From a virus (taxonomy: Duplodnaviria; Caudoviricetes): 64,000 nucleotides of DNA. The stretch lies in IMG/VR virus record IMGVR_UViG_3300025372_000010, positions 32,001 through 96,000 of that record; one strand, given 5' to 3'. Below are positions 1 to 64,000 of this stretch, in pieces; positions within the stretch are counted from its first letter, which is position 1; each line of letters begins with the position of its first letter. Both the position numbers and the translations under genes were made by a program. The notes under the pieces were generated by a model. The model saw only the letters and a program-made list of their open reading frames with translations. It ran no database searches and was not told the origin of the DNA.

Positions 1-1
1 T

Positions 2-115
2 AATGTACCTGATTATTTATTAGTAGAGTTGGAGGGTAATGTATTTAGAGACTTAATGGGTATGCTACAAGTTCCTCAAGATCCTACAAATGACAAACAA
101 AATCCTGATCGATAA
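2..115 (+). CDS. 3' end of upstream structural (probable tail ring) protein, partial
   Basis: Open frame NVPDYLLVELEGNVFRDLMGMLQVPQDPTNDKQNPDR*; its TAA overlaps the next ATG (TAATG). Confidence 0.6.
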   Translation, partial: NVPDYLLVELEGNVFRDLMGMLQVPQDPTNDKQNPDR

Positions 116-1002
116 TGAACACTCAGCTTAAATATAGAACATTTGATCAGTTATTAGCATCTGTTGGTACAGATCTATATATGTATAATAATGAGAACAT
201 GATTGAGCCTGCTCAACTTATTAAAGTTGCACAGCGTGTTAGTTATGATCTTGGCTTACGTATACATGGAACTAAAGAGAAAGTATTAGATGTAGAAAGA
301 AGAAAGGCTAAACTACCTGATGATTTCTATGTACTTAACTATGCTCTTTTATGTGGCCATTATAAAGTTGAAAGACCTGCTTTACAAGGAGATCAAAGAG
401 AGTCTTTATGTGTATCTGATATTTGTAGAAGATGTCATGGTAATGTACATGAGTGTGGTTGTGAAGATACATACACTATAGCTAAAACAGTTTATGGTGA
501 TGATTCAGGATCTTTAGTACTTGTACAAAAGGTAAAGACTGAAGTGAGAGTATATGATCACTTTGAGATGCTTCATATGTTAAAAGAAAGAGGGTCTAAG
601 AAGAATCATCATGATCAAAATCATGCTGAGATAAAAAATGGTTATATTTATACTAATATAGAAGAGGGTAAGATAATGATATCTTACGAAGGAGCTTTAG
701 AAGATGAGCAAGGTAACTTATTAGTTTTAGATCATCCAGAGATTAATGAGTATTATGAGTATGCTGTTAAACAGCGTATCTTAGAAAACTTATATCTTAA
801 TGGAGAAGATGTAGGACAAAAGATGTCTTTAATAGAACCTAGATTAAAAGCTGCTAGAAACTATGCCTTAACTATTGTAAATACTCCTAATTTTTCTGAG
901 ATGAAACAGTTGTGGGAGATGAACAGAAAAGCTCAGTATATGAAGTATTATAATATGTTTAAAGGTAACGAATTCATTGAGTGGATTAAACCTTTATACT
1001 AA
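115..1002 (+). CDS. Probable tail ring/adaptor protein (crAss-like)
   Basis: 295 aa; position just upstream of the muzzle gene; 'LPDDF' and 'DEQGNLLVLDHP..YYEY' segments resemble crAss ring proteins; internal Cys-rich loop. Confidence 0.6.
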   Translation: MNTQLKYRTFDQLLASVGTDLYMYNNENMIEPAQLIKVAQRVSYDLGLRIHGTKEKVLDVERRKAKLPDDFYVLNYALLCGHYKVERPALQGDQRESLCVSDICRRCHGNVHECGCEDTYTIAKTVYGDDSGSLVLVQKVKTEVRVYDHFEMLHMLKERGSKKNHHDQNHAEIKNGYIYTNIEEGKIMISYEGALEDEQGNLLVLDHPEINEYYEYAVKQRILENLYLNGEDVGQKMSLIEPRLKAARNYALTIVNTPNFSEMKQLWEMNRKAQYMKYYNMFKGNEFIEWIKPLY

Positions 1003-1008
1003 AATGAT

Positions 1009-1368
1009 ATGACACTTCGATCAACGCTTAAGATGCCAAACTATGGCTGTACATTATATATACTATGTACAGATGAGTTTCTAAAAGAGTGCAACAAAGT
1101 GTTTAAGAAGTTTAAAAGCCCAACAAGATGGGTATCTGAGGCAGAGGGTACATTAATAACAAACGATATAGATGAGTACTATTTGATCTTAAATCAGTCC
1201 TACTTAACCTATAACACAATAACGCATGAAACCTTTCATGCAACATTAAAGATTAGTAAAGATAGAGATATCCATGATGAAGAAGCTCAAGCTTGGTTAC
1301 ATGGATATGTGAATGAGGCGGTCTTTAAGTTTTTATCTAAAAAGAAGTTTACTGTAAAACATGGCTAA
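1009..1368 (+). CDS. Small protein with HExxH (zincin-like) motif
   Basis: 119 aa; 'ITHETFHA' followed by a downstream 'DEEAQAW' glutamate. Confidence 0.55.
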   Translation: MTLRSTLKMPNYGCTLYILCTDEFLKECNKVFKKFKSPTRWVSEAEGTLITNDIDEYYLILNQSYLTYNTITHETFHATLKISKDRDIHDEEAQAWLHGYVNEAVFKFLSKKKFTVKHG

Positions 1369-4300
1369 TACACAACAGAATCCTGGGGCAACTACTAACA
1401 CTTTTACCAAAGGTATGGTAAAGGACTACAGTGAAATGTATGTCGGGGAAGGCTTATGGACACATGCTAGAAATGCAGTGAATAACTCACACGAAGGTCA
1501 GCTAGGTGTAATAGGTAATGAGCCTGCTAACTTATTCTGTGTTACTCTTCCTTATAGCTTAATAGGTTGTATTCATCTATTAGATGATCAATGGGCTATC
1601 TTTACAACAGATGATGCTGATTCTGAAATAGGTATCTTTGATGAATCTGCTTGTTCTTACAAAAAAGTTATCAATGACCCAGCTTTAGGTTTTAATAGAT
1701 CTCATCTTATTACTGGTGTATTTAGAAAACGCTTTGACTGCGAAAGATTAGTTTACTGGGATGATGGTTTAAATCCATCTCGTTTTATGGATATAGATAA
1801 TCCTCCATTACAGTATACTGAGTCTATAGTTAATGGTTGTATTATTAAAACATATACTAAAAGATTAGATACAGAGCAAATTAGATTAGCTCCTTTAGTA
1901 CAGCAACCATGTCTCACTTTATCTAAAGGTACAGGCTCTGGTACATTAGCTAATGGATCTTACCAAGTATGTTTAGGCTATACGATTAATGAGAATCGTG
2001 TAACTGACTACATTGGTCTTTCAAATGTACAGTCTTTGTTTACTCATGAAAATCTTACTGGATCACTTGATCTAAAGATTACAAACATGGACAGTCATTT
2101 TGATGAGTTTGAGTTAGTAGTTATTTCAACAGTTAATAATCAATCTGTTGCTAAAAGATTAGGATATTATTATACAACACAAGGTACTATTCATATTGAT
2201 GCAATATTACCTGACTTGTTTACAGTTCCTATTAATCTTATTCCTTTAAGAACTGAGCCTATAGAAAAGACTGATGCAATGTACTCAGTTAATAATTATT
2301 TATTAAGAGTAGGTACATACAGCAAGTATCAGTTTAACTATCAGCAACAAGCTAATAAGATTATTACAAAGTGGGCAGCTGTACAATATCCAGAAACTTA
2401 TTATTATAAAGGTGGTCATAATGTAGGATACTTAAGAGATGAACAATATGCATTCTTTATCCGTTGGGTATATAATACAGGAGAGCGTTCATCTAGTTTT
2501 CATATTCCAGGTAGACAAGCAACTGCTGCAGAACTAGTTAATGTTTATGCAGGAGATGCTTTTGAAACTATAGAAAGTATTAATAATATTCCTCAAACTA
2601 GACAGCTTTGGCAAGTACAAAATACTGCTGGAGTTGATGATCTTAATAGTTATACATTATCAGATGGTGGTGTAGTATTGGCAAAAGGTCATATGGGCTA
2701 TTGGGAATCTACTGAGATTTATCCAGCAGATCGTCCTGATATATGGGGACCATTATGTGGTCAACCTATTCGTCATCATAAGATGCCGGATGTTACAATC
2801 CCTGGAGGAGAGTTACTTAACCAATATAACTCAGTAAACAATACAGTGGTTATATTAGGAGTGGAATTTGATAATATATCTGTGCCTGTAGATGAAAATG
2901 GTAATCCTATATCTTCTATAGTTGGTTATGAAATACTTCGTGGTTCAAGAGAAGGTGAGAAGTCTATTATAGCTAAGGGTATGTTTAACAACATGCGTCA
3001 GTATGATATTCCTAATAATCCTTTAGTAAAAGGCCTATATCAAAACTATCCTTATAATGATTTAAGACCAGACTATCTTCTTACATCTGATGCCAATATT
3101 GGTACAGTGGGACATGCTGATGTAAACTTAGGATCTCCTCTTACTTCTTATAAAAAGAACTACTTATCTTTTCATAGTCCTGAGACTAACTTTAGTAAAC
3201 CATATTTAAGTGGTGAAGAAGTAAAGATCTATCAAGAGTTATCTGGTACAGCACAAGGTATGTTTTCTCAGCCTTATAAGCATCCTAAGTTTAAGATGCT
3301 TAGCAACTTTAGTTCTCAATTGGCTAGTACAATAGGAACTATTTCTGTTATAGGTGATTTCTTAGGATCTATTGCTCAAGATTTTAACCTAACTTTAAAA
3401 GGTACAGAAGCTCTTCCTTTTGATAAAAAGTTAACACTTACTAAGATCCCTAACTTTCCTTTAACATTTGGAGGAGGAGCAAGCTTTTTGGGTATTGGTG
3501 GTAGTGTAACTGGATCTATTCCTAACCCTGTAATTGTAGCGGAAAATATTGCAATAGGAGCATACAACGTAGCTGTTGCTATTGCTATGAGTTATATTGA
3601 AGCTGAAAGTACTGGAGAGCAATTATTTAATATTATTCAAGCTTTAGTTCCTAGAATACAGTTTGGTTTACAATACGATTCACATGGATTTTATAATAAC
3701 GCAAGAACAAATGTGGCTGGTAATAGAAGGAAAAGAATCGAGAAATCAGCATACGTAGGTGGTAACTTACAAAGCTTTGATACTGACTATCATGTAAATA
3801 ATATCTATAGATCTAATTTTGTAGTTATTAAAACTGAAGAAGACATAGCTGACCCTACTGTAGTAGATAATAGTAGATTTAGAATCTCTGAAAAGGGAGG
3901 AAATATTAACACTGTAGTAAGCTCTACAATATCTGGATACTATGGAGCTATTAAAGTTAGCTTTCCTAGTCAGTATGGACAACTAGAATCTATTAGACAA
4001 GTGCCAACTGGTAGCTGTGTATTTCCTATAGGAACAGATGTTTTATATAAATCAGATGTGATTTTTGGTGGTGACACTTATGTTGGAAGATATACAGAGA
4101 AGAATGCATTTACCTTCTTTAACTCATGGCCTGTAGGTGAACCTGATGAATATGAGATAGACTACAGAAACTATACTAATATACCTTACCCAAGATTCTG
4201 GCTTAATTCTTCTAAGACAGTATTTAGCTTGTTTAAGAATGCTAGTCTTCAACGTCATTTAGATGATAGAGAAAGCTCTTTATTTTATGTAAGTAAAGGA

Positions 4301-5956
4301 CACATTTATTTATTCTTTAATGGAGTGAGAGACTTTTATGTAGAGTCTGAGATTAATTTAGCTCAGAGAGACTGGGAAGATGATCTATCTAAACGTCACT
4401 ATGATCCTAATGAGTATACTGACTATACATCTTTATTCCGATCAGATATTGTAAAGAGTGGTAATTTCTGTAAGTATGATTATTCATTAAGTGTATCTAA
4501 GTTATTTACTAACTTTGCAAGTTGGGGTACATTATATCCTAGAGATTATAATCCTGCTACAGCTGCTAGTTGTTATGTCTACAGACCTAATAGAGTGATA
4601 TATTCTTTACCACAAGAACAAGAGCTTAAGAAAGATAACTGGAGAATCTTCTTAACTAATAACTATAAAGACTTTATATCTCCTATCACTGCTGTAAAGA
4701 AAGTAAATAAAACTGGTGCCCTCTTTATGATGGAGTATCAAAGTCCATTCCAGTTTATTGGAGTTGAACAATTGCAGACAGATGCTGGTACAAAAATTAC
4801 TGTAGGAGATGGTGGATTATTTAATCAAGCTTTACAGAATATAGTTAACTCAGATGAATCATATGAATATGGTTCTTGTCAGAATAAATATGCAGTGGCT
4901 GCAACTACTCATGGTATTTTTTGGGTGAGTCAAAACCAAGGAAAGATCTTCCAATATTCTGGAGGATTAAATGAGATATCAAGAGATGGTATGAAGTGGT
5001 GGTTTGCAAAGTATCTTCCTTCTCAGCTTCTTAAACAGTTTTCTGATTATCCTTTATATGATAATCCTGTAAAAGGAGTTGGTGTACAAATGATATATGA
5101 TAACACTGATGAGGTAATATATATTACTAAAAAAGATTACAAGCCAATAGTAAGTGATCTACAGTTAGAGGGAGAGAAGTTTTACCGTGTAATAAATGGT
5201 CATAAGACTTATTTTGAATTAACTGATACTAGTGTATTTGAACCAGCTCATTGGACATTAAGTTATGATCCTAAGAATAAAGTGTGGTTATCATTCCATG
5301 ACTGGATTCCTTCATTCTTGATTCCAGGTAAAGCTCACTTTATGAGTGTAAATACTAATAGCATCTGGAAGCATAACGTTAGATGTGATCAGTACTGTAA
5401 CTTCTATGGTAAAGATTATCCATTTGAAGTGGAGTTTGTTTCTTCTACAGGACAAGCAGTTAACTCTATGAGAAACATAGAATACATGCTTGAAGTGTAT
5501 AAATACTATAATGACTGCCGTGATAAGTTCCATCTATTAGAGGAGAACTTTGATCAGGCTATGATATATAACTCAGAACAAGTGAGTGGATTATTAGAGC
5601 TTGTAATGAAAGCTAAGAATAACCCATTAGATGGATTAACCTATCCTAAGATTAATGCTAGTAGTATATCTATTAATTACTCTAAGATAGAACAGAAGTA
5701 TAGATTTAACCAGTTCTGGGATATTACTAAAGACCGTGGACAATATACTGGAAATGAACTACCAATGTTTGTTACAGCTGCTAATGGATATCAATATCAA
5801 GTTAATCCATCTTATATAGACTATAATAAACATATACTAGAGCGTAAGAAGTTTAGACACAACTTAAATAAAGTGTGGTTACGCAAAATGGTAAGTGGTA
5901 GTCATAAGTTCTTGTTTAAACTATCCAACGAAAAACTACAATCTTCTTATAGATAA
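1361..5956 (+). CDS. Tail muzzle/stabilisation protein (P22 gp10-like, crAss-type)
   Basis: 1531 aa beta-rich protein; N-terminal 'TFTKGMVKD..A.N', 'YWDDGLNP.R', 'RDEQYAF', 'IRHHKMP', 'GGDTY', 'WLSFHDWIP' motifs; position before the cargo genes. Confidence 0.8.
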   Translation: MANTQQNPGATTNTFTKGMVKDYSEMYVGEGLWTHARNAVNNSHEGQLGVIGNEPANLFCVTLPYSLIGCIHLLDDQWAIFTTDDADSEIGIFDESACSYKKVINDPALGFNRSHLITGVFRKRFDCERLVYWDDGLNPSRFMDIDNPPLQYTESIVNGCIIKTYTKRLDTEQIRLAPLVQQPCLTLSKGTGSGTLANGSYQVCLGYTINENRVTDYIGLSNVQSLFTHENLTGSLDLKITNMDSHFDEFELVVISTVNNQSVAKRLGYYYTTQGTIHIDAILPDLFTVPINLIPLRTEPIEKTDAMYSVNNYLLRVGTYSKYQFNYQQQANKIITKWAAVQYPETYYYKGGHNVGYLRDEQYAFFIRWVYNTGERSSSFHIPGRQATAAELVNVYAGDAFETIESINNIPQTRQLWQVQNTAGVDDLNSYTLSDGGVVLAKGHMGYWESTEIYPADRPDIWGPLCGQPIRHHKMPDVTIPGGELLNQYNSVNNTVVILGVEFDNISVPVDENGNPISSIVGYEILRGSREGEKSIIAKGMFNNMRQYDIPNNPLVKGLYQNYPYNDLRPDYLLTSDANIGTVGHADVNLGSPLTSYKKNYLSFHSPETNFSKPYLSGEEVKIYQELSGTAQGMFSQPYKHPKFKMLSNFSSQLASTIGTISVIGDFLGSIAQDFNLTLKGTEALPFDKKLTLTKIPNFPLTFGGGASFLGIGGSVTGSIPNPVIVAENIAIGAYNVAVAIAMSYIEAESTGEQLFNIIQALVPRIQFGLQYDSHGFYNNARTNVAGNRRKRIEKSAYVGGNLQSFDTDYHVNNIYRSNFVVIKTEEDIADPTVVDNSRFRISEKGGNINTVVSSTISGYYGAIKVSFPSQYGQLESIRQVPTGSCVFPIGTDVLYKSDVIFGGDTYVGRYTEKNAFTFFNSWPVGEPDEYEIDYRNYTNIPYPRFWLNSSKTVFSLFKNASLQRHLDDRESSLFYVSKGHIYLFFNGVRDFYVESEINLAQRDWEDDLSKRHYDPNEYTDYTSLFRSDIVKSGNFCKYDYSLSVSKLFTNFASWGTLYPRDYNPATAASCYVYRPNRVIYSLPQEQELKKDNWRIFLTNNYKDFISPITAVKKVNKTGALFMMEYQSPFQFIGVEQLQTDAGTKITVGDGGLFNQALQNIVNSDESYEYGSCQNKYAVAATTHGIFWVSQNQGKIFQYSGGLNEISRDGMKWWFAKYLPSQLLKQFSDYPLYDNPVKGVGVQMIYDNTDEVIYITKKDYKPIVSDLQLEGEKFYRVINGHKTYFELTDTSVFEPAHWTLSYDPKNKVWLSFHDWIPSFLIPGKAHFMSVNTNSIWKHNVRCDQYCNFYGKDYPFEVEFVSSTGQAVNSMRNIEYMLEVYKYYNDCRDKFHLLEENFDQAMIYNSEQVSGLLELVMKAKNNPLDGLTYPKINASSISINYSKIEQKYRFNQFWDITKDRGQYTGNELPMFVTAANGYQYQVNPSYIDYNKHILERKKFRHNLNKVWLRKMVSGSHKFLFKLSNEKLQSSYR

Positions 5957-5957
5957 A

Positions 5958-8900
5958 ATGAATAAGCTTTTACAATTATTAGTAGATACTGGTGATGTAT
6001 CACACAGAGCTCTTCCTGGGTTACAAAAAGCTCAGGTAGGTGGAACCTCTTTGTTTCAAGCTCCTGCTCCTATATATGATAATATTCCTAGCCTTGGTGC
6101 TGTTCGTAAGAATATTATGATGCAGCAACAAGCAGCACAACAAGCTGCTAACAGAGCTGCTCAGGAAAGACAAGGTAGCATTAGTAAAGCTGAAGCTCCT
6201 AGATCTGCTAGTTCTAAAGCTTGGGCTATGGCCACTCATCCTATGACTGCTGCTCAATATGTAATTGCGGGTAGAGGAATACCAGAGCATTTTGATAGAG
6301 GTCCTGAGAATAACTTAGATAATGCAATGGATGTAATAAATCCGTTCTTTTATGCTAATGAAGCAGGTCAAGCTATTTCTGGTGCGGGTAAATATGCTAT
6401 GGACCCATATCATAATAATCCTGCAATGTTAGGAGAAGCTGCTTTACATGGTATTACATCTGTACCATTATTTACAGAGTTTGCTCCTGAGCTAAAAGGA
6501 TTAACAAAAAACACTGGTAAAAACTTAAGACAGTTTTTAGGATATGCTACACAAGGTGTGCCTTTTGAAAGCACTATACCTAGACTTCCTGAAGGTGCTG
6601 TTAAAGATTTTAGACATATACAAGAGATAGCTAAGATGAAAGAGTCTGGAGCTAACTTGGCAGATAGAATGAAGTATGGTATAAAGAATGTGCCAGATAA
6701 TCACTTTGAGAGAATCTTTGAAATGCCTAAGTCTGAAGCACAAACTTATTTAGATAAAGGCTTTGGTCAAAACCCAGAACCTAAAAACTATTCTGTTTTA
6801 CCTAATAGATCTTTTGCTTCTGATCCTATAGATTTTGATCCTAGACAAGGAACTATTGATGATGTTAGACAACTTATCCTTCAAGGTTATATTACACATC
6901 ATCCTGAAACAGGCAATATGCTTTTAGCAAATGATGTACATCATCTTACTAATAGTCAATTAGATAATGCACTTAATGATTTATCTGCGGCTCATGATCG
7001 TCATTATGATCAAATCATGAGAGGTCACCAAATGCCTGCTGAAAGTCCAAGAGAAGTATATAGTTTAGAAGGATCTGATGCTGACATTGATCGTGATTTT
7101 ATGGATTATACTACAATGCCTTCTGATAACTTTGTAAGTAATGCAAGAAACACAGGTAGATTTAACTTTAATTTAGATAAGAATCCTAGAGCTGGAATGA
7201 ATATGAAGCAACAAGCTATGTATGAGCTTGGAGATGCTGCAAAGACAGGAGTTTCTAGATTAAAAGATATGTTGATTGATGCTTCTCAAAACTATCCATA
7301 CTACTCTGGTAATAATGTAGCTCATAAAGTACCTAGTCTTTTTAAAGCAGATAATACTTTAAAAGGATTAGCTAATACTGTTACTTCACAAGTAAACGAA
7401 GGATTAAAGTCAGGTGATGTATTTACTGGAAGTGAAAATACTTCTCATAATTCTTGGTTACCTCAGGTAAAACAAGTGTTTAATTATAAAGAAGGAGCTC
7501 CTCAGTTTTTAGGATATAAACCTATGAATCAATTAGGGTATCTTAATAAGATGGGAGTAGAAAATGAAGATATAGCTAAATACTTAAATAGTGAAATAGA
7601 TCTTTTACAAGGACGTAATAAGATACCTAATGATATACAAAGACCATTTATGAAAGGAGATCGTGTAATGCTTCCTCAATATGGTGTTAAACAGTTTCAA
7701 GTAGGTGGACCTATAGTAGATCCATTAGGTCAATGGGCTCATCCTGGTCAAATCACTCGTATACCTAGTAATCAAATAACTATGCAAGGAGTTCCTTATC
7801 CTGTATTAGGTGTAGGATCTAATGGACAGCATCAAATGATGTATCCAGGTGGTGAGTATTCTTTTGGAGGAGCTCAACATGTAGATGAATATCCTATGAT
7901 GGCAGGTGGTGGTATCACTCATGCAGGTCATCATTTTCCAGGATACAATCGTCCTATAGCAGACAGCGATGGTGTACATAAAAAAGTAGTGTTAGCTAAA
8001 GTGGGTAATAAAACAAAGGTTGTTCACTTTGGTGCTAAAGGATATAGTAATAATTATTCTGCTAAAGCAAGAGTTGCTTATAAAAGCCGTCATGCTGGTG
8101 AAGGTAGTCAATCTAAACTAACTGCAGGTTATTGGGCTTATCATAATTTATGGAGCTCACACTCTCCTGCTAATCATGCTGGTAAGCATAGTGGTCATGG
8201 AGAGAGATTTGCTCAAGATGGTGGTGAAATGAATATGTATCAAGATGGAGGTGGTTATAACGATAACCAAATATATAACTCAGTTCCTAAAAGAGTTACA
8301 TTCTTACGTCACGGTATAACAGATGAAGATCTTAGAGGAGAGAATAGTGGACAGAATGATATTCCTATTAATAATAAGGGAGTGTATGAAACACTAAAAA
8401 CAGCTCATCAGTTAGCTGATAGACCTGTTGATTATTTAGTTAACTCTCCTGTACCAAGAGCTGCTCAAACTACAGCTATATTAGCTGATGAATTAAGTTT
8501 ACCACATGTAGTAAATCCGTATCTTGCAGCATGGAATCTAGGTAAGTTTTCAGGTAGACCAGAAAAGGAGTTTAACGAAAAGTATTTTGTAAAAAACCCT
8601 GACGTTCCTGTTCCTGGTGGCGAAAGTTTTAATAACTTTAAAGAGAGAGTGTTAACTGGTTTAGATCAATTAGATGGTATGCCAGGCAATCCAGCTGTTG
8701 TCACTCATAGTAAGACCTTACAACTATTAGAAGCTTTACAAGCTAACAAGGGTGTATGGAACAAGAAAGCTGAACAGAAATATCTTTCAACAAAGACTAA
8801 AGAAGATAAACAACTTTACGAGTTTGATACTAACTTAGCAAAGATTGGTGGTAACTTAGAATATGGTGGTTTATTTAAAGCTGCATTTGGAGGACCAACT

Positions 8901-9005
8901 CCAGCTAAAGCTAGAGAAATACTACATGATAAAACCGTTAATGGTCATCCTATAACAGATAAACAAAGAAGATTCTTTGGTTGGATATCTTCCCAAAAAA
9001 AGTAA
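5958..9005 (+). CDS. Modular virion cargo protein with xxxGG motifs and a histidine-phosphatase domain
   Basis: Likely start ATG 5958, right after the muzzle stop; RHG...S..RA.QT...GGES...VTHS phosphatase signature; Cys-free. Confidence 0.7.
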   Translation: MNKLLQLLVDTGDVSHRALPGLQKAQVGGTSLFQAPAPIYDNIPSLGAVRKNIMMQQQAAQQAANRAAQERQGSISKAEAPRSASSKAWAMATHPMTAAQYVIAGRGIPEHFDRGPENNLDNAMDVINPFFYANEAGQAISGAGKYAMDPYHNNPAMLGEAALHGITSVPLFTEFAPELKGLTKNTGKNLRQFLGYATQGVPFESTIPRLPEGAVKDFRHIQEIAKMKESGANLADRMKYGIKNVPDNHFERIFEMPKSEAQTYLDKGFGQNPEPKNYSVLPNRSFASDPIDFDPRQGTIDDVRQLILQGYITHHPETGNMLLANDVHHLTNSQLDNALNDLSAAHDRHYDQIMRGHQMPAESPREVYSLEGSDADIDRDFMDYTTMPSDNFVSNARNTGRFNFNLDKNPRAGMNMKQQAMYELGDAAKTGVSRLKDMLIDASQNYPYYSGNNVAHKVPSLFKADNTLKGLANTVTSQVNEGLKSGDVFTGSENTSHNSWLPQVKQVFNYKEGAPQFLGYKPMNQLGYLNKMGVENEDIAKYLNSEIDLLQGRNKIPNDIQRPFMKGDRVMLPQYGVKQFQVGGPIVDPLGQWAHPGQITRIPSNQITMQGVPYPVLGVGSNGQHQMMYPGGEYSFGGAQHVDEYPMMAGGGITHAGHHFPGYNRPIADSDGVHKKVVLAKVGNKTKVVHFGAKGYSNNYSAKARVAYKSRHAGEGSQSKLTAGYWAYHNLWSSHSPANHAGKHSGHGERFAQDGGEMNMYQDGGGYNDNQIYNSVPKRVTFLRHGITDEDLRGENSGQNDIPINNKGVYETLKTAHQLADRPVDYLVNSPVPRAAQTTAILADELSLPHVVNPYLAAWNLGKFSGRPEKEFNEKYFVKNPDVPVPGGESFNNFKERVLTGLDQLDGMPGNPAVVTHSKTLQLLEALQANKGVWNKKAEQKYLSTKTKEDKQLYEFDTNLAKIGGNLEYGGLFKAAFGGPTPAKAREILHDKTVNGHPITDKQRRFFGWISSQKK

Positions 9006-9021
9006 TAACTATAAAAATACT

Positions 9022-10596
9022 ATGAAAGCTCAACAATCCGCTCAGAACCAAAAGATCATGCAATTGATCCAAGCCTATGCCCAAAAGACTGGTGTAGATC
9101 CTCAACAAATTATGCAACAGTTGCAGCAGATGCAACCTCAGCAAGCTCAACAAGCTATACAGCAAATGGCTCAAACCTTACAAGGACATGCTCAGCAAGC
9201 TCCTCAACAAGGTGGTATGCAAATGCCTGATATGAATCAGATGGCTAATGGAGGTATTAACAATCCAGGCTTTAAAGCTTTACCAGAGTTTGTACAACAT
9301 AGTATCATCTCTCATATGGCATATGGTGGAATGTATCCACAAATGGCTGAGGGTGGAAAACCTGAGTGGTTAATATCAGCTCAGCTTAAAGCTCAAGGTT
9401 ATTCTGGCGATGCCTTAGCTCAAAAGTTAGACTCTATGGCTCATGGTGGTGAAATGATTCGTAGAGCTGATGGTCATTATTCCAAGAGAGGTCTTTGGGA
9501 TAATATCCGTGCTGCTGCAGGTAGTGGTAAAAAACCTACTCCTGAAATGTTAAAGCAGGAAAAAAAGATCAAATCTGAAATGGCTTATGGCGGTCCTGTA
9601 TTTCCTAGTGGATATAGTAATAGTCCTGAGATAAGTAAAGCAAAAAGTAAAGCTATTAATAAAAAGCAAGATGGTGGCCCAGCAATGGGAGGAGCTCCAA
9701 TGGGAGATAATGATGGTGATGAAGGTCAACAATCAGCTCAACAACAAGGTTCAGCACCTATGATGCAACAACCACATCAAGAAATGATGGCAGGTCATCC
9801 AGGTGGAGGAGCTATGCATCCTATGGCATTAATGATGGCAATGAGTCAACATGCTGGTTCTGTACAGCATCACAAGAAACATCATAAGAAACATAAAGAT
9901 GGTGGATCTACATATGCTGATGGTGTATGGTACCAAGATGGTGGTGCAGCTTATTTACCAGACTATACAGAGTATGCATTAGGAGGAAGATATTTCTTAC
10001 CTAATGGACTTGGATCTTATAGAGATGGTGGTAACTTAAATAGAGGAGCTAGCTTAAACTTTATGCCTAGTGAAGCACCAGACTTATTTAGTCATGTACC
10101 TATTGAATCATTTAAGAGCTCAGGTCAAAAACCTCAGTCACAAATGTCTTTTGGTGGAGGTGTAGGTTATCCTGTAGCAGGAGCTGAGTTTGTAAGTGGT
10201 TACCCAGCAGGTTCAAGAACTCCAGATATAGCTGGTCACATGGCATACGGTGGTGGTGTAGGAGTTTATCCAGAAGGATATAACTTAGTTACTGGTGTAC
10301 CTAATCGTACTCCTGACGCTGCAGGTCATATGGCTTATGGTGGAATTCATATCAAGAAGTCTCATGAAGGTAAGTTTACTGAATGGGCTAAGCGTAATGG
10401 ATATTCTATGAGTCAAGCTATTTCAGCTGGTAAGAACTCTTCTAATCCTGCTGTTAGAAAAATGGCTACCTTTGCAGCTAATGCTCGTAAATGGAAACAC
10501 CAAGATGGTGGGATAGCAGTTGGTCAAGAAATGAATGTTACTCCAGAACAACTAGAGATGTTGAAGAAACAAGGTTATAAATTTGACGTTATATAA
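9022..10596 (+). CDS. Low-complexity cargo protein with MAxGG/xQDGG repeats
   Basis: Likely start 9022; Gln-rich N-terminus; about 14 xxxGG motifs; C-terminal 'IHIKK..GKFT..A...ATFAANARKWKH' module. Confidence 0.7.
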   Translation: MKAQQSAQNQKIMQLIQAYAQKTGVDPQQIMQQLQQMQPQQAQQAIQQMAQTLQGHAQQAPQQGGMQMPDMNQMANGGINNPGFKALPEFVQHSIISHMAYGGMYPQMAEGGKPEWLISAQLKAQGYSGDALAQKLDSMAHGGEMIRRADGHYSKRGLWDNIRAAAGSGKKPTPEMLKQEKKIKSEMAYGGPVFPSGYSNSPEISKAKSKAINKKQDGGPAMGGAPMGDNDGDEGQQSAQQQGSAPMMQQPHQEMMAGHPGGGAMHPMALMMAMSQHAGSVQHHKKHHKKHKDGGSTYADGVWYQDGGAAYLPDYTEYALGGRYFLPNGLGSYRDGGNLNRGASLNFMPSEAPDLFSHVPIESFKSSGQKPQSQMSFGGGVGYPVAGAEFVSGYPAGSRTPDIAGHMAYGGGVGVYPEGYNLVTGVPNRTPDAAGHMAYGGIHIKKSHEGKFTEWAKRNGYSMSQAISAGKNSSNPAVRKMATFAANARKWKHQDGGIAVGQEMNVTPEQLEMLKKQGYKFDVI

Positions 10597-10604
10597 ATAT
10601 ACTT

Positions 10605-13600
10605 ATGAAGATACGTATTACTAAACTACCTAAGCTACCTAAAGCACAAGTTGGAATGGCTTCCACTCCTATATACAGTGTTAATGGTAGACAGTTAGAT
10701 CCTAACAATCCAGCTGATGCTCAGGAGATTGCAAATGCTAAAGCTGCATCTGATGCGGCTAATGCTCATTTTGCACAACCTAGCTCTATTGATATGTCTC
10801 AGTTTAAAGCTCCTATGGTTGGTCCTGTTTATCAAGATCCAGAACCAGAGAGTCCATCTGATCCTTATGGAAATATAGCTCGTCCTAAAGCTCAAGGTCA
10901 GTTAGTAAACCCTAGTACAAATCCAGGATTACTTAACCAAGTTAATCAGATGTCTGATAATGTAGGTTATGAAATGGATCAAAGATATCAGACAGATCCT
11001 AAGTTTAAAAGAAGACTTGATAGAAGCACAAGACCTGCTAATATAAACACATCTAATAATGTTTCTAATGCTATTAGTAACTTACAAAACTTTGGACAAG
11101 ATCTTCAAAAAGGTATAGGTGTGACATCTGCTTTAACAGATATGTTTGTTACTAATCCTCAAAGACAAAGAGATAATCAAGCACGTGTAAGAAGTGCTAT
11201 GCAGACAGATAACTTATTTCCTTTAGTTCCAGGTAATATGTCTGGTAACAAAGGAGACTATGTAGCTGCAGGAAGTAGATATGGTGACTTTAGACCTGAT
11301 GAGAAAGTAGCTAATAAAGGTATGTATAGTAGCTCATTTTATCCTGAGATGAGAGCTTTTCAATTAGGTGGTGGGTTAGATTATATGATGCCTAGTACAG
11401 TGTTACCTTCTTATACACCATCTTCTACAGCATTGCCTGTAAGATCTGCTGCACCTAGTAATACTCCTAGTACTAGATCATATTCTAATAATACTAGTAA
11501 TGCACATAGTAGCAATAACTCAGGTTCTTTTCCTTCTCACTATGATCATAACAATCCAGGTAATATTCATATTGGTGGTTTTGCTAAACAATATGGAGCT
11601 ACACAAGGTAGACCAGATGGAGATGGTTATGTAGCAGTATTTCCAGATATGCAAACTGGAATAAAAGCTATGAAAGATTTGTTATTTGGATCAGCTTATA
11701 GTAACTTGCCAATAAGTGCTGCTAGAACTAAATGGGTTGGATATGATAATCCAAGCTCAAGAGCTATTGCTAATGCTGTAGGAAGTGATAAAAAGCTATC
11801 TGACTTAAGCCCAGAAGAAAGAGAAAAAGTATTTAATGAGTTTATTAGATGGGAAGATGCTAATGTATACAATCAAATGAAAAAACAAGGTCTTGCTTAT
11901 CAACAAGGCGGACAAACTAATAATATGAAAATACGTATAACAGGTGCACCTGAGGCTGCTTATGGTGGTCAGTTTGGTTTTGGTATTGATCTAGGTCAAC
12001 GTGGTACATATGATACTATTACTAAGAACTCTTATGAGCATGTATCAGATACTATACCAGAAGCTAAAAATGGTGGTGCTACTATTGAAGCTGAGAAAGG
12101 AGAAACTGTAGTTTATAATAAAGATGGTGTATTAGTACATCAGAAGATTGGCGGTAAGCGTCACTTTGCTGGTGGTACTCCATTAGCAGTTCCTCAAGGA
12201 AGCTTTATTTTCTCTGATACAAAGAAGATGAAGATTAAAAACCCTGCTATCTTAGCTCACTTTAATAAAACTTATAAAGCAGGTGGAATTACTCCAGCTG
12301 ATGTTGCTAAGCAATATGATATAAATAAGTACCAAGCTATTATAGATGATCCTCAAGCAGATGATTTATCTAAGAATACAGCTAAGCTTATGTTATCTAA
12401 CTACAAAAAGAAGCTAGGTGGTTTAGCTTTAGTACAAGAGTCTATGAAAGGATTCCCACAAGGAGTTCCTGAATTAGCTAAGTCAACTTTTGGTCCACAA
12501 AAGCCTACAGAAGATAATGACACTCAAGCTAAATATGGTGGTTATTTTGCTGATGGTGGAGAAAGTGGAGATCCTGTAACTGATGAAATGAAGAAAGCTG
12601 CTAAGAGAGCTCAGACTAAAAAAGACTTAGAAGGCTATACTAAAGTAGCTGATGCTGATGGTAGAGTTTACTATCAAAAGAAAACTAAAGTTAAAGATGC
12701 TCAGCATGTTCCAGGATCAGATACACCAGGTCATTATGAAAAAGGATACAATGTGGATTTAACTGTTCGTGATAATGGCGTATCTCCTGATGACATTATG
12801 AACAATCCTGATAAGTATAAAACTTTCCATAAGTTATTAGAAGGAGCTCCTGAGGATATTAAGCGTAAAGCTGCTGAAGATTTATACTATCATGGTCATA
12901 TGCCAGGTAAGTATGTACCAGGTGAAAAAACTCCAGATCAAGATATTCCAGAAGAATGGAAGACTGATTACTTATATGAAGAACCAGAGCAACCAACTAC
13001 TCCAGGTGGTGGTGGCGGGGATAATAATACTAGGACTATTCCTACTAAGTTTAATCAAGGACGTAAACCTTTCTTTGGACATAACTTATTTGTAGCTCCT
13101 CAAAGAGATGTAAACTATGCAGCTCCAATGAATGCTATGATGCCTGAGCCTACATTCTATGACCCTAGTAGAGAATTAGCTAGTAACGAAGAGCAGTCTA
13201 ATGCTATGTTAGCTTATATGTCTGGATTAGGTAGTCCTCAGTCATATGCTGCTAATGCATCTGCTGTACAAGGAAATGCTCTTAGAAATGCAGCTGATAT
13301 TAATGGTAGATATAATAACTTAAATGTAGGGGTAGCTAATCAATTTAGTCCTTTACAAACTAATATAATGAACCAGTTAATGCAATATCAAGCTAACAGA
13401 GCTGATACATTAGCTTGGAATCAAAACCAAATGAACAAGTCTTATAATAATAGTCTTAGAAACTATTTAGGATCTGTAGATAAATACAGAGCTAATGATT
13501 ACGACTACTACACTAAGAGAAATATTACTAATGCTGTTAATCCATACTTTAACTATGTAGATGGACCAGGTGGAGGTAATATTCAGTTTAAGCCAGGTGT

Positions 13601-13904
13601 AGATCAATACAGTATGATTACTGGTAGATTTAATATGCCAGGTATGCAACAACAGCAAGGTCTTAGCGGTGATCAATACTTAGCTACTATGCAAAATCTT
13701 AGATCTAAGTATAAAGACTTATCCCCAGGTCAGTTAAATAAAGCTATTGGATTAATGTATCCAGGTATGGGAGGTTCTGCTAACAATAGAGCAATGATGG
13801 CTCAGTATATGTCTCAAGCAATGAATAATCCTTATAACGCATCTAATCCAATATATCGTGGAGGTTATGATATTAATTCACCTTTTGATACTGGAGAAGA
13901 GTAA
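10605..13904 (+). CDS. Cargo/ejection protein with NNPGNI (putative lysozyme-like) module
   Basis: 1099 aa; 'HNNPGNI...AVFPDMQTGIKAM' module; 'IEAEKGETV...GKRHFAGGTP...FIFSD' module; xxxGG motifs. Confidence 0.65.
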   Translation: MKIRITKLPKLPKAQVGMASTPIYSVNGRQLDPNNPADAQEIANAKAASDAANAHFAQPSSIDMSQFKAPMVGPVYQDPEPESPSDPYGNIARPKAQGQLVNPSTNPGLLNQVNQMSDNVGYEMDQRYQTDPKFKRRLDRSTRPANINTSNNVSNAISNLQNFGQDLQKGIGVTSALTDMFVTNPQRQRDNQARVRSAMQTDNLFPLVPGNMSGNKGDYVAAGSRYGDFRPDEKVANKGMYSSSFYPEMRAFQLGGGLDYMMPSTVLPSYTPSSTALPVRSAAPSNTPSTRSYSNNTSNAHSSNNSGSFPSHYDHNNPGNIHIGGFAKQYGATQGRPDGDGYVAVFPDMQTGIKAMKDLLFGSAYSNLPISAARTKWVGYDNPSSRAIANAVGSDKKLSDLSPEEREKVFNEFIRWEDANVYNQMKKQGLAYQQGGQTNNMKIRITGAPEAAYGGQFGFGIDLGQRGTYDTITKNSYEHVSDTIPEAKNGGATIEAEKGETVVYNKDGVLVHQKIGGKRHFAGGTPLAVPQGSFIFSDTKKMKIKNPAILAHFNKTYKAGGITPADVAKQYDINKYQAIIDDPQADDLSKNTAKLMLSNYKKKLGGLALVQESMKGFPQGVPELAKSTFGPQKPTEDNDTQAKYGGYFADGGESGDPVTDEMKKAAKRAQTKKDLEGYTKVADADGRVYYQKKTKVKDAQHVPGSDTPGHYEKGYNVDLTVRDNGVSPDDIMNNPDKYKTFHKLLEGAPEDIKRKAAEDLYYHGHMPGKYVPGEKTPDQDIPEEWKTDYLYEEPEQPTTPGGGGGDNNTRTIPTKFNQGRKPFFGHNLFVAPQRDVNYAAPMNAMMPEPTFYDPSRELASNEEQSNAMLAYMSGLGSPQSYAANASAVQGNALRNAADINGRYNNLNVGVANQFSPLQTNIMNQLMQYQANRADTLAWNQNQMNKSYNNSLRNYLGSVDKYRANDYDYYTKRNITNAVNPYFNYVDGPGGGNIQFKPGVDQYSMITGRFNMPGMQQQQGLSGDQYLATMQNLRSKYKDLSPGQLNKAIGLMYPGMGGSANNRAMMAQYMSQAMNNPYNASNPIYRGGYDINSPFDTGEE

Positions 13905-13962
13905 ACCTAGTAAGTTTAGCTTTAAACTTTAAATATTTTTCGTTATATTATTAATGTACCCT

Positions 13963-16900
13963 ATGGCACAATACATCCCATACATACAAGATCAAGCTCC
14001 TGAACCAGTGTTATACCAACCTGATTGGGGGATGATTGGAACTGCCTTACAAAAGAAGGATTATCAGTACCAACAAGGAATTAATCAACTTCGTCAGGGG
14101 TATGGTTCGATTCTTAATGCACCTCTATCTAACTCAGAGAATATTCCTGTAAGAGATCAGTATGTAAAACAAGCTCAAGAAAGTCTTAAGAAGATTTCTG
14201 GAGCTGATCTTTCTTTACCAGAAAATGTACAAGCAGCTCAAAATATCTTCGAGCCTTTCTGGAATGACCCCTTTATTGTAAAAGATGCTAACTACACTCA
14301 ATGGTATCAGTCTCAACAACAAAAGCTTGCTAGTTGGAGAGATTCTCAAGATCCAAAGGTTAGATCTATGTACAGTCCTGTAATGGAACAATACCTTAAT
14401 CAAGGTTTAAATAAGCTACAAACTGCTAAGAGAACTCCTGAAGGCTTTTCTCGTATAGAAAGAAGAGAAGCCATTCCTTTTACTAATGTACAAGAATGGT
14501 TACAAGATAGAGCTAAAGATCAAGGTTTAAAGATTGATTGGACAGATGTATCTCCAGATGGTGCTTACCTTATAGATACTACCAATGGTCAAAAGACTCA
14601 GAAGAAGTTTTCTTCTTGGGCTGAGGGTATGATGGGTGATAACTTTAACGAGCAGTTTAAGATTGAAGGTAGAGTGAGAGCTGAGAATGTAGAAAACTAT
14701 ATTAAATCTCAACCTGCTAATGCTGGATTACCTCCTGAACAAATCAGAGCTAAAGTTGCTGATTATGTTATAACTAATCTTAAAAACGGATATGAGCAAA
14801 GAGTAGGAAAGATTGATAGTCAAATCTCTAGTATAGATAACTTATTAAAATCTTACCCTGCAAATATTAGTGATCCTGCACAAGCTCAAAAAGCTCAGCA
14901 GTTATTAGATGAAAGAAGACAGTTAGCTAGTTTAAAAGATAGTGTAAGTTCTGAATACGGTGGTATAGAAGATCCCAATAGTCCTTTGTATAAACAAACT
15001 ATACAAAGTGTTTTACAAGATCCTACTAATTATTTTGGTACCTTATCTAAACAATCTACTATTAATAACTGGGCTACAGCAAGAGCTGAAGTAGAAAGCA
15101 GAACTATTAAAGAAAACTCTTCTTTCTTTAAAGCTCAAGATATAAAAGAAAAGTATGATAATCTTAACTTCCAAAAACAAAAGGAAGCAGATCTTAAAGA
15201 TTATAGAGATAAATTATTAAGTATTAAAGGTGCTGGTGGATTAAGAGGAGCTGGTGGAACTGGAGCTGGGGGTGGAGGTAAAATGAGTTTTACTTTAGAC
15301 AACGATGGTAATGTAGTTCCAGTGTTTGGTCCTGCTACAGAGGGAGAACAACTTTCTACAGGAGCTAGAGTTAAAGGTTTAGGCTCAACAGATATTACTA
15401 CAACTCCTAGTGCATATGATGTATTTATGAACTATCAAGGAGCTTTATTAGGTACTGCTCATGATAAGACATTTAATCCAGAAAGTGGAGCTATTCGTTT
15501 TTTAACTAATGCAGGATTATCTGATGATGATGTAATGCAAATCAGTTCTGGTCTTAAGAGACAACTTACTGATGGAGAAAACTTCTCATGGAATCCTAAA
15601 GAAGTAACTGCTTTAGATAAGTTAGCTAAATCTCAAGGGTTTAGTAAATATTGGAAAGATAGTAAAGTGAGTAATATCCAACAAGGTATTCTTAACTATG
15701 CTAAAGACTATGTGAAGCAAAAGCATGATAATAATATTGACTTTACAGATGATGATACAAAAGTGTTACAAAACTATTTAGAAGCTAAACAAGCTAATGA
15801 TATGTTTGTAGCTAATGAAGATGACAGACAAAATCTTATTAAGAATAGTATCTTAACTGATCCTAAAACTTATGGAAAGATTACTGTTGATAGAGATGGT
15901 AAAAAAGATCTTATACAGCAATCTGATGTACAAAAGTTCTTTAAAGATAATGGTATTAAAGTTATAGATAAGTGGTCTGTATCTAGCGATCCTGAAGAAA
16001 AGGTAAGCTTAAAAGATTTGTCTAGAGCTTTTATGCAAGGTAAAGTTAAGTTTTCTACAGCAAAGCTTGCTGATATGGTTGAGCAAAGAGCTACTATTGA
16101 TGGTACCACTTATGCTATATTAGGTAATGTAGAAGGAATCAAATCTAGATTCGGAAGCTCTGAGGATTTTTCTAATCTATATATGAAAGCTAATACAACT
16201 GTAGTTCCTCATCTTAAGTACTTTGAGAACAAAACAGCTCGTATGGGTACTGTATGGGGATTAAACTTAGATGATTATAATAAAGATCCTCAAGGATTCC
16301 AAATAGTAGAGGAGGCATTATTACCATCTAATCAGCTTAATATATATGCTCAAGATAAAAATGGTAATCAAACTGTAGTAGATAACGATACTCGTAACGC
16401 TATAAAAATGTTATTAGGTAGTCGTGAGAATATTAAGAAGTATTTAGGTAATGCTGACTACTACACACAAGGAGTTAATGGTAACCCAACTCTTTCTTTT
16501 AATATAAAAGAGTTGTCTTCATCTGATAAGAATAATATTGGTGGAGTAGATCTTAACAAGTTAAACACAGATGTGTATAAGATTGAAATAAGTCCTGAAG
16601 CTAAAGGTCCAAATTTACGTAACTTACCACAGAATAGCGGTAACTATGTTTATCAAAAGCTTTTGCAGGGTGAGTCTATGCACAGTGATGATATGTTAAA
16701 CTCTTATGGAATTAGTTATGATATAGTTCCAAATAATAATACAAATCCTACAGGAGGATCTGTTACATTTAAGTACAACTTAAGAACTAATAAACTAAAC
16801 CCTACTACAGGACAAATGGAAATAGCTACTGTTCCTATGCAAGAGCGTAAAGTATTCTCATTTGAAGATGTAACTCCTGATCAAGTGGTAGGAATGATCC

Positions 16901-17028
16901 ATAGTAATATAGTTCAGTTGATGATGGTTAATCAACAAGCTAGTAAGCAGTATGAACAACATCAAAAAAGTAGTAATGCTCCTAGCTTTAATCTTCAAGC
17001 AGAGCTTAATAAACTAGGTATAAAATAA
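13963..17028 (+). CDS. Large cargo/ejection protein
   Basis: About 1021 aa (alternative start 13954); Cys-free; helical N-half; located between cargo genes and the vRNAP block. Confidence 0.65.
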   Translation: MAQYIPYIQDQAPEPVLYQPDWGMIGTALQKKDYQYQQGINQLRQGYGSILNAPLSNSENIPVRDQYVKQAQESLKKISGADLSLPENVQAAQNIFEPFWNDPFIVKDANYTQWYQSQQQKLASWRDSQDPKVRSMYSPVMEQYLNQGLNKLQTAKRTPEGFSRIERREAIPFTNVQEWLQDRAKDQGLKIDWTDVSPDGAYLIDTTNGQKTQKKFSSWAEGMMGDNFNEQFKIEGRVRAENVENYIKSQPANAGLPPEQIRAKVADYVITNLKNGYEQRVGKIDSQISSIDNLLKSYPANISDPAQAQKAQQLLDERRQLASLKDSVSSEYGGIEDPNSPLYKQTIQSVLQDPTNYFGTLSKQSTINNWATARAEVESRTIKENSSFFKAQDIKEKYDNLNFQKQKEADLKDYRDKLLSIKGAGGLRGAGGTGAGGGGKMSFTLDNDGNVVPVFGPATEGEQLSTGARVKGLGSTDITTTPSAYDVFMNYQGALLGTAHDKTFNPESGAIRFLTNAGLSDDDVMQISSGLKRQLTDGENFSWNPKEVTALDKLAKSQGFSKYWKDSKVSNIQQGILNYAKDYVKQKHDNNIDFTDDDTKVLQNYLEAKQANDMFVANEDDRQNLIKNSILTDPKTYGKITVDRDGKKDLIQQSDVQKFFKDNGIKVIDKWSVSSDPEEKVSLKDLSRAFMQGKVKFSTAKLADMVEQRATIDGTTYAILGNVEGIKSRFGSSEDFSNLYMKANTTVVPHLKYFENKTARMGTVWGLNLDDYNKDPQGFQIVEEALLPSNQLNIYAQDKNGNQTVVDNDTRNAIKMLLGSRENIKKYLGNADYYTQGVNGNPTLSFNIKELSSSDKNNIGGVDLNKLNTDVYKIEISPEAKGPNLRNLPQNSGNYVYQKLLQGESMHSDDMLNSYGISYDIVPNNNTNPTGGSVTFKYNLRTNKLNPTTGQMEIATVPMQERKVFSFEDVTPDQVVGMIHSNIVQLMMVNQQASKQYEQHQKSSNAPSFNLQAELNKLGIK

Positions 17029-17046
17029 TACATATCCTACAAACTT

Positions 17047-20000
17047 ATGGATTCTCTTAACTTTTTAATGCCTGACAATATAAATACGGACAATCTTGTA
17101 CCTCAAGATAATCCGACAGGTAGTTTATTAGATATACTTCAAACTTCTGGCCCTGGTCCTTCACAGCCAATTACTTTTGATCCTATTAAAAGTTTTCAGT
17201 TTCCTTCTTCTCCAACTTCTGAAGCAGCCGCTGCACCATTATTTTTTGATGCTCAAAGAACTAATGTTGATAGATATACTAACTCAGCTTACTTTAAGCA
17301 GTTAGGTTTTAATCCTTTAGAAGGAAATGCTAATGAATACAAGTATGGCTCTATGCAAACATGGGGTGATACTATGGGTAATGCTTTAGGTGGAGCTTGG
17401 AAGTTAGGAGCTAATACATTTATACAAGGATGGGAAGGATGGGGTAATATGGCTAATGCATTGACCTCATGGGATAGTAGTAAGTTAGTAGGAAGTCCAG
17501 AACAATTATACCAAAGTAACCAAGAGCAGAATGCTATCATGAACAAGTATGCAATCTTTGCTACTCCTGAATCAGATGCTGGTGGTGTATTTAATCGTAA
17601 GTTTTTTGGTGATATGGTTCAGCAAACTGGATTTGCTCTTGGAACTATTGCTCAGTTTTTATCAGAAGAGCTTATAACATATGGTTTATCTACAGAGTTT
17701 TCATTAGCTAAACTTGGAATTAAAGCTCCATCTTGGTTAGGTAAAGTTGTTACTAAATCAGAGTTATTAGCTGATATGACTAAGCTGGGTGAAAATATCT
17801 ATAAGGATAGAACCTTTGCTGAGAAGTTTGTAGAGAATGCTAGAAAGTTTGTTCCTTTCTTAGAGACAGGAGAAGAGATGGCTAAGTATTCTAAAGCTGG
17901 TGCTGGTGCTGCTCAAATAGCAGCTATTGGCGTTGGTGGATTAAGAAGAACATTAGCTGAAGCTAATATGTCTTTTACAGAAGCTCGTATGGAAGCTGCT
18001 AACACTTATGGTGATCTTTACAATAAGTTATATGATGAAGAGGTTGATAAGACAGGAGAAGTACCATCTGGTGATAAGTTAGCTAGAATGAAAGAGATAG
18101 CAATGAAAGCATCTAGTGATAACTTCTTTGTTAACTCAGGAATCTTAATGCTATCTAATAGATTACAGTTTGATAATTTATTAGGCAAGTTTAGTTTTGG
18201 TAGAGAGATATTAGGAGAAGGTGGTGGGTTTGCAGAAGACATCTTAAAAGTTACTGGTAAGGTAGGAGAAAATGAAACAACTAAAGTGTACCAAAAAGGA
18301 TTGATGGGTACACCTGGATTATATGGTAAGATAGCAGAAGACTTTGGAAAAAAAGAAGCTGCTTGGCAAGTTGCTAAGAGCTTAGGAAAGCATGCATTCA
18401 AATGGGAAACTAGTGAGGGTCTTCAAGAGGTTTTCCAAGATTTAAGTAATCAGTCCTTACAAAACTACTACTATGATTTGTATCATGGTATAAAAGGAGC
18501 TGACTTTAGTCCTAGCTTAGAAAAAGCTTGGGCACAGGAGAATCAAGGTAACCAAGGGTTAAAGACTTTCTTAATGGGAGCTTTAACTGGAAGCTTGATA
18601 TCTCCTATTGACTTTGCTATAGGCAGAGCCAAAACTTATGGAATGTCAACAGCTGAACAAAGACAGACAAGAGAAGCTGATGTAAAAGATGCTGTTGAAA
18701 TGCTTAATGGTTTTTATGAGAATCCAAACCGTTATCTTAATGAGCATATTGCTAATGTAAAGTTACAAGATCATGTAGCTAAAACTATGGATGAAGCTAT
18801 TGCTAATAGAGATAAATATGTGTTTAATAACTTTAGAGATAGTGGATTTGCTAAGATGGTTTCAGCTGCTATAAAGACAGACATGTATGAGTCTGTTATG
18901 AGCACATTAAGAAACTACGGTGAGAGTATGACTGACCAAGACTTCAAAGAAGCTTTTGGTATGGAGAAGAATAAATATAATATAGATTCTATAAAAGGAT
19001 TCTTTGATAAGGTTGCAAGTAGTGTTGAAGAGTTTCATAAGAACTGGAAGACATTACGAGATAGATATGCTGACTCTGTTATACCAGAAATATATAAAGA
19101 TGGCACTCCTGAAAAGAAGATTAGTTTAGCTGCTAAAAGAGCATTAGATGATGCTATTGAAATACTAGCTACTAACTCTTATAAAGGACAGAATGCTATT
19201 GTCAGAGCTACTGATTTACAAACTCAAATGGCAGCAACTCCAACTATTGGAGGATCATTAGAGAATGCATTTAGAATATTAGGTCATGCAGGTGAGACAG
19301 CTCAAGAAGCATACTTATTAGATCAAGAGATAACATCTTTAGAAAGTGCTGATAAGATTGATAGAGAAACTCGTAAGCTTATTACAGCTAAGAAAAAGCA
19401 ATTAGCTGCTCTTACTGATTGGTTAAAGAATCAAGATGCTCTAGAAAAGATGGGTATTGAAGAGAAACGTAGATTCAATAAAGCTAGAAAGTCTTTTAGA
19501 GACTATGTTAATTCTAAGAATGAGCAAGCTAAGCTAGATGTATCTATAAAGAATGATGACTTTGAGGATATCTATAAAAACTTCTTAGACTATATTCAAC
19601 TTAATAGTGATGCTAAACAGTATGTAGATGCATACAATGTTCTAGCTAATCCAACTAAGTTTATCTTAATGCATGAGCGTATGCTTGATGCTATATTAAA
19701 AACTGAAGAGACTTATAAGAAAGAACATGAGGCTGAGATTAAAGGTGAAAAACCTGAAGCTGAAGAAAAAACTGGTAGCTTAGCTGATTTAATGGAGAAA
19801 GGATTAACAGTTGATGAAGCTAATCCAGAGAAAGTAGAGAAAGAAGAAGCTGAGAAAAAGAATGTAGATAAGCAAGCTTTAGAGACTGAGTTACACGATG
19901 CATATAGAACATATGCACAAGAAGCTTATGAGCAAGGTAATACTCCAGCTAAACCATCTGAATGGATTCGTTTTGGTGAAACTGCTAGAAAGATATTAAC

Positions 20001-22593
20001 TAAATATGGTGCAACTAAAGAAGATATCTATCATAATATAAATAATGTAACTGAAGATAATTATAATGATATATCTTTTAGTTATGGAGAACCTATTGCT
20101 GCAGCTCAACCTGCTCCTTTAGAAACTACTGAAGATCAAACTGCAGGTGGTACTAATATTGAGCAAGTAGATCCTACAGCAGCTGAAACTCCTGCTGAGC
20201 AAGCTGTCACTACAGAATTACCTGATAATGTGATTGCTGGTATGGATACTGGTGCTCAACAAAATCAAGGAGCTAGTCAGTCAGTAGTTATTGGTAAACA
20301 AACAATCAATGTAGGTGACAGAATCACTGGTAATCCTGGTGGTGATTTAACTGTTACAGGTATTAATTCTAAAGGTGATGTTACATTAGCTAATGATGAA
20401 ACTCAAGTTACACTTCCTAAAGATGACTTAGCTCAACTAATGGCTAATGGATATAGTCAGATAGTTAAAGCTGCAACAAAGACAACAGGCAAAGCTACTC
20501 CTAAAAAGACTACAGCTCCTGTAGTTAAGAAACCTACTTTTGAAAATGGTGAGATAAACAATGTAGAGCAGACTCGTGCTGCTATGCTTAATCAAGCTAA
20601 TAAGAAAGGTGGTGTTGATGATCAGTTAGAAAAAGAAACTCCTGGTGTAGTAGAAGGTAAGAAAGTAATTAATGGTGCTACTAAGATTAACAATCGCACT
20701 GAAGACTTTACAGCTACTACAGATAATAAAGGTAAAACTATTCGTCAGATTACTGGTGTAAATAGTAACTACCCAATGATTATGGCTACTAGTCGTATTA
20801 ATATGGGTACTGGTATTACATTAAGAGTAGATACTAGCTTAGCTAACTATGATGAGTATGAGTATATTAATACTAATAATGTAACTAAGCGTTCTAAAGA
20901 AGATTTCTTTGAGAATGGTAAAGTAAAACAGTCAGCTGTAGAATCTTTTCCAATTGCTATCTATACTAACTATAATGGTCAAGAAGTAAAATTAGGTTAC
21001 TTACCTACTGTTGAATGGGTAAATGCAAAGTATCCTAATGGATCTACGGTGAATGTCGTAGATAAAACTTATGATAAAGATGGTAATGAACAAGATAATC
21101 TTGGACCTAACTTAGCTCAGTTGAGAAAGATTAGACAAGATTTGATGAATGGGTTTAATACTGCAGGTAAGACTGAATGGACAGCTATAGTAGATAATAA
21201 ATCTGATGGTAATCTTAGAACTATATCTGGTGTTAATAAAGTAGCAGATGTAGTGAGCCCAGGTACACAGATTGGTATTATAAAAAATGGTGTTGTTTAT
21301 ACAGGTAAGAATGTAGAAGCTACAGGTCAGATTATACTTCCAAGTGAAGTATCTACTACTATAGAGAACAAGAATACAGAAGGCTGGCCAGTTGTATTGA
21401 TTAATACTCCTACTGGTAAAAGATTAGCAAGCTGGGTTAGTGTTCCAACATTGAATAAAGAACATCAAGATCTTATTTTAAATGCTTGGAGTGCGTTCCA
21501 TTTATTAAACAATAATGCTAAAGCTAACGAGCCACATGATACTAAGTCTAAAGCTTATGAAATAGCTAGTGCAATATATGAAGCATATGGGGCTAAGCTT
21601 GCAGTAGATGAACAACCTAACTTTAAGCTTTTACAAGACTATGTTAATGACTACATCACTTTTACAGGTGGTAAGAATGATGAGAAGAATGGTTATAAAA
21701 AGTACGATCCATTGAAGCCAGGATCATCTTTATTGACTATATTGCCAAATGGTACTTTGATTACATGGGTAGTTCAAACTGGTGTTGAAGCTAACGATAA
21801 AGTGTTAATGACTGATCCGTCCAGATTGACTGATGAGAATAAGAACAAGTTCTATAACTTAGCAGATCAAGTGCACTATAATATTAAGTTTAGTGATAAG
21901 AATAATAATGGTATCAACTCTGATAGTAAGATGAGATTTTTAAGTATGGTGGGTGATTCATTAATTAAGTCTGAGCCTATGACATATAATGAGCATGTAT
22001 CTAATCTATTAGAGACAAACATAGAGCCAGGTATTCCTTTAGATCCTAAGCAACCAGATGGAGAAAGAGTTTATTTCTCTAACCCAGTATTGAATTTTAG
22101 CTTTACAGAGCCTACAGAAACTAAAGTTACCACTCAAAAAGAAAATGCTGCTGTTCCAGCTGAAACTACTCTTGTTACTACTAATATAGAATCTAAGAAA
22201 GCTGATATAGAAAGAAGAAGACAAGAGCATATTGACTTAATTGAGCATAATGAAAATGCAGATGGTAGTGAAGAATCACAAGCATATGACACATCTTGGA
22301 GTAAAAAAAATGAATATGAATACTTTTCTGGTAAAACAAAGAAAGAAGTAGTAAATAAAATAAATGCTAAGTATGATGCTGAACTAGCTGCTTTAGAAGG
22401 TGGTAAAACCAAAACTGTAAAGAGCTTAGCTGATGAATTATTAAATATGGACTTTGGTGAAGGATTAACTGACTTTGGTAACTTTGATCAAGGCGTGATT
22501 GATGGAGATCTTCCAGGAGATAAGAAATCAATAGCAACTAAAGTGAATGATATAGTAAACGATAAAGAAATAGATAAAAACTGTAACGGATAA
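17047..22593 (+). CDS. Giant ejection protein preceding virion RNAP
   Basis: 1848 aa; N-terminal Gly/Ala-rich amphipathic segments with 'EARMEA' and 'EGLQE' motifs; single Cys at the C-terminus. Confidence 0.7.
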   Translation: MDSLNFLMPDNINTDNLVPQDNPTGSLLDILQTSGPGPSQPITFDPIKSFQFPSSPTSEAAAAPLFFDAQRTNVDRYTNSAYFKQLGFNPLEGNANEYKYGSMQTWGDTMGNALGGAWKLGANTFIQGWEGWGNMANALTSWDSSKLVGSPEQLYQSNQEQNAIMNKYAIFATPESDAGGVFNRKFFGDMVQQTGFALGTIAQFLSEELITYGLSTEFSLAKLGIKAPSWLGKVVTKSELLADMTKLGENIYKDRTFAEKFVENARKFVPFLETGEEMAKYSKAGAGAAQIAAIGVGGLRRTLAEANMSFTEARMEAANTYGDLYNKLYDEEVDKTGEVPSGDKLARMKEIAMKASSDNFFVNSGILMLSNRLQFDNLLGKFSFGREILGEGGGFAEDILKVTGKVGENETTKVYQKGLMGTPGLYGKIAEDFGKKEAAWQVAKSLGKHAFKWETSEGLQEVFQDLSNQSLQNYYYDLYHGIKGADFSPSLEKAWAQENQGNQGLKTFLMGALTGSLISPIDFAIGRAKTYGMSTAEQRQTREADVKDAVEMLNGFYENPNRYLNEHIANVKLQDHVAKTMDEAIANRDKYVFNNFRDSGFAKMVSAAIKTDMYESVMSTLRNYGESMTDQDFKEAFGMEKNKYNIDSIKGFFDKVASSVEEFHKNWKTLRDRYADSVIPEIYKDGTPEKKISLAAKRALDDAIEILATNSYKGQNAIVRATDLQTQMAATPTIGGSLENAFRILGHAGETAQEAYLLDQEITSLESADKIDRETRKLITAKKKQLAALTDWLKNQDALEKMGIEEKRRFNKARKSFRDYVNSKNEQAKLDVSIKNDDFEDIYKNFLDYIQLNSDAKQYVDAYNVLANPTKFILMHERMLDAILKTEETYKKEHEAEIKGEKPEAEEKTGSLADLMEKGLTVDEANPEKVEKEEAEKKNVDKQALETELHDAYRTYAQEAYEQGNTPAKPSEWIRFGETARKILTKYGATKEDIYHNINNVTEDNYNDISFSYGEPIAAAQPAPLETTEDQTAGGTNIEQVDPTAAETPAEQAVTTELPDNVIAGMDTGAQQNQGASQSVVIGKQTINVGDRITGNPGGDLTVTGINSKGDVTLANDETQVTLPKDDLAQLMANGYSQIVKAATKTTGKATPKKTTAPVVKKPTFENGEINNVEQTRAAMLNQANKKGGVDDQLEKETPGVVEGKKVINGATKINNRTEDFTATTDNKGKTIRQITGVNSNYPMIMATSRINMGTGITLRVDTSLANYDEYEYINTNNVTKRSKEDFFENGKVKQSAVESFPIAIYTNYNGQEVKLGYLPTVEWVNAKYPNGSTVNVVDKTYDKDGNEQDNLGPNLAQLRKIRQDLMNGFNTAGKTEWTAIVDNKSDGNLRTISGVNKVADVVSPGTQIGIIKNGVVYTGKNVEATGQIILPSEVSTTIENKNTEGWPVVLINTPTGKRLASWVSVPTLNKEHQDLILNAWSAFHLLNNNAKANEPHDTKSKAYEIASAIYEAYGAKLAVDEQPNFKLLQDYVNDYITFTGGKNDEKNGYKKYDPLKPGSSLLTILPNGTLITWVVQTGVEANDKVLMTDPSRLTDENKNKFYNLADQVHYNIKFSDKNNNGINSDSKMRFLSMVGDSLIKSEPMTYNEHVSNLLETNIEPGIPLDPKQPDGERVYFSNPVLNFSFTEPTETKVTTQKENAAVPAETTLVTTNIESKKADIERRRQEHIDLIEHNENADGSEESQAYDTSWSKKNEYEYFSGKTKKEVVNKINAKYDAELAALEGGKTKTVKSLADELLNMDFGEGLTDFGNFDQGVIDGDLPGDKKSIATKVNDIVNDKEIDKNCNG

Positions 22594-22596
22594 CAT

Positions 22597-25500
22597 ATGT
22601 CTTGTATATACACTATAAATGGTAAGCAGTATTCTGACTCTGAGGTTAAACAAGTCTTCAGTAGTATCCTAGCTGTTCCTGGTAATGAAAACTTATCGAA
22701 TGAGGAACTAGTAGCTAAGATTACTGAGCTTAGTAAAGATAGATTTGTTGATGTAAATCTATTTAGCCCATATCAAGAATCAGCTTACACTAACATCATC
22801 TTTTCTGAGGTTGTTGACCAACTTGGTGTTTTAAAACCTAAGATGGAGATTAAACAATCTGCAGGTAAAGTATTTGGTGATACTTATAGTCGTTTCAAGA
22901 ATGAAGCTGCTAAGTTTAATGCTATCTCTGAAAAGATAACATCAGAAGAAGCTTACAATCAGTTTAAGCAAGTTGAGGGTGTAGCTGCAAAGTTTCCTGA
23001 GATTGCTGCTTTAAACTATAATCAGTTCAAGAGTATGGTTGATCAGTTCAATCATATTGTAAATGAAGAGAACTGGAAGAAGTTTACTCAACTAGCTGAG
23101 CAAAAGCTTAGACAGCTTGGGTTAACTATTAAAGATGGTAATATTGTAGAAAAGAAGTTTGATGCTACAGAGATTGCTAAGAGATTAGAAGAGGATCAGA
23201 ATGATGAGAATGAACCAGAGTATGAAGATTCTGAAAGAGAAATCAATGAGTCATACGAAGATGGTCGTGCATTTAGATTATCTCCTAAAGATACTGCTAG
23301 CTATCGTGTAAAGTTATTCTTATCTACTATTCCTAACTACGAGAGAAACATCTTTGGTAAGAAAGACTTTGTGTCTATGGACCAAGTGTTTGAAGACTTG
23401 TTGCAAACAGCTGCAACTCTTCCTGTAGTAAACTATAAAACCTTTACAGAAGCTTTATTATCTAAAGCTGAGGGTAAACCTTATTTACATAATGTAGTAG
23501 GTAAGTTAGATAGATTACAAAAAGACGGTAACGTAAAGCTTCGTAATGAAATCATTACAGTATTTAATAAAGCCTTTACTGACCATGTGCTTGTTTTATG
23601 GAACCCTTCTGAAGGTGGTGTTAAAGTTAAAGTGATTAGCTCTAACCGCAATAGTATAATCCGCCAAATCAAGCAAGACTGGATTGAAGCTCAGAAAAGA
23701 TCTGCTATTATCTCTACAGATACTATTGGTGATCTAGTAATAAATAAAGAGAAGGTTAAAGAGTTATATGATTCTTTAAAAGAAGCTAATAAGTCTAAAG
23801 ATATCACTGATAAGAAAGCTTGGGTAGCTGAGTTCTTTAAATCAGTAGGTATTGACTTTGATGCAAAGATGATTGATGCATTAGTAAAGAGTGCTAATAA
23901 CGGTTTCTTCAAGTATGTACGTAGTGCTAACTTTGCTGCTATGTTCAGACCTAATGGTGTGTTTGATAACATCATGAAGACTTATTCTAAAGAGGGTGAT
24001 GGTAAATCAGATAACCGCTATGAAGATTCTAATAATGCTATGATCCATGAGCGTGCATTTGACTATCTAGCTCAGATCTTCTTTGACTTTAATGGTAATA
24101 AATATCAGACTGGTACTTTCCAGAATGGTGAGAATAAAACTATCTACTCATACATCCAACCTAGTTATTTAGAGACAGTTAAGAAAAAGCTTAATAATGG
24201 TGACGGTTATTTAAAACGTCTATCAGAAGCTTCTTTCTCTAAATCATCTGAGGTAGTTGCTCAGTTATTAAATAACCTTACAGAGAATAGTAATAACTTT
24301 GTATATCGTATTAGATATGCAGATAGCTTAAAGAATGACACTGCAGAGAAAGCAGGTATAGTTCGTAAGCGTATGAGCCGTAAAGAAATGTTATTTGATT
24401 CATTAGTTAAGTATATGAACTCTGGTAAAAATACAGGGTTGTATAACATGTTTACATTGTCTGATAAGACAGTTACGCCTGTTATAGAAATGACTAAAAC
24501 TAAGCTTGATCCAACATTTGATATCTTATTACGTCCTTCTAAGAATACAACTGTAAGAACTAGCTTTGATTTCAAAGATGGTTTTGCAGATAAATTATAC
24601 ACCCTAGCTAAGTCTGAAATAGATCGTATGGTTGACTATGCTAATAATGCTAATAAAGCAGGATTAGGTATAAACAACTTTGATAAGTCTAGTCAGATCT
24701 TTTATTTATTCCCAGCTCTTAATAACAAAGAGGATGCTGATCTTAAATCTATTGTAGATTCTATACAAGCGGGTAATCAGCCATCTTTAGCAGATGAGAA
24801 CTATATCAAGAAAGTATTAGTGGATGTGTTTAAAAATGATGTAATGAAGTCATTTAGAACTCTTACTGATATAGGATTGATTAAGAAGTCTGAAGCTTTA
24901 GATGAGAATGATAAGAAGACTATCTTATTAAACTATGATCAATTAGATAAAGACTATCTAGCTCAATATTCTAATCTAACAGATAAGCAAAAAGGAGTTA
25001 TGATAATATCTGAATTTAAGTATAATAACTTAAAAGCTCAGATTAATAGTTTACAAGTGTTAGGTGCAGATCCTGCATTATTTTACAAGACTAAGATTGG
25101 AAAAGCTAAAGAAGCTCTTACTACTTCTGATGTTAACTCTATAGTAAAAACTACTATGGATGAATTCAGTAAGCGTGCTGCAATGTTTATTGCACCAGGA
25201 GCTCAAGGTACATTTGAGTGGACTGACTTAAATGGTCGTCCTGTTGATAGAACAAACTATGATATAGTTACTATCAAAGATGTGGTTAAGAATGTAGGTG
25301 GTTTTGAGAAAGTTAATATTGCAGATGCTCAGGAGTTAGTAACTCTACAAGAGCATATTGATAGATTAATGTCTGAAGGTCGTATTGACTTAGAAGACTG
25401 GCAGTCTATTACTGATAAAATAGAAAAGAATAAAGGTAAGTTTTATGAGCTTAGCGATAAAGAAAAGCAGATTGCTTTACAACCAGCTAAGCCTGTATAT

Positions 25501-28500
25501 AGTTCTAATACTTTTGTAGATGGATTTAGTAGAATAGACTATATTAAATCTTCTACATACCCAATGATCCCTGAAGTAATTCAAGGAACTGAGTTAGATA
25601 AAGTTAGAGCTTGGATGGAGAATAATAATATTAGCTCAGCACCTTTTGAGTCTGCTAAAAAGACTGGTATTCCTGCAGCTCCATTAGAGTTGTTTGATGC
25701 TAATGATAACTTTGTAGAGCCTACTAAAGAAAGATTAGCTGAAGTGAGACAAACTCTTAACAGAGAAGGTCTTCGTACACAGCAAGAGATCCCAGCTCAA
25801 AAAGATGAGATCAACGTAGTTTCTCAGATGGACCGTCAATTATTTGAGGGTTTACTTGGTATTAAAGGATTTATGTTTGATGCTCATAGTTACACTGGCT
25901 CTGAACTTAAAAAGCTATCAGAAGCTATTCGTATTGCTTTCTTCTATAAGAACCAGCAGGTTTTGGCTGATAGATTAAATATAAAGATCACTGATAACAA
26001 TGTAGTATTTAAAGATCAAAAAGCTTTAGCTGATTTATTAAAAGAAGAAGCTTTAGATAGAGATTTCTCTGCTAATGATATTAAAGCCATCCAAACTAAT
26101 GAGGATGGTAATCTTGTTATTCCTATCTACTTAATGGCTAAGGGTAAGAGATTTGAAGGATTAGTAACAAGTATTTTCTCTAAGTTAGTAAAGCTTAAAG
26201 TGCCTGGAACTAGTTTAGTACAGGTGTCTGGTGTTGGTACCAAAGTAAAAGAGTCTGAGCTTACTGATAAAGTAAAGAATCAAATCATCTATACAGATGC
26301 TTATGATGCTTCTAAAGGATTACAATACATTCGTAAAGAAGCTACAACAGTTGATGATAAAGGTAATGTAAAGAAAGGTAAGGCAGTTCAACCTGCACAA
26401 GTATTTGTTTCTCAATATCTTAAAGACAAAGAAGGAAACTTAATAGACTTAACTAAGTATGTTAAGAAAGATGCTCAAGGTAGAATGATATTAGATAGTA
26501 ATAAGATCGATAAAGACTTATTACAGTTTATTGGTGCACGTATTCCTAACCAAGGTCATTCATCAATGTTACCTATAGAAGTGGCAGGGTTCTTACCTAG
26601 CTTTATGGAAAACACTGTAGTAGTGCCGGACGGTGTCACATCACAAATGGGATCTGACTTTGACGTAGATAAGTTATACTCTTATATTAGTTCTATAGAG
26701 AATGTTACTGATGATAAGATCTCTAGTCAGAAGTTTGATAGCTCAATCTATAAGAATGACTACGAATCTTTAATGAGTGCTTCAGAAGCTGAGTTATTAC
26801 AAATGTACAAAGAAATACATTGGTCAGTGTTAACTCATCCGGATGTATTTGATAAGATCACTCGATCTACAGAGTTTCCAGATATTAGTAAAGAGATTGA
26901 AGTATTTGAGAAAGCAGGTTTATTAGAAGATAAGGTGTCTGCATTGCCTATGGACTTTGAAGCTCAGATTAAAACCTTTTTAGATAACCGTAGTGGTAAA
27001 TCTGGTACAGGTATATTTGCTCAGATGATTTCATTCTTAGCTGAGCACCAAGATAAAGATATCAAGTTAAAGTCTTTCTTAGATAACAATGATAATCCTA
27101 TACAAGAGTCAGTTAAGTTCTTAAAAGACAACGGTGAAATATTAAAGCTATTTAGATTTACGGCTGAGGGTAGAAGTGAGACTGAAAATGGTGAGCGTTC
27201 TAAGACTGATAATACATCTATATTCCTTTCTGAATCAGTGGATAATGCTAAGAATAAGAACTTAGATAAGTTCAACTTAACTGTTGAAGCTATGAACGCA
27301 GTGCGTGCTGTGATAGGATTAAGTTCAGAAACTGGAGAGATTGCTGATATTAGATATGTGACTAGATTGATGCCACAACCTATTATCAAGAACTACTTAA
27401 ATGAAATAGAGTTATCTCGAGATAGCTTTAGCGATAAGTACACTAACAAGTTTGATATTGCTACAAAGATGATTAACACTTATAATAGTTATTTATCTGA
27501 TGTAGCTGAAATAGATATAGATCAAAGATTATTCTCTCCTGCTACATTACTAAAAGCTTTAATAGATGGGAAAGACTTCGGTGAGAAGTTAATCAATGAT
27601 GCAAAGAATGGTGTATTATTAAATAGTCAGCAACAAGCTCAGCTTAATGAGTATATAAATAATCAAGTATCTATCTTAAAACTTTATACTCAATTAGATA
27701 ATATTGGTTGGGCAATGGGTAAGTTGATGACAGGTACCAATGTTACAACAGCAGGTATTGGGTCAACTTTATTTGCTGTAGCAGATAAGTTAAGACAAGT
27801 AAAAACTGTTGCTCTTAATACTGTATTCCAAAACACTGAACAACTATTAGGTGATATTGCTTATGATGGTACGATTATAAATCCTACTAGTCAAGCAGGA
27901 CATGCTATGAATGTAGCTCTATCTTTTGGTAGAGATGTATTATCTAAGCTTGCACCTATTCACTTTGGTGCATCGTTTGACCAATTGAGAGACAAAGTAG
28001 TTAGAGAAAGATTTAAAGATTCTAATATATCCAACTGGGGTAAGACTAAGTATATGGAGTTAAGTGAAGACTTAATGAAATCTGCATATGCTTACTTATT
28101 AACTAACCCTGAGTTAGGAATGGTTCAAGATACTCAAAATGATCGCACACGTTTACTTTATGGAGCTAACGGTGAAAGATCTTTAGGTGAGCGTATTATA
28201 GCTCTTAAAGAACAGCTTAAAGATACTAACTACTTTATAAATAGATTACAAGTTACAGCTCCTATAAATAAAGCTGCAGATCCTTATTTAGTTAAATATA
28301 GATCTCCATTCAGTCAAGATATAGATGAGCAGGCTAACAATAAAGGATTCTTAGAGTTAATATTAAGCGGTGATAAAAACCAGATTGATATTGCTCGTGA
28401 TCTAGTTACTTATGCATATCTTACTGGATATGATCAAGGATCTTCTTCTTATTTGAAGTTTATCCCTGTAGAGTACTTAATGTTAAACCAGAAGTTTACT

Positions 28501-30474
28501 AACGGTTTAAAAGACTTTGCTTCTACTTTTGATGACATGGGTACCTTCTATAAGCAGTTTATTCAGAACAATCCTGATAGAGCTCTTAATATGGGTAAGA
28601 AGTTATTTGAGGATGTCTTCTTTAAAAAGATAGACAGTGATGATGTAATCCATATAGCAGATGATAAATTAGCGGATGCTTTATTAGTACAAATGCCTAA
28701 AGAGGAAGGAAACGGATATAAGTATGCTGATTACATTAAGGGTATAAAGTATGTAGGTGATCAAAGAAGAGTATATTTATTTGAAAGAGTTGTAGGCAGT
28801 AGAGAAGATGACAGTAGATCCTATAGACGTATACCTACATTAGGTAACGGAACTATATCTGAGTATGTATATGATTCTGAAGATGTTAAGTCTATCTTCT
28901 TTAATAACCTTACTCCTACTCAAAAGATGGATACTCTATCTACTAATCCAGAGAATCCATTCAGAAAGATTAAGATATACAATGCTCAATACTTTGACTT
29001 GAGATACTTAATCCCAATGGGAGATACCGCTACACAGTTTATTGGTCTAGACATAAGCAATGCTAGTAAGACTACTAAGACTGCATTAGAAGCTTATAAA
29101 GATAAATCTAATACAGGTGAGTATGCCCCAACAGATAAAGTTATTATCTCTGGTAATACATTATTACAAACTGTAAAACCTAAGGAAGGAACTACTAAGT
29201 TAGATGTGTCTGATATTAATTCAGCTTATTCTATATTAGAGTCAGTATTTAATGATCACTATGCTCCAATGATAGATAAAGCTATTAAAGCAGGTGCTGA
29301 CTTTATGGTAGGTAGTTTAACAGGTATGGAAGAAGTTGCTAAGAAGTATTTAAGAAACGAAGGCTTAGCAGAAGATACTGATGATAAAGGAGTTACAACA
29401 TTTAAGAACCCTAAGAGCAGTGAAAAGATAGAAGCTCAACCTACAGAGATTAATGATTCTGATGTACCAACTATTAGTTTATTTGGTATAGGCGGTGAGC
29501 AAACTGCAAGTGAAGAAGAGTCTGCTGGTGCTTTTGGTTTTGAGTTTGCTAATGATGATGTGGCACCACAAGAAGCTACTCATATGATTACTGAAGGAGT
29601 AGAGAAAGCAGGACCTGTACAAACAGACGCTGATATAGTTAACAATTATACTAATGATCCTAGTAAACCTAGTACACTTAAGTCAGTGTTAAGTAAAGTT
29701 GGTACAAATACAGATAATGAGTTCTATAAGACACTAGTATCCGTATTTAGAAAAGCAGGCTTCCCTGATATAAATGTTAGTTTCTCTGAGGCTATTAATA
29801 ATCCTGGAGAGTATAATTCAATAAATGGTTCTATAATTATTAATCCAGCTCTTGCTATATCAGACAATACTAGATTAAACCGTCAGCAAAATTTAGAGTC
29901 TACTATTATACACGAAGCACTTCATGCATACATTTCAGATATCCTATCTAAGATTAGCTCTAATGATAAGAGTCTCACTGAAGCTCAAAGAGTATTTGGA
30001 ACTGCTTTGAAACAATTGTATAAAACTACTGTAGAAAAAGTAATGGATGACCCGCAGCATTCTGATAGATTAGTTGCTACTAATAATATGATCAAAGAAA
30101 AAGGTTATATTAGTACTGAAGATAAAAGCATGTACTATGGCTTAACTTCTGTGGATGAGTTTGCTAGTATGTTATTTACTAACCCAACCTTCCAGCAGTT
30201 TATGAATACTACAATAGTACAGGAGACAGGAAAGCTTTCTGTAATAGATAGATTCAAAGCTTTATTAGCTAAATTACTTAAGAGCTTAGCTAAGAGCTTA
30301 AATATTGTGACAGAAGGATCTGCTTTAGAACAAGGAGTGAATGACTTATTTAATCTTATTAGTGTAAGTCAAGAGAAAGCTGGTGGTGAAACATCTGCAA
30401 AAAATCAGTTATCTTTGTTCAGCATGTCTACAAGACAGATGGAAAACTATACCTTAGAAAATCAATGTAAATAA
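22597..30474 (+). CDS. Virion-packaged single-subunit double-psi-beta-barrel RNA polymerase (crAss-like vRNAP) with C-terminal zincin-like domain
   Basis: 2625 aa; 'GARIPNQGHSSM' (about 26533) and catalytic 'GSDFDVDK' (DFDVD 26656-26670); 'IIHEALHA...EF' zincin motif at 29911. Confidence 0.9.
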   Translation: MSCIYTINGKQYSDSEVKQVFSSILAVPGNENLSNEELVAKITELSKDRFVDVNLFSPYQESAYTNIIFSEVVDQLGVLKPKMEIKQSAGKVFGDTYSRFKNEAAKFNAISEKITSEEAYNQFKQVEGVAAKFPEIAALNYNQFKSMVDQFNHIVNEENWKKFTQLAEQKLRQLGLTIKDGNIVEKKFDATEIAKRLEEDQNDENEPEYEDSEREINESYEDGRAFRLSPKDTASYRVKLFLSTIPNYERNIFGKKDFVSMDQVFEDLLQTAATLPVVNYKTFTEALLSKAEGKPYLHNVVGKLDRLQKDGNVKLRNEIITVFNKAFTDHVLVLWNPSEGGVKVKVISSNRNSIIRQIKQDWIEAQKRSAIISTDTIGDLVINKEKVKELYDSLKEANKSKDITDKKAWVAEFFKSVGIDFDAKMIDALVKSANNGFFKYVRSANFAAMFRPNGVFDNIMKTYSKEGDGKSDNRYEDSNNAMIHERAFDYLAQIFFDFNGNKYQTGTFQNGENKTIYSYIQPSYLETVKKKLNNGDGYLKRLSEASFSKSSEVVAQLLNNLTENSNNFVYRIRYADSLKNDTAEKAGIVRKRMSRKEMLFDSLVKYMNSGKNTGLYNMFTLSDKTVTPVIEMTKTKLDPTFDILLRPSKNTTVRTSFDFKDGFADKLYTLAKSEIDRMVDYANNANKAGLGINNFDKSSQIFYLFPALNNKEDADLKSIVDSIQAGNQPSLADENYIKKVLVDVFKNDVMKSFRTLTDIGLIKKSEALDENDKKTILLNYDQLDKDYLAQYSNLTDKQKGVMIISEFKYNNLKAQINSLQVLGADPALFYKTKIGKAKEALTTSDVNSIVKTTMDEFSKRAAMFIAPGAQGTFEWTDLNGRPVDRTNYDIVTIKDVVKNVGGFEKVNIADAQELVTLQEHIDRLMSEGRIDLEDWQSITDKIEKNKGKFYELSDKEKQIALQPAKPVYSSNTFVDGFSRIDYIKSSTYPMIPEVIQGTELDKVRAWMENNNISSAPFESAKKTGIPAAPLELFDANDNFVEPTKERLAEVRQTLNREGLRTQQEIPAQKDEINVVSQMDRQLFEGLLGIKGFMFDAHSYTGSELKKLSEAIRIAFFYKNQQVLADRLNIKITDNNVVFKDQKALADLLKEEALDRDFSANDIKAIQTNEDGNLVIPIYLMAKGKRFEGLVTSIFSKLVKLKVPGTSLVQVSGVGTKVKESELTDKVKNQIIYTDAYDASKGLQYIRKEATTVDDKGNVKKGKAVQPAQVFVSQYLKDKEGNLIDLTKYVKKDAQGRMILDSNKIDKDLLQFIGARIPNQGHSSMLPIEVAGFLPSFMENTVVVPDGVTSQMGSDFDVDKLYSYISSIENVTDDKISSQKFDSSIYKNDYESLMSASEAELLQMYKEIHWSVLTHPDVFDKITRSTEFPDISKEIEVFEKAGLLEDKVSALPMDFEAQIKTFLDNRSGKSGTGIFAQMISFLAEHQDKDIKLKSFLDNNDNPIQESVKFLKDNGEILKLFRFTAEGRSETENGERSKTDNTSIFLSESVDNAKNKNLDKFNLTVEAMNAVRAVIGLSSETGEIADIRYVTRLMPQPIIKNYLNEIELSRDSFSDKYTNKFDIATKMINTYNSYLSDVAEIDIDQRLFSPATLLKALIDGKDFGEKLINDAKNGVLLNSQQQAQLNEYINNQVSILKLYTQLDNIGWAMGKLMTGTNVTTAGIGSTLFAVADKLRQVKTVALNTVFQNTEQLLGDIAYDGTIINPTSQAGHAMNVALSFGRDVLSKLAPIHFGASFDQLRDKVVRERFKDSNISNWGKTKYMELSEDLMKSAYAYLLTNPELGMVQDTQNDRTRLLYGANGERSLGERIIALKEQLKDTNYFINRLQVTAPINKAADPYLVKYRSPFSQDIDEQANNKGFLELILSGDKNQIDIARDLVTYAYLTGYDQGSSSYLKFIPVEYLMLNQKFTNGLKDFASTFDDMGTFYKQFIQNNPDRALNMGKKLFEDVFFKKIDSDDVIHIADDKLADALLVQMPKEEGNGYKYADYIKGIKYVGDQRRVYLFERVVGSREDDSRSYRRIPTLGNGTISEYVYDSEDVKSIFFNNLTPTQKMDTLSTNPENPFRKIKIYNAQYFDLRYLIPMGDTATQFIGLDISNASKTTKTALEAYKDKSNTGEYAPTDKVIISGNTLLQTVKPKEGTTKLDVSDINSAYSILESVFNDHYAPMIDKAIKAGADFMVGSLTGMEEVAKKYLRNEGLAEDTDDKGVTTFKNPKSSEKIEAQPTEINDSDVPTISLFGIGGEQTASEEESAGAFGFEFANDDVAPQEATHMITEGVEKAGPVQTDADIVNNYTNDPSKPSTLKSVLSKVGTNTDNEFYKTLVSVFRKAGFPDINVSFSEAINNPGEYNSINGSIIINPALAISDNTRLNRQQNLESTIIHEALHAYISDILSKISSNDKSLTEAQRVFGTALKQLYKTTVEKVMDDPQHSDRLVATNNMIKEKGYISTEDKSMYYGLTSVDEFASMLFTNPTFQQFMNTTIVQETGKLSVIDRFKALLAKLLKSLAKSLNIVTEGSALEQGVNDLFNLISVSQEKAGGETSAKNQLSLFSMSTRQMENYTLENQCK

Positions 30475-30476
30475 TT

Positions 30477-33400
30477 ATGGCTTGTTACGTTAAAAAGAAT
30501 GACCTTGGTTTAATCACAGAAGTAAGACTTCCTGATGGAAAAACTATGTCTAAAGCTTACTATGACATCTTACAACATGTTCAAGAAGGTATTCCTTCTG
30601 AGCACATTATGAATACTTTAGCTTCTTTACGTGAGTATGAAGGTAAATATATCTCTGATACAAAGAGTAATGATCAACGAGCTCTTGGATTATACATGCA
30701 TTTATATGACCAGTCTTTTAGACAATGGTATGGTGATTGGACAACTGAGCCAAAGATTAATAATGATGCTACTATTACTAGAGCAGATGGAGAGACTCGT
30801 TCTATCTATGACTTTGGTAAATATAAGAATAATGCAAGCGAGACTTTATATTCCGCTAGAACTGCAGCAACAGGTAGATTACTTAAACAAGTAGATTTAA
30901 CTGTTAAGGAGTTAAGAGACCGTATTAAGCTAGCTATTGATGCCCGTGAGAAATCTAAGCTTAACGCTGACTACACTAAAGATCAGAAGATCGAGAGAGA
31001 AAGATACTATAACAAGATTATAAAAGTACTTAACCAACAAGTTGAGACTCTTATAAAGAATAATAATGTTGACTATGTGTTAGCTCAGGGATTGTCTGAT
31101 ATGAAAGTCATTAAGAACATATTATCAGGTCCTATAGTCAGTCTAACAGAGATCAGATTTATGGATGACATCGTTCAAGCTTGGACAAATATTGAAACTG
31201 TACTAGGTATACAGTCAATTGATGATCTACCAGAAGATAACGAAGAGCAAAAGAATAGAAAGGAAAGAGCTACACAAATATTAAATAATGCTGATTTTGC
31301 TAAAAAAAGTATTGCTAACTTAGCTAAGAAGCAAATTGTTGAAGCTTATAACAACTCTATGCCTGAGGGTCAAGAGATCACAGTAAAAGACTTAAATGCA
31401 TTTAAAGATGTATCTATGTGGAAGTCTTTAGCTAGAGATATCACAACTGTAGATAATAAGTCTGTAGCTTATTTAGCTAAGATTATCAATGAAGCTAATC
31501 TAAAGATAACTAAAGAGCACAACAGAAACTATGAGTCTATAGATAAGGCATATGATGATATCAAGAATCACCCAGAGATTGTTAAGAATGGATTTAACAT
31601 ATTCATCAAAGAACAAAAGGGAGCTCTTGGTACAAGTACTTTAGGATTGACTAATAGATTCTCTCAGGTGTTTTATGATACTATGAGAAATCAAGGAGCC
31701 ATCTTAAATGCTAAAATTGAGGCTGCCGGGGAAGATAAAGAAGCAGTAAAAGCTGCTTACAAAACTTATAATGATTGGGTGGCTAAGAATACTGTGTTAT
31801 TTAACTCAGCTCCTTTCTTAAACACTGAAGCTTATACAGATGCACAAAGAATCGAAGTAGTAAATGATCTTAAGAAACAAGGATTCACTGAAGATGAGAT
31901 TGGCGATATGATTCGTGAAGCAGGTAAGAGATACCAAGATTATAATGAGTATGCTGAAAAGTTCAGAACTACTTTATATCTAGATATTATGTCTGGTGAC
32001 TTGGAAGTACCAGAAGGAGAAAATGAGGATGAGTTTGTTAACAAGCGTGTTGAAGAATGGAAAAAGATTAACGATCCTATTGCATACATAGAACACATTA
32101 ACAACTTGAATCAAGGATTGTTTTCTACATTCTCTGCTTTTAAAGGCGGACGTTATGCTGTTAAGTTTCCTCAGAAGACAGTTGACGGTAAAGATTCTAA
32201 CTATTATGATGACAACTTTACTAAGATTGCAGCTGATAAGAAGCTATACAACTTCTATTTATTCTTTAGAAACTTTGTAGAAGAACAACTTAGTTATCTT
32301 CCTCAGGAAGAAATCGATAAGCTTGGCTCTAACTTCTTACCAGTTATTATGGAAAGAATGGCTAAAGAATATGGTTTTAGTAGCTTAAAAGAAGTGAGTA
32401 AGAATATGGGTGATTGGTTCTTTAAACAGTTAACTAGTGTTGACTATAAAGAAAATAAGCGAATAGATCCTATTACAGAAAAAGTAAGAAGAAGCTTTAC
32501 TACTAAATTCATCAATGAAGATGTAGACACTGAAGAAAGATCTAAAGATATGGTCTTGATGATGAAGCTATTTAGTGATATGGCTTTGATATATAAACAC
32601 AAGATCCAAATTCAGGATCAGGTAGATAGTATTAATGATATTATACAAAGTGCAGATGCAACTATTGTACAAAACAATCTTGAAAAGCGTGAAGAAAAAG
32701 GTAAAGCTCCTGCTAATCTACAGAACATGGTGGGAAGTGCGGTGCTTAGATCTTTTTATCAAGTGGCACCAGAACCTCAGGGGTTAATTCAAAACAGAAG
32801 ATTCTATAATGCATTAGAGCTATTAAGCTTTGGTACGGTTAAATCTAAAGAGTATAAACAAGCTCTTGTTTTACAACAAAGTATACAAGATCTATCTAAA
32901 AAGTTAGAGTCTGACACTTTGAAAGAAGCAGACAGACTTAAGTTAGAAGAGCAGGTTCGTAACTTAAAGAAAGAATACTATGAGCTTGGAGGTCGTAACC
33001 TAAGTATGAGCTCTGTATTGGATGGTATGAATAAACTTACTCGTCAAAAAGGTATTGGTCTTAACCCTTTTGCAGCTATTAGAAACTTAGCGGTGGGTGG
33101 ATTGAATAACTTCATCCATGCTTATGGAGGAGAAGACTATTCTACTAAAGACTTTTACACTGCTACAGGTATTATAAAAGACAGTGCAGCTAAATATCTT
33201 ACATGGGGTAATAGTAACTCTATTAATGCTATGAAGATATTGAAGTTCAATCTAGATTCTAAGATTGTTGATGGAGAGGATGAGATCTTTAAAGGAAGTG
33301 TAAGTGCTATTAATAAAGCTAGCACATGGGAAACTATTAAGAAATATGTACCTAGTCCTTTTGGATTGATGAGATCTACTGACTATTTGTTTAAATCTCA

Positions 33401-34262
33401 AACATCTGTATCTATGATGTTAGCTCAGAAAGTTGAGACTAGTAAAGGTACGTTTAACTTATTTGAAGTTATGGATGAGAATCTAAACTTCAACTCAGCT
33501 AAGTATGGTGAGTGGGATGTAGAAAAGAATGGTGGTTTAACTTTTGATGAGTTATACGATAAGTTCTCAGCTAAAGTGGGACAAGTAGCTAGAAAGCTAC
33601 ATGGTTTTGCCGGTGGTGGTTTATCATTAGCAGCTAAAGATTCTATGTATTGGAGAATGCTAATGGTGTTTAGAACATGGTTACCAGAGACTATTGCTAA
33701 CCGTTTTGAAAAGAATAGATATGACCCTATCTTAGAACGCAATACAGAGGGTTATTACAGGACTTTTTGGAATGTTCTTAAAGAAGATCCAGCTGGTATA
33801 TTTAAAGCGATGTATCAAGCTGCAGTGAGCAAACAAGTGGGTAATCTATCTAAAGAGGAAGTAGCTAACTTAAGAAAGATGATGATGGAGCTTACTACGA
33901 TTATGGGATTATTCTCTATGTACTTAGCATTATCTGCTAGTGTAGGGGATGATGATAAGACTAAATGGAAGAGATTAGCTCTTAACCAGCTTAACTTATT
34001 AGCCCGAGATATGACTTACTATCTAGATCCATACTCTGCTAAATCTCTATTAGAGAATACAGTACCTGCAATGACTACTGTTACACAATCATTAGATGCT
34101 CTTAAAGCTATAGGTAACTATGCGGTGGGAACTGAAAATGCACAAGGTGATCCACTATATGATGGACAAAGAACTATATTAAAGATTACAAAAGCTCTAC
34201 CTTATGTCAACAACGTAAATAGAGTGATCTATTACTCTGGTAGAATGGGTAATGTAAGATAA
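30477..34262 (+). CDS. Giant ejection protein following vRNAP
   Basis: 1261 aa; helical; C-terminal 'FRTWLP...EGYYRT' segment and hydrophobic stretch; starts MAC. Confidence 0.7.
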   Translation: MACYVKKNDLGLITEVRLPDGKTMSKAYYDILQHVQEGIPSEHIMNTLASLREYEGKYISDTKSNDQRALGLYMHLYDQSFRQWYGDWTTEPKINNDATITRADGETRSIYDFGKYKNNASETLYSARTAATGRLLKQVDLTVKELRDRIKLAIDAREKSKLNADYTKDQKIERERYYNKIIKVLNQQVETLIKNNNVDYVLAQGLSDMKVIKNILSGPIVSLTEIRFMDDIVQAWTNIETVLGIQSIDDLPEDNEEQKNRKERATQILNNADFAKKSIANLAKKQIVEAYNNSMPEGQEITVKDLNAFKDVSMWKSLARDITTVDNKSVAYLAKIINEANLKITKEHNRNYESIDKAYDDIKNHPEIVKNGFNIFIKEQKGALGTSTLGLTNRFSQVFYDTMRNQGAILNAKIEAAGEDKEAVKAAYKTYNDWVAKNTVLFNSAPFLNTEAYTDAQRIEVVNDLKKQGFTEDEIGDMIREAGKRYQDYNEYAEKFRTTLYLDIMSGDLEVPEGENEDEFVNKRVEEWKKINDPIAYIEHINNLNQGLFSTFSAFKGGRYAVKFPQKTVDGKDSNYYDDNFTKIAADKKLYNFYLFFRNFVEEQLSYLPQEEIDKLGSNFLPVIMERMAKEYGFSSLKEVSKNMGDWFFKQLTSVDYKENKRIDPITEKVRRSFTTKFINEDVDTEERSKDMVLMMKLFSDMALIYKHKIQIQDQVDSINDIIQSADATIVQNNLEKREEKGKAPANLQNMVGSAVLRSFYQVAPEPQGLIQNRRFYNALELLSFGTVKSKEYKQALVLQQSIQDLSKKLESDTLKEADRLKLEEQVRNLKKEYYELGGRNLSMSSVLDGMNKLTRQKGIGLNPFAAIRNLAVGGLNNFIHAYGGEDYSTKDFYTATGIIKDSAAKYLTWGNSNSINAMKILKFNLDSKIVDGEDEIFKGSVSAINKASTWETIKKYVPSPFGLMRSTDYLFKSQTSVSMMLAQKVETSKGTFNLFEVMDENLNFNSAKYGEWDVEKNGGLTFDELYDKFSAKVGQVARKLHGFAGGGLSLAAKDSMYWRMLMVFRTWLPETIANRFEKNRYDPILERNTEGYYRTFWNVLKEDPAGIFKAMYQAAVSKQVGNLSKEEVANLRKMMMELTTIMGLFSMYLALSASVGDDDKTKWKRLALNQLNLLARDMTYYLDPYSAKSLLENTVPAMTTVTQSLDALKAIGNYAVGTENAQGDPLYDGQRTILKITKALPYVNNVNRVIYYSGRMGNVR

Positions 34263-34267
34263 TAATA

Positions 34268-34298
34268 AAGAAGGGGACCATTACAATCCCCTTTCTTA
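34268..34298. terminator. Bidirectional intrinsic terminator between convergent blocks
   Basis: AAGAAGGGGA-ccattacaa-TCCCCTTTCTT hairpin with A/T-rich flanks. Confidence 0.75.
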
Positions 34299-34299
34299 T

Positions 34300-34479
34300 T
34301 TAGTCCTTACGCTTCTTCCAAATACTAAAGTTAATCGTGAGTAACATTAACCCGATTGCAAAAGTCTTTCTTACAACTGGTTCTCCTGTTTCAGCATCAA
34401 CCTCTTCATATCTATGAAGTGCGATACCTAGATCAAACATTAAGTAGTGCGGATCAAACACGATAATCTCTATTTGCAT
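34300..34479 (-). CDS. Hypothetical protein
   Basis: Likely start MQIEII at 34479; 59 aa; packed in operon. Confidence 0.55.
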   Translation of the reverse strand: MQIEIIVFDPHYLMFDLGIALHRYEEVDAETGEPVVRKTFAIGLMLLTINFSIWKKRKD

Positions 34480-34484
34480 AATTG

Positions 34485-34925
34485 TTATTTTTCCATAGTA
34501 AAAGGATGCTTGCCTAAGTAGCAATCTTGGTCCCAATCCATGTGCTTCTTAAATCCATTTATGTAGCTTTGAATATTACTCGCACCTACGGGATTATGGC
34601 TGTGCACACAACAGCTATTTATTTTTTGCTTATGATTGACAGCGTATTCAACTAAAAACTTAGCACAGTCAAGGCCAGTTTTTTCTTTGAAGCTGTCATA
34701 GTCTGGATGCTGATAACCATGCATAGCAACTTGATTATAATAATCGTTGATATGCTCATCTGCTAAATCATGGTCAAAGCTAACCAAGTCAGGTATACCA
34801 TTTTTTGTTATCCAAGCAGCAAACTCATTATAGTTTCTTACTACTTGCCAGGGATGGTAACCTGGTATTGTGTCTGTGGGAGTTCTGCAGTCATCTAAGT
34901 ATAGACAATTCTTAAGCTTTTTCAT
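34485..34925 (-). CDS. Cyclic-phosphate-processing receiver-domain protein
   Basis: 'LYLDD.R.P...W.VVRNY.EF...VSFDHDL...KTGLDCAKFL...VHSHNPVG' signature. Confidence 0.75.
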   Translation of the reverse strand: MKKLKNCLYLDDCRTPTDTIPGYHPWQVVRNYNEFAAWITKNGIPDLVSFDHDLADEHINDYYNQVAMHGYQHPDYDSFKEKTGLDCAKFLVEYAVNHKQKINSCCVHSHNPVGASNIQSYINGFKKHMDWDQDCYLGKHPFTMEK

Positions 34926-35361
34926 CTAGTCTTTTTTTAAGTTCTACAATCTCATTCTGCATAACGATTTGATTACCAACTAGTTTTGCAAACTCTTCTT
35001 GTATCTTGTGGTTGTTTATTTTTATAGCATCTTCTAGCTGTAACACCCTACTTGATAAACTATGTAGTGCTTTAGTATAAGCACTTAAATCTATTTGACT
35101 AACATGTGTACCTCCTATTGGGGTACCATCTATTGTACACTTACTTTCTACACTAAATCCTGTAGGAATATTAACATACTCTACATTTTTATAGTCAGAA
35201 TAAGGCTCTATATGAATTACAGTTAATGCACTAGATCCTTGTTTTACTGTAGTAGTTACACAAGATAAGTTGTCTGATAACCAAGCTATCATTTCTTCAT
35301 GTAAAAAGAACTTAGGTTTCTGACCCTCCGTCCTTTGTTCTGTTAGTATCTCTGTCAGCAT
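34912..35361 (-). CDS. Hypothetical protein with C-terminal coiled coil
   Basis: ORF track 34912-35430; start uncertain, MLTEIL more likely. Confidence 0.5.
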   Translation of the reverse strand: MLTEILTEQRTEGQKPKFFLHEEMIAWLSDNLSCVTTTVKQGSSALTVIHIEPYSDYKNVEYVNIPTGFSVESKCTIDGTPIGGTHVSQIDLSAYTKALHSLSSRVLQLEDAIKINNHKIQEEFAKLVGNQIVMQNEIVELKKRLDEKA

Positions 35362-35521
35362 CTTCTTGTAATTTAGTATTACCTCTTTTATGAGGTTTTG
35401 TATAAGGACAATGTCTGCACTGATTACCACAACAGCTTTTTCTGTTCTTATGGAACTCTGCAGTGAATATCACTCTATCTTTTTCTAGATAGTAATCTCG
35501 GTTAAACTCTATTACTTTCAC
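35312..35521 (-). CDS. Small Cys-rich protein (DUF5522-like)
   Basis: 'YYLE..R.IFTA.FH..R..CCGNQCRHCPY'. Confidence 0.7.
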   Translation of the reverse strand: MKVIEFNRDYYLEKDRVIFTAEFHKNRKSCCGNQCRHCPYTKPHKRGNTKLQEDADRDTNRTKDGGSET

Positions 35522-35991
35522 AGGTCTTTATTTTCTTCTGTCTTATTAGCTTCTATTTCTGAAAGCTTAAGCTGAATAAGCTTTTCACATTTCTGTTTCC
35601 AGCCACCAGATTCCACTTGAATCATAGTGACATTACAGTCATGGTTTTTAGCTTGAGTAAACTCTTCAGGATTATCATCTAAATGCCATAAGAACTTAGT
35701 ACCATTTAGATAGTTATACTTCCATTCCATGCATGTAAAACGTACATGATATCTAGGTATACCTAATCTATCTACTACTGCCCACAGCTGAGCATTTGGA
35801 TCACCAGTTGTGTTACTAGTAATCTTAGCCCATAATGCTTCAGGATATGCTTTAAACCATTTATGTTGATGGTTTGAATCATAGCGGGTAGTAACTACCC
35901 ATACTTCTACTCCTAGCTTAATAAGCTGAGCAGCATATTTTTGTACATCAGGTCTTTCTAATGTACCATCGAAATCAAAAGAACATTTCAT
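35518..35991 (-). CDS. HAD-superfamily hydrolase
   Basis: N-terminal 'FDFDGTL', 'VVTTR', K, and 'HLDDN' motifs. Confidence 0.75.
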   Translation of the reverse strand: MKCSFDFDGTLERPDVQKYAAQLIKLGVEVWVVTTRYDSNHQHKWFKAYPEALWAKITSNTTGDPNAQLWAVVDRLGIPRYHVRFTCMEWKYNYLNGTKFLWHLDDNPEEFTQAKNHDCNVTMIQVESGGWKQKCEKLIQLKLSEIEANKTEENKDL

Positions 35992-36104
35992 GCTAAGAAG
36001 TGTGTTATTGTTTTAATAATATAATACCATAGAGTTATCCCTATAGCAAATGCTGCACCCCAGAAGATTATGAAGTGCCAGTTCCAGTTTCTAATTCTTT
36101 TCAT
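35988..36104 (-). CDS. 38-aa membrane peptide (not in ORF track)
   Basis: MKRIRNWNWHFIIFWGAAFAIGITLWYYIIKTITHFLA*; its stop overlaps the next start (ATGA). Confidence 0.6.
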   Translation of the reverse strand: MKRIRNWNWHFIIFWGAAFAIGITLWYYIIKTITHFLA

Positions 36105-36288
36105 CTGTAGCATTTTCATTAAAGTGTTCTATACTATATGCTGCAGTAAGACTATCAATTTTCTTTTCTAGTGTTGGTATCTCCTTCACTTGTTCTTTTA
36201 ATGTCTTTATCTGAGTTCGTTGATTCTCTATCACGTAGAATAGCAATCCAACAGAAGCTAAGCTTAAAATCCCTTTTAGGTATTTCAT
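36091..36288 (-). CDS. Small membrane-anchored coiled-coil protein
   Basis: 65 aa; N-terminal hydrophobic segment. Confidence 0.55.
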   Translation of the reverse strand: MKYLKGILSLASVGLLFYVIENQRTQIKTLKEQVKEIPTLEKKIDSLTAAYSIEHFNENATDEKN

Positions 36289-36566
36289 AGACTGTAATAT
36301 TTTGTGGTTTTATCAATAAGTTCCAGGTCTCCATCTTTTATGGCTGATAGTCTAACAGCAACTTCGATTTGTAATGTAGGAGAGAATACTCTCTTCTTAG
36401 TATTACACTTATCGTGAATTCGAGTGGGAGTTAATCCCAACCGATGTCCTGCTTTCGCAAAGCTGCTGTAGACTGCTATCAGTTCTTGTTTTTCAGGGTT
36501 ATATACTTTTATACATGTGTCTTTGTAAAATCCGTTTAAATCGTTCTTCAGTTTCGGTGTTCCCAT
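36285..36566 (-). CDS. Small DNA-binding protein (NUMOD1-like HTH)
   Basis: 'IAVYSSFAKAGHRLGL...I...C' pattern. Confidence 0.5.
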   Translation of the reverse strand: MGTPKLKNDLNGFYKDTCIKVYNPEKQELIAVYSSFAKAGHRLGLTPTRIHDKCNTKKRVFSPTLQIEVAVRLSAIKDGDLELIDKTTKYYSL

Positions 36567-36587
36567 TCAATCTGTGATTTATAAGAT

Positions 36588-36619
36588 CAAAGTTAAGTAA
36601 CTCGTTTAACTTTTACAAA
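36588..36619 (-). promoter_or_regulatory. Bacteroidota sigma-A-type promoter
   Basis: TTTG-N20-TAACTTTG on the minus strand, matching the -33/-7 consensus TTTG/TAnnTTTG. Confidence 0.7.
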
Positions 36620-36870
36620 TTTACTGTACTATTTTTAATAGCCTCTTGCTGTTCATAATAGAGTTCTCTCACTCTGGCTCCTAACTCAGCATCGTTAGAA
36701 GTCTTATAAATAATAAAGTTAGGTACTACTATAGAAGATCGATCAGTTCCTGCAGAATAACAAGCTCTGCACATCTGACCAATACCTTCAACATACCCTA
36801 GTCTCATGTCAATATGGATAGACTCATCATAAGATGTTTCTACTCCGCATACTACGCAATTGTCTTTCAT
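36613..36870 (-). CDS. Zn-finger-like hypothetical protein
   Basis: CxxC...CxxC; 'YVEGIGQMC' motif. Confidence 0.6.
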   Translation of the reverse strand: MKDNCVVCGVETSYDESIHIDMRLGYVEGIGQMCRACYSAGTDRSSIVVPNFIIYKTSNDAELGARVRELYYEQQEAIKNSTVNL

Positions 36871-36873
36871 AGT

Positions 36874-37725
36874 TTAAAATATATAACGGATATTAATAGG
36901 ATCAAAGTACTCTGCGTATAAAGCAGTGAACTCTTCGATCATTTGTTTTTTAAGCTGCCACTTGTATCTAATGTTATCTGGAGCATACTGAGAATCTTTT
37001 GACTCTTGTATATCAGGTTTCCATAAAAGATCTCTGACAATATCTGAGTTACGCTCATGCTGATGTATGTTATGTGTTAGGAATATACACTCACACTTAA
37101 CATCCACACCTGCAGCTTTAAGCTGTTCAAATAACTTGCGGTATTCTTCTAACCAGCCCTTTTCATAAATGATAGGACTGAAGTTAATATGTACTTCCAT
37201 TACTTGTTGTAGCTTAGGTATCTCATTAATACGATCAATGATTTTATCTGTACCTGGCTCTAGTACATCTGAGTAAATCTGTGGCATAAGACTCACTCTG
37301 ATTCTATGTTTCTCTTTAATGAGTTGATAGTTATTAGGTAGGAACTTAGTAGGATATTTAGTAGCAAATGTAGTCTTTAGAAAAGGATCGATATTAAATG
37401 TATCGAATACTCTTTGCCAGTTATAATGCTTACTCATTAAAGGTATATCTGTACTACAGCCAATATCTATTGTGTAATAAACTGGATCTATCTGATTAGG
37501 TGTTTTTGGCCAATGCTGTTGACCTAACCAGGTTAGAATAGATCTAGTAATTTGATCAGTATTTGTATTTACATATACCTTATCATGATTGTATCTACCT
37601 ACATAACAATATGATTTCATACATCCCCCTAGACATCCGTAGACGTAGTTTGGACTAATAGCATCAGAGCTTCGTCCGTTGTCTCGTGTCTTTAGTGTTT
37701 TCGTAGACTGTTCTATTATTTGCAT
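36874..37725 (-). CDS. Spore-photoproduct-lyase-like radical SAM protein
   Basis: 'GCLGGCMKSYCY', 'DIGCSTD', 'FATKY', 'RIRVSLMP', 'HINFSPII', 'IRY' motifs of the SplB family. Confidence 0.75.
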   Translation of the reverse strand: MQIIEQSTKTLKTRDNGRSSDAISPNYVYGCLGGCMKSYCYVGRYNHDKVYVNTNTDQITRSILTWLGQQHWPKTPNQIDPVYYTIDIGCSTDIPLMSKHYNWQRVFDTFNIDPFLKTTFATKYPTKFLPNNYQLIKEKHRIRVSLMPQIYSDVLEPGTDKIIDRINEIPKLQQVMEVHINFSPIIYEKGWLEEYRKLFEQLKAAGVDVKCECIFLTHNIHQHERNSDIVRDLLWKPDIQESKDSQYAPDNIRYKWQLKKQMIEEFTALYAEYFDPINIRYIF

Positions 37726-37814
37726 ACACAGCTTTATTATCTTTTATAATAACCTTTGCGTAAGGTACTTTAAATCTTCTTCTCTTCTTTACAGAGATAT
37801 CAGTAACTGGTTGG

Positions 37815-38120
37815 TTATTCATCATCTTCTGTTGGATAAGGATGTTTACATAATCTATTTTGAACTAAATCAGCTAAGGTAGTTTTACCTTCTAATATCA
37901 TTTTAGCATGATTCTCACAAGGAACAAACCCTTCATGATCAAGAACCTTAGCTTGGTTTATTGATAAACTAAATTTTCGTTTACCATCTACTACTTCTCC
38001 ACAAAAAGCTTCTATACAACATTCTGGATAACCAAAATATCTACCAGTTATTTTCCAGTGTTCAACATCTTCTGAAAGTGTCTCTTCAAAAAACTCAGTT
38101 GGTTCACATGTTTCACACAT
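37815..38120 (-). CDS. Hypothetical protein
   Basis: 'G.YFGYPECCI..F...GFVPC..H' conserved-looking metal-binding pattern. Confidence 0.6.
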   Translation of the reverse strand: MCETCEPTEFFEETLSEDVEHWKITGRYFGYPECCIEAFCGEVVDGKRKFSLSINQAKVLDHEGFVPCENHAKMILEGKTTLADLVQNRLCKHPYPTEDDE

Positions 38121-38836
38121 TATAATATGTTTTCTTTTACTAAAATATTTTTTACTGTAGCAGTAAGAGCTTCAAGATCAGATACGTTAGCTATTTTATA
38201 ATCAAAGTTCCAGTTGTCAAGTCCGACTTCTGAAGGATGATTGTTAATAGGTTTAACTCCTGGTCTATCTACACGGATTATTATACCTTCTGCTTTCTTA
38301 ATAGCTTCTGCTTCATTAGGAAAGCGGGTGTCTGTTATAATCCAGTTAGGATATTTACCAATAGCAGTACCTCCAAATCTTACAGGTTCAATACCTGTAG
38401 CTTTGTAGTCTGCCATAAGAGCATTAACCCATGTATTAGGATGTAAACCATCTCTAAGACCATCGGTACCTAACTTTTGTAAGAACTCTCTAACAGACAT
38501 AGGAATCTCTTCATGTATTATATAAGATTCTTTAGGTGTAAACTTAGTAGTATCTCTAGCTTTATTCCATTCAGGACCAAGATTAGTCTTTTTAAACTGT
38601 TGATCCTCAAACATATTTTTATCTATGCCTGTAAGAAGACTAGCAATAACTTTAAGCTTGCCTGCCCACTTTTTGATCTGCCACTCAGATTCATCTACTA
38701 ACCACCACTCATTGTGTACATAGTTATTAAGTACTTCTTCTAAAGTGATTGCAGTAGGTCTGCATTGTAAATATTGTATAATAGTTCCTACGGCATCTTT
38801 TCCGGAACCACTATAGCCCGATAGTCCAATAATCAT
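38120..38836 (-). CDS. Deoxynucleoside monophosphate kinase
   Basis: 'IIGLSGYSGSGKD' P-loop, 'REFLQKLGT', 'ITDTRFPNE', 'HPSE'. Confidence 0.85.
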   Translation of the reverse strand: MIIGLSGYSGSGKDAVGTIIQYLQCRPTAITLEEVLNNYVHNEWWLVDESEWQIKKWAGKLKVIASLLTGIDKNMFEDQQFKKTNLGPEWNKARDTTKFTPKESYIIHEEIPMSVREFLQKLGTDGLRDGLHPNTWVNALMADYKATGIEPVRFGGTAIGKYPNWIITDTRFPNEAEAIKKAEGIIIRVDRPGVKPINNHPSEVGLDNWNFDYKIANVSDLEALTATVKNILVKENIL

Positions 38837-39156
38837 ATAGCTTCATTTGGGTTTATACCATGTTTCAGGCAGTGAACAACTTTATCATGTCCTGCTTTAG
38901 CTTCCTCCCATGTACAGTATCTCCACATTTCTTCATCATACTGTCCACCAAAGATCATAGTTTCAAATAATACAGGTCTTTTATCTTCAAACATCATATT
39001 ATGATCCATGTGTAAAAATACTGTAGATACTCTTTGACCATCTATAGTCTCATCACCTACATGTTTTAAAGGACTACGTAAATCTCCATTTAAAGGATAT
39101 TCTCCTTCTGGATAAGGCTCAGTAGTATGATCTTCATTTAGCTTATACCATTTCAT
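38833..39156 (-). CDS. Hypothetical protein
   Basis: 'VSTVFL..DH...LFETMIFGG...RY.TWEEA..GH' phage-type motif; likely start MKWY. Confidence 0.6.
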   Translation of the reverse strand: MKWYKLNEDHTTEPYPEGEYPLNGDLRSPLKHVGDETIDGQRVSTVFLHMDHNMMFEDKRPVLFETMIFGGQYDEEMWRYCTWEEAKAGHDKVVHCLKHGINPNEAI

Positions 39157-39505
39157 CATCATTAGTTTTAGGTGGTTCAGGAAAAGGTAAAGAGTCAGCT
39201 TTCCACTTGGCAGCCTGCTCTTCATTAAAGAACACTTCATCAGTTTCTTTAAATCTTTCTTTTTGTAACTCGTTTATTTTATGTTTTGTAAGGACTTCCT
39301 CCCTTTTGGTTAAATGATAGCCAAAACAGTGATGACAAAAATAATATCTACACTGCTCGACTTTTTGTACTCTTCTATTAACTCTTTTACCAAGGATATA
39401 ATCATAATGTCTACCCATGGTTTTGAGACCTATAAGAGCATTTTTTGCTTCTCCTGCTTTAGGATAACGAGTCTTCCCCGTTGCTTGACATTTGCTCTTT
39501 GCCAT
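39143..39505 (-). CDS. Hypothetical Zn-binding protein
   Basis: 'C..TGK.RY...RYYFCHHCFGYHLT'. Confidence 0.6.
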   Translation of the reverse strand: MAKSKCQATGKTRYPKAGEAKNALIGLKTMGRHYDYILGKRVNRRVQKVEQCRYYFCHHCFGYHLTKREEVLTKHKINELQKERFKETDEVFFNEEQAAKWKADSLPFPEPPKTNDDEMV

Positions 39506-39836
39506 ACTTATTGTCTACATAGTTTTGTACTAAGTCAATGACATTTTCCATATCATCTCCCTGCAGCTGAGACAGTTGTTCTGTTAAAAGCATTACATAT
39601 ACCATATCTGATTTATCTAGCTCTTTCTTTACTTCCATTACTGCTTGTGAGTTAGGTAGTAAATCATAAAGACTAGTCATAGCACTTTGGATTCTTTTCA
39701 TTGACTGATCCAAAGCATACTTTTGCTTCTGACTGGTTAACGCTTTAGCATATTGTATTCTTATCTCTATGCATTTCATATGCTGTAATACACAAGTAAA
39801 TAACTGTTTAACTGATTGTTTACTTAATTCTTCCAT
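39459..39836 (-). CDS. Hypothetical protein
   Basis: 125-aa helical ORF in operon. Confidence 0.55.
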   Translation of the reverse strand: MEELSKQSVKQLFTCVLQHMKCIEIRIQYAKALTSQKQKYALDQSMKRIQSAMTSLYDLLPNSQAVMEVKKELDKSDMVYVMLLTEQLSQLQGDDMENVIDLVQNYVDNKYGKEQMSSNGEDSLS

Positions 39837-39856
39837 TATACACTGACTTATTTAAG

Positions 39857-39884
39857 TTCGGGGAAAAGATGAGTTTTCCCCGAA
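39857..39884. other. Perfect 11-bp inverted repeat in intergenic gap
   Basis: TTCGGGGAAAA-gatgag-TTTTCCCCGAA; no U-tract on the minus strand. Confidence 0.65.
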
Positions 39885-39890
39885 ACTAGA

Positions 39891-40700
39891 TTACATAAAA
39901 CTTACTCCAAAATCTACAGTCTCTTCAACTGTATCTTCTATGACCATAGGTAATTCCTGTTGTACAAATGTTGGAGTCTTTATAAGAGTTCCAAACTCAT
40001 CTACAAAGAAACCATGCACTATTTGATGATCTGATAAGTAAGTGAGAGGATGTGACTCTTTTAAAGCAGTCGTAACATGATTGTACAAGTCCCATGCTGA
40101 GTCAGGATTTCCGCTATAATAGTAAGTTGGCTTATCTAATTCACGCTTAACTATTCCTACCTGCGTAAGCGTTAACACGCCTAGATCTGCATACAACTCT
40201 CCAATAATAGCACCTTGTTGTTTTCTAGTTAAATAGACATTCTTAAGCATCTCTTTATCTTCTACTAAGTTATCATAATATAGCTTAGCATTAGATATTT
40301 GATGCTGTATAGTTGTAGTCGCATCGCTTAAAGCTGTACCAGTATGTTTACGCTTGTAGTTTCCTATGTCTCCAGATACTACACCGTTCATACATATAAA
40401 TACTTGTGCTCCAATAGCACACTTAAATCTCATCATCTTGTTATAAGAGTTAGACCAAGCAAACATCAATCCCATATCAGAATCGTTTCCATAGTCTAAA
40501 TGATATATACCTTGTGCAACTTGTGCATCTAGAGTTGTTTTATATAACTCTTTCTTGATTGTGAAACCCGCTGCAGATAATTCTTTACGTGTTTCATCTA
40601 TAATGTGACCGTGTGGTATCACGGCATATCTCTTCCCATGATTAGGAAGAGCAGCAAATCTAAGTAAGTCACTAGTGACAAACTCTGTTTTAATTGGCAT
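39891..40700 (-). CDS. DUF932-like protein
   Basis: 'WSNSYNK...G..VFICMNG.V...RKHTG...WDLYN.VT' pattern. Confidence 0.65.
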   Translation of the reverse strand: MPIKTEFVTSDLLRFAALPNHGKRYAVIPHGHIIDETRKELSAAGFTIKKELYKTTLDAQVAQGIYHLDYGNDSDMGLMFAWSNSYNKMMRFKCAIGAQVFICMNGVVSGDIGNYKRKHTGTALSDATTTIQHQISNAKLYYDNLVEDKEMLKNVYLTRKQQGAIIGELYADLGVLTLTQVGIVKRELDKPTYYYSGNPDSAWDLYNHVTTALKESHPLTYLSDHQIVHGFFVDEFGTLIKTPTFVQQELPMVIEDTVEETVDFGVSFM

Positions 40701-40710
40701 AACCCTAAGT

Positions 40711-42669
40711 TTAAAAAAGTGATAGTTGGCTAAACGATTTAGGTTTAACCTTGTTAATTTGTTCTATCTGTTTATAGATCTCTTGTAGATAATACTTCTT
40801 GTCAATATCATAACTGTTTAGAGGTTTAGTAGGATCAATATGATTGATTGTTGTTTGCAACCATTCACCTGACTCTACTTGTATCTCTCTACCATCAGGA
40901 TTACACTTGACAAGCTTACTACCTTGATTAGAGATAAAATATCTTACAATCTTCTGTAGTTTAGTACTTACTAGTTGACCATTCTCAATGCGTCTTTCTT
41001 CAAAGTGCCAAACACCTTTAGCTTTAACGCCCGCACAATAGTCAAATACGTTTTGATTACTCTCCAGATAATCCTCTGGTAAGATATCATGTAATAAATA
41101 AGCAGAGATTGCTTTAGGAATAATTAGAAAGGACTTGTTTTTATGGAAGACAGCTACTTTCTTCTTATCTAGATCTTCCCATTCAAAGGCACCCTTAGAC
41201 TTTACTTTATCTTTAGTAGTGATAGCCATGTAATTATTTACATCACGGATGATCATCTTTTTATATTGATCGTGCTCTAGATTAAGCTGAGTTAATAAAG
41301 ACCACTGATCACATACTTTCATATAATCATCTATACGATGTGTAGGTATCATCATCTCGAGACCATCAGTATTCTGCATAAGAGGCTTTGCTTCTGGTAT
41401 AGCTAGTGTTAACATCTCATATAGTTGAGACAGTAATAGCTGACCGTTAATAGTGATCTGCATAGTCATTTTAGGATCATACAGGAAGCTATTCTCATCG
41501 CCTGTTAAGCCGTAAGTTGAGTTAAGAATAATCTTATAAACATAGTTTCTAGGATCAGTCTTTGGTATCTTCTTTCTTTCTTCAAAGAACCACTCATACA
41601 GTTCTCCAAACTCTTGTTGTGGAAGATGTTCAGGATGAAACTTATTCTTAATAGCTAGATTAGGATAGAATGATGTTACATCAGAAGTCATGATTATCCA
41701 ACCTGCATCAGCTGTATAAACACCAGATGTTGTGGCACCATGAATACCGCCTAGACCATAATCAGTTTTAACACCTTTATAGTCTAGAGTGTATTTAAAC
41801 CCATCTTTAGTGGATGTAATAACTTTAGTTCTAAAATAGTCGAGGATCTTTTGGAATTCAGGAGTCTGAAACTTTACATAAGGGAGTATACAGTCTGCTA
41901 AAACTATATAGTCACGCTTTGTTCTAAGTTGTTTAATATCAGACTTTTCCCATCCAAGCTTTTTTGATAAGAAGTGTAGGAATAACTCTTTAGATATTCT
42001 TGGCTCTGATGCAGAATAGAGATCAATCCCATATTCTTTTGTCAGAGTTTGTCTAAGCTGTATTTGTTCTTTAGAATGGTCTAATATCTTTCTAGTAGAT
42101 AATACATCATTGAAACAATACTCGATGATATCTTGCAATGTGGCATCATCAGGAACAGGTTCGTTATGTTTATGAGGCATCTCTTCAACATTCTCCCAGT
42201 CCATAGAATACTGTATCCATTTCAAGCTACTCATCTTAGCTTTATTATCCCAATGGTTCATCTTAAAAAGATCGATCTGTCTAATCTTAAGCTTAGCAGG
42301 TGAATAGTCTGCAAACTTACCAGCATCAGCTGTACTGATTACTTTTTGTGCATACGCATAGATATGTTCTATAAGCTTATCGGTGGGTAGCTTTAGTAAC
42401 ATCTTTTGCTTATCTAGCATCCATTGAGTTATCTGAGCATCAAAAGCTAATCCATTATAGGATATGTGCCATTGATTTAGATCTCTACAGTCATTAAGAA
42501 ACTTAATTAGTGTAGGAAAATCATTCTGACTTCCATGAATAACAAAGACCTTGCTAATACTATCGTCCTTATAGTGTTGAAACACTGCGACAAAAGTATC
42601 CATCAAGGTCTCATAGTCCATTACCCAGTGGGTGGCTATTTTCGGAGTTGTGGTAGATTCACTACTCAT
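40711..42669 (-). CDS. polB: Family B DNA polymerase
   Basis: Exonuclease motifs 'DYE', 'YNGLAFD', 'YCFNDV'; polymerase motifs 'DVTSFYPN', 'KIILNSTYG', 'NTDG'. Confidence 0.92.
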   Translation of the reverse strand: MSSESTTTPKIATHWVMDYETLMDTFVAVFQHYKDDSISKVFVIHGSQNDFPTLIKFLNDCRDLNQWHISYNGLAFDAQITQWMLDKQKMLLKLPTDKLIEHIYAYAQKVISTADAGKFADYSPAKLKIRQIDLFKMNHWDNKAKMSSLKWIQYSMDWENVEEMPHKHNEPVPDDATLQDIIEYCFNDVLSTRKILDHSKEQIQLRQTLTKEYGIDLYSASEPRISKELFLHFLSKKLGWEKSDIKQLRTKRDYIVLADCILPYVKFQTPEFQKILDYFRTKVITSTKDGFKYTLDYKGVKTDYGLGGIHGATTSGVYTADAGWIIMTSDVTSFYPNLAIKNKFHPEHLPQQEFGELYEWFFEERKKIPKTDPRNYVYKIILNSTYGLTGDENSFLYDPKMTMQITINGQLLLSQLYEMLTLAIPEAKPLMQNTDGLEMMIPTHRIDDYMKVCDQWSLLTQLNLEHDQYKKMIIRDVNNYMAITTKDKVKSKGAFEWEDLDKKKVAVFHKNKSFLIIPKAISAYLLHDILPEDYLESNQNVFDYCAGVKAKGVWHFEERRIENGQLVSTKLQKIVRYFISNQGSKLVKCNPDGREIQVESGEWLQTTINHIDPTKPLNSYDIDKKYYLQEIYKQIEQINKVKPKSFSQLSLF

Positions 42670-42716
42670 AGGAATGATTGTTCAGTTAAGCTGTTCCCCC
42701 TTTAAATCTTAGAGCC

Positions 42717-42740
42717 AAAAAAAGCAGCCTAAACTGCTTT
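42717..42740 (-). terminator. Intrinsic terminator upstream of polB
   Basis: AAAGCAG-tttagg-CTGCTTT followed by TTTT on the minus strand. Confidence 0.5.
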
Positions 42741-42764
42741 GTTCGGTCTGGGATAGTTGGTTAT

Positions 42765-43178
42765 TTATCCAGGAATTATAGTTGGCTGAGTTACTATCAA
42801 CGGTTCTGCTGGTGGATTTAAGTATTGATTATAATCAAATGTATCAGCGTTAACTGCTACTAAGTTAATGATATCAATAATCTCATTGTTTCTCTCAACA
42901 TAATACTCATAGAATGTTTCTAATGTCTTACGCTCTTCAGCATAATCTTTTCCATTAGCACGTCTACCAATCTTAGATGTAATAGGGTCTCCCTTATCAT
43001 CAAGTTTAGCTAACATATGTAAAGATTGTTTCTTTTCTTTACCTATTAAAGCTAATACTTTACCATCTAAATCATAGATAGCTTCGTTAAAAGTACTATC
43101 TGGTGATACTGGTATCATTTTAAAAGTTTTTTTGTTACCCCAGCTGCTGGTAACTAGCATCATTGTTTTACTGCTCAT
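42765..43178 (-). CDS. Hypothetical protein
   Basis: 137-aa ORF preceded by a promoter motif. Confidence 0.65.
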   Translation of the reverse strand: MSSKTMMLVTSSWGNKKTFKMIPVSPDSTFNEAIYDLDGKVLALIGKEKKQSLHMLAKLDDKGDPITSKIGRRANGKDYAEERKTLETFYEYYVERNNEIIDIINLVAVNADTFDYNQYLNPPAEPLIVTQPTIIPG

Positions 43179-43196
43179 TGTGTTGGTTTAAGAGTA

Positions 43197-43229
43197 CAAA
43201 GTTATACAGTTTTAGCTGACATCTCCAAA
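43197..43229 (-). promoter_or_regulatory. Bacteroidota sigma-A-type promoter
   Basis: TTTG-N21-TAACTTTG on the minus strand. Confidence 0.65.
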
Positions 43230-43762
43230 TCTTTTACATGTATTTTTAAAGTTTCTTTGGAAGAGTCATATGGGTCGCATAGTTCACCTACTTGTTCTAG
43301 TAGACTAACAGGTACATTAAGAAGCTTAGCATATACCCCGAAATACTTTTCAGGGTATAAGTAAGTCTCAATGTATTTATATTCAGCGGGATTGTTACTG
43401 TAGTAGTACTTTATAGCTTTTTTAAAGATAACAGATAGCTTTGAATACTTACCCATCAGAAAGTTGAACCAGTCATCTTGGTAAACCTCAAAGTTAAAGA
43501 TGTACACTTTTTGGTCGTGTATATATCTACATTCTTTAAAGAGAGGGTTATCTAGAAGCATCATCTTCTCAAAAGCTGCAAACTCTTCTGACTCATTTTG
43601 TTCAAATGTACAGATTAGTAAAGCATCTTCTGGGTTAATACTATCTTCTAGAGAGACATAAGTACCTGTTGGCACAAACTTCCCGCCTTTCTTTGTTCCT
43701 ATAAGAGGATATAAGAATGATCTAGATTTCTGAAAGTACTTACCGTATAAACTCTCTATCAT
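43202..43762 (-). CDS. Hypothetical protein
   Basis: 186 aa; 'F..GKYSK' motif; adjacent to the nuclease gene. Confidence 0.65.
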   Translation of the reverse strand: MIESLYGKYFQKSRSFLYPLIGTKKGGKFVPTGTYVSLEDSINPEDALLICTFEQNESEEFAAFEKMMLLDNPLFKECRYIHDQKVYIFNFEVYQDDWFNFLMGKYSKLSVIFKKAIKYYYSNNPAEYKYIETYLYPEKYFGVYAKLLNVPVSLLEQVGELCDPYDSSKETLKIHVKDLEMSAKTV

Positions 43763-43774
43763 AGTTTTATCTTT

Positions 43775-44833
43775 TTACAAAGATACTTTACCTAAAGCAA
43801 ACTCTTGAGGTAAATCGTAACTTTTATTTACATAATGCCACTCAGCTGTTTCTAAAGTCTTAGTAAGTTTACTAAACCAAGAGTTTAAAGTTTCTTGAGT
43901 TACTGGAAAAGCGTAAACCTGGAAGGTTTTGTTAATCACAATAAAGTTAAACTCTAAACTATATCCTTGTTCAATATATATACTATATTTAACTCCTACT
44001 AGTGTACAGTAAATAACAGCTTGAAGCCAGTAAGAATAATACTCAACTGTCTCTGGGAAGTCTTTTAACTCTTTACTAGTAGTTTTAATATCATTGATAC
44101 GAATTACTTTCTTATCATGATCTAATACTAAGTTATCAATAATTCCCTTAAGACCAAAAGATTTTCCTGTTACTTGACAGTCTAAAGCTATCTCGTTATA
44201 GACATCTATGTTCTGAAAGTCACTAGTGTTACAAGCTATTAGGTCACAGATATTCTTATTAGTCTTCATTAAGTCTACAGCATTCTTACAGAAGTCGAAG
44301 TCTTCTTGATTGACTAATATCTTACCGTTTTTCTTCTTTAAGAATTCCCAGTAGTGTAATATATCAGGAGTGATGACCTTTTCAATACGCTGAGCATCTG
44401 TCTTTAGATTCTGAAAGTAGTTCATATCTTTCATTACATCTAATATAGCAGACTCAAACTCTACTAATTCAGTTCTATTATCTCCATTACGAGAAAGCTC
44501 TTCATAGTGTCTAAACACTCTATCCGCTACAATACGAGGATTACCTGTAGGTACGTTTGAAGGAGTGATCATAAACTGATCGTTAATATTCTCTTCTTCT
44601 AATAATAAACAGTGGATTAACTTACCCTGTACTAGATGTGAGTCTAGTCTTTCTTCCTTGTTACCAAGGATGTACAATTGATAGAACACAGCTGGGTTCC
44701 ATAATAACTTGCTTAAACTGCTATAGCTAAACTGAAACGGCTTAGCATAAAACTCATCTTGCTTAAGCATTATGGTTTCTTGCATCATATCATCTATCAT
44801 AGCGTTAAAGTCCAACTCTTCGGTTAGTTCCAT
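43775..44833 (-). CDS. PD-(D/E)XK exonuclease (RecE/Cas4-like)
   Basis: 'FSYSSL', 'G..IHCLLLE', 'E...KGIIDNL...INDIKTT', 'YWLQAVIY'. Confidence 0.8.
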   Translation of the reverse strand: MELTEELDFNAMIDDMMQETIMLKQDEFYAKPFQFSYSSLSKLLWNPAVFYQLYILGNKEERLDSHLVQGKLIHCLLLEEENINDQFMITPSNVPTGNPRIVADRVFRHYEELSRNGDNRTELVEFESAILDVMKDMNYFQNLKTDAQRIEKVITPDILHYWEFLKKKNGKILVNQEDFDFCKNAVDLMKTNKNICDLIACNTSDFQNIDVYNEIALDCQVTGKSFGLKGIIDNLVLDHDKKVIRINDIKTTSKELKDFPETVEYYSYWLQAVIYCTLVGVKYSIYIEQGYSLEFNFIVINKTFQVYAFPVTQETLNSWFSKLTKTLETAEWHYVNKSYDLPQEFALGKVSL

Positions 44834-45144
44834 CCTTCTTCTGTTTTTTGGTTTAATAATTTTTGTGCAACCTCGCATAGCTGCATACCACTGATTTGAT
44901 CACAGTCTATACTATGACTATAACTAAACTCATAATACTTGTCGTAAAAACAAGCAGCTATACTTCTCCAAGTTAGATCTTCTTCACAACGCCATCTTCT
45001 GATATCATTTATCATATCTATAGTGAGGTCATTTGTTAAGCTTTCTATTTCTTGGTTCCATCTTTTTTGAAACAGCTCTCTTCCTTTTTGTAATTCAGGA
45101 TCATTAAGCCAGTTTTCTAATAAGCCTTCACTAGTCTGGGACAT
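44824..45144 (-). CDS. Hypothetical protein
   Basis: 106-aa ORF overlapping its neighbours. Confidence 0.55.
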   Translation of the reverse strand: MSQTSEGLLENWLNDPELQKGRELFQKRWNQEIESLTNDLTIDMINDIRRWRCEEDLTWRSIAACFYDKYYEFSYSHSIDCDQISGMQLCEVAQKLLNQKTEEGWN

Positions 45145-45541
45145 GTTCTCCTGTTTTTTCTCTGTTATCTAATTCGGTTTGCATAATCTTTCTCATCCAT
45201 TCAGGTGCATGTGTTTGCGTATCTAATACAGCTTGTAAATGTTGATCAGACATATCTGCTACACACTTCCATTGTAAAGGTTGTTTACCATCTTTACCAC
45301 GGTTTCCCCAATGAGCAGTATATCTCATCTTTTCATGATCGTCAGATAGATATATACTAATAGATCTATCTACTTTAGACATGTCATGGCCGCCATAGCG
45401 TTGGTAGTCATTGCCACCATCTACCATAGTTTGATTAGGACACTTACATGTTTTGTAATCATGTCGATGATAAGATATTAATACTTCCCCGCATTCTTTG
45501 CATAGTACTCTATTAAGTACCATTTGTTCTAATCCATTCAT
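45131..45541 (-). CDS. Zn-ribbon hypothetical protein
   Basis: 'CKECG....S.HRHDY..C.C...VDGG.DY.R', 'WGNRGKDG'. Confidence 0.65.
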   Translation of the reverse strand: MNGLEQMVLNRVLCKECGEVLISYHRHDYKTCKCPNQTMVDGGNDYQRYGGHDMSKVDRSISIYLSDDHEKMRYTAHWGNRGKDGKQPLQWKCVADMSDQHLQAVLDTQTHAPEWMRKIMQTELDNREKTGEHVPD

Positions 45542-45544
45542 AAC

Positions 45545-45979
45545 TTACTTTTTTCTAGGTGACCATTCACCTCTGTTAATAGATTCCGCACAGGTTTTAC
45601 ATACTATAGTAACCCAACGAGATGTTACTCCAAGGTCTTCTTCTGTTCCGCAGTTTTCACATATGTTACTGCACATATGCTCTGCCATCAATATCATACC
45701 TTGTATTTTTTTATCTGCATTACCATCTGTATAGAATCTTAGTCTTCCAAACTTCTCTTTCATTTGAAAACAGGTTATCTGCTCTACTTTTTTATCTCCT
45801 GAAAAAGTATAACGATTCCAATCATCTATATAAGATTGTATAGAATCACATAATATATCTATAATAGGTAACCAAGCTTTAGGTACGCCAGTCCAGTTAC
45901 ATCTACCTGGATTACCTTCATAGTCTACAAATATCTTAGGATACTTGTCTATTAGCTCTTCGATTGTGATTTTGGCCAT
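45545..45979 (-). CDS. Hypothetical phage protein
   Basis: 'Q.KEKFG.LRFY...CENCG...C..C' motif. Confidence 0.65.
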   Translation of the reverse strand: MAKITIEELIDKYPKIFVDYEGNPGRCNWTGVPKAWLPIIDILCDSIQSYIDDWNRYTFSGDKKVEQITCFQMKEKFGRLRFYTDGNADKKIQGMILMAEHMCSNICENCGTEEDLGVTSRWVTIVCKTCAESINRGEWSPRKK

Positions 45980-46194
45980 ACTTCTATCTTTTTAAGTTTT
46001 TCACCAATACGTATTTGACTACGTGTATCAACAGTGTAAGCTTCTTCGTATTCTAGAAACTCCACAAGCTCTTTTAGAGTAGCTTTTAATTTAGTGCTTT
46101 CTTTATGTGCTATGTATAACGCATGGGTTAGTTGCCCACTTTCAGCTTTAGCATCTTCTGCCATAAGCTGATACTTGTTTAAATCATCGCTCAT
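45952..46194 (-). CDS. Hypothetical protein
   Basis: 80-aa ORF packed in operon. Confidence 0.5.
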   Translation of the reverse strand: MSDDLNKYQLMAEDAKAESGQLTHALYIAHKESTKLKATLKELVEFLEYEEAYTVDTRSQIRIGEKLKKIEVWPKSQSKS

Positions 46195-46586
46195 TTCTTT
46201 TCTTTTTGTGTTTTCATATCGTGACAGGTCTCACAGAGCACCTGTAGATTATCTATCTCACAGAATAGTCTCTCTACAAAGTCTGGTAGATCATTCTTCG
46301 ACTTTAATGTGCCGGCTGGTATAATATGATCTACATTGATCTTCTTTTCAGGAAACCAGTGTTTACACTTATTACATAGATATTCATAACGCTGTCTCTT
46401 ATTAGGTCCCTTATAGGCTCTTCTAGCATTCATTTTACATTGAGTGATAGGTTTCCACCATCTTGACTTTTGTCTTAATGCACTACGGATAAAGCTCCAG
46501 AAAGCTGATTCTGTCATAGTACCAGCATTTCTAACTTTAGTAGTTACTTTACGGGTTGTCTTAGGCACCTTTTTAACAGGAGACAT
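46191..46586 (-). CDS. HNH endonuclease
   Basis: 'CNKC...VDHIIP...NLQVLCETCH..KT'. Confidence 0.8.
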   Translation of the reverse strand: MSPVKKVPKTTRKVTTKVRNAGTMTESAFWSFIRSALRQKSRWWKPITQCKMNARRAYKGPNKRQRYEYLCNKCKHWFPEKKINVDHIIPAGTLKSKNDLPDFVERLFCEIDNLQVLCETCHDMKTQKEKK

Positions 46587-46587
46587 G

Positions 46588-47571
46588 TTACGATATTTTT
46601 TTGTTTATTAATGTGATGAGCACTTCTCTAGTCTTTTTTGCTCCATGATCTTTAATAGAATCAGAGGGATCTTTACTTAGAGGTAGTACAGCCACTTCTA
46701 CAAAAGGATAGTTTTCTTTATACTTCTGCATAGATTTAATACCAGCTTCATCGTTATCAAAGATAATAATAATCTTTTTATAACTCTCCTGGAATTCTTG
46801 CATCTGCTCTGCTTTAATCATTGTGTTCTCAGAGTCGGGAGCTACTACATCTATAGAAGATAGTTTAAGCGATTTAATAGACATTATATCCTTAAGGCTA
46901 GAAGTGATAACAAGATAGTCTTGCTTACTCAATTGCTCCATGCCTTGGATGTAGTCTCTCACCTTTATAAACTTTTTATCTAGCGTCTTGGGCTGATAAA
47001 TCTTATAAAGAGATCCATCTTTCTTAAAATATCCATAGAGATAGTTACTGCTAATCACTAGCGTTTTATCATCACTATCAGATTCTTCTTTATGAAGATA
47101 ATAACTACTTAATGGACGAACATTATATTCGTCTAGCATCTTAGATCCTATATTGAACTGTGTCCAATAATAAGCATCTTGATTAGTCCAGCCTCTCAGT
47201 ACATACTGACTCACCTTGTATTTAGATTGCTTTTTAAAGATACCTACATCATAGCCTCCATTGTTATGAAGGATAAAGTCGTTGTAGATTTCAATAATAA
47301 GCTCTGCAGCTTGATGAAACTTTAGCTGATGCATATCTTTTACAAGATCTATAGCTGAGCCTGATTTACCAGTAGAGAAGTCCTTAAACTTGTAAACTCC
47401 AGTTTTACTTACATAGATGCACATACTAGGTGTACGTTCTTTAGAGTTAAATATACTCTTGATCTTTACATCTTGACCTGTAAGTTTTTCTTTGAGTTTG
47501 CAGAAGTGTTCAAACATCCAGGGGATGGGTACATCTTTTATATTGTGTACCAAGTTCTTTGTCTTAAACAT
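46588..47571 (-). CDS. DNA primase (TOPRIM)
   Basis: 'ERTPS...FKDFSTG', 'ITSSLKD', 'FDNDEAG', 'KDPSD'. Confidence 0.85.
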   Translation of the reverse strand: MFKTKNLVHNIKDVPIPWMFEHFCKLKEKLTGQDVKIKSIFNSKERTPSMCIYVSKTGVYKFKDFSTGKSGSAIDLVKDMHQLKFHQAAELIIEIYNDFILHNNGGYDVGIFKKQSKYKVSQYVLRGWTNQDAYYWTQFNIGSKMLDEYNVRPLSSYYLHKEESDSDDKTLVISSNYLYGYFKKDGSLYKIYQPKTLDKKFIKVRDYIQGMEQLSKQDYLVITSSLKDIMSIKSLKLSSIDVVAPDSENTMIKAEQMQEFQESYKKIIIIFDNDEAGIKSMQKYKENYPFVEVAVLPLSKDPSDSIKDHGAKKTREVLITLINKKIS

Positions 47572-47585
47572 AGGATATGAAGTTT

Positions 47586-47615
47586 AAAAAAGAGGGGGAT
47601 GTAGAAACACCCCCC
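47586..47615 (-). terminator. Intrinsic terminator after SSB-like gene
   Basis: GGGGGGTGT-ttct-ACATCCCCCT followed by CTTTTTT on the minus strand. Confidence 0.65.
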
Positions 47616-47646
47616 GACTGTGTATATATAGTCAGAACTAAAAGGC

Positions 47647-48261
47647 TTACATATCGAAGTCATTATTAGCTGGCTCAAAGCTACCAACTGCTTTTGAAGC
47701 AGGTAAAGCTTTGTAATGATACTGATTGTTCTTATCGAACTTATCTAACTTGCTATCATCAGAGCTTACAAACTTAAACTTAGGCAAAGATAACTTAACT
47801 ATTGTTTTTCCGTTGTATTCTTCCTCTGTACCTTTTAAGAAGAAATACACATTGTTACCCTTAACTATGTTAATAGCTTGTGCAACCCAGTCTTCAATGC
47901 TTGAAGCAGAGATAGAATCGATCTCACTTCTCAACCCTAACTCTGCAGCTATTGTTGTAAGTTTGTACAAGATCTCATTCTTCATAACATTAGTCTCATC
48001 GAATTGATCAGTCCAAATAGTTGCAGTAACTCTTGCTGATTGACCTTTAAACTTAGGGCCATCATCGTTACCTTTCTCAATTGACCAACCCTCAAAGTCT
48101 GGTAAGGCTGGACCTTCTAATACTAACTCAAGGACTTTCTTATCCTTCTTGTTAGATGTTCTTAACGCACCGCTGTAGATGTGTGCATAAACTACTCCTG
48201 GCTGTAAGGATTTTGCTACTCCTCCGCCTTGTTTTACTTCTTGTCCTTTTGTACTGAACAT
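47647..48261 (-). CDS. Putative ssDNA-binding protein
   Basis: 204 aa; lies between the ATPase and primase genes; short acidic/aromatic tail 'NNDFDM'. Confidence 0.5.
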   Translation of the reverse strand: MFSTKGQEVKQGGGVAKSLQPGVVYAHIYSGALRTSNKKDKKVLELVLEGPALPDFEGWSIEKGNDDGPKFKGQSARVTATIWTDQFDETNVMKNEILYKLTTIAAELGLRSEIDSISASSIEDWVAQAINIVKGNNVYFFLKGTEEEYNGKTIVKLSLPKFKFVSSDDSKLDKFDKNNQYHYKALPASKAVGSFEPANNDFDM

Positions 48262-48287
48262 AGTGGTTTGTATTTAATTATTAATAA

Positions 48288-49943
48288 TTACTTTTCATAG
48301 TCTAATATAGACTGTCTTACATAAGCTAAATCATTAGCTATCTCAAAGCTTGGGAACATACCTCTTGGACTCTTACAAGTATTCTCACCATTGTTAGATG
48401 TCTCAAATACATAACGGATGTTACCATCTTTGTCTTTCTTTACCTTACCAAATAATACGATAGAGAATAAACCCTCTAGGGTTAACTTTTCATCTACCAT
48501 TTTCTTTTACTACCTCCAGTTTCTTGGAGGAATAGACTATATCTTCTAAATTTTATATTTCCATATCAGACCGCATGCAGACTTGGTTCTACCTGCACAT
48601 ACGTTAGCAATCTGACCTCTTCTACAATTATGCTCAATAGCAGCTTCTTGTATAGAAGAGTATTCTTTTTTAATATTACCATCACTATCTATAAGAAGAA
48701 CAGGTTTATATCTTTTTCTTTTTGTTTCTTCTGATTGCTTTTTACCTAGGTTATGCTGTCTTATTTTATTTTTAGTTATTTCTGATAACTTTTTACCTAA
48801 GTGAGCTTTACTGATTTTAGCTTTAACATCAACAGGTCTTTCACGACCTTTTAGAGATTTTGATCTTTTCAGTTTACTTTCTTCTGATACTATTTGTTGT
48901 TGATTGCCATCTCCACCAATAGTCATATTTACTAAGGAATATCCCCAGGATTTTAACTGACTGATCCAGTATTGCTCAAGCTTTTTCCAACATTCATTTG
49001 GCTCTACAATGTCAATAACTTCTATAATTGGTATTGTACCTTTTAAGAGTAATCCTTTGATCCAGGCTTTTTTATAAGTGCTTGTTCCATTGTGTAAGCT
49101 ATCATGTATGTGTTGCGATAGTCTATATTTTAAAGAACTTGTGGTTTTTCCTATATATCTGATTTGTTCAGTTATAGGATCCGTTAGGGTGTAGATTATT
49201 ATAGTTTTCATAAGTGACTTCTATAATATAATCTACAAAACCTTTGGTTAAATACAAAATTTACTTCACCATTTCCCCCAAGGTTTTCTTGGAGTACTCC
49301 CCATCACAGGGATAGTCGTTGAACTTTTATCCTTGGCACCATCCAGTAGGATACTTAGCTGCTGATTACCCAATCTCTATCTCTTTTACTATATTACAAT
49401 TATTACTATTGTAGGGAGTGTATAGAGCTCTAAGGGTGTCCCAGTCAATTAGATGAATACAGGCAAAATGATTTCACCAATAGTTTTTGCTTTAAACTTA
49501 CGTTTACCCTCTAAGTCAGTTGACTCTTCAGCATGAGTTAAGAAATAAACTTGTAAGTCCTCTCTTAGATCTTTTGGCATTCTAGCTATACGAGCCAAAC
49601 CTGCACCGATCTGAGTAAATTTTTCGTAGCCTTTCTCGTCACTTCTATCAAAGTACTCGAATGAAGACATGTATTGAAAGTCATCAACGACTACTACCTT
49701 TATTTCAGGTCTTTTGTCACTGATGTATTTCAACGCTGCTTCAATAGCTGGTACACTTGCTTTGTCATACATATTACCTTGTGGGTTTTCTTTAGACCAA
49801 AGTGTGTACTTTGATTTCCATCCTCTGAAAGGAAGAGCTTTGTTAGCTACGTTAATGATAAAAGTCTCCTTAGGATTTAAGGACTCAATGCTAGTTGATT
49901 TACCAGCACCACTTTCTGCGATTACTAATACGCCTGTTGCCAT
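48288..49943 (-). CDS. Sak4/AAA_24-like ATPase, spliced (exon 1 49943-49476, exon 2 48503-48288; 227 aa)
   Basis: Walker A 'AESGAGKST', Walker B 'VVVDDFQY'; joining the exons restores 'KAKTIG|KMVDEKLTLEGLF'. Confidence 0.85.
48504..49475 (-). mobile_element. Group I intron (972 nt) with homing endonuclease
   Basis: Exon 1 ends in U and the intron ends in G; Q-like AATCAGCAG, R GTTCAACGACTA and S AAGATATAGTCT elements; IGS CATTTTGCC pairs with both exons. Confidence 0.9.
48546..49211 (-). CDS. Intron-encoded GIY-YIG homing endonuclease with NUMOD3/NUMOD1 repeats
   Basis: 'IIYTL...IRYIGKT...R..QH...E..WI...N...GG'; 'SEETK.K' repeats; C-terminal 'YSSIQEAA'. Confidence 0.88.
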   Translation of the reverse strand: MKTIIIYTLTDPITEQIRYIGKTTSSLKYRLSQHIHDSLHNGTSTYKKAWIKGLLLKGTIPIIEVIDIVEPNECWKKLEQYWISQLKSWGYSLVNMTIGGDGNQQQIVSEESKLKRSKSLKGRERPVDVKAKISKAHLGKKLSEITKNKIRQHNLGKKQSEETKRKRYKPVLLIDSDGNIKKEYSSIQEAAIEHNCRRGQIANVCAGRTKSACGLIWKYKI

Positions 49944-49951
49944 GTTGTGTG

Positions 49952-50563
49952 TTATTTATTGTTTTTGATAAGTTCGTTTAACCAAGTTTTTGTACTTACT
50001 GGTCTACCAGTATGTATAGCAAAGTAGTCTCTAATAGTCATCTGTGAATATAAAGCATCTTCCATAGGAGCAGGTGCTTGATATGCAGGAATAGTTGGAG
50101 CAGCTAGAGATTGTGCAGTTACCCATGGCTTAACTGTATTAGTTTCTGTATCATCATCTTTTAATACATCATCTAATATAATAGCAGTAGATACTGGACT
50201 TATTACTTTTGCTTCTTCTAATGGAACTAAGTATGAGTTCTTCTCATTAAGAACATACTCATCTTCAAAGTAGTCATTAGGTGCAATGCGATAGATTTTA
50301 CGATCTGTAGATTGATAGTTTCTTGTAACGATTTCAAAGAACACACCCTTTGGCATCTTAAACTCTGATGCAAATACTCCTATATAGAGTTTGCCATCAT
50401 TAAGTGATTTGTCATAAAAAGCCATCTTAAATGTAAAGTTACTTTCAGAAACACCAAGATCTTTAATCATAGCTTTATGATACTCACGGATCTCTTTGCG
50501 TTTCTCTGCTCTTTCATCTACCGGCTGTTGTTGTGGATTGTAGTTTGCTGTATTGAAAGTCAT
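49952..50563 (-). CDS. Hypothetical protein
   Basis: 203 aa; C-terminal 'MTIRDYFAI' motif. Confidence 0.65.
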   Translation of the reverse strand: MTFNTANYNPQQQPVDERAEKRKEIREYHKAMIKDLGVSESNFTFKMAFYDKSLNDGKLYIGVFASEFKMPKGVFFEIVTRNYQSTDRKIYRIAPNDYFEDEYVLNEKNSYLVPLEEAKVISPVSTAIILDDVLKDDDTETNTVKPWVTAQSLAAPTIPAYQAPAPMEDALYSQMTIRDYFAIHTGRPVSTKTWLNELIKNNK

Positions 50564-50588
50564 GTTGTTAATTGTTTCTTTTTAAGAA

Positions 50589-51653
50589 TTATAGTTCTTC
50601 CCCTATATCTGCTGATACAGCTCTACCTCTTCTTCTGTTTCCAAATGTACTTACCCCATTATTAGCAATAGATACATTTGTGTTGGGTTCAGGTACTTCT
50701 ACCAATTGACCTTTATCAAATTCTGTCTTCATAAATAGTACATTATTATCATCGTTACCATTACGAATCTTTAGTAGATGCATAAATACATCTCCTTTTT
50801 GACAGATATATTCTTTGGGTCCATAGATAGGAATATCTGCTTTTAATGGATTAGCTAATACAATAACCATCTCAGATGCTTGCATAAAAGCATCACCTCC
50901 AAATATATCAGACGAGGTAGGATAGTTCATAATACTACCAGGAGTCTTTCTACTTGGCTCATCAATACTTCTATTGAGCTGAGTGATCATTATAATAATA
51001 ATAGGGAGTTCTTTCTTCACCTGCATAAGAGCTTCTGCAGTGTTGTAGAGAGTTTGTATCTTCTCTCTTTCATCATTAGCTTTCTTAAGAAGCCAACTGT
51101 GGTCAATAGTTACGATCAAAGGCTTACGTCCATTCTCATTGTAGAAGTAGTGTATAGCTTTAACCATCTCCTTATGATCCATAGGTTCGTTTATAAAGTT
51201 ACGCACCACACCTTTACGCTCTAACATCTCTGTTTCTTTAACTAGCTTTTCTATTAGTTGAAAAGTGTAGTCATCAAGAGCTTGTTTAGAACTTAGTATC
51301 ACTCCGTAGTCTTTTGCTGTCTCTGCTGCAAAGTGTCTAGCACCATACTGCTCAGGAGCCATCTCAAACTGGAACTCTAAGATACCAAAGTCTTGGTCGG
51401 GATTTAATAAACGAGATTGTCTTAGTATCTGACTAACAATCATAGTCTTACCGGCACCAGGTCGAGCTCCAATAGTAATCATAGATTGCCATTCTAACCC
51501 ACCTAAGCTTGCATTATTCAAGCCGGCCCATGGTGTTTTAAAGGATTTGATCCTACCATGTTTTCTATTCTCTATATTGTGAAGAGCTTTCTTCAAAACA
51601 TCAGAGAACTTAAGAGACTTATAGGGTCTCACAGTTTGTTGTTGTTCACTCAT
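50589..51653 (-). CDS. DnaB-like replicative helicase
   Basis: 'GARPGAGKT', 'FEM', 'IDH', 'QLNR', 'LKIRNG'. Confidence 0.88.
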   Translation of the reverse strand: MSEQQQTVRPYKSLKFSDVLKKALHNIENRKHGRIKSFKTPWAGLNNASLGGLEWQSMITIGARPGAGKTMIVSQILRQSRLLNPDQDFGILEFQFEMAPEQYGARHFAAETAKDYGVILSSKQALDDYTFQLIEKLVKETEMLERKGVVRNFINEPMDHKEMVKAIHYFYNENGRKPLIVTIDHSWLLKKANDEREKIQTLYNTAEALMQVKKELPIIIIMITQLNRSIDEPSRKTPGSIMNYPTSSDIFGGDAFMQASEMVIVLANPLKADIPIYGPKEYICQKGDVFMHLLKIRNGNDDNNVLFMKTEFDKGQLVEVPEPNTNVSIANNGVSTFGNRRRGRAVSADIGEEL

Positions 51654-51657
51654 AAGA

Positions 51658-51891
51658 TTAAACTAATTCTTCTTTGATTTGAAATACTTCTTTGATCATA
51701 CTAGTTAAATTAGTAGATGCATCTTTTAAACCTTGTAGATAAGCTACCTTAACTAAATGGTTAGCAATGTACTCAAAGTTTTTAAAATCAGTGACTCTTA
51801 GTTCAGGTCTTTCTTTTAGAGCAATTGAAGATCTTTCAAACAGCTCTCTTAAGTTGTCAAACTGTGGGATGTTGATTGTTGGTTCTGACAT
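51658..51891 (-). CDS. Hypothetical protein
   Basis: 77-aa ORF. Confidence 0.55.
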   Translation of the reverse strand: MSEPTINIPQFDNLRELFERSSIALKERPELRVTDFKNFEYIANHLVKVAYLQGLKDASTNLTSMIKEVFQIKEELV

Positions 51892-51912
51892 ATGTTGTGT
51901 ATTTTGGGGTTG

Positions 51913-51944
51913 TAAAGTTAGTGTGTTGTGGTGATGATTACAAA
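51913..51944 (-). promoter_or_regulatory. Bacteroidota-type promoter (variant)
   Basis: TTTG-N20-TAACTTTA on the minus strand in an intergenic gap. Confidence 0.55.
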
Positions 51945-51969
51945 TAAATCTACGACTTATTTTTTAGAT

Positions 51970-52545
51970 TTATGAGTAGATAATGTTAGGGTTATCTAGC
52001 AACATTTGGCAATGATCTGCTAATGAACTCTTTACATCTTTTGTAGTGGTGTCACTTTTTTTAATAAAATATGCACTAGTCATCATGTACATATAGTTCT
52101 TTAAACTAAATCTGTGCACATAGTACTCAGTTGCATCTAGTACAAGATCCCAGTCATATTCTGGATAGTTTTTAAAGAACCAGATGAAGTTATCTTTTAG
52201 CTCTTTCATACTTTGACGAGCTAACTGATTGGACGGCAAACGCTTAGCTGGGAATATCTCACGATACTCTTTAATCTTTTCCATAAAGCCTTCACCTAAT
52301 ACATCTGTTGCTACCTTCTTCTTAGTCTTAACTAGATAGGTTTCAAACTCTTCTAGTATAGCTAAGCCTTTAGCAGTGATAACATTGCTATCACTTAATA
52401 ATCCAGCATCTCTACAAGACTGTGCAACTTGCTCAGTATCAATAAGATCTGATGGTTTAATCTTTTCCCTGCAACAATCAAGCAAGTAAATCTGATTCGG
52501 GGATACTTTGTGTCGGACTATCGTAGTCCATAGTTGATGGCTCAT
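51970..52545 (-). CDS. Putative replication initiator/wHTH protein
   Basis: 'ITAKG' winged-helix-like segment, 'Y..IFP', 'AT..YV'; located upstream of the helicase. Confidence 0.45.
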   Translation of the reverse strand: MSHQLWTTIVRHKVSPNQIYLLDCCREKIKPSDLIDTEQVAQSCRDAGLLSDSNVITAKGLAILEEFETYLVKTKKKVATDVLGEGFMEKIKEYREIFPAKRLPSNQLARQSMKELKDNFIWFFKNYPEYDWDLVLDATEYYVHRFSLKNYMYMMTSAYFIKKSDTTTKDVKSSLADHCQMLLDNPNIIYS

Positions 52546-52990
52546 AAACTTCCTGGTTATATTGTGTTTTAATGTGGTTGATTATTGATGTGTACTTAAT
52601 CTTAAAGTTAGCATCAGTTTCAGCTAAGTTATTAAAAGTAGTGATATTATGTATCACTGTTGTGTGATCCATCTTTAAGTGCTGACCAATCTTTTTTAAA
52701 GAGTAACCCATAGTTCTAGCTATTTTAAAGAACATAGCTCTCACTTCTACCAACTCTCTGTATCTACGATGAGTTCTAATAGTGATTCTTTCTTTCTTTA
52801 AGTGGTCAGGTAAATGTGGGTTAACACACTCTTCTAATACATCTAAAGCCAACATCGGAATGTATCCGTCACTATCTGTATACACCTTAGTGACAATAAT
52901 AGGATAGTACCCAATCTTATCAAAGAACTTAGCTTTGAACTCCTCAATCATTTTTCTTTCTAGTTTACTAGCATAGTTTTTACTGTCCAT
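52478..52990 (-). CDS. DnaA C-terminal HTH domain protein
   Basis: 'R...V..R.M......GYSLKKIG..L..DHTTVIH' DnaA domain IV signature. Confidence 0.75.
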   Translation of the reverse strand: MDSKNYASKLERKMIEEFKAKFFDKIGYYPIIVTKVYTDSDGYIPMLALDVLEECVNPHLPDHLKKERITIRTHRRYRELVEVRAMFFKIARTMGYSLKKIGQHLKMDHTTVIHNITTFNNLAETDANFKIKYTSIINHIKTQYNQEVYEPSTMDYDSPTQSIPESDLLA

Positions 52991-53007
52991 ATTGGTTATT
53001 TTGTGTA

Positions 53008-53015
53008 CAAATGTA
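53008..53015 (-). promoter_or_regulatory. Bacteroidota -7 element at head of replication block
   Basis: TACATTTG on the minus strand, 18 nt upstream of the 52990 start; -33 element weak. Confidence 0.5.
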
Positions 53016-53147
53016 TATTATTTCGGTATAAGTTAACATAGTTATCCAGGTTTTTTTTATAAAAGTCTAGAAAAAACCTTATATTATAGTGTAGGGTTTT
53101 GTGTAGCTCTACACTTCTTAAGTTTATATTTATTAAATCTTATTAAT

Positions 53148-53429
53148 ATGTCTTATCCTCAAAACTTCTACGCTCAGAAGGATTATTTAGGATTTCCTAT
53201 CCCAGGTACTATGATGTCTGTACCTTATGGTAAGGCTATTCCTAAAACTAGTATTGCTATTCCAGCAGCTGATGTTACTCCAGGTAACGGTCAAACTGTT
53301 GTTGCTCACAAAGACAACTTACGTTATTTTGTACGTAAAGATCAAGCTGGTAATATCATACCTAACTCATTGTTTACCAGTTATAAAACACCAACTGGAT
53401 TAGTATATGAGTTTAAATTAGTTCACTAA
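53148..53429 (+). CDS. Hypothetical protein with internal duplication
   Basis: 'FYAQKDYLGFPIPGTM' and 'YFVRKDQAGNIIPNSL' are similar halves. Confidence 0.65.
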   Translation: MSYPQNFYAQKDYLGFPIPGTMMSVPYGKAIPKTSIAIPAADVTPGNGQTVVAHKDNLRYFVRKDQAGNIIPNSLFTSYKTPTGLVYEFKLVH

Positions 53430-53450
53430 TCCTTAAATCTTGAGATACAA

Positions 53451-53741
53451 ATGGCTGCTTCTACAATAGATAAAATTAAGCTTTGGCTATTTCCAGGCTT
53501 AATGAGTTGCTTAGCTGCTCTTATATGGGCAGATGTATCTGAGATTAAATCAGATGTTAAAACATTAATGGCTGTCTCTATAAAAGATGGTATTAGGATT
53601 GATAATTTAGAAGGAAAGCTAAAAACAGCTTCTATTCCTTCAGCTCCAAAAGATGAGATTCCTTTTATGTTTGAAAGAGTAGCTGTTGTTCCAGATAACA
53701 GATTATTTGCTCAAGCTAAATATATAAAACCACTAAAATAA
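53451..53741 (+). CDS. Membrane-anchored protein (holin/antiholin-like)
   Basis: N-terminal TM segment followed by a coiled coil; in the lysis cassette. Confidence 0.5.
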   Translation: MAASTIDKIKLWLFPGLMSCLAALIWADVSEIKSDVKTLMAVSIKDGIRIDNLEGKLKTASIPSAPKDEIPFMFERVAVVPDNRLFAQAKYIKPLK

Positions 53742-53747
53742 CTTACT

Positions 53748-54017
53748 ATGACATTCAAAGAATGGGTTGTTGATTTATTCAAAGACGAAAGAGGAGCTAT
53801 CTCTATAAAGCCAGTTGTTGCTTTTATGGGAGCTTTATTCTTATGTGTTACATTATGTGCTAACTCTTTTACAGAAGAGAAGTTTAAACCTGCTGATAAA
53901 TTAGTGGACGCTGTAATGGTGATCACTGCTATCGGAATGGGTGCTGACTCATTAGATAAATTCACTGTAAAAAAAGATGTATCTGCACCAGCTGCTGAAG
54001 AAAAATCTGAAGAATAA
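53748..54017 (+). CDS. Putative holin
   Basis: 89 aa; two hydrophobic segments; charged C-terminus. Confidence 0.55.
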   Translation: MTFKEWVVDLFKDERGAISIKPVVAFMGALFLCVTLCANSFTEEKFKPADKLVDAVMVITAIGMGADSLDKFTVKKDVSAPAAEEKSEE

Positions 54018-54643
54018 TGAATAAGATAATGACCTTATTAGTCCTTGCACTAATAGGTATTATCGTTTTAGAGAGAACAGGTTGTAGTGGAGCTCTTGGC
54101 TTACACTCTAAAGCTGACACTCTGATAACGCATGATACCACTTATGAAGTGCATGACAGTCTAATCACTAAAAAGATGGTGGTTAATAATACAGTATTTG
54201 AACCAGAATATATCAAAGGTGATACTAAGTATATTCCAGATACTAACTATGCTGTCCTTAAAGCTCAGTTTGAAGCTCTTGTAAAAGAACATGCTTCTAA
54301 GAATATGTATAAGGATAGTTTGAAGTTAGATTCAATTGGTTATGTAGTGGTTAGTGACACTGTACAGTTTAATAAATTAGATAACAGAGGATATCAATAT
54401 CACTATAGCCTACCTCATTATAACACTACTATGACGATCACTAAACATGATCAGCCAAAGACTCAGTTATATATTGGTGGTGGTATAGATGGTAATAGAA
54501 CATTAGGAATCACAGGAATATCTGCTGGATTACTATTGAAAAACAAAAAAGATCAGATATATGGTTTAAAAGTAGGTACTGACATACATGGACAAATCGT
54601 CTATGGTATGGAGTCTTACTGGAAGATCAAACTTAAAAAGTAA
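54017..54643 (+). CDS. Putative spanin-like envelope protein
   Basis: N-terminal TM segment, 'DT'-rich stalk, C-terminal amphipathic beta-strands ending YWKIKLKK. Confidence 0.5.
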   Translation: MNKIMTLLVLALIGIIVLERTGCSGALGLHSKADTLITHDTTYEVHDSLITKKMVVNNTVFEPEYIKGDTKYIPDTNYAVLKAQFEALVKEHASKNMYKDSLKLDSIGYVVVSDTVQFNKLDNRGYQYHYSLPHYNTTMTITKHDQPKTQLYIGGGIDGNRTLGITGISAGLLLKNKKDQIYGLKVGTDIHGQIVYGMESYWKIKLKK

Positions 54644-54649
54644 TATACT

Positions 54650-54868
54650 ATGAAAAAGATTATTGACTTAATCAAAGCTTTACTTGGTGGTGGTTCTTTA
54701 GCAGAAAAAGCTATAGAGCTTAAACAATTAGAGTCTGCTGTAAAAGAAGAAGTTGCTACTGTAAAAGAAGTGGTAGCTGAAAAAACAGCTGAAGTTAAAG
54801 CTGTTGAGACTAAAGTAGCTAATAAGATAGCTCCTAATAAAAATAACAAACCTAATAAGAAAAAATAA
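54650..54868 (+). CDS. Small Lys/Glu/Val-rich protein
   Basis: 72 aa; 'VKEEV/VKEVV' repeats and a basic tail. Confidence 0.6.
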   Translation: MKKIIDLIKALLGGGSLAEKAIELKQLESAVKEEVATVKEVVAEKTAEVKAVETKVANKIAPNKNNKPNKKK

Positions 54869-54874
54869 AACCCT

Positions 54875-55498
54875 ATGGATTTAAGTAAACTAAAAGGAAA
54901 AGGCGTGCCAGATAGTATCTTAGCGATTCTACCTGAAGCTTTCGCAAAGTATGAAATCAACAGTGTGTTAAGAGCTGCTCATTTTTTAGCTCAGATTGCA
55001 CATGAGTCTGGTGACTTTACAATCAAGACTGAGAGTATGAACTACTCTACTCCTGAGCGTATTGTAGCTATATGGCCTAGCCGTTTTAATTTAGACGGAT
55101 CTAATGGTAAGAAAAACGCACATGATTACATTAAGAATCAAGAAAAACTTGCAGAAGCTGTATACGGTGGCCGTATGGGGAATAACAACCCAGGTGACGG
55201 ATTTAGATTCCGTGGTGGTGGATTTTTACAGCTTACAGGTAAGGACGCATACAAAGGTTATGCTGCTTATCTTGGTAAAACAGTTGAAGAAGCTGCAGAC
55301 TTATTAAGATCTGACAACCACTTTGCATTAGATGCAGCTTGTTGGGAGTATGTAAATAACATGAAACTAAATGCTGTAGCTGATACAGGTTCTAGTGATG
55401 AAGTTATTACAAAAATCACTAAGCGTGTTAATGGTGGTACAATTGGTTTGTCAGAACGAATTAAAGAATTTAAACATTTTTATAGTTTACTTAAATAA
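54875..55498 (+). CDS. GH19-family endolysin
   Basis: 'AHFLAQIAHESG', 'E..NYS', 'YGGRMGN...GDG.RFRG.G.LQLTG', 'TKRVNGG'. Confidence 0.9.
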   Translation: MDLSKLKGKGVPDSILAILPEAFAKYEINSVLRAAHFLAQIAHESGDFTIKTESMNYSTPERIVAIWPSRFNLDGSNGKKNAHDYIKNQEKLAEAVYGGRMGNNNPGDGFRFRGGGFLQLTGKDAYKGYAAYLGKTVEEAADLLRSDNHFALDAACWEYVNNMKLNAVADTGSSDEVITKITKRVNGGTIGLSERIKEFKHFYSLLK

Positions 55499-56193
55499 TG
55501 GATTACCAAAAACACTATAATAAGTTGATGGAATCTAGGTTACTTTTAAAGACTGAAAGGTACCAAGAAAGAAAAACTGGAGGATATTATGAAGGACATC
55601 ATATTATTCCTAAAGCTAAAGGAGGAACTGGAACTAGTACAAGAGGTTTAAATCATCCTAATATAGTTCTTCTCACTGCTCGTGAGCACTTTTTAGCCCA
55701 TTGGTTATTGTGGAAAATACATGGAGATAGAGCTTCTGCGTTAGCTTTTCACAAAATGATGTCTACTAATAAAAACCAAGATCGTATAGTTTCCTCTAGA
55801 GGATATGAAGAAGCTAGATTAGCTTTTTCAGAAACCAATAAAGGAAATCAATATGGTAAAGGAAAAACAAAAGTGGTTACAGAAGAACAAAAGAAAAGAC
55901 AGTCTGAACTTATGAAAGGAAGATATTCTGGACAGAACAATCCTTACTTTGATAAAACTCATTCAGATGAATCTAAAAGAAAAATATCAGAAAAAGCTAA
56001 AGCTCGTCCTATAGAAACTAGAAGTGGTTACAAAGGATTGAAGATAGTTATAAAAGATGGAGTTATATTAGGAGAGTTTAAAGAATCAAATGATATTGCT
56101 AAATTTATAGGATGTTCTCACAGTAACATAAGACATGTACTAGCAGGACATCAAAAAAGTGCAAAAGGATATACTATACAATATAAAAACTAA
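55498..56193 (+). CDS. Free-standing HNH homing endonuclease with NUMOD3
   Basis: 'EGHHIIPK...N.V.LTAREHFLAH.LL'; 'HSDESKRKIS'. Confidence 0.8.
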   Translation: MDYQKHYNKLMESRLLLKTERYQERKTGGYYEGHHIIPKAKGGTGTSTRGLNHPNIVLLTAREHFLAHWLLWKIHGDRASALAFHKMMSTNKNQDRIVSSRGYEEARLAFSETNKGNQYGKGKTKVVTEEQKKRQSELMKGRYSGQNNPYFDKTHSDESKRKISEKAKARPIETRSGYKGLKIVIKDGVILGEFKESNDIAKFIGCSHSNIRHVLAGHQKSAKGYTIQYKN

Positions 56194-56199
56194 CAAACT

Positions 56200-56328
56200 A
56201 TGGCAGGTAAAAAAAGCAGTGCTGATAACCGTAAGGTGACTTTCGGTAAGCGTAAAAGAGGTAAAGCGTCTAAGACGAAAGGACCAAAAGATAAACCAGT
56301 TAAACAATATCAAGGACAGGGTAGATAA
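56200..56328 (+). CDS. 42-aa basic peptide ending YQGQGR (not in ORF track)
   Basis: MAGKKSSADNRKVTFGKRKRGKASKTKGPKDKPVKQYQGQGR*; typical AAACTATG start context. Confidence 0.7.
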   Translation: MAGKKSSADNRKVTFGKRKRGKASKTKGPKDKPVKQYQGQGR

Positions 56329-56346
56329 TTTCTACCCTTTTCTTTT
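56318..56346 (+). terminator. Intrinsic terminator ending the lysis cassette
   Basis: AGGGTAGA-taatt-TCTACCCT followed by TTTCTTTT. Confidence 0.65.
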
Positions 56347-56358
56347 AAAACCACTCGT

Positions 56359-56997
56359 ATGAATATAATAATCAATAGAGCTAAACTATACTTTAGCTAT
56401 TTATTTTTATCCTTATTAGGGCTTTGGTTAGCCTTTGCTTTAGGTCTTTGTTTTTACACTGTAGCTCTTGAGCTTATGGGTAAAGAAGATACATTACAAG
56501 ATATGGCTAACAAGTTTGCTTGGAAGTTTGATGGGACTTTTAAAAACAGTCCTGGTAATATCTGGTATAATGAAAAGCGTATCTCTATAGGTGCTGTGAG
56601 CAATAAAGTTCAGATTGGATCTTTAGCCGGCAACCGTAATTTAGAGTTTGGTATCAAGAGTGTACTAGAAGAAGTCATTCAAGATAAAGGATATGATATA
56701 GATCCATCTTCTAAGAATAACATAGAAGTTGATGTAGTGTACTTAGATGTTCTAAAGACACAATCTAGCTTTTCAGTAATGCATAAAGATAAAGAGTCTG
56801 TTGTAATTAGATTACAAGGAAGACTGTTTAAAGATGGAGAAAAGAAACCAAGTAAGAAGATCCTTGTAGAAGAATCAGCTGATGAAGTGAGTATGTCTAC
56901 TTTGGCTATTGACCAAGGTGGTAAGTTCAATCAAACTAATCTAAGCTCAGCCCTTAAAAAAGCAACTGTATCACTTGTAAATAAACTATTAGACTAA
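56359..56997 (+). CDS. Membrane-anchored protein, possible CsgG/TolB-N-like alpha/beta fold
   Basis: N-terminal TM segment; secondary-structure pattern and 'FNQT.LS.A.KKA' C-terminus shared with 59830-60549. Confidence 0.5.
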   Translation: MNIIINRAKLYFSYLFLSLLGLWLAFALGLCFYTVALELMGKEDTLQDMANKFAWKFDGTFKNSPGNIWYNEKRISIGAVSNKVQIGSLAGNRNLEFGIKSVLEEVIQDKGYDIDPSSKNNIEVDVVYLDVLKTQSSFSVMHKDKESVVIRLQGRLFKDGEKKPSKKILVEESADEVSMSTLAIDQGGKFNQTNLSSALKKATVSLVNKLLD

Positions 56998-58826
56998 TGA
57001 AGAAACTTTTAACGACACTTTTTGCGACAGTTTTAGTATTTATCACGACACTTTCTTTTGCTCAGAATCCTATTAAGTTCAGACTTAGTGCTTCTGTTGC
57101 AACAGATGCTCCTGATACAGTTAAGACTAACACAAATGGTACTCTTTTACATAAAGGAGATCAGTTTGTTGTATACTTATCTGCTAACGGTAATGGTAAC
57201 ACAACCACTAGACAGTTATTATTAGATTTTCAGTATGATAATAGTGCGTTAACTTTAACCTCTATTGCTAATACTGGTACTGGTGGAAATGGTGGTGTAT
57301 TACCTCAAGGGTCAAATGCTCAAGAATCTTTCTATCAATACCCTGGATACTCTTTTCATAAAACTACTCAGAACACTACAAGTAATGGTACCACAAACTA
57401 TCAATACTGTAACTATGATTATACTAGTGGAGGTAGTTCTACCATTGTAAGATATAACCTTACTTGGTCAGGAACTCGTGGAATGCCATATGCTAACTAT
57501 TGGGGATTAATAAAAATGGTTTTTACTGTTAAACAGACAATGACAGGATACCTTATGAATCCGATACAGCTAAACTTTGTTTCAGCTTGGACTGGTACTG
57601 GATCATTAGATGCTACTACTCAGGAAAATCCATTAACTATTAAGCCCTACTTAAATCCTAATGCTGACTCATATGTTAATGCTACTATTGATATTAACGC
57701 TAACATGACAGCTATATCTCCTATGAAAGTGTTATTCCAAGATACAACTACTAAGATGTCTCATTTGTATGATATCACTTCTAATGGACAGGTAAATGTA
57801 AATCAACCAGACTTATCTCCAAACACTGTTTACAGAGTTATGGGTATGGTAAATATGGATAAGCTATATAATGTTTATAATGCTGCTGTCACTGTATCAG
57901 ACTTCACAGGACCTCAGAATGAATTCGTAAGTGCTAACCTAGATGGTACGCCTTCTTATTCAGTTATGACTACAGGACCTAGTTTCTTAGCAGCTGATAT
58001 GAATAATGATAAAGTATTTAATGGATCTGACTTACCAATATTATTAGCAGCAGCTATTGCACAAGATACTCTTGTTAAACTTCCTCCAGGTTATACTCCT
58101 GGAACTAATGGATATATGTCTGTATGGACATTTACTGACACTGTATTTAATAATATGACAACTAGTTCTTGGAAAACTCTAGATCTTACAAAACCAGTAT
58201 ATTTTAAGACAGGTAATGTTGGAGATTATCTACCATTGAATCTTAAGTATTTATTATGGGGGGATGTAAATAGATCTCACTCTTCTCAAGTGATTATTAA
58301 TGGCTCACCAGTATCTAGTGCACTTCCAAGCTTACAAAAGTCTGGACAGTTATCTACGTTTGCTGTTGGATCTAATGCTATATTATTAAATACAACTAGA
58401 GATATACCTAGTATTGATGTAAACTTAGTGAATAATACTGTAACATCTAATACCATTTCTATACCTGTATCAGTTGACACTAAAGGATTATCTCTATCTG
58501 CTTTACAGTTTGAGTTTGAATATGATCCTGCTAAGATATCTTTTGATCAGTTAAGCTTAGGCTTACCTAATACATGGTATTCATTTGTATCTTCTAAAGC
58601 TGGTAAAGTGAAGTTTGGTGCTCTAGATAAATCTCTTATCACTGCTCCTTTAACAGGAGTAGCCACTCCATTCACTCTTAAGTTTTCTACTATAGGTGAT
58701 GGTGTTGATATCTTAACGTCAATCAAAGTTACTGCTACAATGGATGCTTCTGATACAAAGGGTAACCAAGTGGGGATTAACTTAAACACAACAACTATTA
58801 AATTAACTGGATATAACAACTTCTAA
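56997..58826 (+). CDS. Secreted cohesin-/dockerin-like domain protein
   Basis: Sec signal (SFA-Q); two 'DFQYD/FEFEYD' cohesin-like beta-sandwiches; 'ADMNNDKVFNGSDL' and 'GDVN' Ca-loop motifs. Confidence 0.6.
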   Translation: MKKLLTTLFATVLVFITTLSFAQNPIKFRLSASVATDAPDTVKTNTNGTLLHKGDQFVVYLSANGNGNTTTRQLLLDFQYDNSALTLTSIANTGTGGNGGVLPQGSNAQESFYQYPGYSFHKTTQNTTSNGTTNYQYCNYDYTSGGSSTIVRYNLTWSGTRGMPYANYWGLIKMVFTVKQTMTGYLMNPIQLNFVSAWTGTGSLDATTQENPLTIKPYLNPNADSYVNATIDINANMTAISPMKVLFQDTTTKMSHLYDITSNGQVNVNQPDLSPNTVYRVMGMVNMDKLYNVYNAAVTVSDFTGPQNEFVSANLDGTPSYSVMTTGPSFLAADMNNDKVFNGSDLPILLAAAIAQDTLVKLPPGYTPGTNGYMSVWTFTDTVFNNMTTSSWKTLDLTKPVYFKTGNVGDYLPLNLKYLLWGDVNRSHSSQVIINGSPVSSALPSLQKSGQLSTFAVGSNAILLNTTRDIPSIDVNLVNNTVTSNTISIPVSVDTKGLSLSALQFEFEYDPAKISFDQLSLGLPNTWYSFVSSKAGKVKFGALDKSLITAPLTGVATPFTLKFSTIGDGVDILTSIKVTATMDASDTKGNQVGINLNTTTIKLTGYNNF

Positions 58827-58828
58827 CT

Positions 58829-59221
58829 ATGAAAAGATTCTTTAACATTTTTGTTGACACTCTTATTGTATTGTCTTTAATACTATTTGTATTTATTAGC
58901 TGCAGAAAAACTGTTGGAGTTGATCCAGTGGTAGCTGCAGGTATAGATCTTGGTAAAACATCTACTAGTACTAGTATTAAGACTTTTTCTCAAACAGGTA
59001 GTACAGTAACTATGGAGTTTGCAACAACTCCAGGAGCTAAATACTCTGTACAGTTCACTCCGTTTGCATTAGATAATACAGTGAAGACTGATAAGTTTAC
59101 AGCTACAGATACTGTAACTAAAAAGATATATGATTTAAGTGATCTTCCTAAAAAAGACTATGATGTGCATTTTATTGACATCCAAGGTAAGGAAGACAAG
59201 CATCCAGTAATAATTAAATAA
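58829..59221 (+). CDS. Lipoprotein with Ig-like domain
   Basis: Lipobox 'FISC'; beta-rich C-terminus 'DLSDLPKKDY...K..IIK'. Confidence 0.6.
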   Translation: MKRFFNIFVDTLIVLSLILFVFISCRKTVGVDPVVAAGIDLGKTSTSTSIKTFSQTGSTVTMEFATTPGAKYSVQFTPFALDNTVKTDKFTATDTVTKKIYDLSDLPKKDYDVHFIDIQGKEDKHPVIIK

Positions 59222-59229
59222 CTATAACT

Positions 59230-59583
59230 ATGGCAACTAAAAAGCAACAAGAGCCAGAAGATAAAATGGCTAAGAACGAAAAGCATAATGACGGTACAAT
59301 GACTGGTTTAAAGAAGACAATCATTGGTACAATATCTACTCTAGTAGTAGGTGGTGGTACTTTCTTAATGTCTTACTTACAAAAACCAAAAGAAGATGCT
59401 AATAAAACAGCTCAGCCCGCTATCAATATTAACATCCCAGCTCAACAACAAGCTCAGTCTACAAAGACAGTCATTGTTAAAGAAGGGTCTAGTTCAGCAG
59501 CAAAGCCAGTTGAAAAACCAGCAGTTGCTAAACCTAAAAAGAAAGAAGGAGATGAATTCAAAGAAGAAGCTCCTAAGTGGTAA
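59230..59583 (+). CDS. Single-pass membrane protein
   Basis: Central TM segment; Lys/Pro-rich tail. Confidence 0.6.
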   Translation: MATKKQQEPEDKMAKNEKHNDGTMTGLKKTIIGTISTLVVGGGTFLMSYLQKPKEDANKTAQPAININIPAQQQAQSTKTVIVKEGSSSAAKPVEKPAVAKPKKKEGDEFKEEAPKW

Positions 59584-59614
59584 CGAAACTTAAACTCTAT
59601 GGACTTAGATAGTT

Positions 59615-59833
59615 ATGACAAGAAACAAACACAAACGCTTAGTATTTTTCAAAGAGACATCTCTGATGTTGGCAATGTTCTTTCTACCATTTGGCTACGA
59701 TGCCTTGTTCAAATGGATTATGGATCTTACAGGAAGTTATTGGGCCGCAGATGCAGTCTTTTATTCTATTTCAGGGCTATTCTTTTTGTCTTATATATTA
59801 TTAAGCAGATCCTTAACTAAACATTACAAATGA
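59615..59833 (+). CDS. Small two-TM membrane protein
   Basis: 'AMFFLPFGYDALF..IM..TGSYW.AD..FY'; ATGA overlap with the next gene. Confidence 0.6.
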   Translation: MTRNKHKRLVFFKETSLMLAMFFLPFGYDALFKWIMDLTGSYWAADAVFYSISGLFFLSYILLSRSLTKHYK

Positions 59834-60549
59834 AATATCTTATTGTATTAATAGCACTATGTTTTGTAACTGTAATAAAGTGTCATGGTCAAATAGCTAA
59901 GACCTCTACAGAGAACTATAAAGCTAGTTTTGAGAAGTCAATCGACATCTCTCAGTTTATGGACTATGACGGTCCACAGATTCCTATACAGATACTAAAG
60001 TGTGGAATTAATGATGAGATGTATGAGATGTATCCTGAGCTTAAAGAAAAGCGTGTAGGACTTGGTGTAGCTAACATCTCTATGGAATATTTAGAGAATC
60101 TTAATAGATTCAAGTTTACTGAGGATAAAACAGAGATAAAGAACCGTATGGTTAAGCAGTTTCAAGCTAGCCAAGCAGGTATCTCTGAAAATAAGCTAGA
60201 TGGTCGTGGTAAGATCAATCTAGCTAAATACTTTGTTACTATAGAATGCTATGACTATTCTGTATCAGAAGATGAAACAGTATCAGCTAAGCTATCTACA
60301 AGCCAGTTAATGGTCACTAGGATCGGTTTACAGGTCAGATTTACTGACGCTGAGACTGGTGTAGTTTTTTCTGGATCTGGCCTTGGTGAGGCTAAAACCA
60401 CTAAAGAAACATCAGGATTATCTGACGCTAGTCTAGATCCTGTTAAATTTAATCAATCGACCATATCTATTGCTACAAAGAAGGCTTTGGATATAGCTTG
60501 TTCTCGTATATTGGATAGAATGGTAAAGAAAGGAATCTTTACTAAGTAA
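59830..60549 (+). CDS. CsgG-like (curli secretion channel fold) protein
   Basis: Signal peptide; 'GLGVANI..EYL..NRF...E', 'AKYFVT', 'IGLQVRFTDAETG..FSGSG.G' pattern. Confidence 0.65.
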   Translation: MKYLIVLIALCFVTVIKCHGQIAKTSTENYKASFEKSIDISQFMDYDGPQIPIQILKCGINDEMYEMYPELKEKRVGLGVANISMEYLENLNRFKFTEDKTEIKNRMVKQFQASQAGISENKLDGRGKINLAKYFVTIECYDYSVSEDETVSAKLSTSQLMVTRIGLQVRFTDAETGVVFSGSGLGEAKTTKETSGLSDASLDPVKFNQSTISIATKKALDIACSRILDRMVKKGIFTK

Positions 60550-61940
60550 TGAAACAGTTTATATTATCACTAATACTAGTAGTAATACTACCAATATATG
60601 CGTTCTCACAAACCATTGTACAAGTTTTTCAAGATCCCTGTACAAAGATTACTAGTACTTTTGTCATACCTGTTAGTGGTAGGACTACTATTGTGTTCTA
60701 TAATAAGTCAAGGAGCTTTTCTGCTGCTGACGTGGCCAGCGGTGCTTTTCAAACGTGGATTAACCAAGTATATGAAGACTATAAAGCCTATTCTCCTTGT
60801 TCTGTTTCTCAAGTGTCATCAACTGCTACACAAGTTACAGCCTCTGCTGTATCCTCTGCAGTAAGTACTGCTGTATCTGCTGCAACATCTGCAGCTGCAA
60901 GTGCGGCTGTAAGTTCAGCTACTGCCGGTGCAGCCTCAGCAGCCACATCTAGTGCTGCTTCTTCTGCAGCAAGTTCAGCTGCAGGCTCAGCTGCTTCTAG
61001 TTCTGCAAGTAGCTCTGCCACCAGTTCATCGGCCTCCACCTCTTCTGGGGGAAGTACTTCTGAATCTAGTAGCAGCAGCTCATCAAGCAGCTCGTCACAA
61101 AGTGAGGGTAATTCTTCCTCCTCTTCTTCAGATAGTAAGGGTAGTTCCTCTTCATCATCTGATTCTAAGTCTGAATCTAAATCAGAATCTAAGTCTGAAA
61201 GTAAATCTGAGAGCAAATCTTCTAGTAAAGAGTCTAAAAAAGACTCTAAGTCTAGTAATAAGTCTCAGGCTAAAATGAATCCTATTATATTCAACTCTGA
61301 TCTCACAGGAGGCCAGAATATGGATAAGTCTATTGCTTTGGTTGCTAGTGGAGGTATGTCACAGTCTTCTATGACTGGAGCAGACTCTTGGGGCATTAGT
61401 GCTATGGCATGGAGTAATCTCCAGCAGTTTGTACTATCTAGTAGATATACTAAGATGAACTTTAATAATGGTAAGATGGAGAGTATATCCAACTGGGGAT
61501 TTACTACAGCTCTTATGTATGGTAATTTAACTAGTTTTATTACTTATGCGTATATATACCCTATGGGTAACTACGGGGTGACAGGGGCCAACTACACACT
61601 CACTTTTTCTAAATCTTCCTATCTAAAGAAAGATGGTACCTCTGATAAACAGTGGGTGCTATCTCATTCTATGATGTTCTTTTACACAAAACCTTTTAGT
61701 CTTTCTAAAAGACTCACACTTGGTCCAGAACTTTATGTTTCAGGTAGTCCGGTTACCTATAATACTAAAGAAAATATATTTGTAGAATCCCATGATATAG
61801 GATTCTTTACTGGTATCTCTGGTGATTATGCTATTACTAAGAGATTTAAGTTTAACATGGGTTTGAGAACTAGTGCTAATACTAATCCTCAAGTACCCAT
61901 GCTATTCTTTATGGTAGTAGGTTCTAAAATAAACTTATAG
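60549..61940 (+). CDS. Secreted protein with Ser/Ala-rich linker and C-terminal beta-barrel-like domain
   Basis: Signal peptide (AFS-Q); two-Cys N-domain; about 150-aa S/A/SESK linker; alternating hydrophobic strands to the C-terminus. Confidence 0.65.
   Translation: MKQFILSLILVVILPIYAFSQTIVQVFQDPCTKITSTFVIPVSGRTTIVFYNKSRSFSAADVASGAFQTWINQVYEDYKAYSPCSVSQVSSTATQVTASAVSSAVSTAVSAATSAAASAAVSSATAGAASAATSSAASSAASSAAGSAASSSASSSATSSSASTSSGGSTSESSSSSSSSSSSQSEGNSSSSSSDSKGSSSSSSDSKSESKSESKSESKSESKSSSKESKKDSKSSNKSQAKMNPIIFNSDLTGGQNMDKSIALVASGGMSQSSMTGADSWGISAMAWSNLQQFVLSSRYTKMNFNNGKMESISNWGFTTALMYGNLTSFITYAYIYPMGNYGVTGANYTLTFSKSSYLKKDGTSDKQWVLSHSMMFFYTKPFSLSKRLTLGPELYVSGSPVTYNTKENIFVESHDIGFFTGISGDYAITKRFKFNMGLRTSANTNPQVPMLFFMVVGSKINL
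60815..61265 (+). repeat. Low-complexity Ser/Ala and (SESK)n coding repeats
   Basis: Degenerate 12-nt repeats, e.g. tctaagtctgaatctaaatcagaatctaagtctgaa. Confidence 0.8.
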
Positions 61941-61944
61941 TTTA

Positions 61945-63492
61945 CTATACCGTATTACCATTTGCGTCAACTTTTTTGATAGTTGACCCATTAAATATGA
62001 TTACCTGCGATGCATCAGAATACTTTTTGATAGTTTCTTTCTGAAAACTATCAAATCTAGCTCCTTGTACACCGATAAAGAAAACTCTCTCAGAGTAAAT
62101 ATTACAATGATCTTCTGCGTCAGTTAATATGATAGCATTTCTATCGTTACTTACAACTTTTTTTACAGCCTCATTGATTGTCGTACCGCCATTACAATCT
62201 AGCATAGCTAAACTAATTGTATCAGACTTATACTTCTTTACAGAGTTATTAAATACATACACTTCGTTAAGCATATCCATCTCTGCAAGCTTAACAGCGA
62301 ATGACTTTGCAAAATCGATACAGCTGATGTCGTTGTTATCTTCATCTTTTATACCAGAGCTACCAGACATAGATCCGGAAACATCGATATATAAATCAAG
62401 CTTACCAACACTCTTAGTATCTTTTACTACTATATCATCTACCATTACTTTTCTAAGCTTAGGATGTAAGAATTCATATTCTTCCAATCCAGCTATGTTA
62501 TCACTGTTAAAGATATCTTCATAGATAGTTTCTTTTCTACTAGAGAAATAGCTAGCAGATTTATCTAAAAGCTTTTTGATTCTCTCTTTAACAGAGCCCA
62601 TAGACATCTTAAGCTTGTTTAATCTTTGACTAACAGTTCTAATATAATCAGGACTTAGATTACCAGCTTCTTTACCACCAGATTTATGAGCTTCGTCAAA
62701 CATTTGTTGTTGAGTCTCTTTATCAATGCTTTCATCAATAGACTTACAAGTGTCTTGAGCATCTTTAAGCATGTCATCCATCATGTTTTTACTAAGCTGA
62801 TTGTTCATCATCTTATCTAAAGCTTCATCTATTCCTTGATTATCAAAGTCAGAACTACCTCCAAGACCTTTACCGATCTTATCAGCATCTTCTTTATCAA
62901 CATATTCCATCATAGTAAGCTGCATAGAATAATACAACATCATGTTCCTAGTAAAGATAGCAGACTTTAGAGCACTGCTCTCAGCCATAATCTTACCTAC
63001 TGGATTATTACTCTTCTCTAAAAACTTATACTTAGTATAGTTTTTATCATCTCTGTCTTCAAACTCAAGCTTCTCAATCTTAGAATAATACATCTTATAT
63101 ATATCGTTCTTTAAATGAGCTGGAATACTTCTATAAGTATCCTGTAGCTTTTTATTAAAACTAGGCCAGTCTGGTTTCTTATCTTCATCTAGTCTTTTGA
63201 ACTTTGCACTCTGAGCAAACTTGTTATAAAACTTATTTACCTCAGATTGATTAGTGACATGTGTTTTACATATACTAGATAATCTATCCTCATCTATATA
63301 ATGCATATACGGTTTAATAAGATCTGCTTTCTTATAAAAGTTAATCTTACCAAATAAACCATCGCCTTGCTTATAGTGAGTTGGGATTTCACCCTTCTTT
63401 ACTTTCTCTAATATGGTATAAACATTCTTATATTGTTTACCACCACCTGTTTGTATTCTCTCACCTGTAGTGAGACTTCTTAAGTTAGCCAT
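61945..63492 (-). CDS. VWA (MIDAS) domain protein, ViaA-like
   Basis: 'YIDVSGSM', 'NGGTTI', 'ILTDAED'. Confidence 0.85.
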   Translation of the reverse strand: MANLRSLTTGERIQTGGGKQYKNVYTILEKVKKGEIPTHYKQGDGLFGKINFYKKADLIKPYMHYIDEDRLSSICKTHVTNQSEVNKFYNKFAQSAKFKRLDEDKKPDWPSFNKKLQDTYRSIPAHLKNDIYKMYYSKIEKLEFEDRDDKNYTKYKFLEKSNNPVGKIMAESSALKSAIFTRNMMLYYSMQLTMMEYVDKEDADKIGKGLGGSSDFDNQGIDEALDKMMNNQLSKNMMDDMLKDAQDTCKSIDESIDKETQQQMFDEAHKSGGKEAGNLSPDYIRTVSQRLNKLKMSMGSVKERIKKLLDKSASYFSSRKETIYEDIFNSDNIAGLEEYEFLHPKLRKVMVDDIVVKDTKSVGKLDLYIDVSGSMSGSSGIKDEDNNDISCIDFAKSFAVKLAEMDMLNEVYVFNNSVKKYKSDTISLAMLDCNGGTTINEAVKKVVSNDRNAIILTDAEDHCNIYSERVFFIGVQGARFDSFQKETIKKYSDASQVIIFNGSTIKKVDANGNTV

Positions 63493-63520
63493 TGTCTCCT
63501 CCGTTTATTTTTTTTACGAG

Positions 63521-63575
63521 ATCCTCAAGAGAAATGATGGACGATCCGAAGACCGCCATCATTTCCTGAAGGGAT
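63521..63575 (-). other. Long RNA stem-loop with cUUCGg tetraloop
   Basis: Minus strand GAAATGATGGCGGTC-TTCG-GATCGTCCATCATTTC with an extended basal stem. Confidence 0.7.
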
Positions 63576-63597
63576 ATGTTTGTTGCTGGACCTCTGC

Positions 63598-64000
63598 TTA
63601 GAAAGAAGCATTAACTGCTCCTGATGCATCACTTTCTACTTCACTCATAAGAGCTTCAAAGTCTTCTGTAGTTGCATAGTCTTTACGTGCAGGGTGGTTC
63701 TCTAAGATATAAGCCATAGAAATCTCTATCTCTTCTACTTGAGTTTCATCCATGATACCACGAGAAGCATAAGTGTTGATCAAGCCTTCGATCTCTGCTA
63801 CAGCAAGCTCTAATTGCTCATTGTTCTGATGTGAGTGTAACATCTCCACTTTAGACATTACTGCCTTAACTTCTGGAGACATCAACTTGTTCTGTAACTC
63901 AGAACCTGCAGATTGAGATATCATAATCTGAGCAGTTTTAACTAATGCCTTATCTAAAGAGATATCCCAGATATAACTAACAGCTTTAGCTAAGCCAGGA
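63598..64000 (-). CDS. C-terminal part of probable MoxR/RavA-like AAA+ ATPase (partial)
   Basis: Frame stays open to the window edge; identity inferred only from adjacency to the VWA gene. Confidence 0.45.
   Translation of the reverse strand, partial: PGLAKAVSYIWDISLDKALVKTAQIMISQSAGSELQNKLMSPEVKAVMSKVEMLHSHQNNEQLELAVAEIEGLINTYASRGIMDETQVEEIEISMAYILENHPARKDYATTEDFEALMSEVESDASGAVNASF

Follow-up and report, generated by a model that had tools for sequence, protein, structure and literature searches.

Conserved Gly-Gly seams at module edges in the cargo proteins of a crAss-like phage and its relatives

A short motif of the form [hydrophobic/aromatic]-[A/Q/K]-x-G-G recurs throughout three adjacent cargo genes, A, B and C, of an uncultured crAss-like phage. 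This Gly-Gly seam pattern is real and widespread, and apparently new to the literature. Its enrichment, its conservation, its placement at module edges, the shuffling of modules and the co-occurrence of a tail and a head piece at gene breaks were all observed directly. The explanation favoured over a protease site, with about even confidence, is that the seams are uncut joints between the modules of one long modular "thread" protein.

The window, the whole 64,000-nucleotide stretch of DNA analysed, begins with the gene for tail ring protein R1 (115-1002; Pfam PF24228 CrAss_Ring_1, E 5.7e-15), which shows that this locus is the tail and cargo block of a crAss-like phage. All features described here lie on the + strand. 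R1 is followed by a 119-aa ORF with an HETFH motif (1009-1368), possibly a small metallopeptidase (Pfam SprT-like, E 0.0018, under the cut-off), and by the muzzle protein (1361-5956), a crAss001 gp44 homologue according to PHROG virion structural matches and a gene order like that of crAss001 gp43-gp44-gp45. Next come cargo proteins A (5958-9005; 1015 aa, 8 seam motifs), B (9022-10596; 524 aa, 14 motifs in a string of 25-60 aa modules) and C (10605-13904; 1099 aa, 8 motifs), the last fused from what in some relatives are two separate genes. The next cargo gene, D (13954-17028), occupies the C2/gp46 position. The order ring, muzzle, A, B, C, D and three giant genes compares with crAss001 gp43-gp50, and A, B and C are most likely packed in the particle and injected.

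The candidate cargo chains carry several unrelated effector or binding domains, among them His_Phos_1, DUF5754-like, lysin-like and several small modules. In A, a small basic mini-domain (aa ~650-744; 7905-8189) with a weak DUF5754 match and matches to phrog_7595/220/9979 is flanked by MMAGGG and FAQDGG; in unrelated phages the same domain is found, with no GG on either side, in portal proteins, in small proteins and in proteins annotated as prohead protease. A histidine phosphatase module (aa 781-924; 8298-8729) lies between MYQDGG and LAKIGG (Pfam His_Phos_1, E 4e-24; also NCBIfam) and is the only Pfam match in A, B or C at E <= 0.01. In C, an alpha/beta domain ending at YQQGG (aa 313-430; 11541-11894; AlphaFold pLDDT > 90) resembles the catalytic domain of the phage Enc34 endolysin (Foldseek 7q47_B, E 4.7e-3, probability 1.00, TM 0.52 on target). 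A confidently folded beta-rich domain with EAEKGE...GSFIFSD (aa 475-630; 12027-12494; pLDDT 78-92), compared with the portal-binding fold of gp45, gave no Foldseek match to 7QOG-type chains, no PF25725 match and no significant BLASTP match to gp45.

The motif was scored as [FYMWHKAL][AQKRS].GG, a regular expression derived from this window and afterwards tested on independent data. It has 8 + 14 + 8 = 30 matches in the 2,638 aa of A, B and C, as against 3.4-3.5 +/- 1.8 (maximum 12 in 5,000) in whole-protein and 40-residue local shuffles that preserve composition. The other 108 ORFs (32,105 aa) contain 13 matches (Fisher p = 3e-24 per residue, 6e-13 per GG), and the stricter [FYMW][AQK].GG has 16 in A-C and 1 in the rest. 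The GG dipeptide is also in excess in A-C (53 vs 28.6 +/- 4.7). The count of about 30 made in an earlier sequence-only reading was thus borne out; the pentapeptides that it listed are all present in their genes, including MAYGG four times in 9022-10596. It had also seen the motif largely disappear downstream. D indeed has no match and the three giant genes have 0, 0 and 3, at chance level; crAss001 gp46 likewise has none, and the single match in the muzzle protein equals chance expectation. The information content is concentrated at the three positions preceding GG and is nearly zero after it. The hydrophobic residue stands three positions ahead of the first Gly, i.e. at P5 (M/Y/F in 62%), with A/Q/E/K at P4. 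A plain hinge needs no conserved M/Y/F at -3 or A/Q/K at -2, a point that counters a hinge.

The motif is present again in the cargo genes (post-muzzle ORFs) of 47 related IMG/VR phages. The 119 independent database homologues of B hold 899 matches vs 103 +/- 11 when shuffled, with at least 4 in 105 of them and with the same residue preferences; proteins bearing PF25725 are included, and insertions of YkuD, DUF3597 and DUF5754 occur among them. An alignment of 16 orthologues showed whole modules of 25-45 aa inserted or deleted with the indel edges at GG. Modules are gained, lost and relocated at seams, and individual seams are kept among orthologues at 20-45% identity. AlphaFold models place the motifs where a helix ends, at the border of a domain or in a disordered linker, and a few (YKAGG, KKLGG) inside a folded domain. 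B is largely predicted to be disordered; four of its seams fall 1-2 residues past a predicted helix end (100, 141, 188, 494) and the rest in low-confidence linkers, and in C the confident domains 313-430 and 475-630 are bordered by seams. The alignment and the models agree with the earlier claim that the motifs sit at module boundaries. Helix propensity in the 12 residues upstream of 396 seams is at background level on average, so helix capping accounts for a subset at most.

B ends in a C-terminal tail, IAVGQEMNVTPEQLEMLKKQGYKFDVI (10513-10593), a candidate docking piece, and C starts with an N-terminal head, MKIRITKLPKLPKAQVG (10605-10655), its candidate partner. A second copy of the head, MKIRITGAPEAAYGG (11925-11966), lies inside C at the old gene junction; it is predicted to be disordered, and the fused tail-head remnant was not folded by AlphaFold. 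Where a gene with an MKI(K/R)I head comes next, the cargo gene before it keeps the tail, and 74 of the 119 database homologues of B end in it. At adjacent cargo gene boundaries in the relatives, tail and head occur together for 21 of 31 heads by strict matching, plus about 8 that the regular expression missed, and there is no tail without a head. In cr112_1 a homing endonuclease gene splits the gp45 homologue exactly at a seam; the two halves have gained tail and head, and each side of the split has its own copy of the pre-GG residues. The boundary between B and C has the same seam, tail and head, and B aa 440-524 matches the cr112_1 gp45 N-fragment at 47% identity (BLASTP, E 1e-21), with the tail of the split gp45 aligning. 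Genes split by free-standing homing endonucleases are known, as in "fractured genes" with split inteins and in the split polymerase genes of T4-like phages. The cr112_1 case resembles fractured genes in having an endonuclease gene between the cargo halves, each with an added terminal piece, but the crAss pieces, at ~26 and ~15 aa, are far below intein size and have no catalytic residues. Tail and head look like a non-covalent docking pair, and their matching presence at gene breaks points to selection that keeps the cargo chain together. The pair may be needed only for co-packaging, with cutting later, which would run counter to the joint reading.

Cargo protein C1 (gp45) of Bacteroides phage crAss001 is known from virion structures (PDB 7QOG, 7QOI, 7QOJ, 7QOL and 8CKB; Bayfield et al. 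2023, PMC10172136). Two parts of it are ordered and bound, residues 214-245 to rings R1/R2 and residues 425-552 to the portal; parts are found in both tail and capsid, a continuous chain is argued and the seam motif goes unmentioned (PMC10172136). gp45 bears the same seam motifs, six in all, and both of its resolved parts are edged by them; the docked parts fall between motifs that are themselves mostly unresolved in the structure. The range 425-552 was modelled as a single chain in the crAss001 virion structure (PMC10172136). With the numbering checked (842 aa, 90.80 kDa), this range begins at A425 of NAFGG-W and runs through it, so the bond after GG is intact and the seam uncut; this is one seam in one distant relative, taken from the published residue range and not from coordinates.

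The likeness to gp45 lies in the gene position, right after the muzzle gene and upstream of C2 and the RNA-polymerase block, in the seam motifs and in one module, IHIKK..GKFT...NARKW. The module of B, IHIKKSHEGKFTEW...ARKWKHQDGG (10339-10512), is common to gp45 (aa ~375-428) and relatives by tblastn against phage records, with B aa 427-491 matching gp45 at E 9e-6 against 2.3 Gb. A six-frame search of the whole genome with PF25725 crAss_CARG1 gave no candidate even at E <= 10. A-C differ from gp45 in being three genes with 2,638 aa vs 842, 30 motifs vs 6 and many more modules, with extra histidine phosphatase and lysin-like modules and the tail/head pair between B and C. gp45, too, is rich in Gly and disordered in part; the current view is that it is stored in an extended form between tail and capsid and is the first protein to be ejected.

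If the seams are joints, the thread protein would be an expanded counterpart of C1, spread over A, B and C. Each module, a unit of 25-150 aa (small helical or basic mini-domain, histidine phosphatase, lysin-like or beta-rich domain), would end in a peptide consisting of a large hydrophobic residue, a helix-favouring residue (A/Q/K/E), any residue and Gly-Gly. This peptide would stop the preceding structure and supply a flexible hinge, and each module could fold, unfold and be stored independently while the chain stays whole. Such a joint would suit a protein stored in partly extended form in capsid and tail, which has to be threaded through the portal and tail. Where a gene breaks at a seam, the matching tail and MKI(K/R)I head would hold the pieces together. 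We infer the hinge or insulator role, and that most seams are uncut. Tandem seams 6-9 residues apart enclose no module, which counters the joint reading.

The strongest alternative, which we consider unlikely, is that the seams are maturation cleavage sites, at which a packaged zincin or a host protease would cut the three proteins into many small pieces inside the capsid or after injection, much as adenovirus core proteins are cleaved and as has been proposed for phage polyvalent proteins. The zincin could be the 119-aa ORF or the 2625-aa cargo protein (22597-30474), a candidate packaged metallopeptidase with an HEALH motif near its C-terminus (aa 2439; 29911-29925; Pfam SprT-like only E 0.22). 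Tandem cleavage sites are also present in adenovirus precursors. Cleavage would fit the confinement of information to the residues before GG, a pattern seen with proteases that recognise the non-prime side, and the short basic N-terminal leaders ending in GG found in relatives (e.g. MGHKKSIGLPGG, MSKVNLNKKSVKQQGG). Both this phage and crAss001 have a conserved HExxH in the cargo block, with HEAFH of crAss001 gp47 at the position equivalent to HEALH, and cutting at the residues duplicated in cr112_1 would give mature ends identical to those of the unsplit gene. A zincin-like protease domain has been reported in the crAss cargo block and cleavage of the fused cargo polyproteins proposed (10.1101/2020.03.07.982082), as has autoprocessing of polyvalent proteins by their MPTase domain (PMC5512222). 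Reanalysed by peptide-mass fingerprinting, published MALDI peak lists of crAss001 gel bands 1-10 (58 to > 300 kDa) contain no convincing gp45 peptides, so full-length gp45 is not demonstrated there either; this is weak evidence for cutting from an insensitive test, as the method barely detected the portal.

Several observations argue against cleavage. No clan-CE, C39, S78, S49, U9 or prohead protease was found among the Pfam and PHROG matches listed for 98 of 111 ORFs and the cargo block, a scan that left out three ORFs straddling the locus borders, nor was a prohead protease (S78, U9/S77, S49, S80) among the 26 structural-module ORFs or elsewhere in the scan. The only peptidase-like features found are the two HExxH motifs, both in SprT-like matches below the Pfam cut-off. 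The 119-aa ORF, with its HExxH and a DEEAQAWL block, is kept in 12 relatives (L004-L022) but is absent from more distant ones and from crAss001, all of which retain the seam motif. Pro directly follows GG at several conserved seams (e.g. GLPGG-PNE). Zincins usually prefer a hydrophobic residue at P1'; the position just after GG does not have one. Other virion proteins do not avoid the motif (5 observed vs 8.0 expected; 3 vs 2.9), the docking-like tail and head make the link seem important, and NAFGG-W of crAss001 lies within a single modelled chain.

The sites of adenain and ASFV pS273R, (M/L/I)XGG-X and GG-X, to which the sequence-only reading had likened the seams, share with them a hydrophobic residue ahead of GG, many copies in virion-internal proteins and tandem sites. 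They belong to another virus realm and have the hydrophobic residue at P4 and not P5, and here the scan found no clan-CE gene and a related virion has one seam left whole. The T4 IPs and the phiKZ inner body are processed by a prohead protease, whose gene was not found here. Polyvalent proteins with an MPTase domain (Iyer et al. 2017, PMC5512222) are likewise multi-domain effector strings packaged and delivered with the DNA. Their domains are shuffled rapidly, and a putative zincin-like HExxH domain in the same gene block is the proposed processor; no processing site is defined for them, and in the present phage most modules are tiny, the candidate zincin is on another polypeptide and the joints lean uncut. 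The motifs proved non-random, confined to cargo and placed at boundaries, as first read, and neither maturation cleavage nor a capsid- or portal-docking motif, the two functions then suggested, gained direct support.

Such docking, in which the motif is a multivalent loading handle whose copies bind a repeated procapsid site (capsid protein, portal or scaffold) or another cargo protein, appears quite unlikely. It would account for the confinement of the motif to cargo proteins in many copies, mostly in disordered segments like short linear motifs, for the conserved aromatic or Met "sticker" beside Gly and for tandem copies without an intervening module. No crassvirus scaffold or loading signal is known, and the words scaffold and protease are absent from PMC10172136. 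The bound parts of gp45, however, are modules between motifs, the proteins of the C2/gp46 position and the RNA polymerase block do without the motif although crAss001 packages them, and the conserved C-terminal tail is a better candidate for a protein-protein handle. That the motif is a functionless by-product of low-complexity Gly/Met/Gln-rich linkers, or a DNA-level recombination signal, is very improbable: the proteins are Gly-rich (9-14%) with B mostly disordered, and the first motif Gly codon is weakly biased to GGT (23/30 vs 60% background), but local-composition shuffles give 3.4 matches, single seams and residue preferences persist across homologues, and the Gly codons show background usage and synonymous variation, which places selection on the protein and not on the DNA.

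It is rather unlikely, but would be of consequence, that the seams are recognition sites of a zincin-like metallopeptidase packed by all crass-like phages. The cargo would then be cut into dozens of peptides and enzymes after assembly or injection, with tail and head serving only to co-load split precursors. If true, phage "polyvalent" cargo proteins would for the first time have a defined processing code, and the parts of gp45 in tail and capsid would be explained without a chain threaded through the portal. As uncut joints, the reading that we favour, the seams would tolerate breaks, and it is there that evolution would insert, delete and move modules.

The pentapeptides listed in the sequence-only reading are all present in the three cargo proteins A (5958-9005, 1015 aa), B (9022-10596, 524 aa) and C (10605-13904, 1099 aa), encoded on the plus strand. 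They are instances of a short motif ending in Gly-Gly, here called a seam, that sits at module joints and is described by the expression [FYMWHKAL][AQKRS].GG. Its proposed enrichment over the rest of the proteome holds: A, B and C together have 30 matches, and the other 108 ORFs (32,105 aa) have 13. Shuffling whole proteins or 40-residue blocks gave 3.4-3.5 ± 1.8 matches, never exceeding 12 in 5,000 shuffles. The residue preference is limited to the three positions preceding GG, being M/Y/F/A, then A/Q/K, then D/Y or any residue; downstream of GG there is a faint hydrophobic preference at two to three residues and nothing more. The motif fades in the downstream genes, as had also been claimed, with D (13954-17028, plus strand), the fourth protein after the muzzle, and the three giant proteins (17047-34262, plus strand) at chance level.

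Since the expression was derived from the window, it was tried on independent sequences. In 47 related IMG/VR contigs, retrieved via the muzzle protein, post-muzzle ORFs bear the motif and pre-muzzle ORFs almost never do. The 119 database homologues of B hold 899 matches against 103 ± 11 after shuffling. The motif is also found in gp45 of crAss001 and in its relatives DAC15, cr106_1, cr112_1, cr126_1 and bajarodcaudo virus 1. This confirms the motif as a general feature of C1-type cargo proteins in crass-like phages. In the literature on these phages we found neither the motif nor cargo processing described.

The genome holding the window is that of a 112,862-bp crAss-like phage. On the plus strand, a gene for ring protein R1 (115-1002; PF24228, E 5.7e-15) is followed by a 119-aa ORF (1009-1368), the muzzle gene (1361-5956), A, B, C, D and the giants. 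This order parallels crAss001 gp43 (R1), gp44 (muzzle), gp45, gp46 and gp47-gp50, of which gp45 and gp46 are cargo proteins C1 and C2 and gp47-gp50 form the RNA-polymerase block (PMC10172136). Thus A, B and C occupy the C1 position. Neither C against gp45 nor D against gp46 scored significantly in BLASTP, a profile built from B orthologues had zero matches among PDB sequences, and B aa 126-230 had no counterpart in phage records by tblastn. A, B and C, the proteins bearing the motif, can be classed with the crassvirus cargo protein C1 or with the phage polyvalent proteins.

The placement of the motifs at module boundaries is borne out when B is aligned to 15 orthologues: small units are present, missing or relocated, each beginning after GG and ending in x-x-GG. 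Examples are TNNPGFxALPxxVQxxIxxxMAxGG, KPEWLIxAQLKAQGY...MxxGG, EMIRRADGxYSKRGLWDNIRA... and IHIxxxxKGKFT...NARKW. Database homologues of B carry extra inserts (YkuD, DUF3597, DUF5754, PF25725). The histidine phosphatase module of A (Pfam E 4e-24) is bracketed by seams, as is a lysozyme module in bajarodcaudo virus 1. A seam-bracketed domain of C (aa 313-430; 11541-11894, plus strand; pLDDT above 90) has no Pfam family match; its best structural match is the Enc34 endolysin catalytic domain (7q47, Foldseek E 4.7e-3), and judged from the predicted fold it is likely a module for cell-wall hydrolysis carried by an ejected protein.

A also contains a basic, seam-bracketed mini-domain of about 80 aa (A aa ~650-744; 7905-8189, plus strand), with the pattern KKVVLAK.G.K.KVVHFG...NYS..A...Y..RH. 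Homologues from unrelated phages, located in portal, small and prohead-protease-annotated proteins, have no GG flanks, so that the motif is tied to crass cargo and the mini-domain is ruled out as its carrier. Across compared loci L053-L056, the mini-domain was seen within the oversized portal protein of Aphanizomenon phage CL131, in a small Vibrio phage GR7B protein annotated Peptidase_S78_2, and in small proteins of Aeromonas phages and roseophages, one of them encoded ahead of the major capsid gene. It may serve more generally as a capsid-interior or DNA-binding module.

Two further units were observed. The first 55 residues of B (9022-9190) form a Gln-rich three-helix unit (pLDDT ~95) containing IMQLIQAYAQKTGVDPQQIMQQLQQM, whose position in the chain differs among relatives; it is therefore a mobile module. 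Among the relatives compared (loci L003-L049), the more distant ones have a first post-muzzle cargo protein that opens with a brief basic leader; next come GLPGG-PNE, which is strongly conserved, and a domain of ~60 aa, ..DP.GQW.HPG..TRI.S..ITM..V..PV.G. The same domain lies at A aa 584-650 in the window, behind KQFQVGG and about 550 extra residues.

We give about an even chance to the best reading, in which the seam stays uncut and links self-contained modules of a single long ejection protein resembling a thread. The seam peptide would break structure and act as a flexible joint, and would be a favored place for module gain, module loss and gene breaks. In the AlphaFold model of C, seams edge the confident domains 313-430 and 475-630, and two seams lie inside a domain. 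In that of B, the seam-rich residues 190-442 are of low confidence, and four seams stand one or two residues past a helix end. These four would fit a general helix C-cap, but over 396 seams the mean upstream helix propensity equals background, and the C-cap is retained as a partial explanation.

The split of cargo genes bears on continuity of the chain. The gp45 homologue is a single gene in cr106_1 and is interrupted in its relative cr112_1 by a homing endonuclease gene (L059:2775-5824, the cr112_1 locus), exactly at the seam preceding the portal-bound domain. The cr112_1 N-fragment ends in ...KHSYGG and a 26-aa tail (YLEGAEYDLDEKEIGRLIKEGYEIEYI); at the head of the C-fragment stands MKIKILRIPSQIDSS, after which the pre-seam residues are repeated (NARGWNHAFGG) and WLNTHGG follows. 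Over its final 85 residues, B aligns along the full length with the C-terminal part of the cr112_1 N-fragment, including the tail (47% identity, E 1e-21), and C starts with MKIRITKLPKLPKAQVG; the B|C boundary is therefore the same seam. Split cargo genes share a conserved C-terminal tail of ~26 aa on the upstream gene, ..[DE]-V-T-x-E-x-L-x-x-L-x-x-x-G-Y-x-F-E-I-I, and an MKI(K/R)I.. head on the downstream gene; in the window these are the tail of B (10513-10593, plus strand) and the head of C (10605-10655, plus strand). In relatives, a tail-bearing cargo gene precedes an MKI(K/R)I-headed gene at 21 of 31 heads by strict match and at about 8 more that the tail-and-head search pattern missed, and a tail without a head occurred in none of the relatives compared. 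C is itself a fusion of two such genes, retaining an internal MKIRIT...AAYGG.

From these patterns we read tail and head as a putative docking pair holding the split pieces together; as an intein they are too small. Such a pair looks like a means by which a mobile endonuclease could split the gene without killing it. In the AlphaFold model of C, the fused tail-head remnant at the old gene junction is predicted to be disordered, not folded.

If the seams were instead cleavage sites of a packaged zincin, which we consider unlikely though the stronger of the two functional alternatives, many small products would be released from the three cargo proteins. Fused crAss cargo polyproteins have been proposed to be cleaved, with a zincin-like domain noted (10.1101/2020.03.07.982082), and zincin-like domains have been proposed as processors of phage polyvalent proteins (PMC5512222). 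A docking pair that keeps pieces joined would imply selection for chain continuity, which argues against cutting at every seam, although it could serve co-packaging alone, with cutting later. The clan-CE or prohead protease that diglycine cleavage had suggested did not turn up, nor did C39, when nearly all ORFs were scanned with Pfam and PHROG, and scans including NCBIfam found no known protease family. The peptidase-like features are two HExxH motifs, both under the Pfam cut-off. One, in the 119-aa ORF (HNTIAHExxHA...EDR...DEEAQAWL), is minimally zincin-like, with SprT-like below cut-off; the ORF is kept in place in 12 close relatives and is unlikely to be the cognate protease, being missing from distant relatives and crAss001, both motif-bearing. 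The other lies toward the C-terminal end of the 2625-aa cargo protein (22597-30474; HExxH at aa 2439, 29911-29925, plus strand). crAss001 gp47 has HEAFH (aa 2157) at the equivalent place, and this fits the zincin-like protease domain that the literature mentions for the block.

Further observations speak against cutting. The motif is offset by one position from the adenovirus protease consensus, and GG often precedes Pro, including in the GLPGG-PNE of relatives. Other virion proteins do not avoid the motif, a comparison of low power as a protease sign. Residues 425-552 of gp45 were modeled as one domain on the portal (PMC10172136), and residue 425, by numbering confirmed from length and mass (842 aa, 90.80 kDa), is the A of NAFGG-W, which places this seam within an unbroken chain.

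To learn if gp45 migrates at its full size, we applied peptide-mass fingerprinting to MALDI peak lists from bands 1-10 of the crAss001 virion gel of Shkoporov 2018 (PMC6235969). Muzzle gp44 and ring protein gp34 occur together in bands 1-2 (over 300 kDa), consistent with a tail complex that is disulfide-linked or resists SDS. Band 3 is gp47 and gp50, band 4 gp49 and gp44, band 5 the portal, and bands 6-9 gp26/gp22, gp22/gp25, gp25 and gp23. Although the main bands were identified correctly, gp45 and gp46 had chance-level peptide matches in bands 1-10.

The motif had also been proposed to load attached domains into the virion. As a multivalent docking handle it appears improbable. The parts of gp45 that are ordered, residues 214-245 on rings R1/R2 and 425-552 on the portal (PMC10172136), fall between AYGG (207-210) and FAEGG (261-265) and between NAFGG and FAYGG (559-563). 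The bound parts are thus modules between motifs, the motifs being mostly unresolved in crAss001, and virion proteins other than gp45 do not have the motif above chance. Both observations speak against a loading signal; weak multivalent contacts are still compatible with the gp45 structure. A pure composition effect is ruled out by the local shuffles, and a DNA-level signal (recombination hot spot or Chi-like word) by synonymous codon variation and background glycine codon usage, so the signal is at the protein level. None of the models fully accounts for the conserved hydrophobic and helix-favoring residues that precede GG.

Crass-like phages are the most abundant human gut viruses, are common in water, and load and eject several megadaltons of protein. 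To our knowledge they have no described scaffold, protease or loading signal. A seam at each joint between modules of the cargo protein that is ejected first offers a concrete handle on cargo loading and ejection, with a pattern testable on cultured crAss001 and existing mass-spectrometry data. Seam positions would predict the sites of bending or cutting in the chain and the points at which natural modules (phosphatase, lysin, L,D-transpeptidase and others) slot in, and they suggest insertion points for foreign modules. The tail and head pair suggests a simple means of keeping split phage proteins together.

Follow-up and report, generated by a model that had tools for sequence, protein, structure and literature searches.

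In curli (type VIII) secretion, CsgG serves as the channel in the outer membrane. Zaragoza-Solas et al. (2020; PMC7029224) reported a csgG/csgF cluster in pelagimyophages, the function of which was stated by the authors to be unknown, and Bellas et al. (2020; PMC7468147) noted variable cargo genes tagged for secretion by the type IX system (T9SS) in phage genomes ("Cryophage"). These precedents, phage csgG/csgF clusters and phage T9SS cargo, cover only parts of the gene cassette analysed here, for which as a whole no published description was found. The cassette is carried by an uncultured lake phage of Bacteroidota, and it adjoins the lysis genes in the window, that is, the whole stretch of 64,000 nucleotides under analysis (positions 32,001 to 96,000 of IMG/VR record IMGVR_UViG_3300025372_000010).

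The seven genes, called g1 to g7, were all present as adjacent and co-oriented ORFs at 56359-61940, as a sequence-only reading of this DNA had proposed (Table 1). The overlapping stop and start codons that it described were found at three junctions, with one-base TAATG overlaps at g1/g2 and g6/g7 and a four-base ATGA overlap at g5/g6; the remaining gaps are 2, 8 and 31 nt. The terminator which it had placed before the cassette was seen as a hairpin with a T-run, which parts the cassette downstream from a small basic ORF and the lysis genes upstream. The lysis-type genes encode an 89-aa protein with two membrane segments, a 208-aa exported protein, a 72-aa Lys/Glu-rich protein and a GH19-like endolysin (weak Pfam Glyco_hydro_19 match, E 0.015), and about 35 related loci have them in the same order.

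Table 1. Features of the cassette and its surroundings (nucleotide positions in the window; residues within each protein).
Feature	Position	Strand	Length	Remarks
Lysis-type genes	53748-55498	+		context, outside the finding; co-oriented with the cassette
Terminator-like hairpin and T-run	56318-56338	+		consensus scan: 8-bp stem, 4 G-C pairs; letters read directly
g1	56359-56997	+	212 aa	ORF confirmed
g1 YajG/Lipoprotein_16-like periplasmic domain	residues ~75-212			Pfam PF03923
g2	56997-58826	+	609 aa	ORF confirmed
g2 dockerin-type calcium loop	residues 334-345			DMNNDKVFNGSD, then a helix
g2 conserved motif GDVNRSHSS	residues 422-430
g2 cohesin domain	residues 485-592			C-terminal
g3	58829-59221	+	130 aa	ORF confirmed
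g4	59230-59583	+	117 aa	ORF confirmed
g5	59615-59833	+	72 aa	ORF confirmed
g6	59830-60549	+	239 aa	ORF confirmed
g7	60549-61940	+	463 aa	ORF confirmed
g7 small domain, two conserved cysteines	residues 22-84			alignment
g7 Ala/Ser-rich helix	residues 84-131			AF2 model, pLDDT 54-65
g7 disordered linker	residues 132-241			Ser-rich, then Ser/Glu/Lys-rich
g7 12-stranded outer-membrane beta-barrel (predicted)	residues 246-463			AF2 model, pLDDT 70-91

It had also been claimed that every product carries a signal peptide, a lipobox or a transmembrane segment, and this was borne out for all seven. At a strict hydrophobicity cut-off, 10 of the 58 ORFs in the window bear such a segment, and eight of these ten lie inside the + strand block 53451-61940. 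The export signals on all seven products speak against the view that they are ordinary virion or tail-fibre parts with hydrophobic N-termini by chance, which we regard as very improbable. A lipobox lipoprotein and a transmembrane beta-barrel would also be out of place in a virion, and no PHROG structural family was found above noise. In favour of a virion role, no signal peptide was seen at first in some distant g2-like proteins that have lectin domains and resemble receptor-binding proteins; however, this may stem from wrong start calls, and with the proper starts these proteins do carry one.

A search with g6 returned 499 viral contigs, and co-occurrence was counted in the loci fetched from this search, only those with enough flank being included. 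The gene g7 was beside g6 in 80/80 loci, g4 in 75/81, g2 in 68/73 and g1 in 50/54, giving a co-occurrence of 92-100% for the core of g1, g2, g4, g6 and g7; the counts for g3 and g5 were 58/78 and 33/81. In 76 of 78 loci, g4, g6 and g7 came in this order on one strand. Co-conservation of the cassette genes, a point raised by the sequence-only reading, is clear from these counts, and the seven-gene block is no chance run. Two matches, each on a short MAG contig, were all that 185,579 species genomes of bacteria and archaea gave for close relatives of g6, which are essentially absent from them.

When 50,697 phage records were searched by tblastn with g6, the immuto phages were the only matches. 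The five-gene core is also found in the cultured Flavobacterium myophage vB_FspM_immuto (NC_055915), a 160-kb phage that is not crAss-like, in the same order and with profile matches of E 1.8e-15 to 5e-85: gp015 is the cohesin protein, gp016 is g4 (E 2.5e-20), gp017 is g6 (52.5% identity), gp018 is g7 (E 5e-22) and gp019 is the g1 domain (E 3.9e-10 in the match to g1). These genes are annotated as hypothetical, lectin and cohesin domain labels excepted, and immuto has separate lectin proteins (gp013 and gp014) and no g5. A g6-g7-g1 triad was also seen in viral contigs of a third, unclassified group, where it adjoins a protein with cohesin and T9SS sorting domains. Judged from this distribution, the cassette appears to be an accessory one that is common to unrelated Bacteroidota phages and recurs in hundreds of phages.

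Two of the core proteins are anchored in the inner membrane. In g1, an N-terminal anchor (about residues 14-37) is followed by a conserved WKxDGxFKN..NIWY segment and a C-terminal domain which matched Pfam PF03923 Lipoprotein_16 (YajG) with 28.3 bits against a cut-off of 25; sister phages encode these two halves in separate genes, and the YajG-like domain then has a signal peptide of its own. The g4 protein consists of a 28-residue cytoplasmic head, a Gly-rich membrane segment (residues 30-50) and a periplasmic tail rich in Pro, Ala, Lys and Gln, ending in a near-invariant peptide, KKKEGDEFKEEAPKW, which was conserved in 63/63 homologues read. The accessory g5, found in the closest clade only, has two membrane segments and gave no family match in domain and family searches (Pfam, PHROGs); its frame is supported by conservation (59% identity vs 37% for the overlapping frame at 59599).

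The position of the cassette bears on a possible role in lysis. To our knowledge, spanins have so far not been recognised in Bacteroidota phages, and the cassette could be a lysis accessory doing a spanin-like job on the outer membrane, in which g4 and g1 (inner) and g7, g3 and g6 (outer) would together bridge the envelope and break or fuse the outer membrane once the endolysin has acted. In support, the cassette and the holin-like and endolysin genes share one block and one orientation in the window and in about 35 relatives, and divergent loci (L052) have a homologue of the 89-aa holin-like protein within the cassette. The type II inner-membrane g4 next to a small lipoprotein is loosely i-spanin/o-spanin-like, and no spanin family was found anywhere in the block with PHROGs. 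However, immuto has its cassette about 7.7 kb upstream of the endolysin, surrounded by genes of replication and nucleotide metabolism, whereas that of the window is beside lysis genes, and an endolysin was near g6 in just 31 of the 54 loci with enough flank. In the window, the terminator-like hairpin stands between the cassette and the lysis genes; it is hard to see what lysis would need large, fast-evolving cohesin and lectin proteins for, and no obvious coiled coil was seen by eye in the g4 tail. We consider this explanation unlikely.

The g6 protein had been called CsgG-like, and our results agreed with this. Pfam CsgG matched 18 of 42 family members (best 3.7e-23) and LpoB 9 of 42, the family profile matched E. 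coli CsgG at E 0.0012, and CsgG was the best structural match of the AF2 model (pLDDT 82) by Foldseek (4e-7) and by VIA (Z 12.7 over 179 residues; PelC, Z 9.5-9.6). Among viral proteins, the best structural neighbour of g6 carries the annotation CsgG and comes from a phage. The g6 protein is thus a real but divergent member of the CsgG superfamily, predicted to be secreted. The name "CsgG-like pore" did not stand: g6 has a cleavable signal peptide (ending CHGQ) and no lipobox, the hairpin equivalent to the first membrane hairpin of CsgG is about 6 residues shorter and bears Glu-Asp-Glu, and the second hairpin region is short, polar and of low confidence. The pore label is therefore unsupported, and g6, having neither the lipid anchor nor the hydrophobic hairpins of CsgG, may sit off the membrane. 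The Asn-Phe constriction residues of CsgG were not present in the profile alignment or the AF2 model of g6. From the comparison of relatives, g6 is the most constrained gene of the cassette, with an amino-acid identity of 85% against 48-64% for the neighbouring genes (4-fold-site identity 0.58 and 0.39-0.59, respectively). A C-terminal motif had been said to be shared by g1 and g6; the likeness is real (BLASTP E 0.001) but short, with 31 aligned profile columns and an hhalign probability of 11%.

The g7 product has a cleavable signal peptide (ending AFSQ), and its C-terminal part is predicted from the AF2 model to be a 12-stranded outer-membrane barrel, in line with the barrel behind a Ser-rich stalk that had been proposed. 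Foldseek matched the model to NanC, FapF and KdgM, and VIA to NalP (Z 22.6), EstA (20.4), the COG4313 channel (19.9) and FapF (19.5). Pfam gave no credible family for g7, the matches being scattered over unrelated families (one member to DUF5777 at 7e-4).

The pair of g6 and g7 raises the possibility of a polymer secretion channel as in curli (CsgG), Fap (FapF) or Pel (PelB-PelC), in which an amyloid-like or glycan product would leave through a g6 ring and the g7 barrel and glue cells together. Of the structural neighbours, CsgG and PelC rank best for g6, and FapF is one of the best for g7; the stop codon of g6 overlaps the start of g7; and in one relative (L073) the cassette contains a GT2 glycosyltransferase-like protein, judged from its N-terminal sequence. 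A phage csgG/csgF cluster is published, and a "sibling capture" idea was proposed for it (PMC7029224). However, no curlin-like or Fap-like repeat subunit and no CsgE or CsgF was recognised in domain and family searches; with CsgA, CsgB, CsgE and CsgF unrecognisable in the cassette, the statement that it is not a standard curli operon was upheld. The altered hairpins and constriction of g6, the lack of a polysaccharide synthase in the window cassette, and the narrowness of 12-strand barrels with a lumen helix also count against such a channel, and we think it quite doubtful.

The g2 protein has a cleavable signal peptide (ending SFAQ), a variable N-terminal two thirds and the C-terminal cohesin domain that had been suggested. 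Pfam Cohesin matched the window g2 below the cut-off (18.3 bits) and matched 12 of 16 relatives (best 1.4e-7). The label "dockerin-like" did not stand as worded: the window g2 has just one calcium-loop-plus-helix motif, its loop being kept in 10/16 relatives, and no Pfam dockerin. The N-terminal part diverges faster than the cohesin end (mean identity to relatives 0.41-0.47 in N-terminal bins and 0.64 in the cohesin bin). The Atlas neighbours of g2 are all viral and bear Cohesin, Dockerin_1, Lectin_C or Por_Secre_tail, and Cohesin, Lectin_C, LCCL and Por_Secre_tail all occur among family members, sister phages having lectin heads or T9SS sorting domains on this protein. In the window g2, no T9SS sorting domain and no recognised outer-membrane export signal was found.

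The lipoprotein noted earlier in the cassette is g3 (lipobox FISC), a beta-sandwich of about 90 residues with the C-terminal end ...DYDVHFIDIQGKEDKHPVIIK. Its fold may be like that of T9SS C-terminal sorting domains: a sibling viral cluster in the Atlas is 55% Por_Secre_tail, and the structural TM score to Bacteroidota proteins bearing this domain is 0.53-0.67 (Atlas). In sequence, 4/25 family members gave weak matches to Pfam Por_Secre_tail, and the g3 profile had no significant match to the sorting domains of fused relatives (best E 0.036 among 7 sequences). The gene is missing where the cohesin protein has its own sorting domain (the L078, L087 group), and also in immuto, whose short cohesin protein ends in residues resembling a sorting-domain end by eye, with no profile match. 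Where both could be counted (L044, L052), there was one g3-like lipoprotein per cohesin protein lacking a sorting domain; in L073, one was found beside two such proteins.

A further explanation is a superinfection block against the host type IX secretion and gliding surface, in which lipid-tethered g3 and its partners would jam or re-route T9SS traffic and receptors fail to reach the surface. It would suit the resemblance of g3 to a free-standing sorting domain on a lipid anchor and the fact that sister cohesin proteins are T9SS cargo. In two reports (10.1101/2020.10.02.323337; PMC9804748), phage resistance of Flavobacterium often arose by gliding-motility and T9SS mutations, and T9SS-dependent surface proteins therefore matter for adsorption. 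We nevertheless find a block of this kind quite improbable. The likeness of g3 to sorting domains is weak and the gene is accessory, none of the seven proteins matched PADLOC defence models, and the invariant g6-g7 core is left unexplained.

We tentatively propose, with a confidence somewhat short of even, that in the infected cell this accessory cassette gives rise to an outer-envelope assembly specified by the phage, presenting a variable binding protein. The g7 protein would insert into the outer membrane and hold its small two-cysteine domain on a flexible tether, and g6, as a soluble periplasmic protein and probably a ring like CsgG or PelC, would dock at or under the barrel. The complex would be linked to the inner membrane by the YajG/LptE-like g1 and by g4 through its invariant C-terminal docking peptide. 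The payload would be g2, with its conserved cohesin end bound to an anchor, either the g3 lipoprotein or the tethered g7 domain, and its variable part, replaced by C-type lectin or LCCL heads in sister phages, would bind glycans or neighbouring cells. Sister phages would export the g2-type protein by the host T9SS. Since the window g2 has no T9SS tag, the outer-membrane crossing is the weakest step of this mechanism; g2 may cross with the g6-g7 pair or may remain periplasmic.

In favour of the proposed assembly are the export signals of all seven products, the co-conserved core in its fixed order, the CsgG fold of g6, the fast divergence of the g2 N-terminal part and the likeness of the g7 barrel to the polypeptide-conducting barrels NalP and FapF. 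The Flavobacterium resistance reports cited above, with their bearing on adsorption, also count for it. The sequence-only reading had suggested an apparatus at the surface or for secretion, serving exclusion, adhesion or remodelling, which would fit the T9SS sorting domains and lectin heads of the sister proteins. As a counterpoint, a role in lysis would also suit the neighbouring holin and endolysin genes of the crAss-like clade. If the proposal is true, the likely benefit is an altered surface of the infected cell, which could mask receptors and prevent adsorption of other phages or, after lysis, of the phage's own progeny; alternatively, infected cells could stick to future hosts.

Compared with CsgG and the pelagimyophage clusters, the exported proteins of the cassette are likewise encoded by a phage in a small operon, and g6 shares the fold of CsgG and is remotely related to it in sequence, but differs from it in anchor, hairpins and constriction. 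The window has no CsgF, CsgE or curlin, the partners of g6 are a separate 12-strand barrel, a YajG-like protein and a cohesin protein, and the hosts are Bacteroidota instead of SAR11. In PelC-PelB and FapF, too, a periplasmic protein of the CsgG/LptE type goes with an outer-membrane barrel dedicated to it, which lies behind a periplasmic N-terminal part and a linker. However, the cassette has no sequence relationship to them and no PelB TPR domain, polymer synthase or amyloid subunit, and PelC is a lipoprotein, whereas g6 is not and its ring is only putative.

In structure, the g7 barrel is best matched by the translocators of type Va autotransporters (NalP, EstA, Hbp, AIDA-I). They share the layout of signal peptide, N-terminal domain, helix and 12-strand barrel, and the alignments include the Ala/Ser-rich helix of the model (model range 80-463 with NalP). 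In g7, however, the low-confidence helix is separated from the barrel by about 115 disordered residues, there is no Pfam Autotransporter match, and the two conserved cysteines of the N-domain, 53 residues apart, count against its autotransporter-style export. The cohesin domain and single dockerin-type calcium loop of g2 recall the cohesin-dockerin scaffolds (cellulosome-type anchoring scaffoldins), but no enzyme cargo and no full two-repeat dockerin was detected. Sister g2 proteins add lectin heads, and also T9SS sorting domains as in the "Cryophage" cargo, from which the untagged window g2 differs. The published phage cargo consists of single genes in flexible islands, whereas g2 belongs to a fixed multi-gene cassette with CsgG-like and barrel partners.

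The seven genes g1 to g7 (56359-61940) most likely form an accessory set that places phage-made proteins in the infected cell's outer envelope. All seven ORFs of the sequence-only reading were present, and the tight packing it described was also found, with TAATG overlaps at g1/g2 and g6/g7 and an ATGA overlap at g5/g6; the remaining gaps in the cassette were 2, 8, and 31 nt. An alternative ORF for the fifth gene, at 59599-59820, was rejected. It showed 37% identity to the relatives versus 59% for the 59615 frame, and the latter was chosen because it is better conserved. Every one of the seven products carries an export or membrane signal, as had been claimed. A strict hydrophobicity threshold was passed by 10 of the 58 ORFs in the window, and 8 of these 10 lie within 53451-61940, an island of plus-strand genes flanked on both sides by minus-strand blocks. 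The source record has a length of 112,862 bp and a CheckV completeness of 87%.

Features of the plus-strand island and its convergent neighbour, with the presence of genes in related viral loci
Feature	Coordinates	Strand	Remark	Loci with the gene
Small membrane proteins	53451, 53748	+	First in island	
208-aa exported protein	54017-54643	+	Upstream of endolysin	
72-aa Lys/Glu-rich protein		+	Between 208-aa exported protein and endolysin	
GH19-like endolysin	54875-55498	+	Weak Pfam match	31/54 (near cassette)
HNH/NUMOD homing endonuclease	55498-56193	+	Pfam NUMOD3 3.3e-6; I-HmuI NUMOD-like 6e-4	
42-aa basic ORF	56200-56328	+	Conserved	
Terminator-like hairpin	56318-56338		Directly before seven-gene cassette	
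g1	56359-56997	+		50/54
g2	56997-58826	+		68/73
g3	58829-59221	+		58/78
g4	59230-59583	+		75/81
g5	59615-59833	+		33/81
g6	59830-60549	+		
g7	60549-61940	+		80/80
515-aa protein	61945-63492	-	Convergent	

The homing endonuclease gene begins at the stop codon of the endolysin gene, and its absence from all 80 related loci indicates that it was recently inserted, separating the endolysin from the basic ORF. The 42-aa product of this ORF is very basic (14 Lys/Arg) and non-hydrophobic, and its stop codon falls within the terminator-like hairpin. About 35 syntenic relatives have this ORF at the same place, after the endolysin and before g1, with 46-74% identity, and it is therefore regarded as a real gene. 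Homologues of the 208-aa exported protein with 25-31% identity are located downstream of g7 in other clades (e.g., the related loci L031 and L047), and this protein, whose position relative to the cassette varies, may be functionally part of it. The convergent gene encodes a 515-aa protein with 53-59% identity in relatives and no above-noise match in Pfam, PHROG, or NCBIfam; its DxSGSMSG motif resembles the site at which von Willebrand A domains bind metal.

The g6 query matched 499 viral contigs, mostly from lake samples, and the best 80 of the 499 were fetched. Gene presence was scored with one profile per gene, only in loci with enough flank. The order g4, g6, g7 on one strand was kept in 76 of 78 loci. 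From the locus counts and this fixed order, the core comprises g1, g2, g4, g6, and g7, with g3 and g5 as accessory members. Among viral loci, the synteny comparison proposed with the sequence-only reading came out in its favour, as the core genes were co-conserved in 92-100% of the loci with enough flank. These five core genes recur in unchanged order as gp015-gp019 in vB_FspM_immuto, a cultured Flavobacterium myophage (NC_055915; hereafter immuto), with profile matches for the cohesin protein (1.8e-15), g4 (2.5e-20), g6 (5e-85), g7 (5e-22), and the g1 domain (3.9e-10). A third group of viral contigs, found via a lipoprotein form of g6, retained the triad of g6, a short g7, and the g1 domain. 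This triad adjoins a 281-aa barrel-looking protein and a 949-aa protein with matches to Cohesin and to Por_Secre_tail (PF18962), the C-terminal sorting domain of type IX secretion (T9SS). When the single g6 protein was scanned against 185,579 species genomes of bacteria and archaea, close relatives were essentially absent; the only two matches fell on short MAG contigs that carry the labels Thiobacillus and Micavibrio, and these were read as mis-binned phage DNA. No match was obtained by blastn of the entire cassette against 50,697 phage records or by tblastn of phage records with g7 and with g1.

The main rival explanation is a role of the cassette in lysis, which is suggested by its position in the window, where it continues from holin-like and endolysin genes. 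In immuto, however, the cassette sits about 7.7 kb away from the endolysin, among replication-type genes (ribonucleotide reductase, helicase, and nuclease), and the endolysin was near the cassette in only 31 of 54 loci. Spanins pair a type II inner-membrane protein bearing a periplasmic coiled coil with a small outer-membrane lipoprotein. In the cassette, the type II membrane protein g4 adjoins the lipoprotein g3, and no spanin PHROG or Pfam family was matched in any gene of the block. None of the cassette proteins matched a defence system in PADLOC, and the PHROGs search of these proteins gave nothing above noise.

The proposal that g6 is a CsgG-like pore was upheld for the fold and the superfamily but not for the lipobox and the constriction, and the membrane hairpins are doubtful. 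The single g6 sequence had no Pfam match at E<=1, and its sequence search of the PDB gave noise. A search of 1.84 billion representative proteins recovered 200 relatives. In a 42-member alignment, Pfam CsgG (PF03783) was matched by 18 of the 42 sequences (best 3.7e-23) and LpoB by 9, and the family profile matched E. coli CsgG with an E value of 0.0012. The AF2 model (pLDDT 82) had the CsgG structures 4uv2, 4uv3, and 6l7a as its top Foldseek matches (E 4e-7 to 1e-6). VIA aligned 179 residues of the model with CsgG 6lqh_A (Z 12.7, rmsd 3.1 A), followed by Cj1090c (11.0), PelC (9.6), and LptE (about 8), and the top viral structural neighbour was a phage protein annotated as CsgG. Judged on its sequence, g6 is a remote member of the CsgG superfamily and not a clear member of the family.

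The CsgG subunits each contribute two amphipathic hairpins, which together form a 36-strand membrane barrel. The g6 model has long strands at 134-151, 157-173, and 179-194. Compared with the first hairpin of CsgG, its counterpart in g6 lacks about 6 residues and has a tip, SVSEDETVSAKLS, carrying Glu-Asp-Glu; residues 195-208, where the second hairpin would be, form a short polar stretch of low model confidence. The constriction YPASNF of CsgG aligns with YPELKE(K) in the g6 family, so that Tyr-Pro is retained but Asn-Phe is replaced; the counterpart loop YPELKEKRVGLG is near-invariant across the family (P69, L71, G77, G79). Unlike CsgG, g6 is without the lipobox Cys, as its signal ends in ...TVIKCHGQ with Lys at -1. 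The signal peptides of most phage homologues are cysteine-free (...SYGQT, ...AAAQT), and more distant relatives have lipoboxes. No CsgE, CsgF, CsgA, or CsgB was detected in the seven proteins with Pfam, PHROGs, and NCBIfam, which agreed with the earlier statement that this is not a standard curli operon.

The amino-acid identity of g6 to 13 syntenic relatives was 85%, compared with 48-64% for the endolysin, g2, and other neighbours. It suggests strong selection on g6, which was kept at this level while its neighbours drifted to about 50%. Recent horizontal spread was considered as the cause and rejected, since identity at 4-fold degenerate sites was 0.58 for g6 and 0.39-0.59 for the neighbouring genes, which means that their divergence in g6 almost equals that in the genes around it. 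The conservation of the protein over diverged 4-fold sites therefore indicates purifying selection and not recent transfer. In these comparisons, g6 far exceeds the other genes in constraint, and its purifying selection is unusually strong for an accessory phage gene.

The family alignment (A3) and the AF2 model divided g7 into five parts, the first being a signal peptide. It is followed by a small strand-plus-helix N-domain with the invariant cysteines C31 and C84 (53 residues apart), an Ala/Ser-rich helix at 84-131 of low confidence (pLDDT 54-65), a disordered linker of about 110-115 residues that is Ser-rich and then Ser/Glu/Lys-rich, and a 12-stranded barrel (strands 246-462 in an all-beta domain at 246-463, pLDDT 70-91). 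Foldseek matched g7 to NanC, FapF, and KdgM (E ~1e-7), and VIA matched it to NalP (Z 22.6), EstA (20.4), a COG4313 channel (19.9), FapF (19.5), and KdgM (17.4). The outer-membrane barrel with a Ser-rich stalk that had been predicted from the sequence was recovered in this form, as a 12-strand barrel behind a Ser-rich linker. In relatives, the linker is Glu/Lys-rich and highly variable in length, being nearly missing in the 328-aa form of the third group; this variation favours a flexible tether over a fixed-length strut. The VIA alignments to NalP, EstA, Hbp, AIDA-I, and FapF reach back over helix 84-131, which suggests that the model, at a low confidence there, places this helix in the barrel lumen. 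In type Va autotransporter translocators and FapF-type barrels, a lumen helix sits immediately ahead of strand 1; in g7, about 115 disordered residues lie between the helix and the barrel. Autotransporter-type export of the N-domain is disfavoured because of the two distant cysteines. The Pfam Autotransporter and FapF families were matched by neither g7 nor 30 relatives, the matches falling on unrelated families. One relative matched DUF5777 at 7e-4, and the g7 profile gave only noise or low-complexity matches against the PDB.

Residues 85-149 of g1 matched Pfam Lipoprotein_16/YajG (PF03923) with 28.3 bits (cut-off 25, E 1.7e-6). The NCBIfam PRK11627 match was weak, and searches of the PDB gave only noise with the single g1 sequence and noise or low-complexity matches with its profile. 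YajG has a lipoprotein signal, whereas g1 is without it and has a long N-terminal membrane anchor fused instead. This gene is a fusion. In many relatives (L037, L039, L052, L053, and others), each half is a gene of its own, and the two can be distant from each other; one encodes a membrane protein of 68-77 aa that ends in ...WKIDGTFKNNPDNIWYE, and the other encodes the domain, which has 153-179 aa and a separate signal peptide. The C-terminal motif said to be shared by g1 and g6 is real in the last helix, but wider homology was not established (hhalign probability 11%). The small type II membrane protein g4 has near-invariant last 16 residues in 63 of the 63 homologues read, which suggests a docking peptide. 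The g5 product has two membrane segments and is confined to the closest clade.

The description of g2 as cohesin/dockerin-like was correct in its cohesin part. Residues 485-592 matched Pfam Cohesin (PF00963) with 18.3 bits (E 0.0028), below the 24.1 cut-off, and among homologues of this region (mean identity 0.64), the protein of L003 exceeded the cut-off with 25.4 bits; a Cohesin match was found in 12 of 16 g2 relatives (best 1.4e-7). The dockerin part was not supported, since a dockerin consists of two tandem calcium-binding loop-helix repeats and g2 has one. Its single canonical calcium loop, D-x-N-x-D-x3-N-x2-D at residues 334-345, is followed by a helix and kept in 10 of 16 relatives, and Dockerin_1 (PF00404) was matched neither in g2 at E<=1 nor in the 16 relatives at E<=0.01. 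The GDVNRSHSS motif of g2 is invariant. The identity of g2 to its relatives was 0.41-0.47 up to residue 480 and rose to 0.64 in the cohesin region, and the 16 relatives included C-type lectin domains in three, LCCL in one, and a T9SS sorting domain after the cohesin in one. The ESM Atlas neighbours of g2 were all viral clusters, which carry Cohesin (23-85%), Dockerin_1 (28-36% of members), Lectin_C (about 60%), or Por_Secre_tail (72-98%).

The g2 protein itself ends with the cohesin domain and then ...KLTGYNNF, with no Por_Secre_tail match; this sorting domain is present in the cohesin proteins of L078 (553-635) and L087 (855-890). The g3 product is a lipoprotein in every homologue. The Atlas placed it near Por_Secre_tail proteins by features and structure (TM 0.53-0.67), and weak Pfam matches to this domain were found in 4 of 25 family members (best 0.0014). 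The g3 profile gave noise or low-complexity matches against the PDB. Such lipoproteins are absent where the cohesin protein bears its own sorting domain (L078, L087 group), and immuto, whose cohesin protein has a sorting-domain-like C-terminal end (read by eye), is also without one. Two cohesin proteins lacking the sorting domain are followed by two small lipoproteins in L044 and L052. In L073, one g3-like lipoprotein was found beside two cohesin proteins, and the second may be masked by an overlapping reverse-strand ORF. Taken together, g3 is likely a partner or anchor of the cohesin protein. The origin of g3 as a sorting domain split from a cohesin plus sorting-domain ancestor was also considered and set aside; the g3 profile had no significant match to the sorting domains of the fused relatives, and only the presence/absence pattern is consistent with it.

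Several further proteins accompany the cassette in the relatives. Extra proteins of 281-297 aa follow the cohesin proteins in some relatives (L052:4003-4896; L087:6592-7437), with a signal peptide, barrel-type C-terminal ends (...GTNFQF, ...SFGFDL), and no Pfam match; T9SS cargo could have them as PorP/SprF-like partners. In the divergent relative L044, g7 adjoins a non-specific DNA/RNA endonuclease (10782-11384; Pfam Endonuclease_NS, 6e-22) that has a signal peptide, and gp012 of immuto, directly upstream of its lectin gene, is a NUC1-type nuclease. The cassette may occasionally include a secreted nuclease. Genes resembling a GT2 glycosyltransferase and a metallophosphoesterase, judged by their N-terminal sequence alone, lie inside or beside the cassette in divergent relatives (L073:6501-7995; L044:26-772), and a glycosyltransferase beside a Ser-rich exported protein hints at glycosylation.

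In the arrangement that we propose, the invariant part would comprise the g7 barrel, the periplasmic g6 of CsgG fold, the YajG/LptE-like g1, and g4 as an inner-membrane tether. The variable part would be the cohesin-ended protein, whose heads are exchanged among phages, and in sister phages this protein would be exported via the host T9SS. As the purpose of the cassette, we favour a putative re-dressing of the cell surface, by receptor masking or adhesion, for three reasons: lectin heads are present, g2 diverges faster in its N-terminal part, and phage resistance of Flavobacterium commonly maps to gliding and T9SS genes (10.1101/2020.10.02.323337; PMC9804748). A further-reaching idea, which we consider unlikely, is that the invariant core of g6, g7, g1, and g4 would be a virus-borne, self-contained export and display machine, independent of the host secretion systems, that puts exchangeable lectin/cohesin adhesins on a cell about to be lysed. 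If true, this core would be a new kind of phage manipulation of the host surface and possibly a new secretion route.

Our literature search found no paper describing the cassette, and published work covers parts only: pelagimyophages have csgG/csgF clusters whose function is unknown (PMC7029224), and a cryoconite phage has variable cargo genes with T9SS tags (PMC7468147). The cassette is common, as indicated by the 499 viral contigs from the g6 query alone, and spans phages labelled crAss-like, a cultured myophage, and the third group. Surface re-dressing would bear on how abundant freshwater and marine Bacteroidota phages avoid superinfection or the loss of progeny to debris, or find the next host, and the cultured pair of Flavobacterium sp. 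LMO8 and phage immuto makes the role directly testable. Phages are known to alter the host surface through individual proteins, for example receptor blockers and O-antigen modifiers; if they did so through a fixed envelope assembly of several proteins whose binding heads can be swapped, the manipulation would be on a different level.
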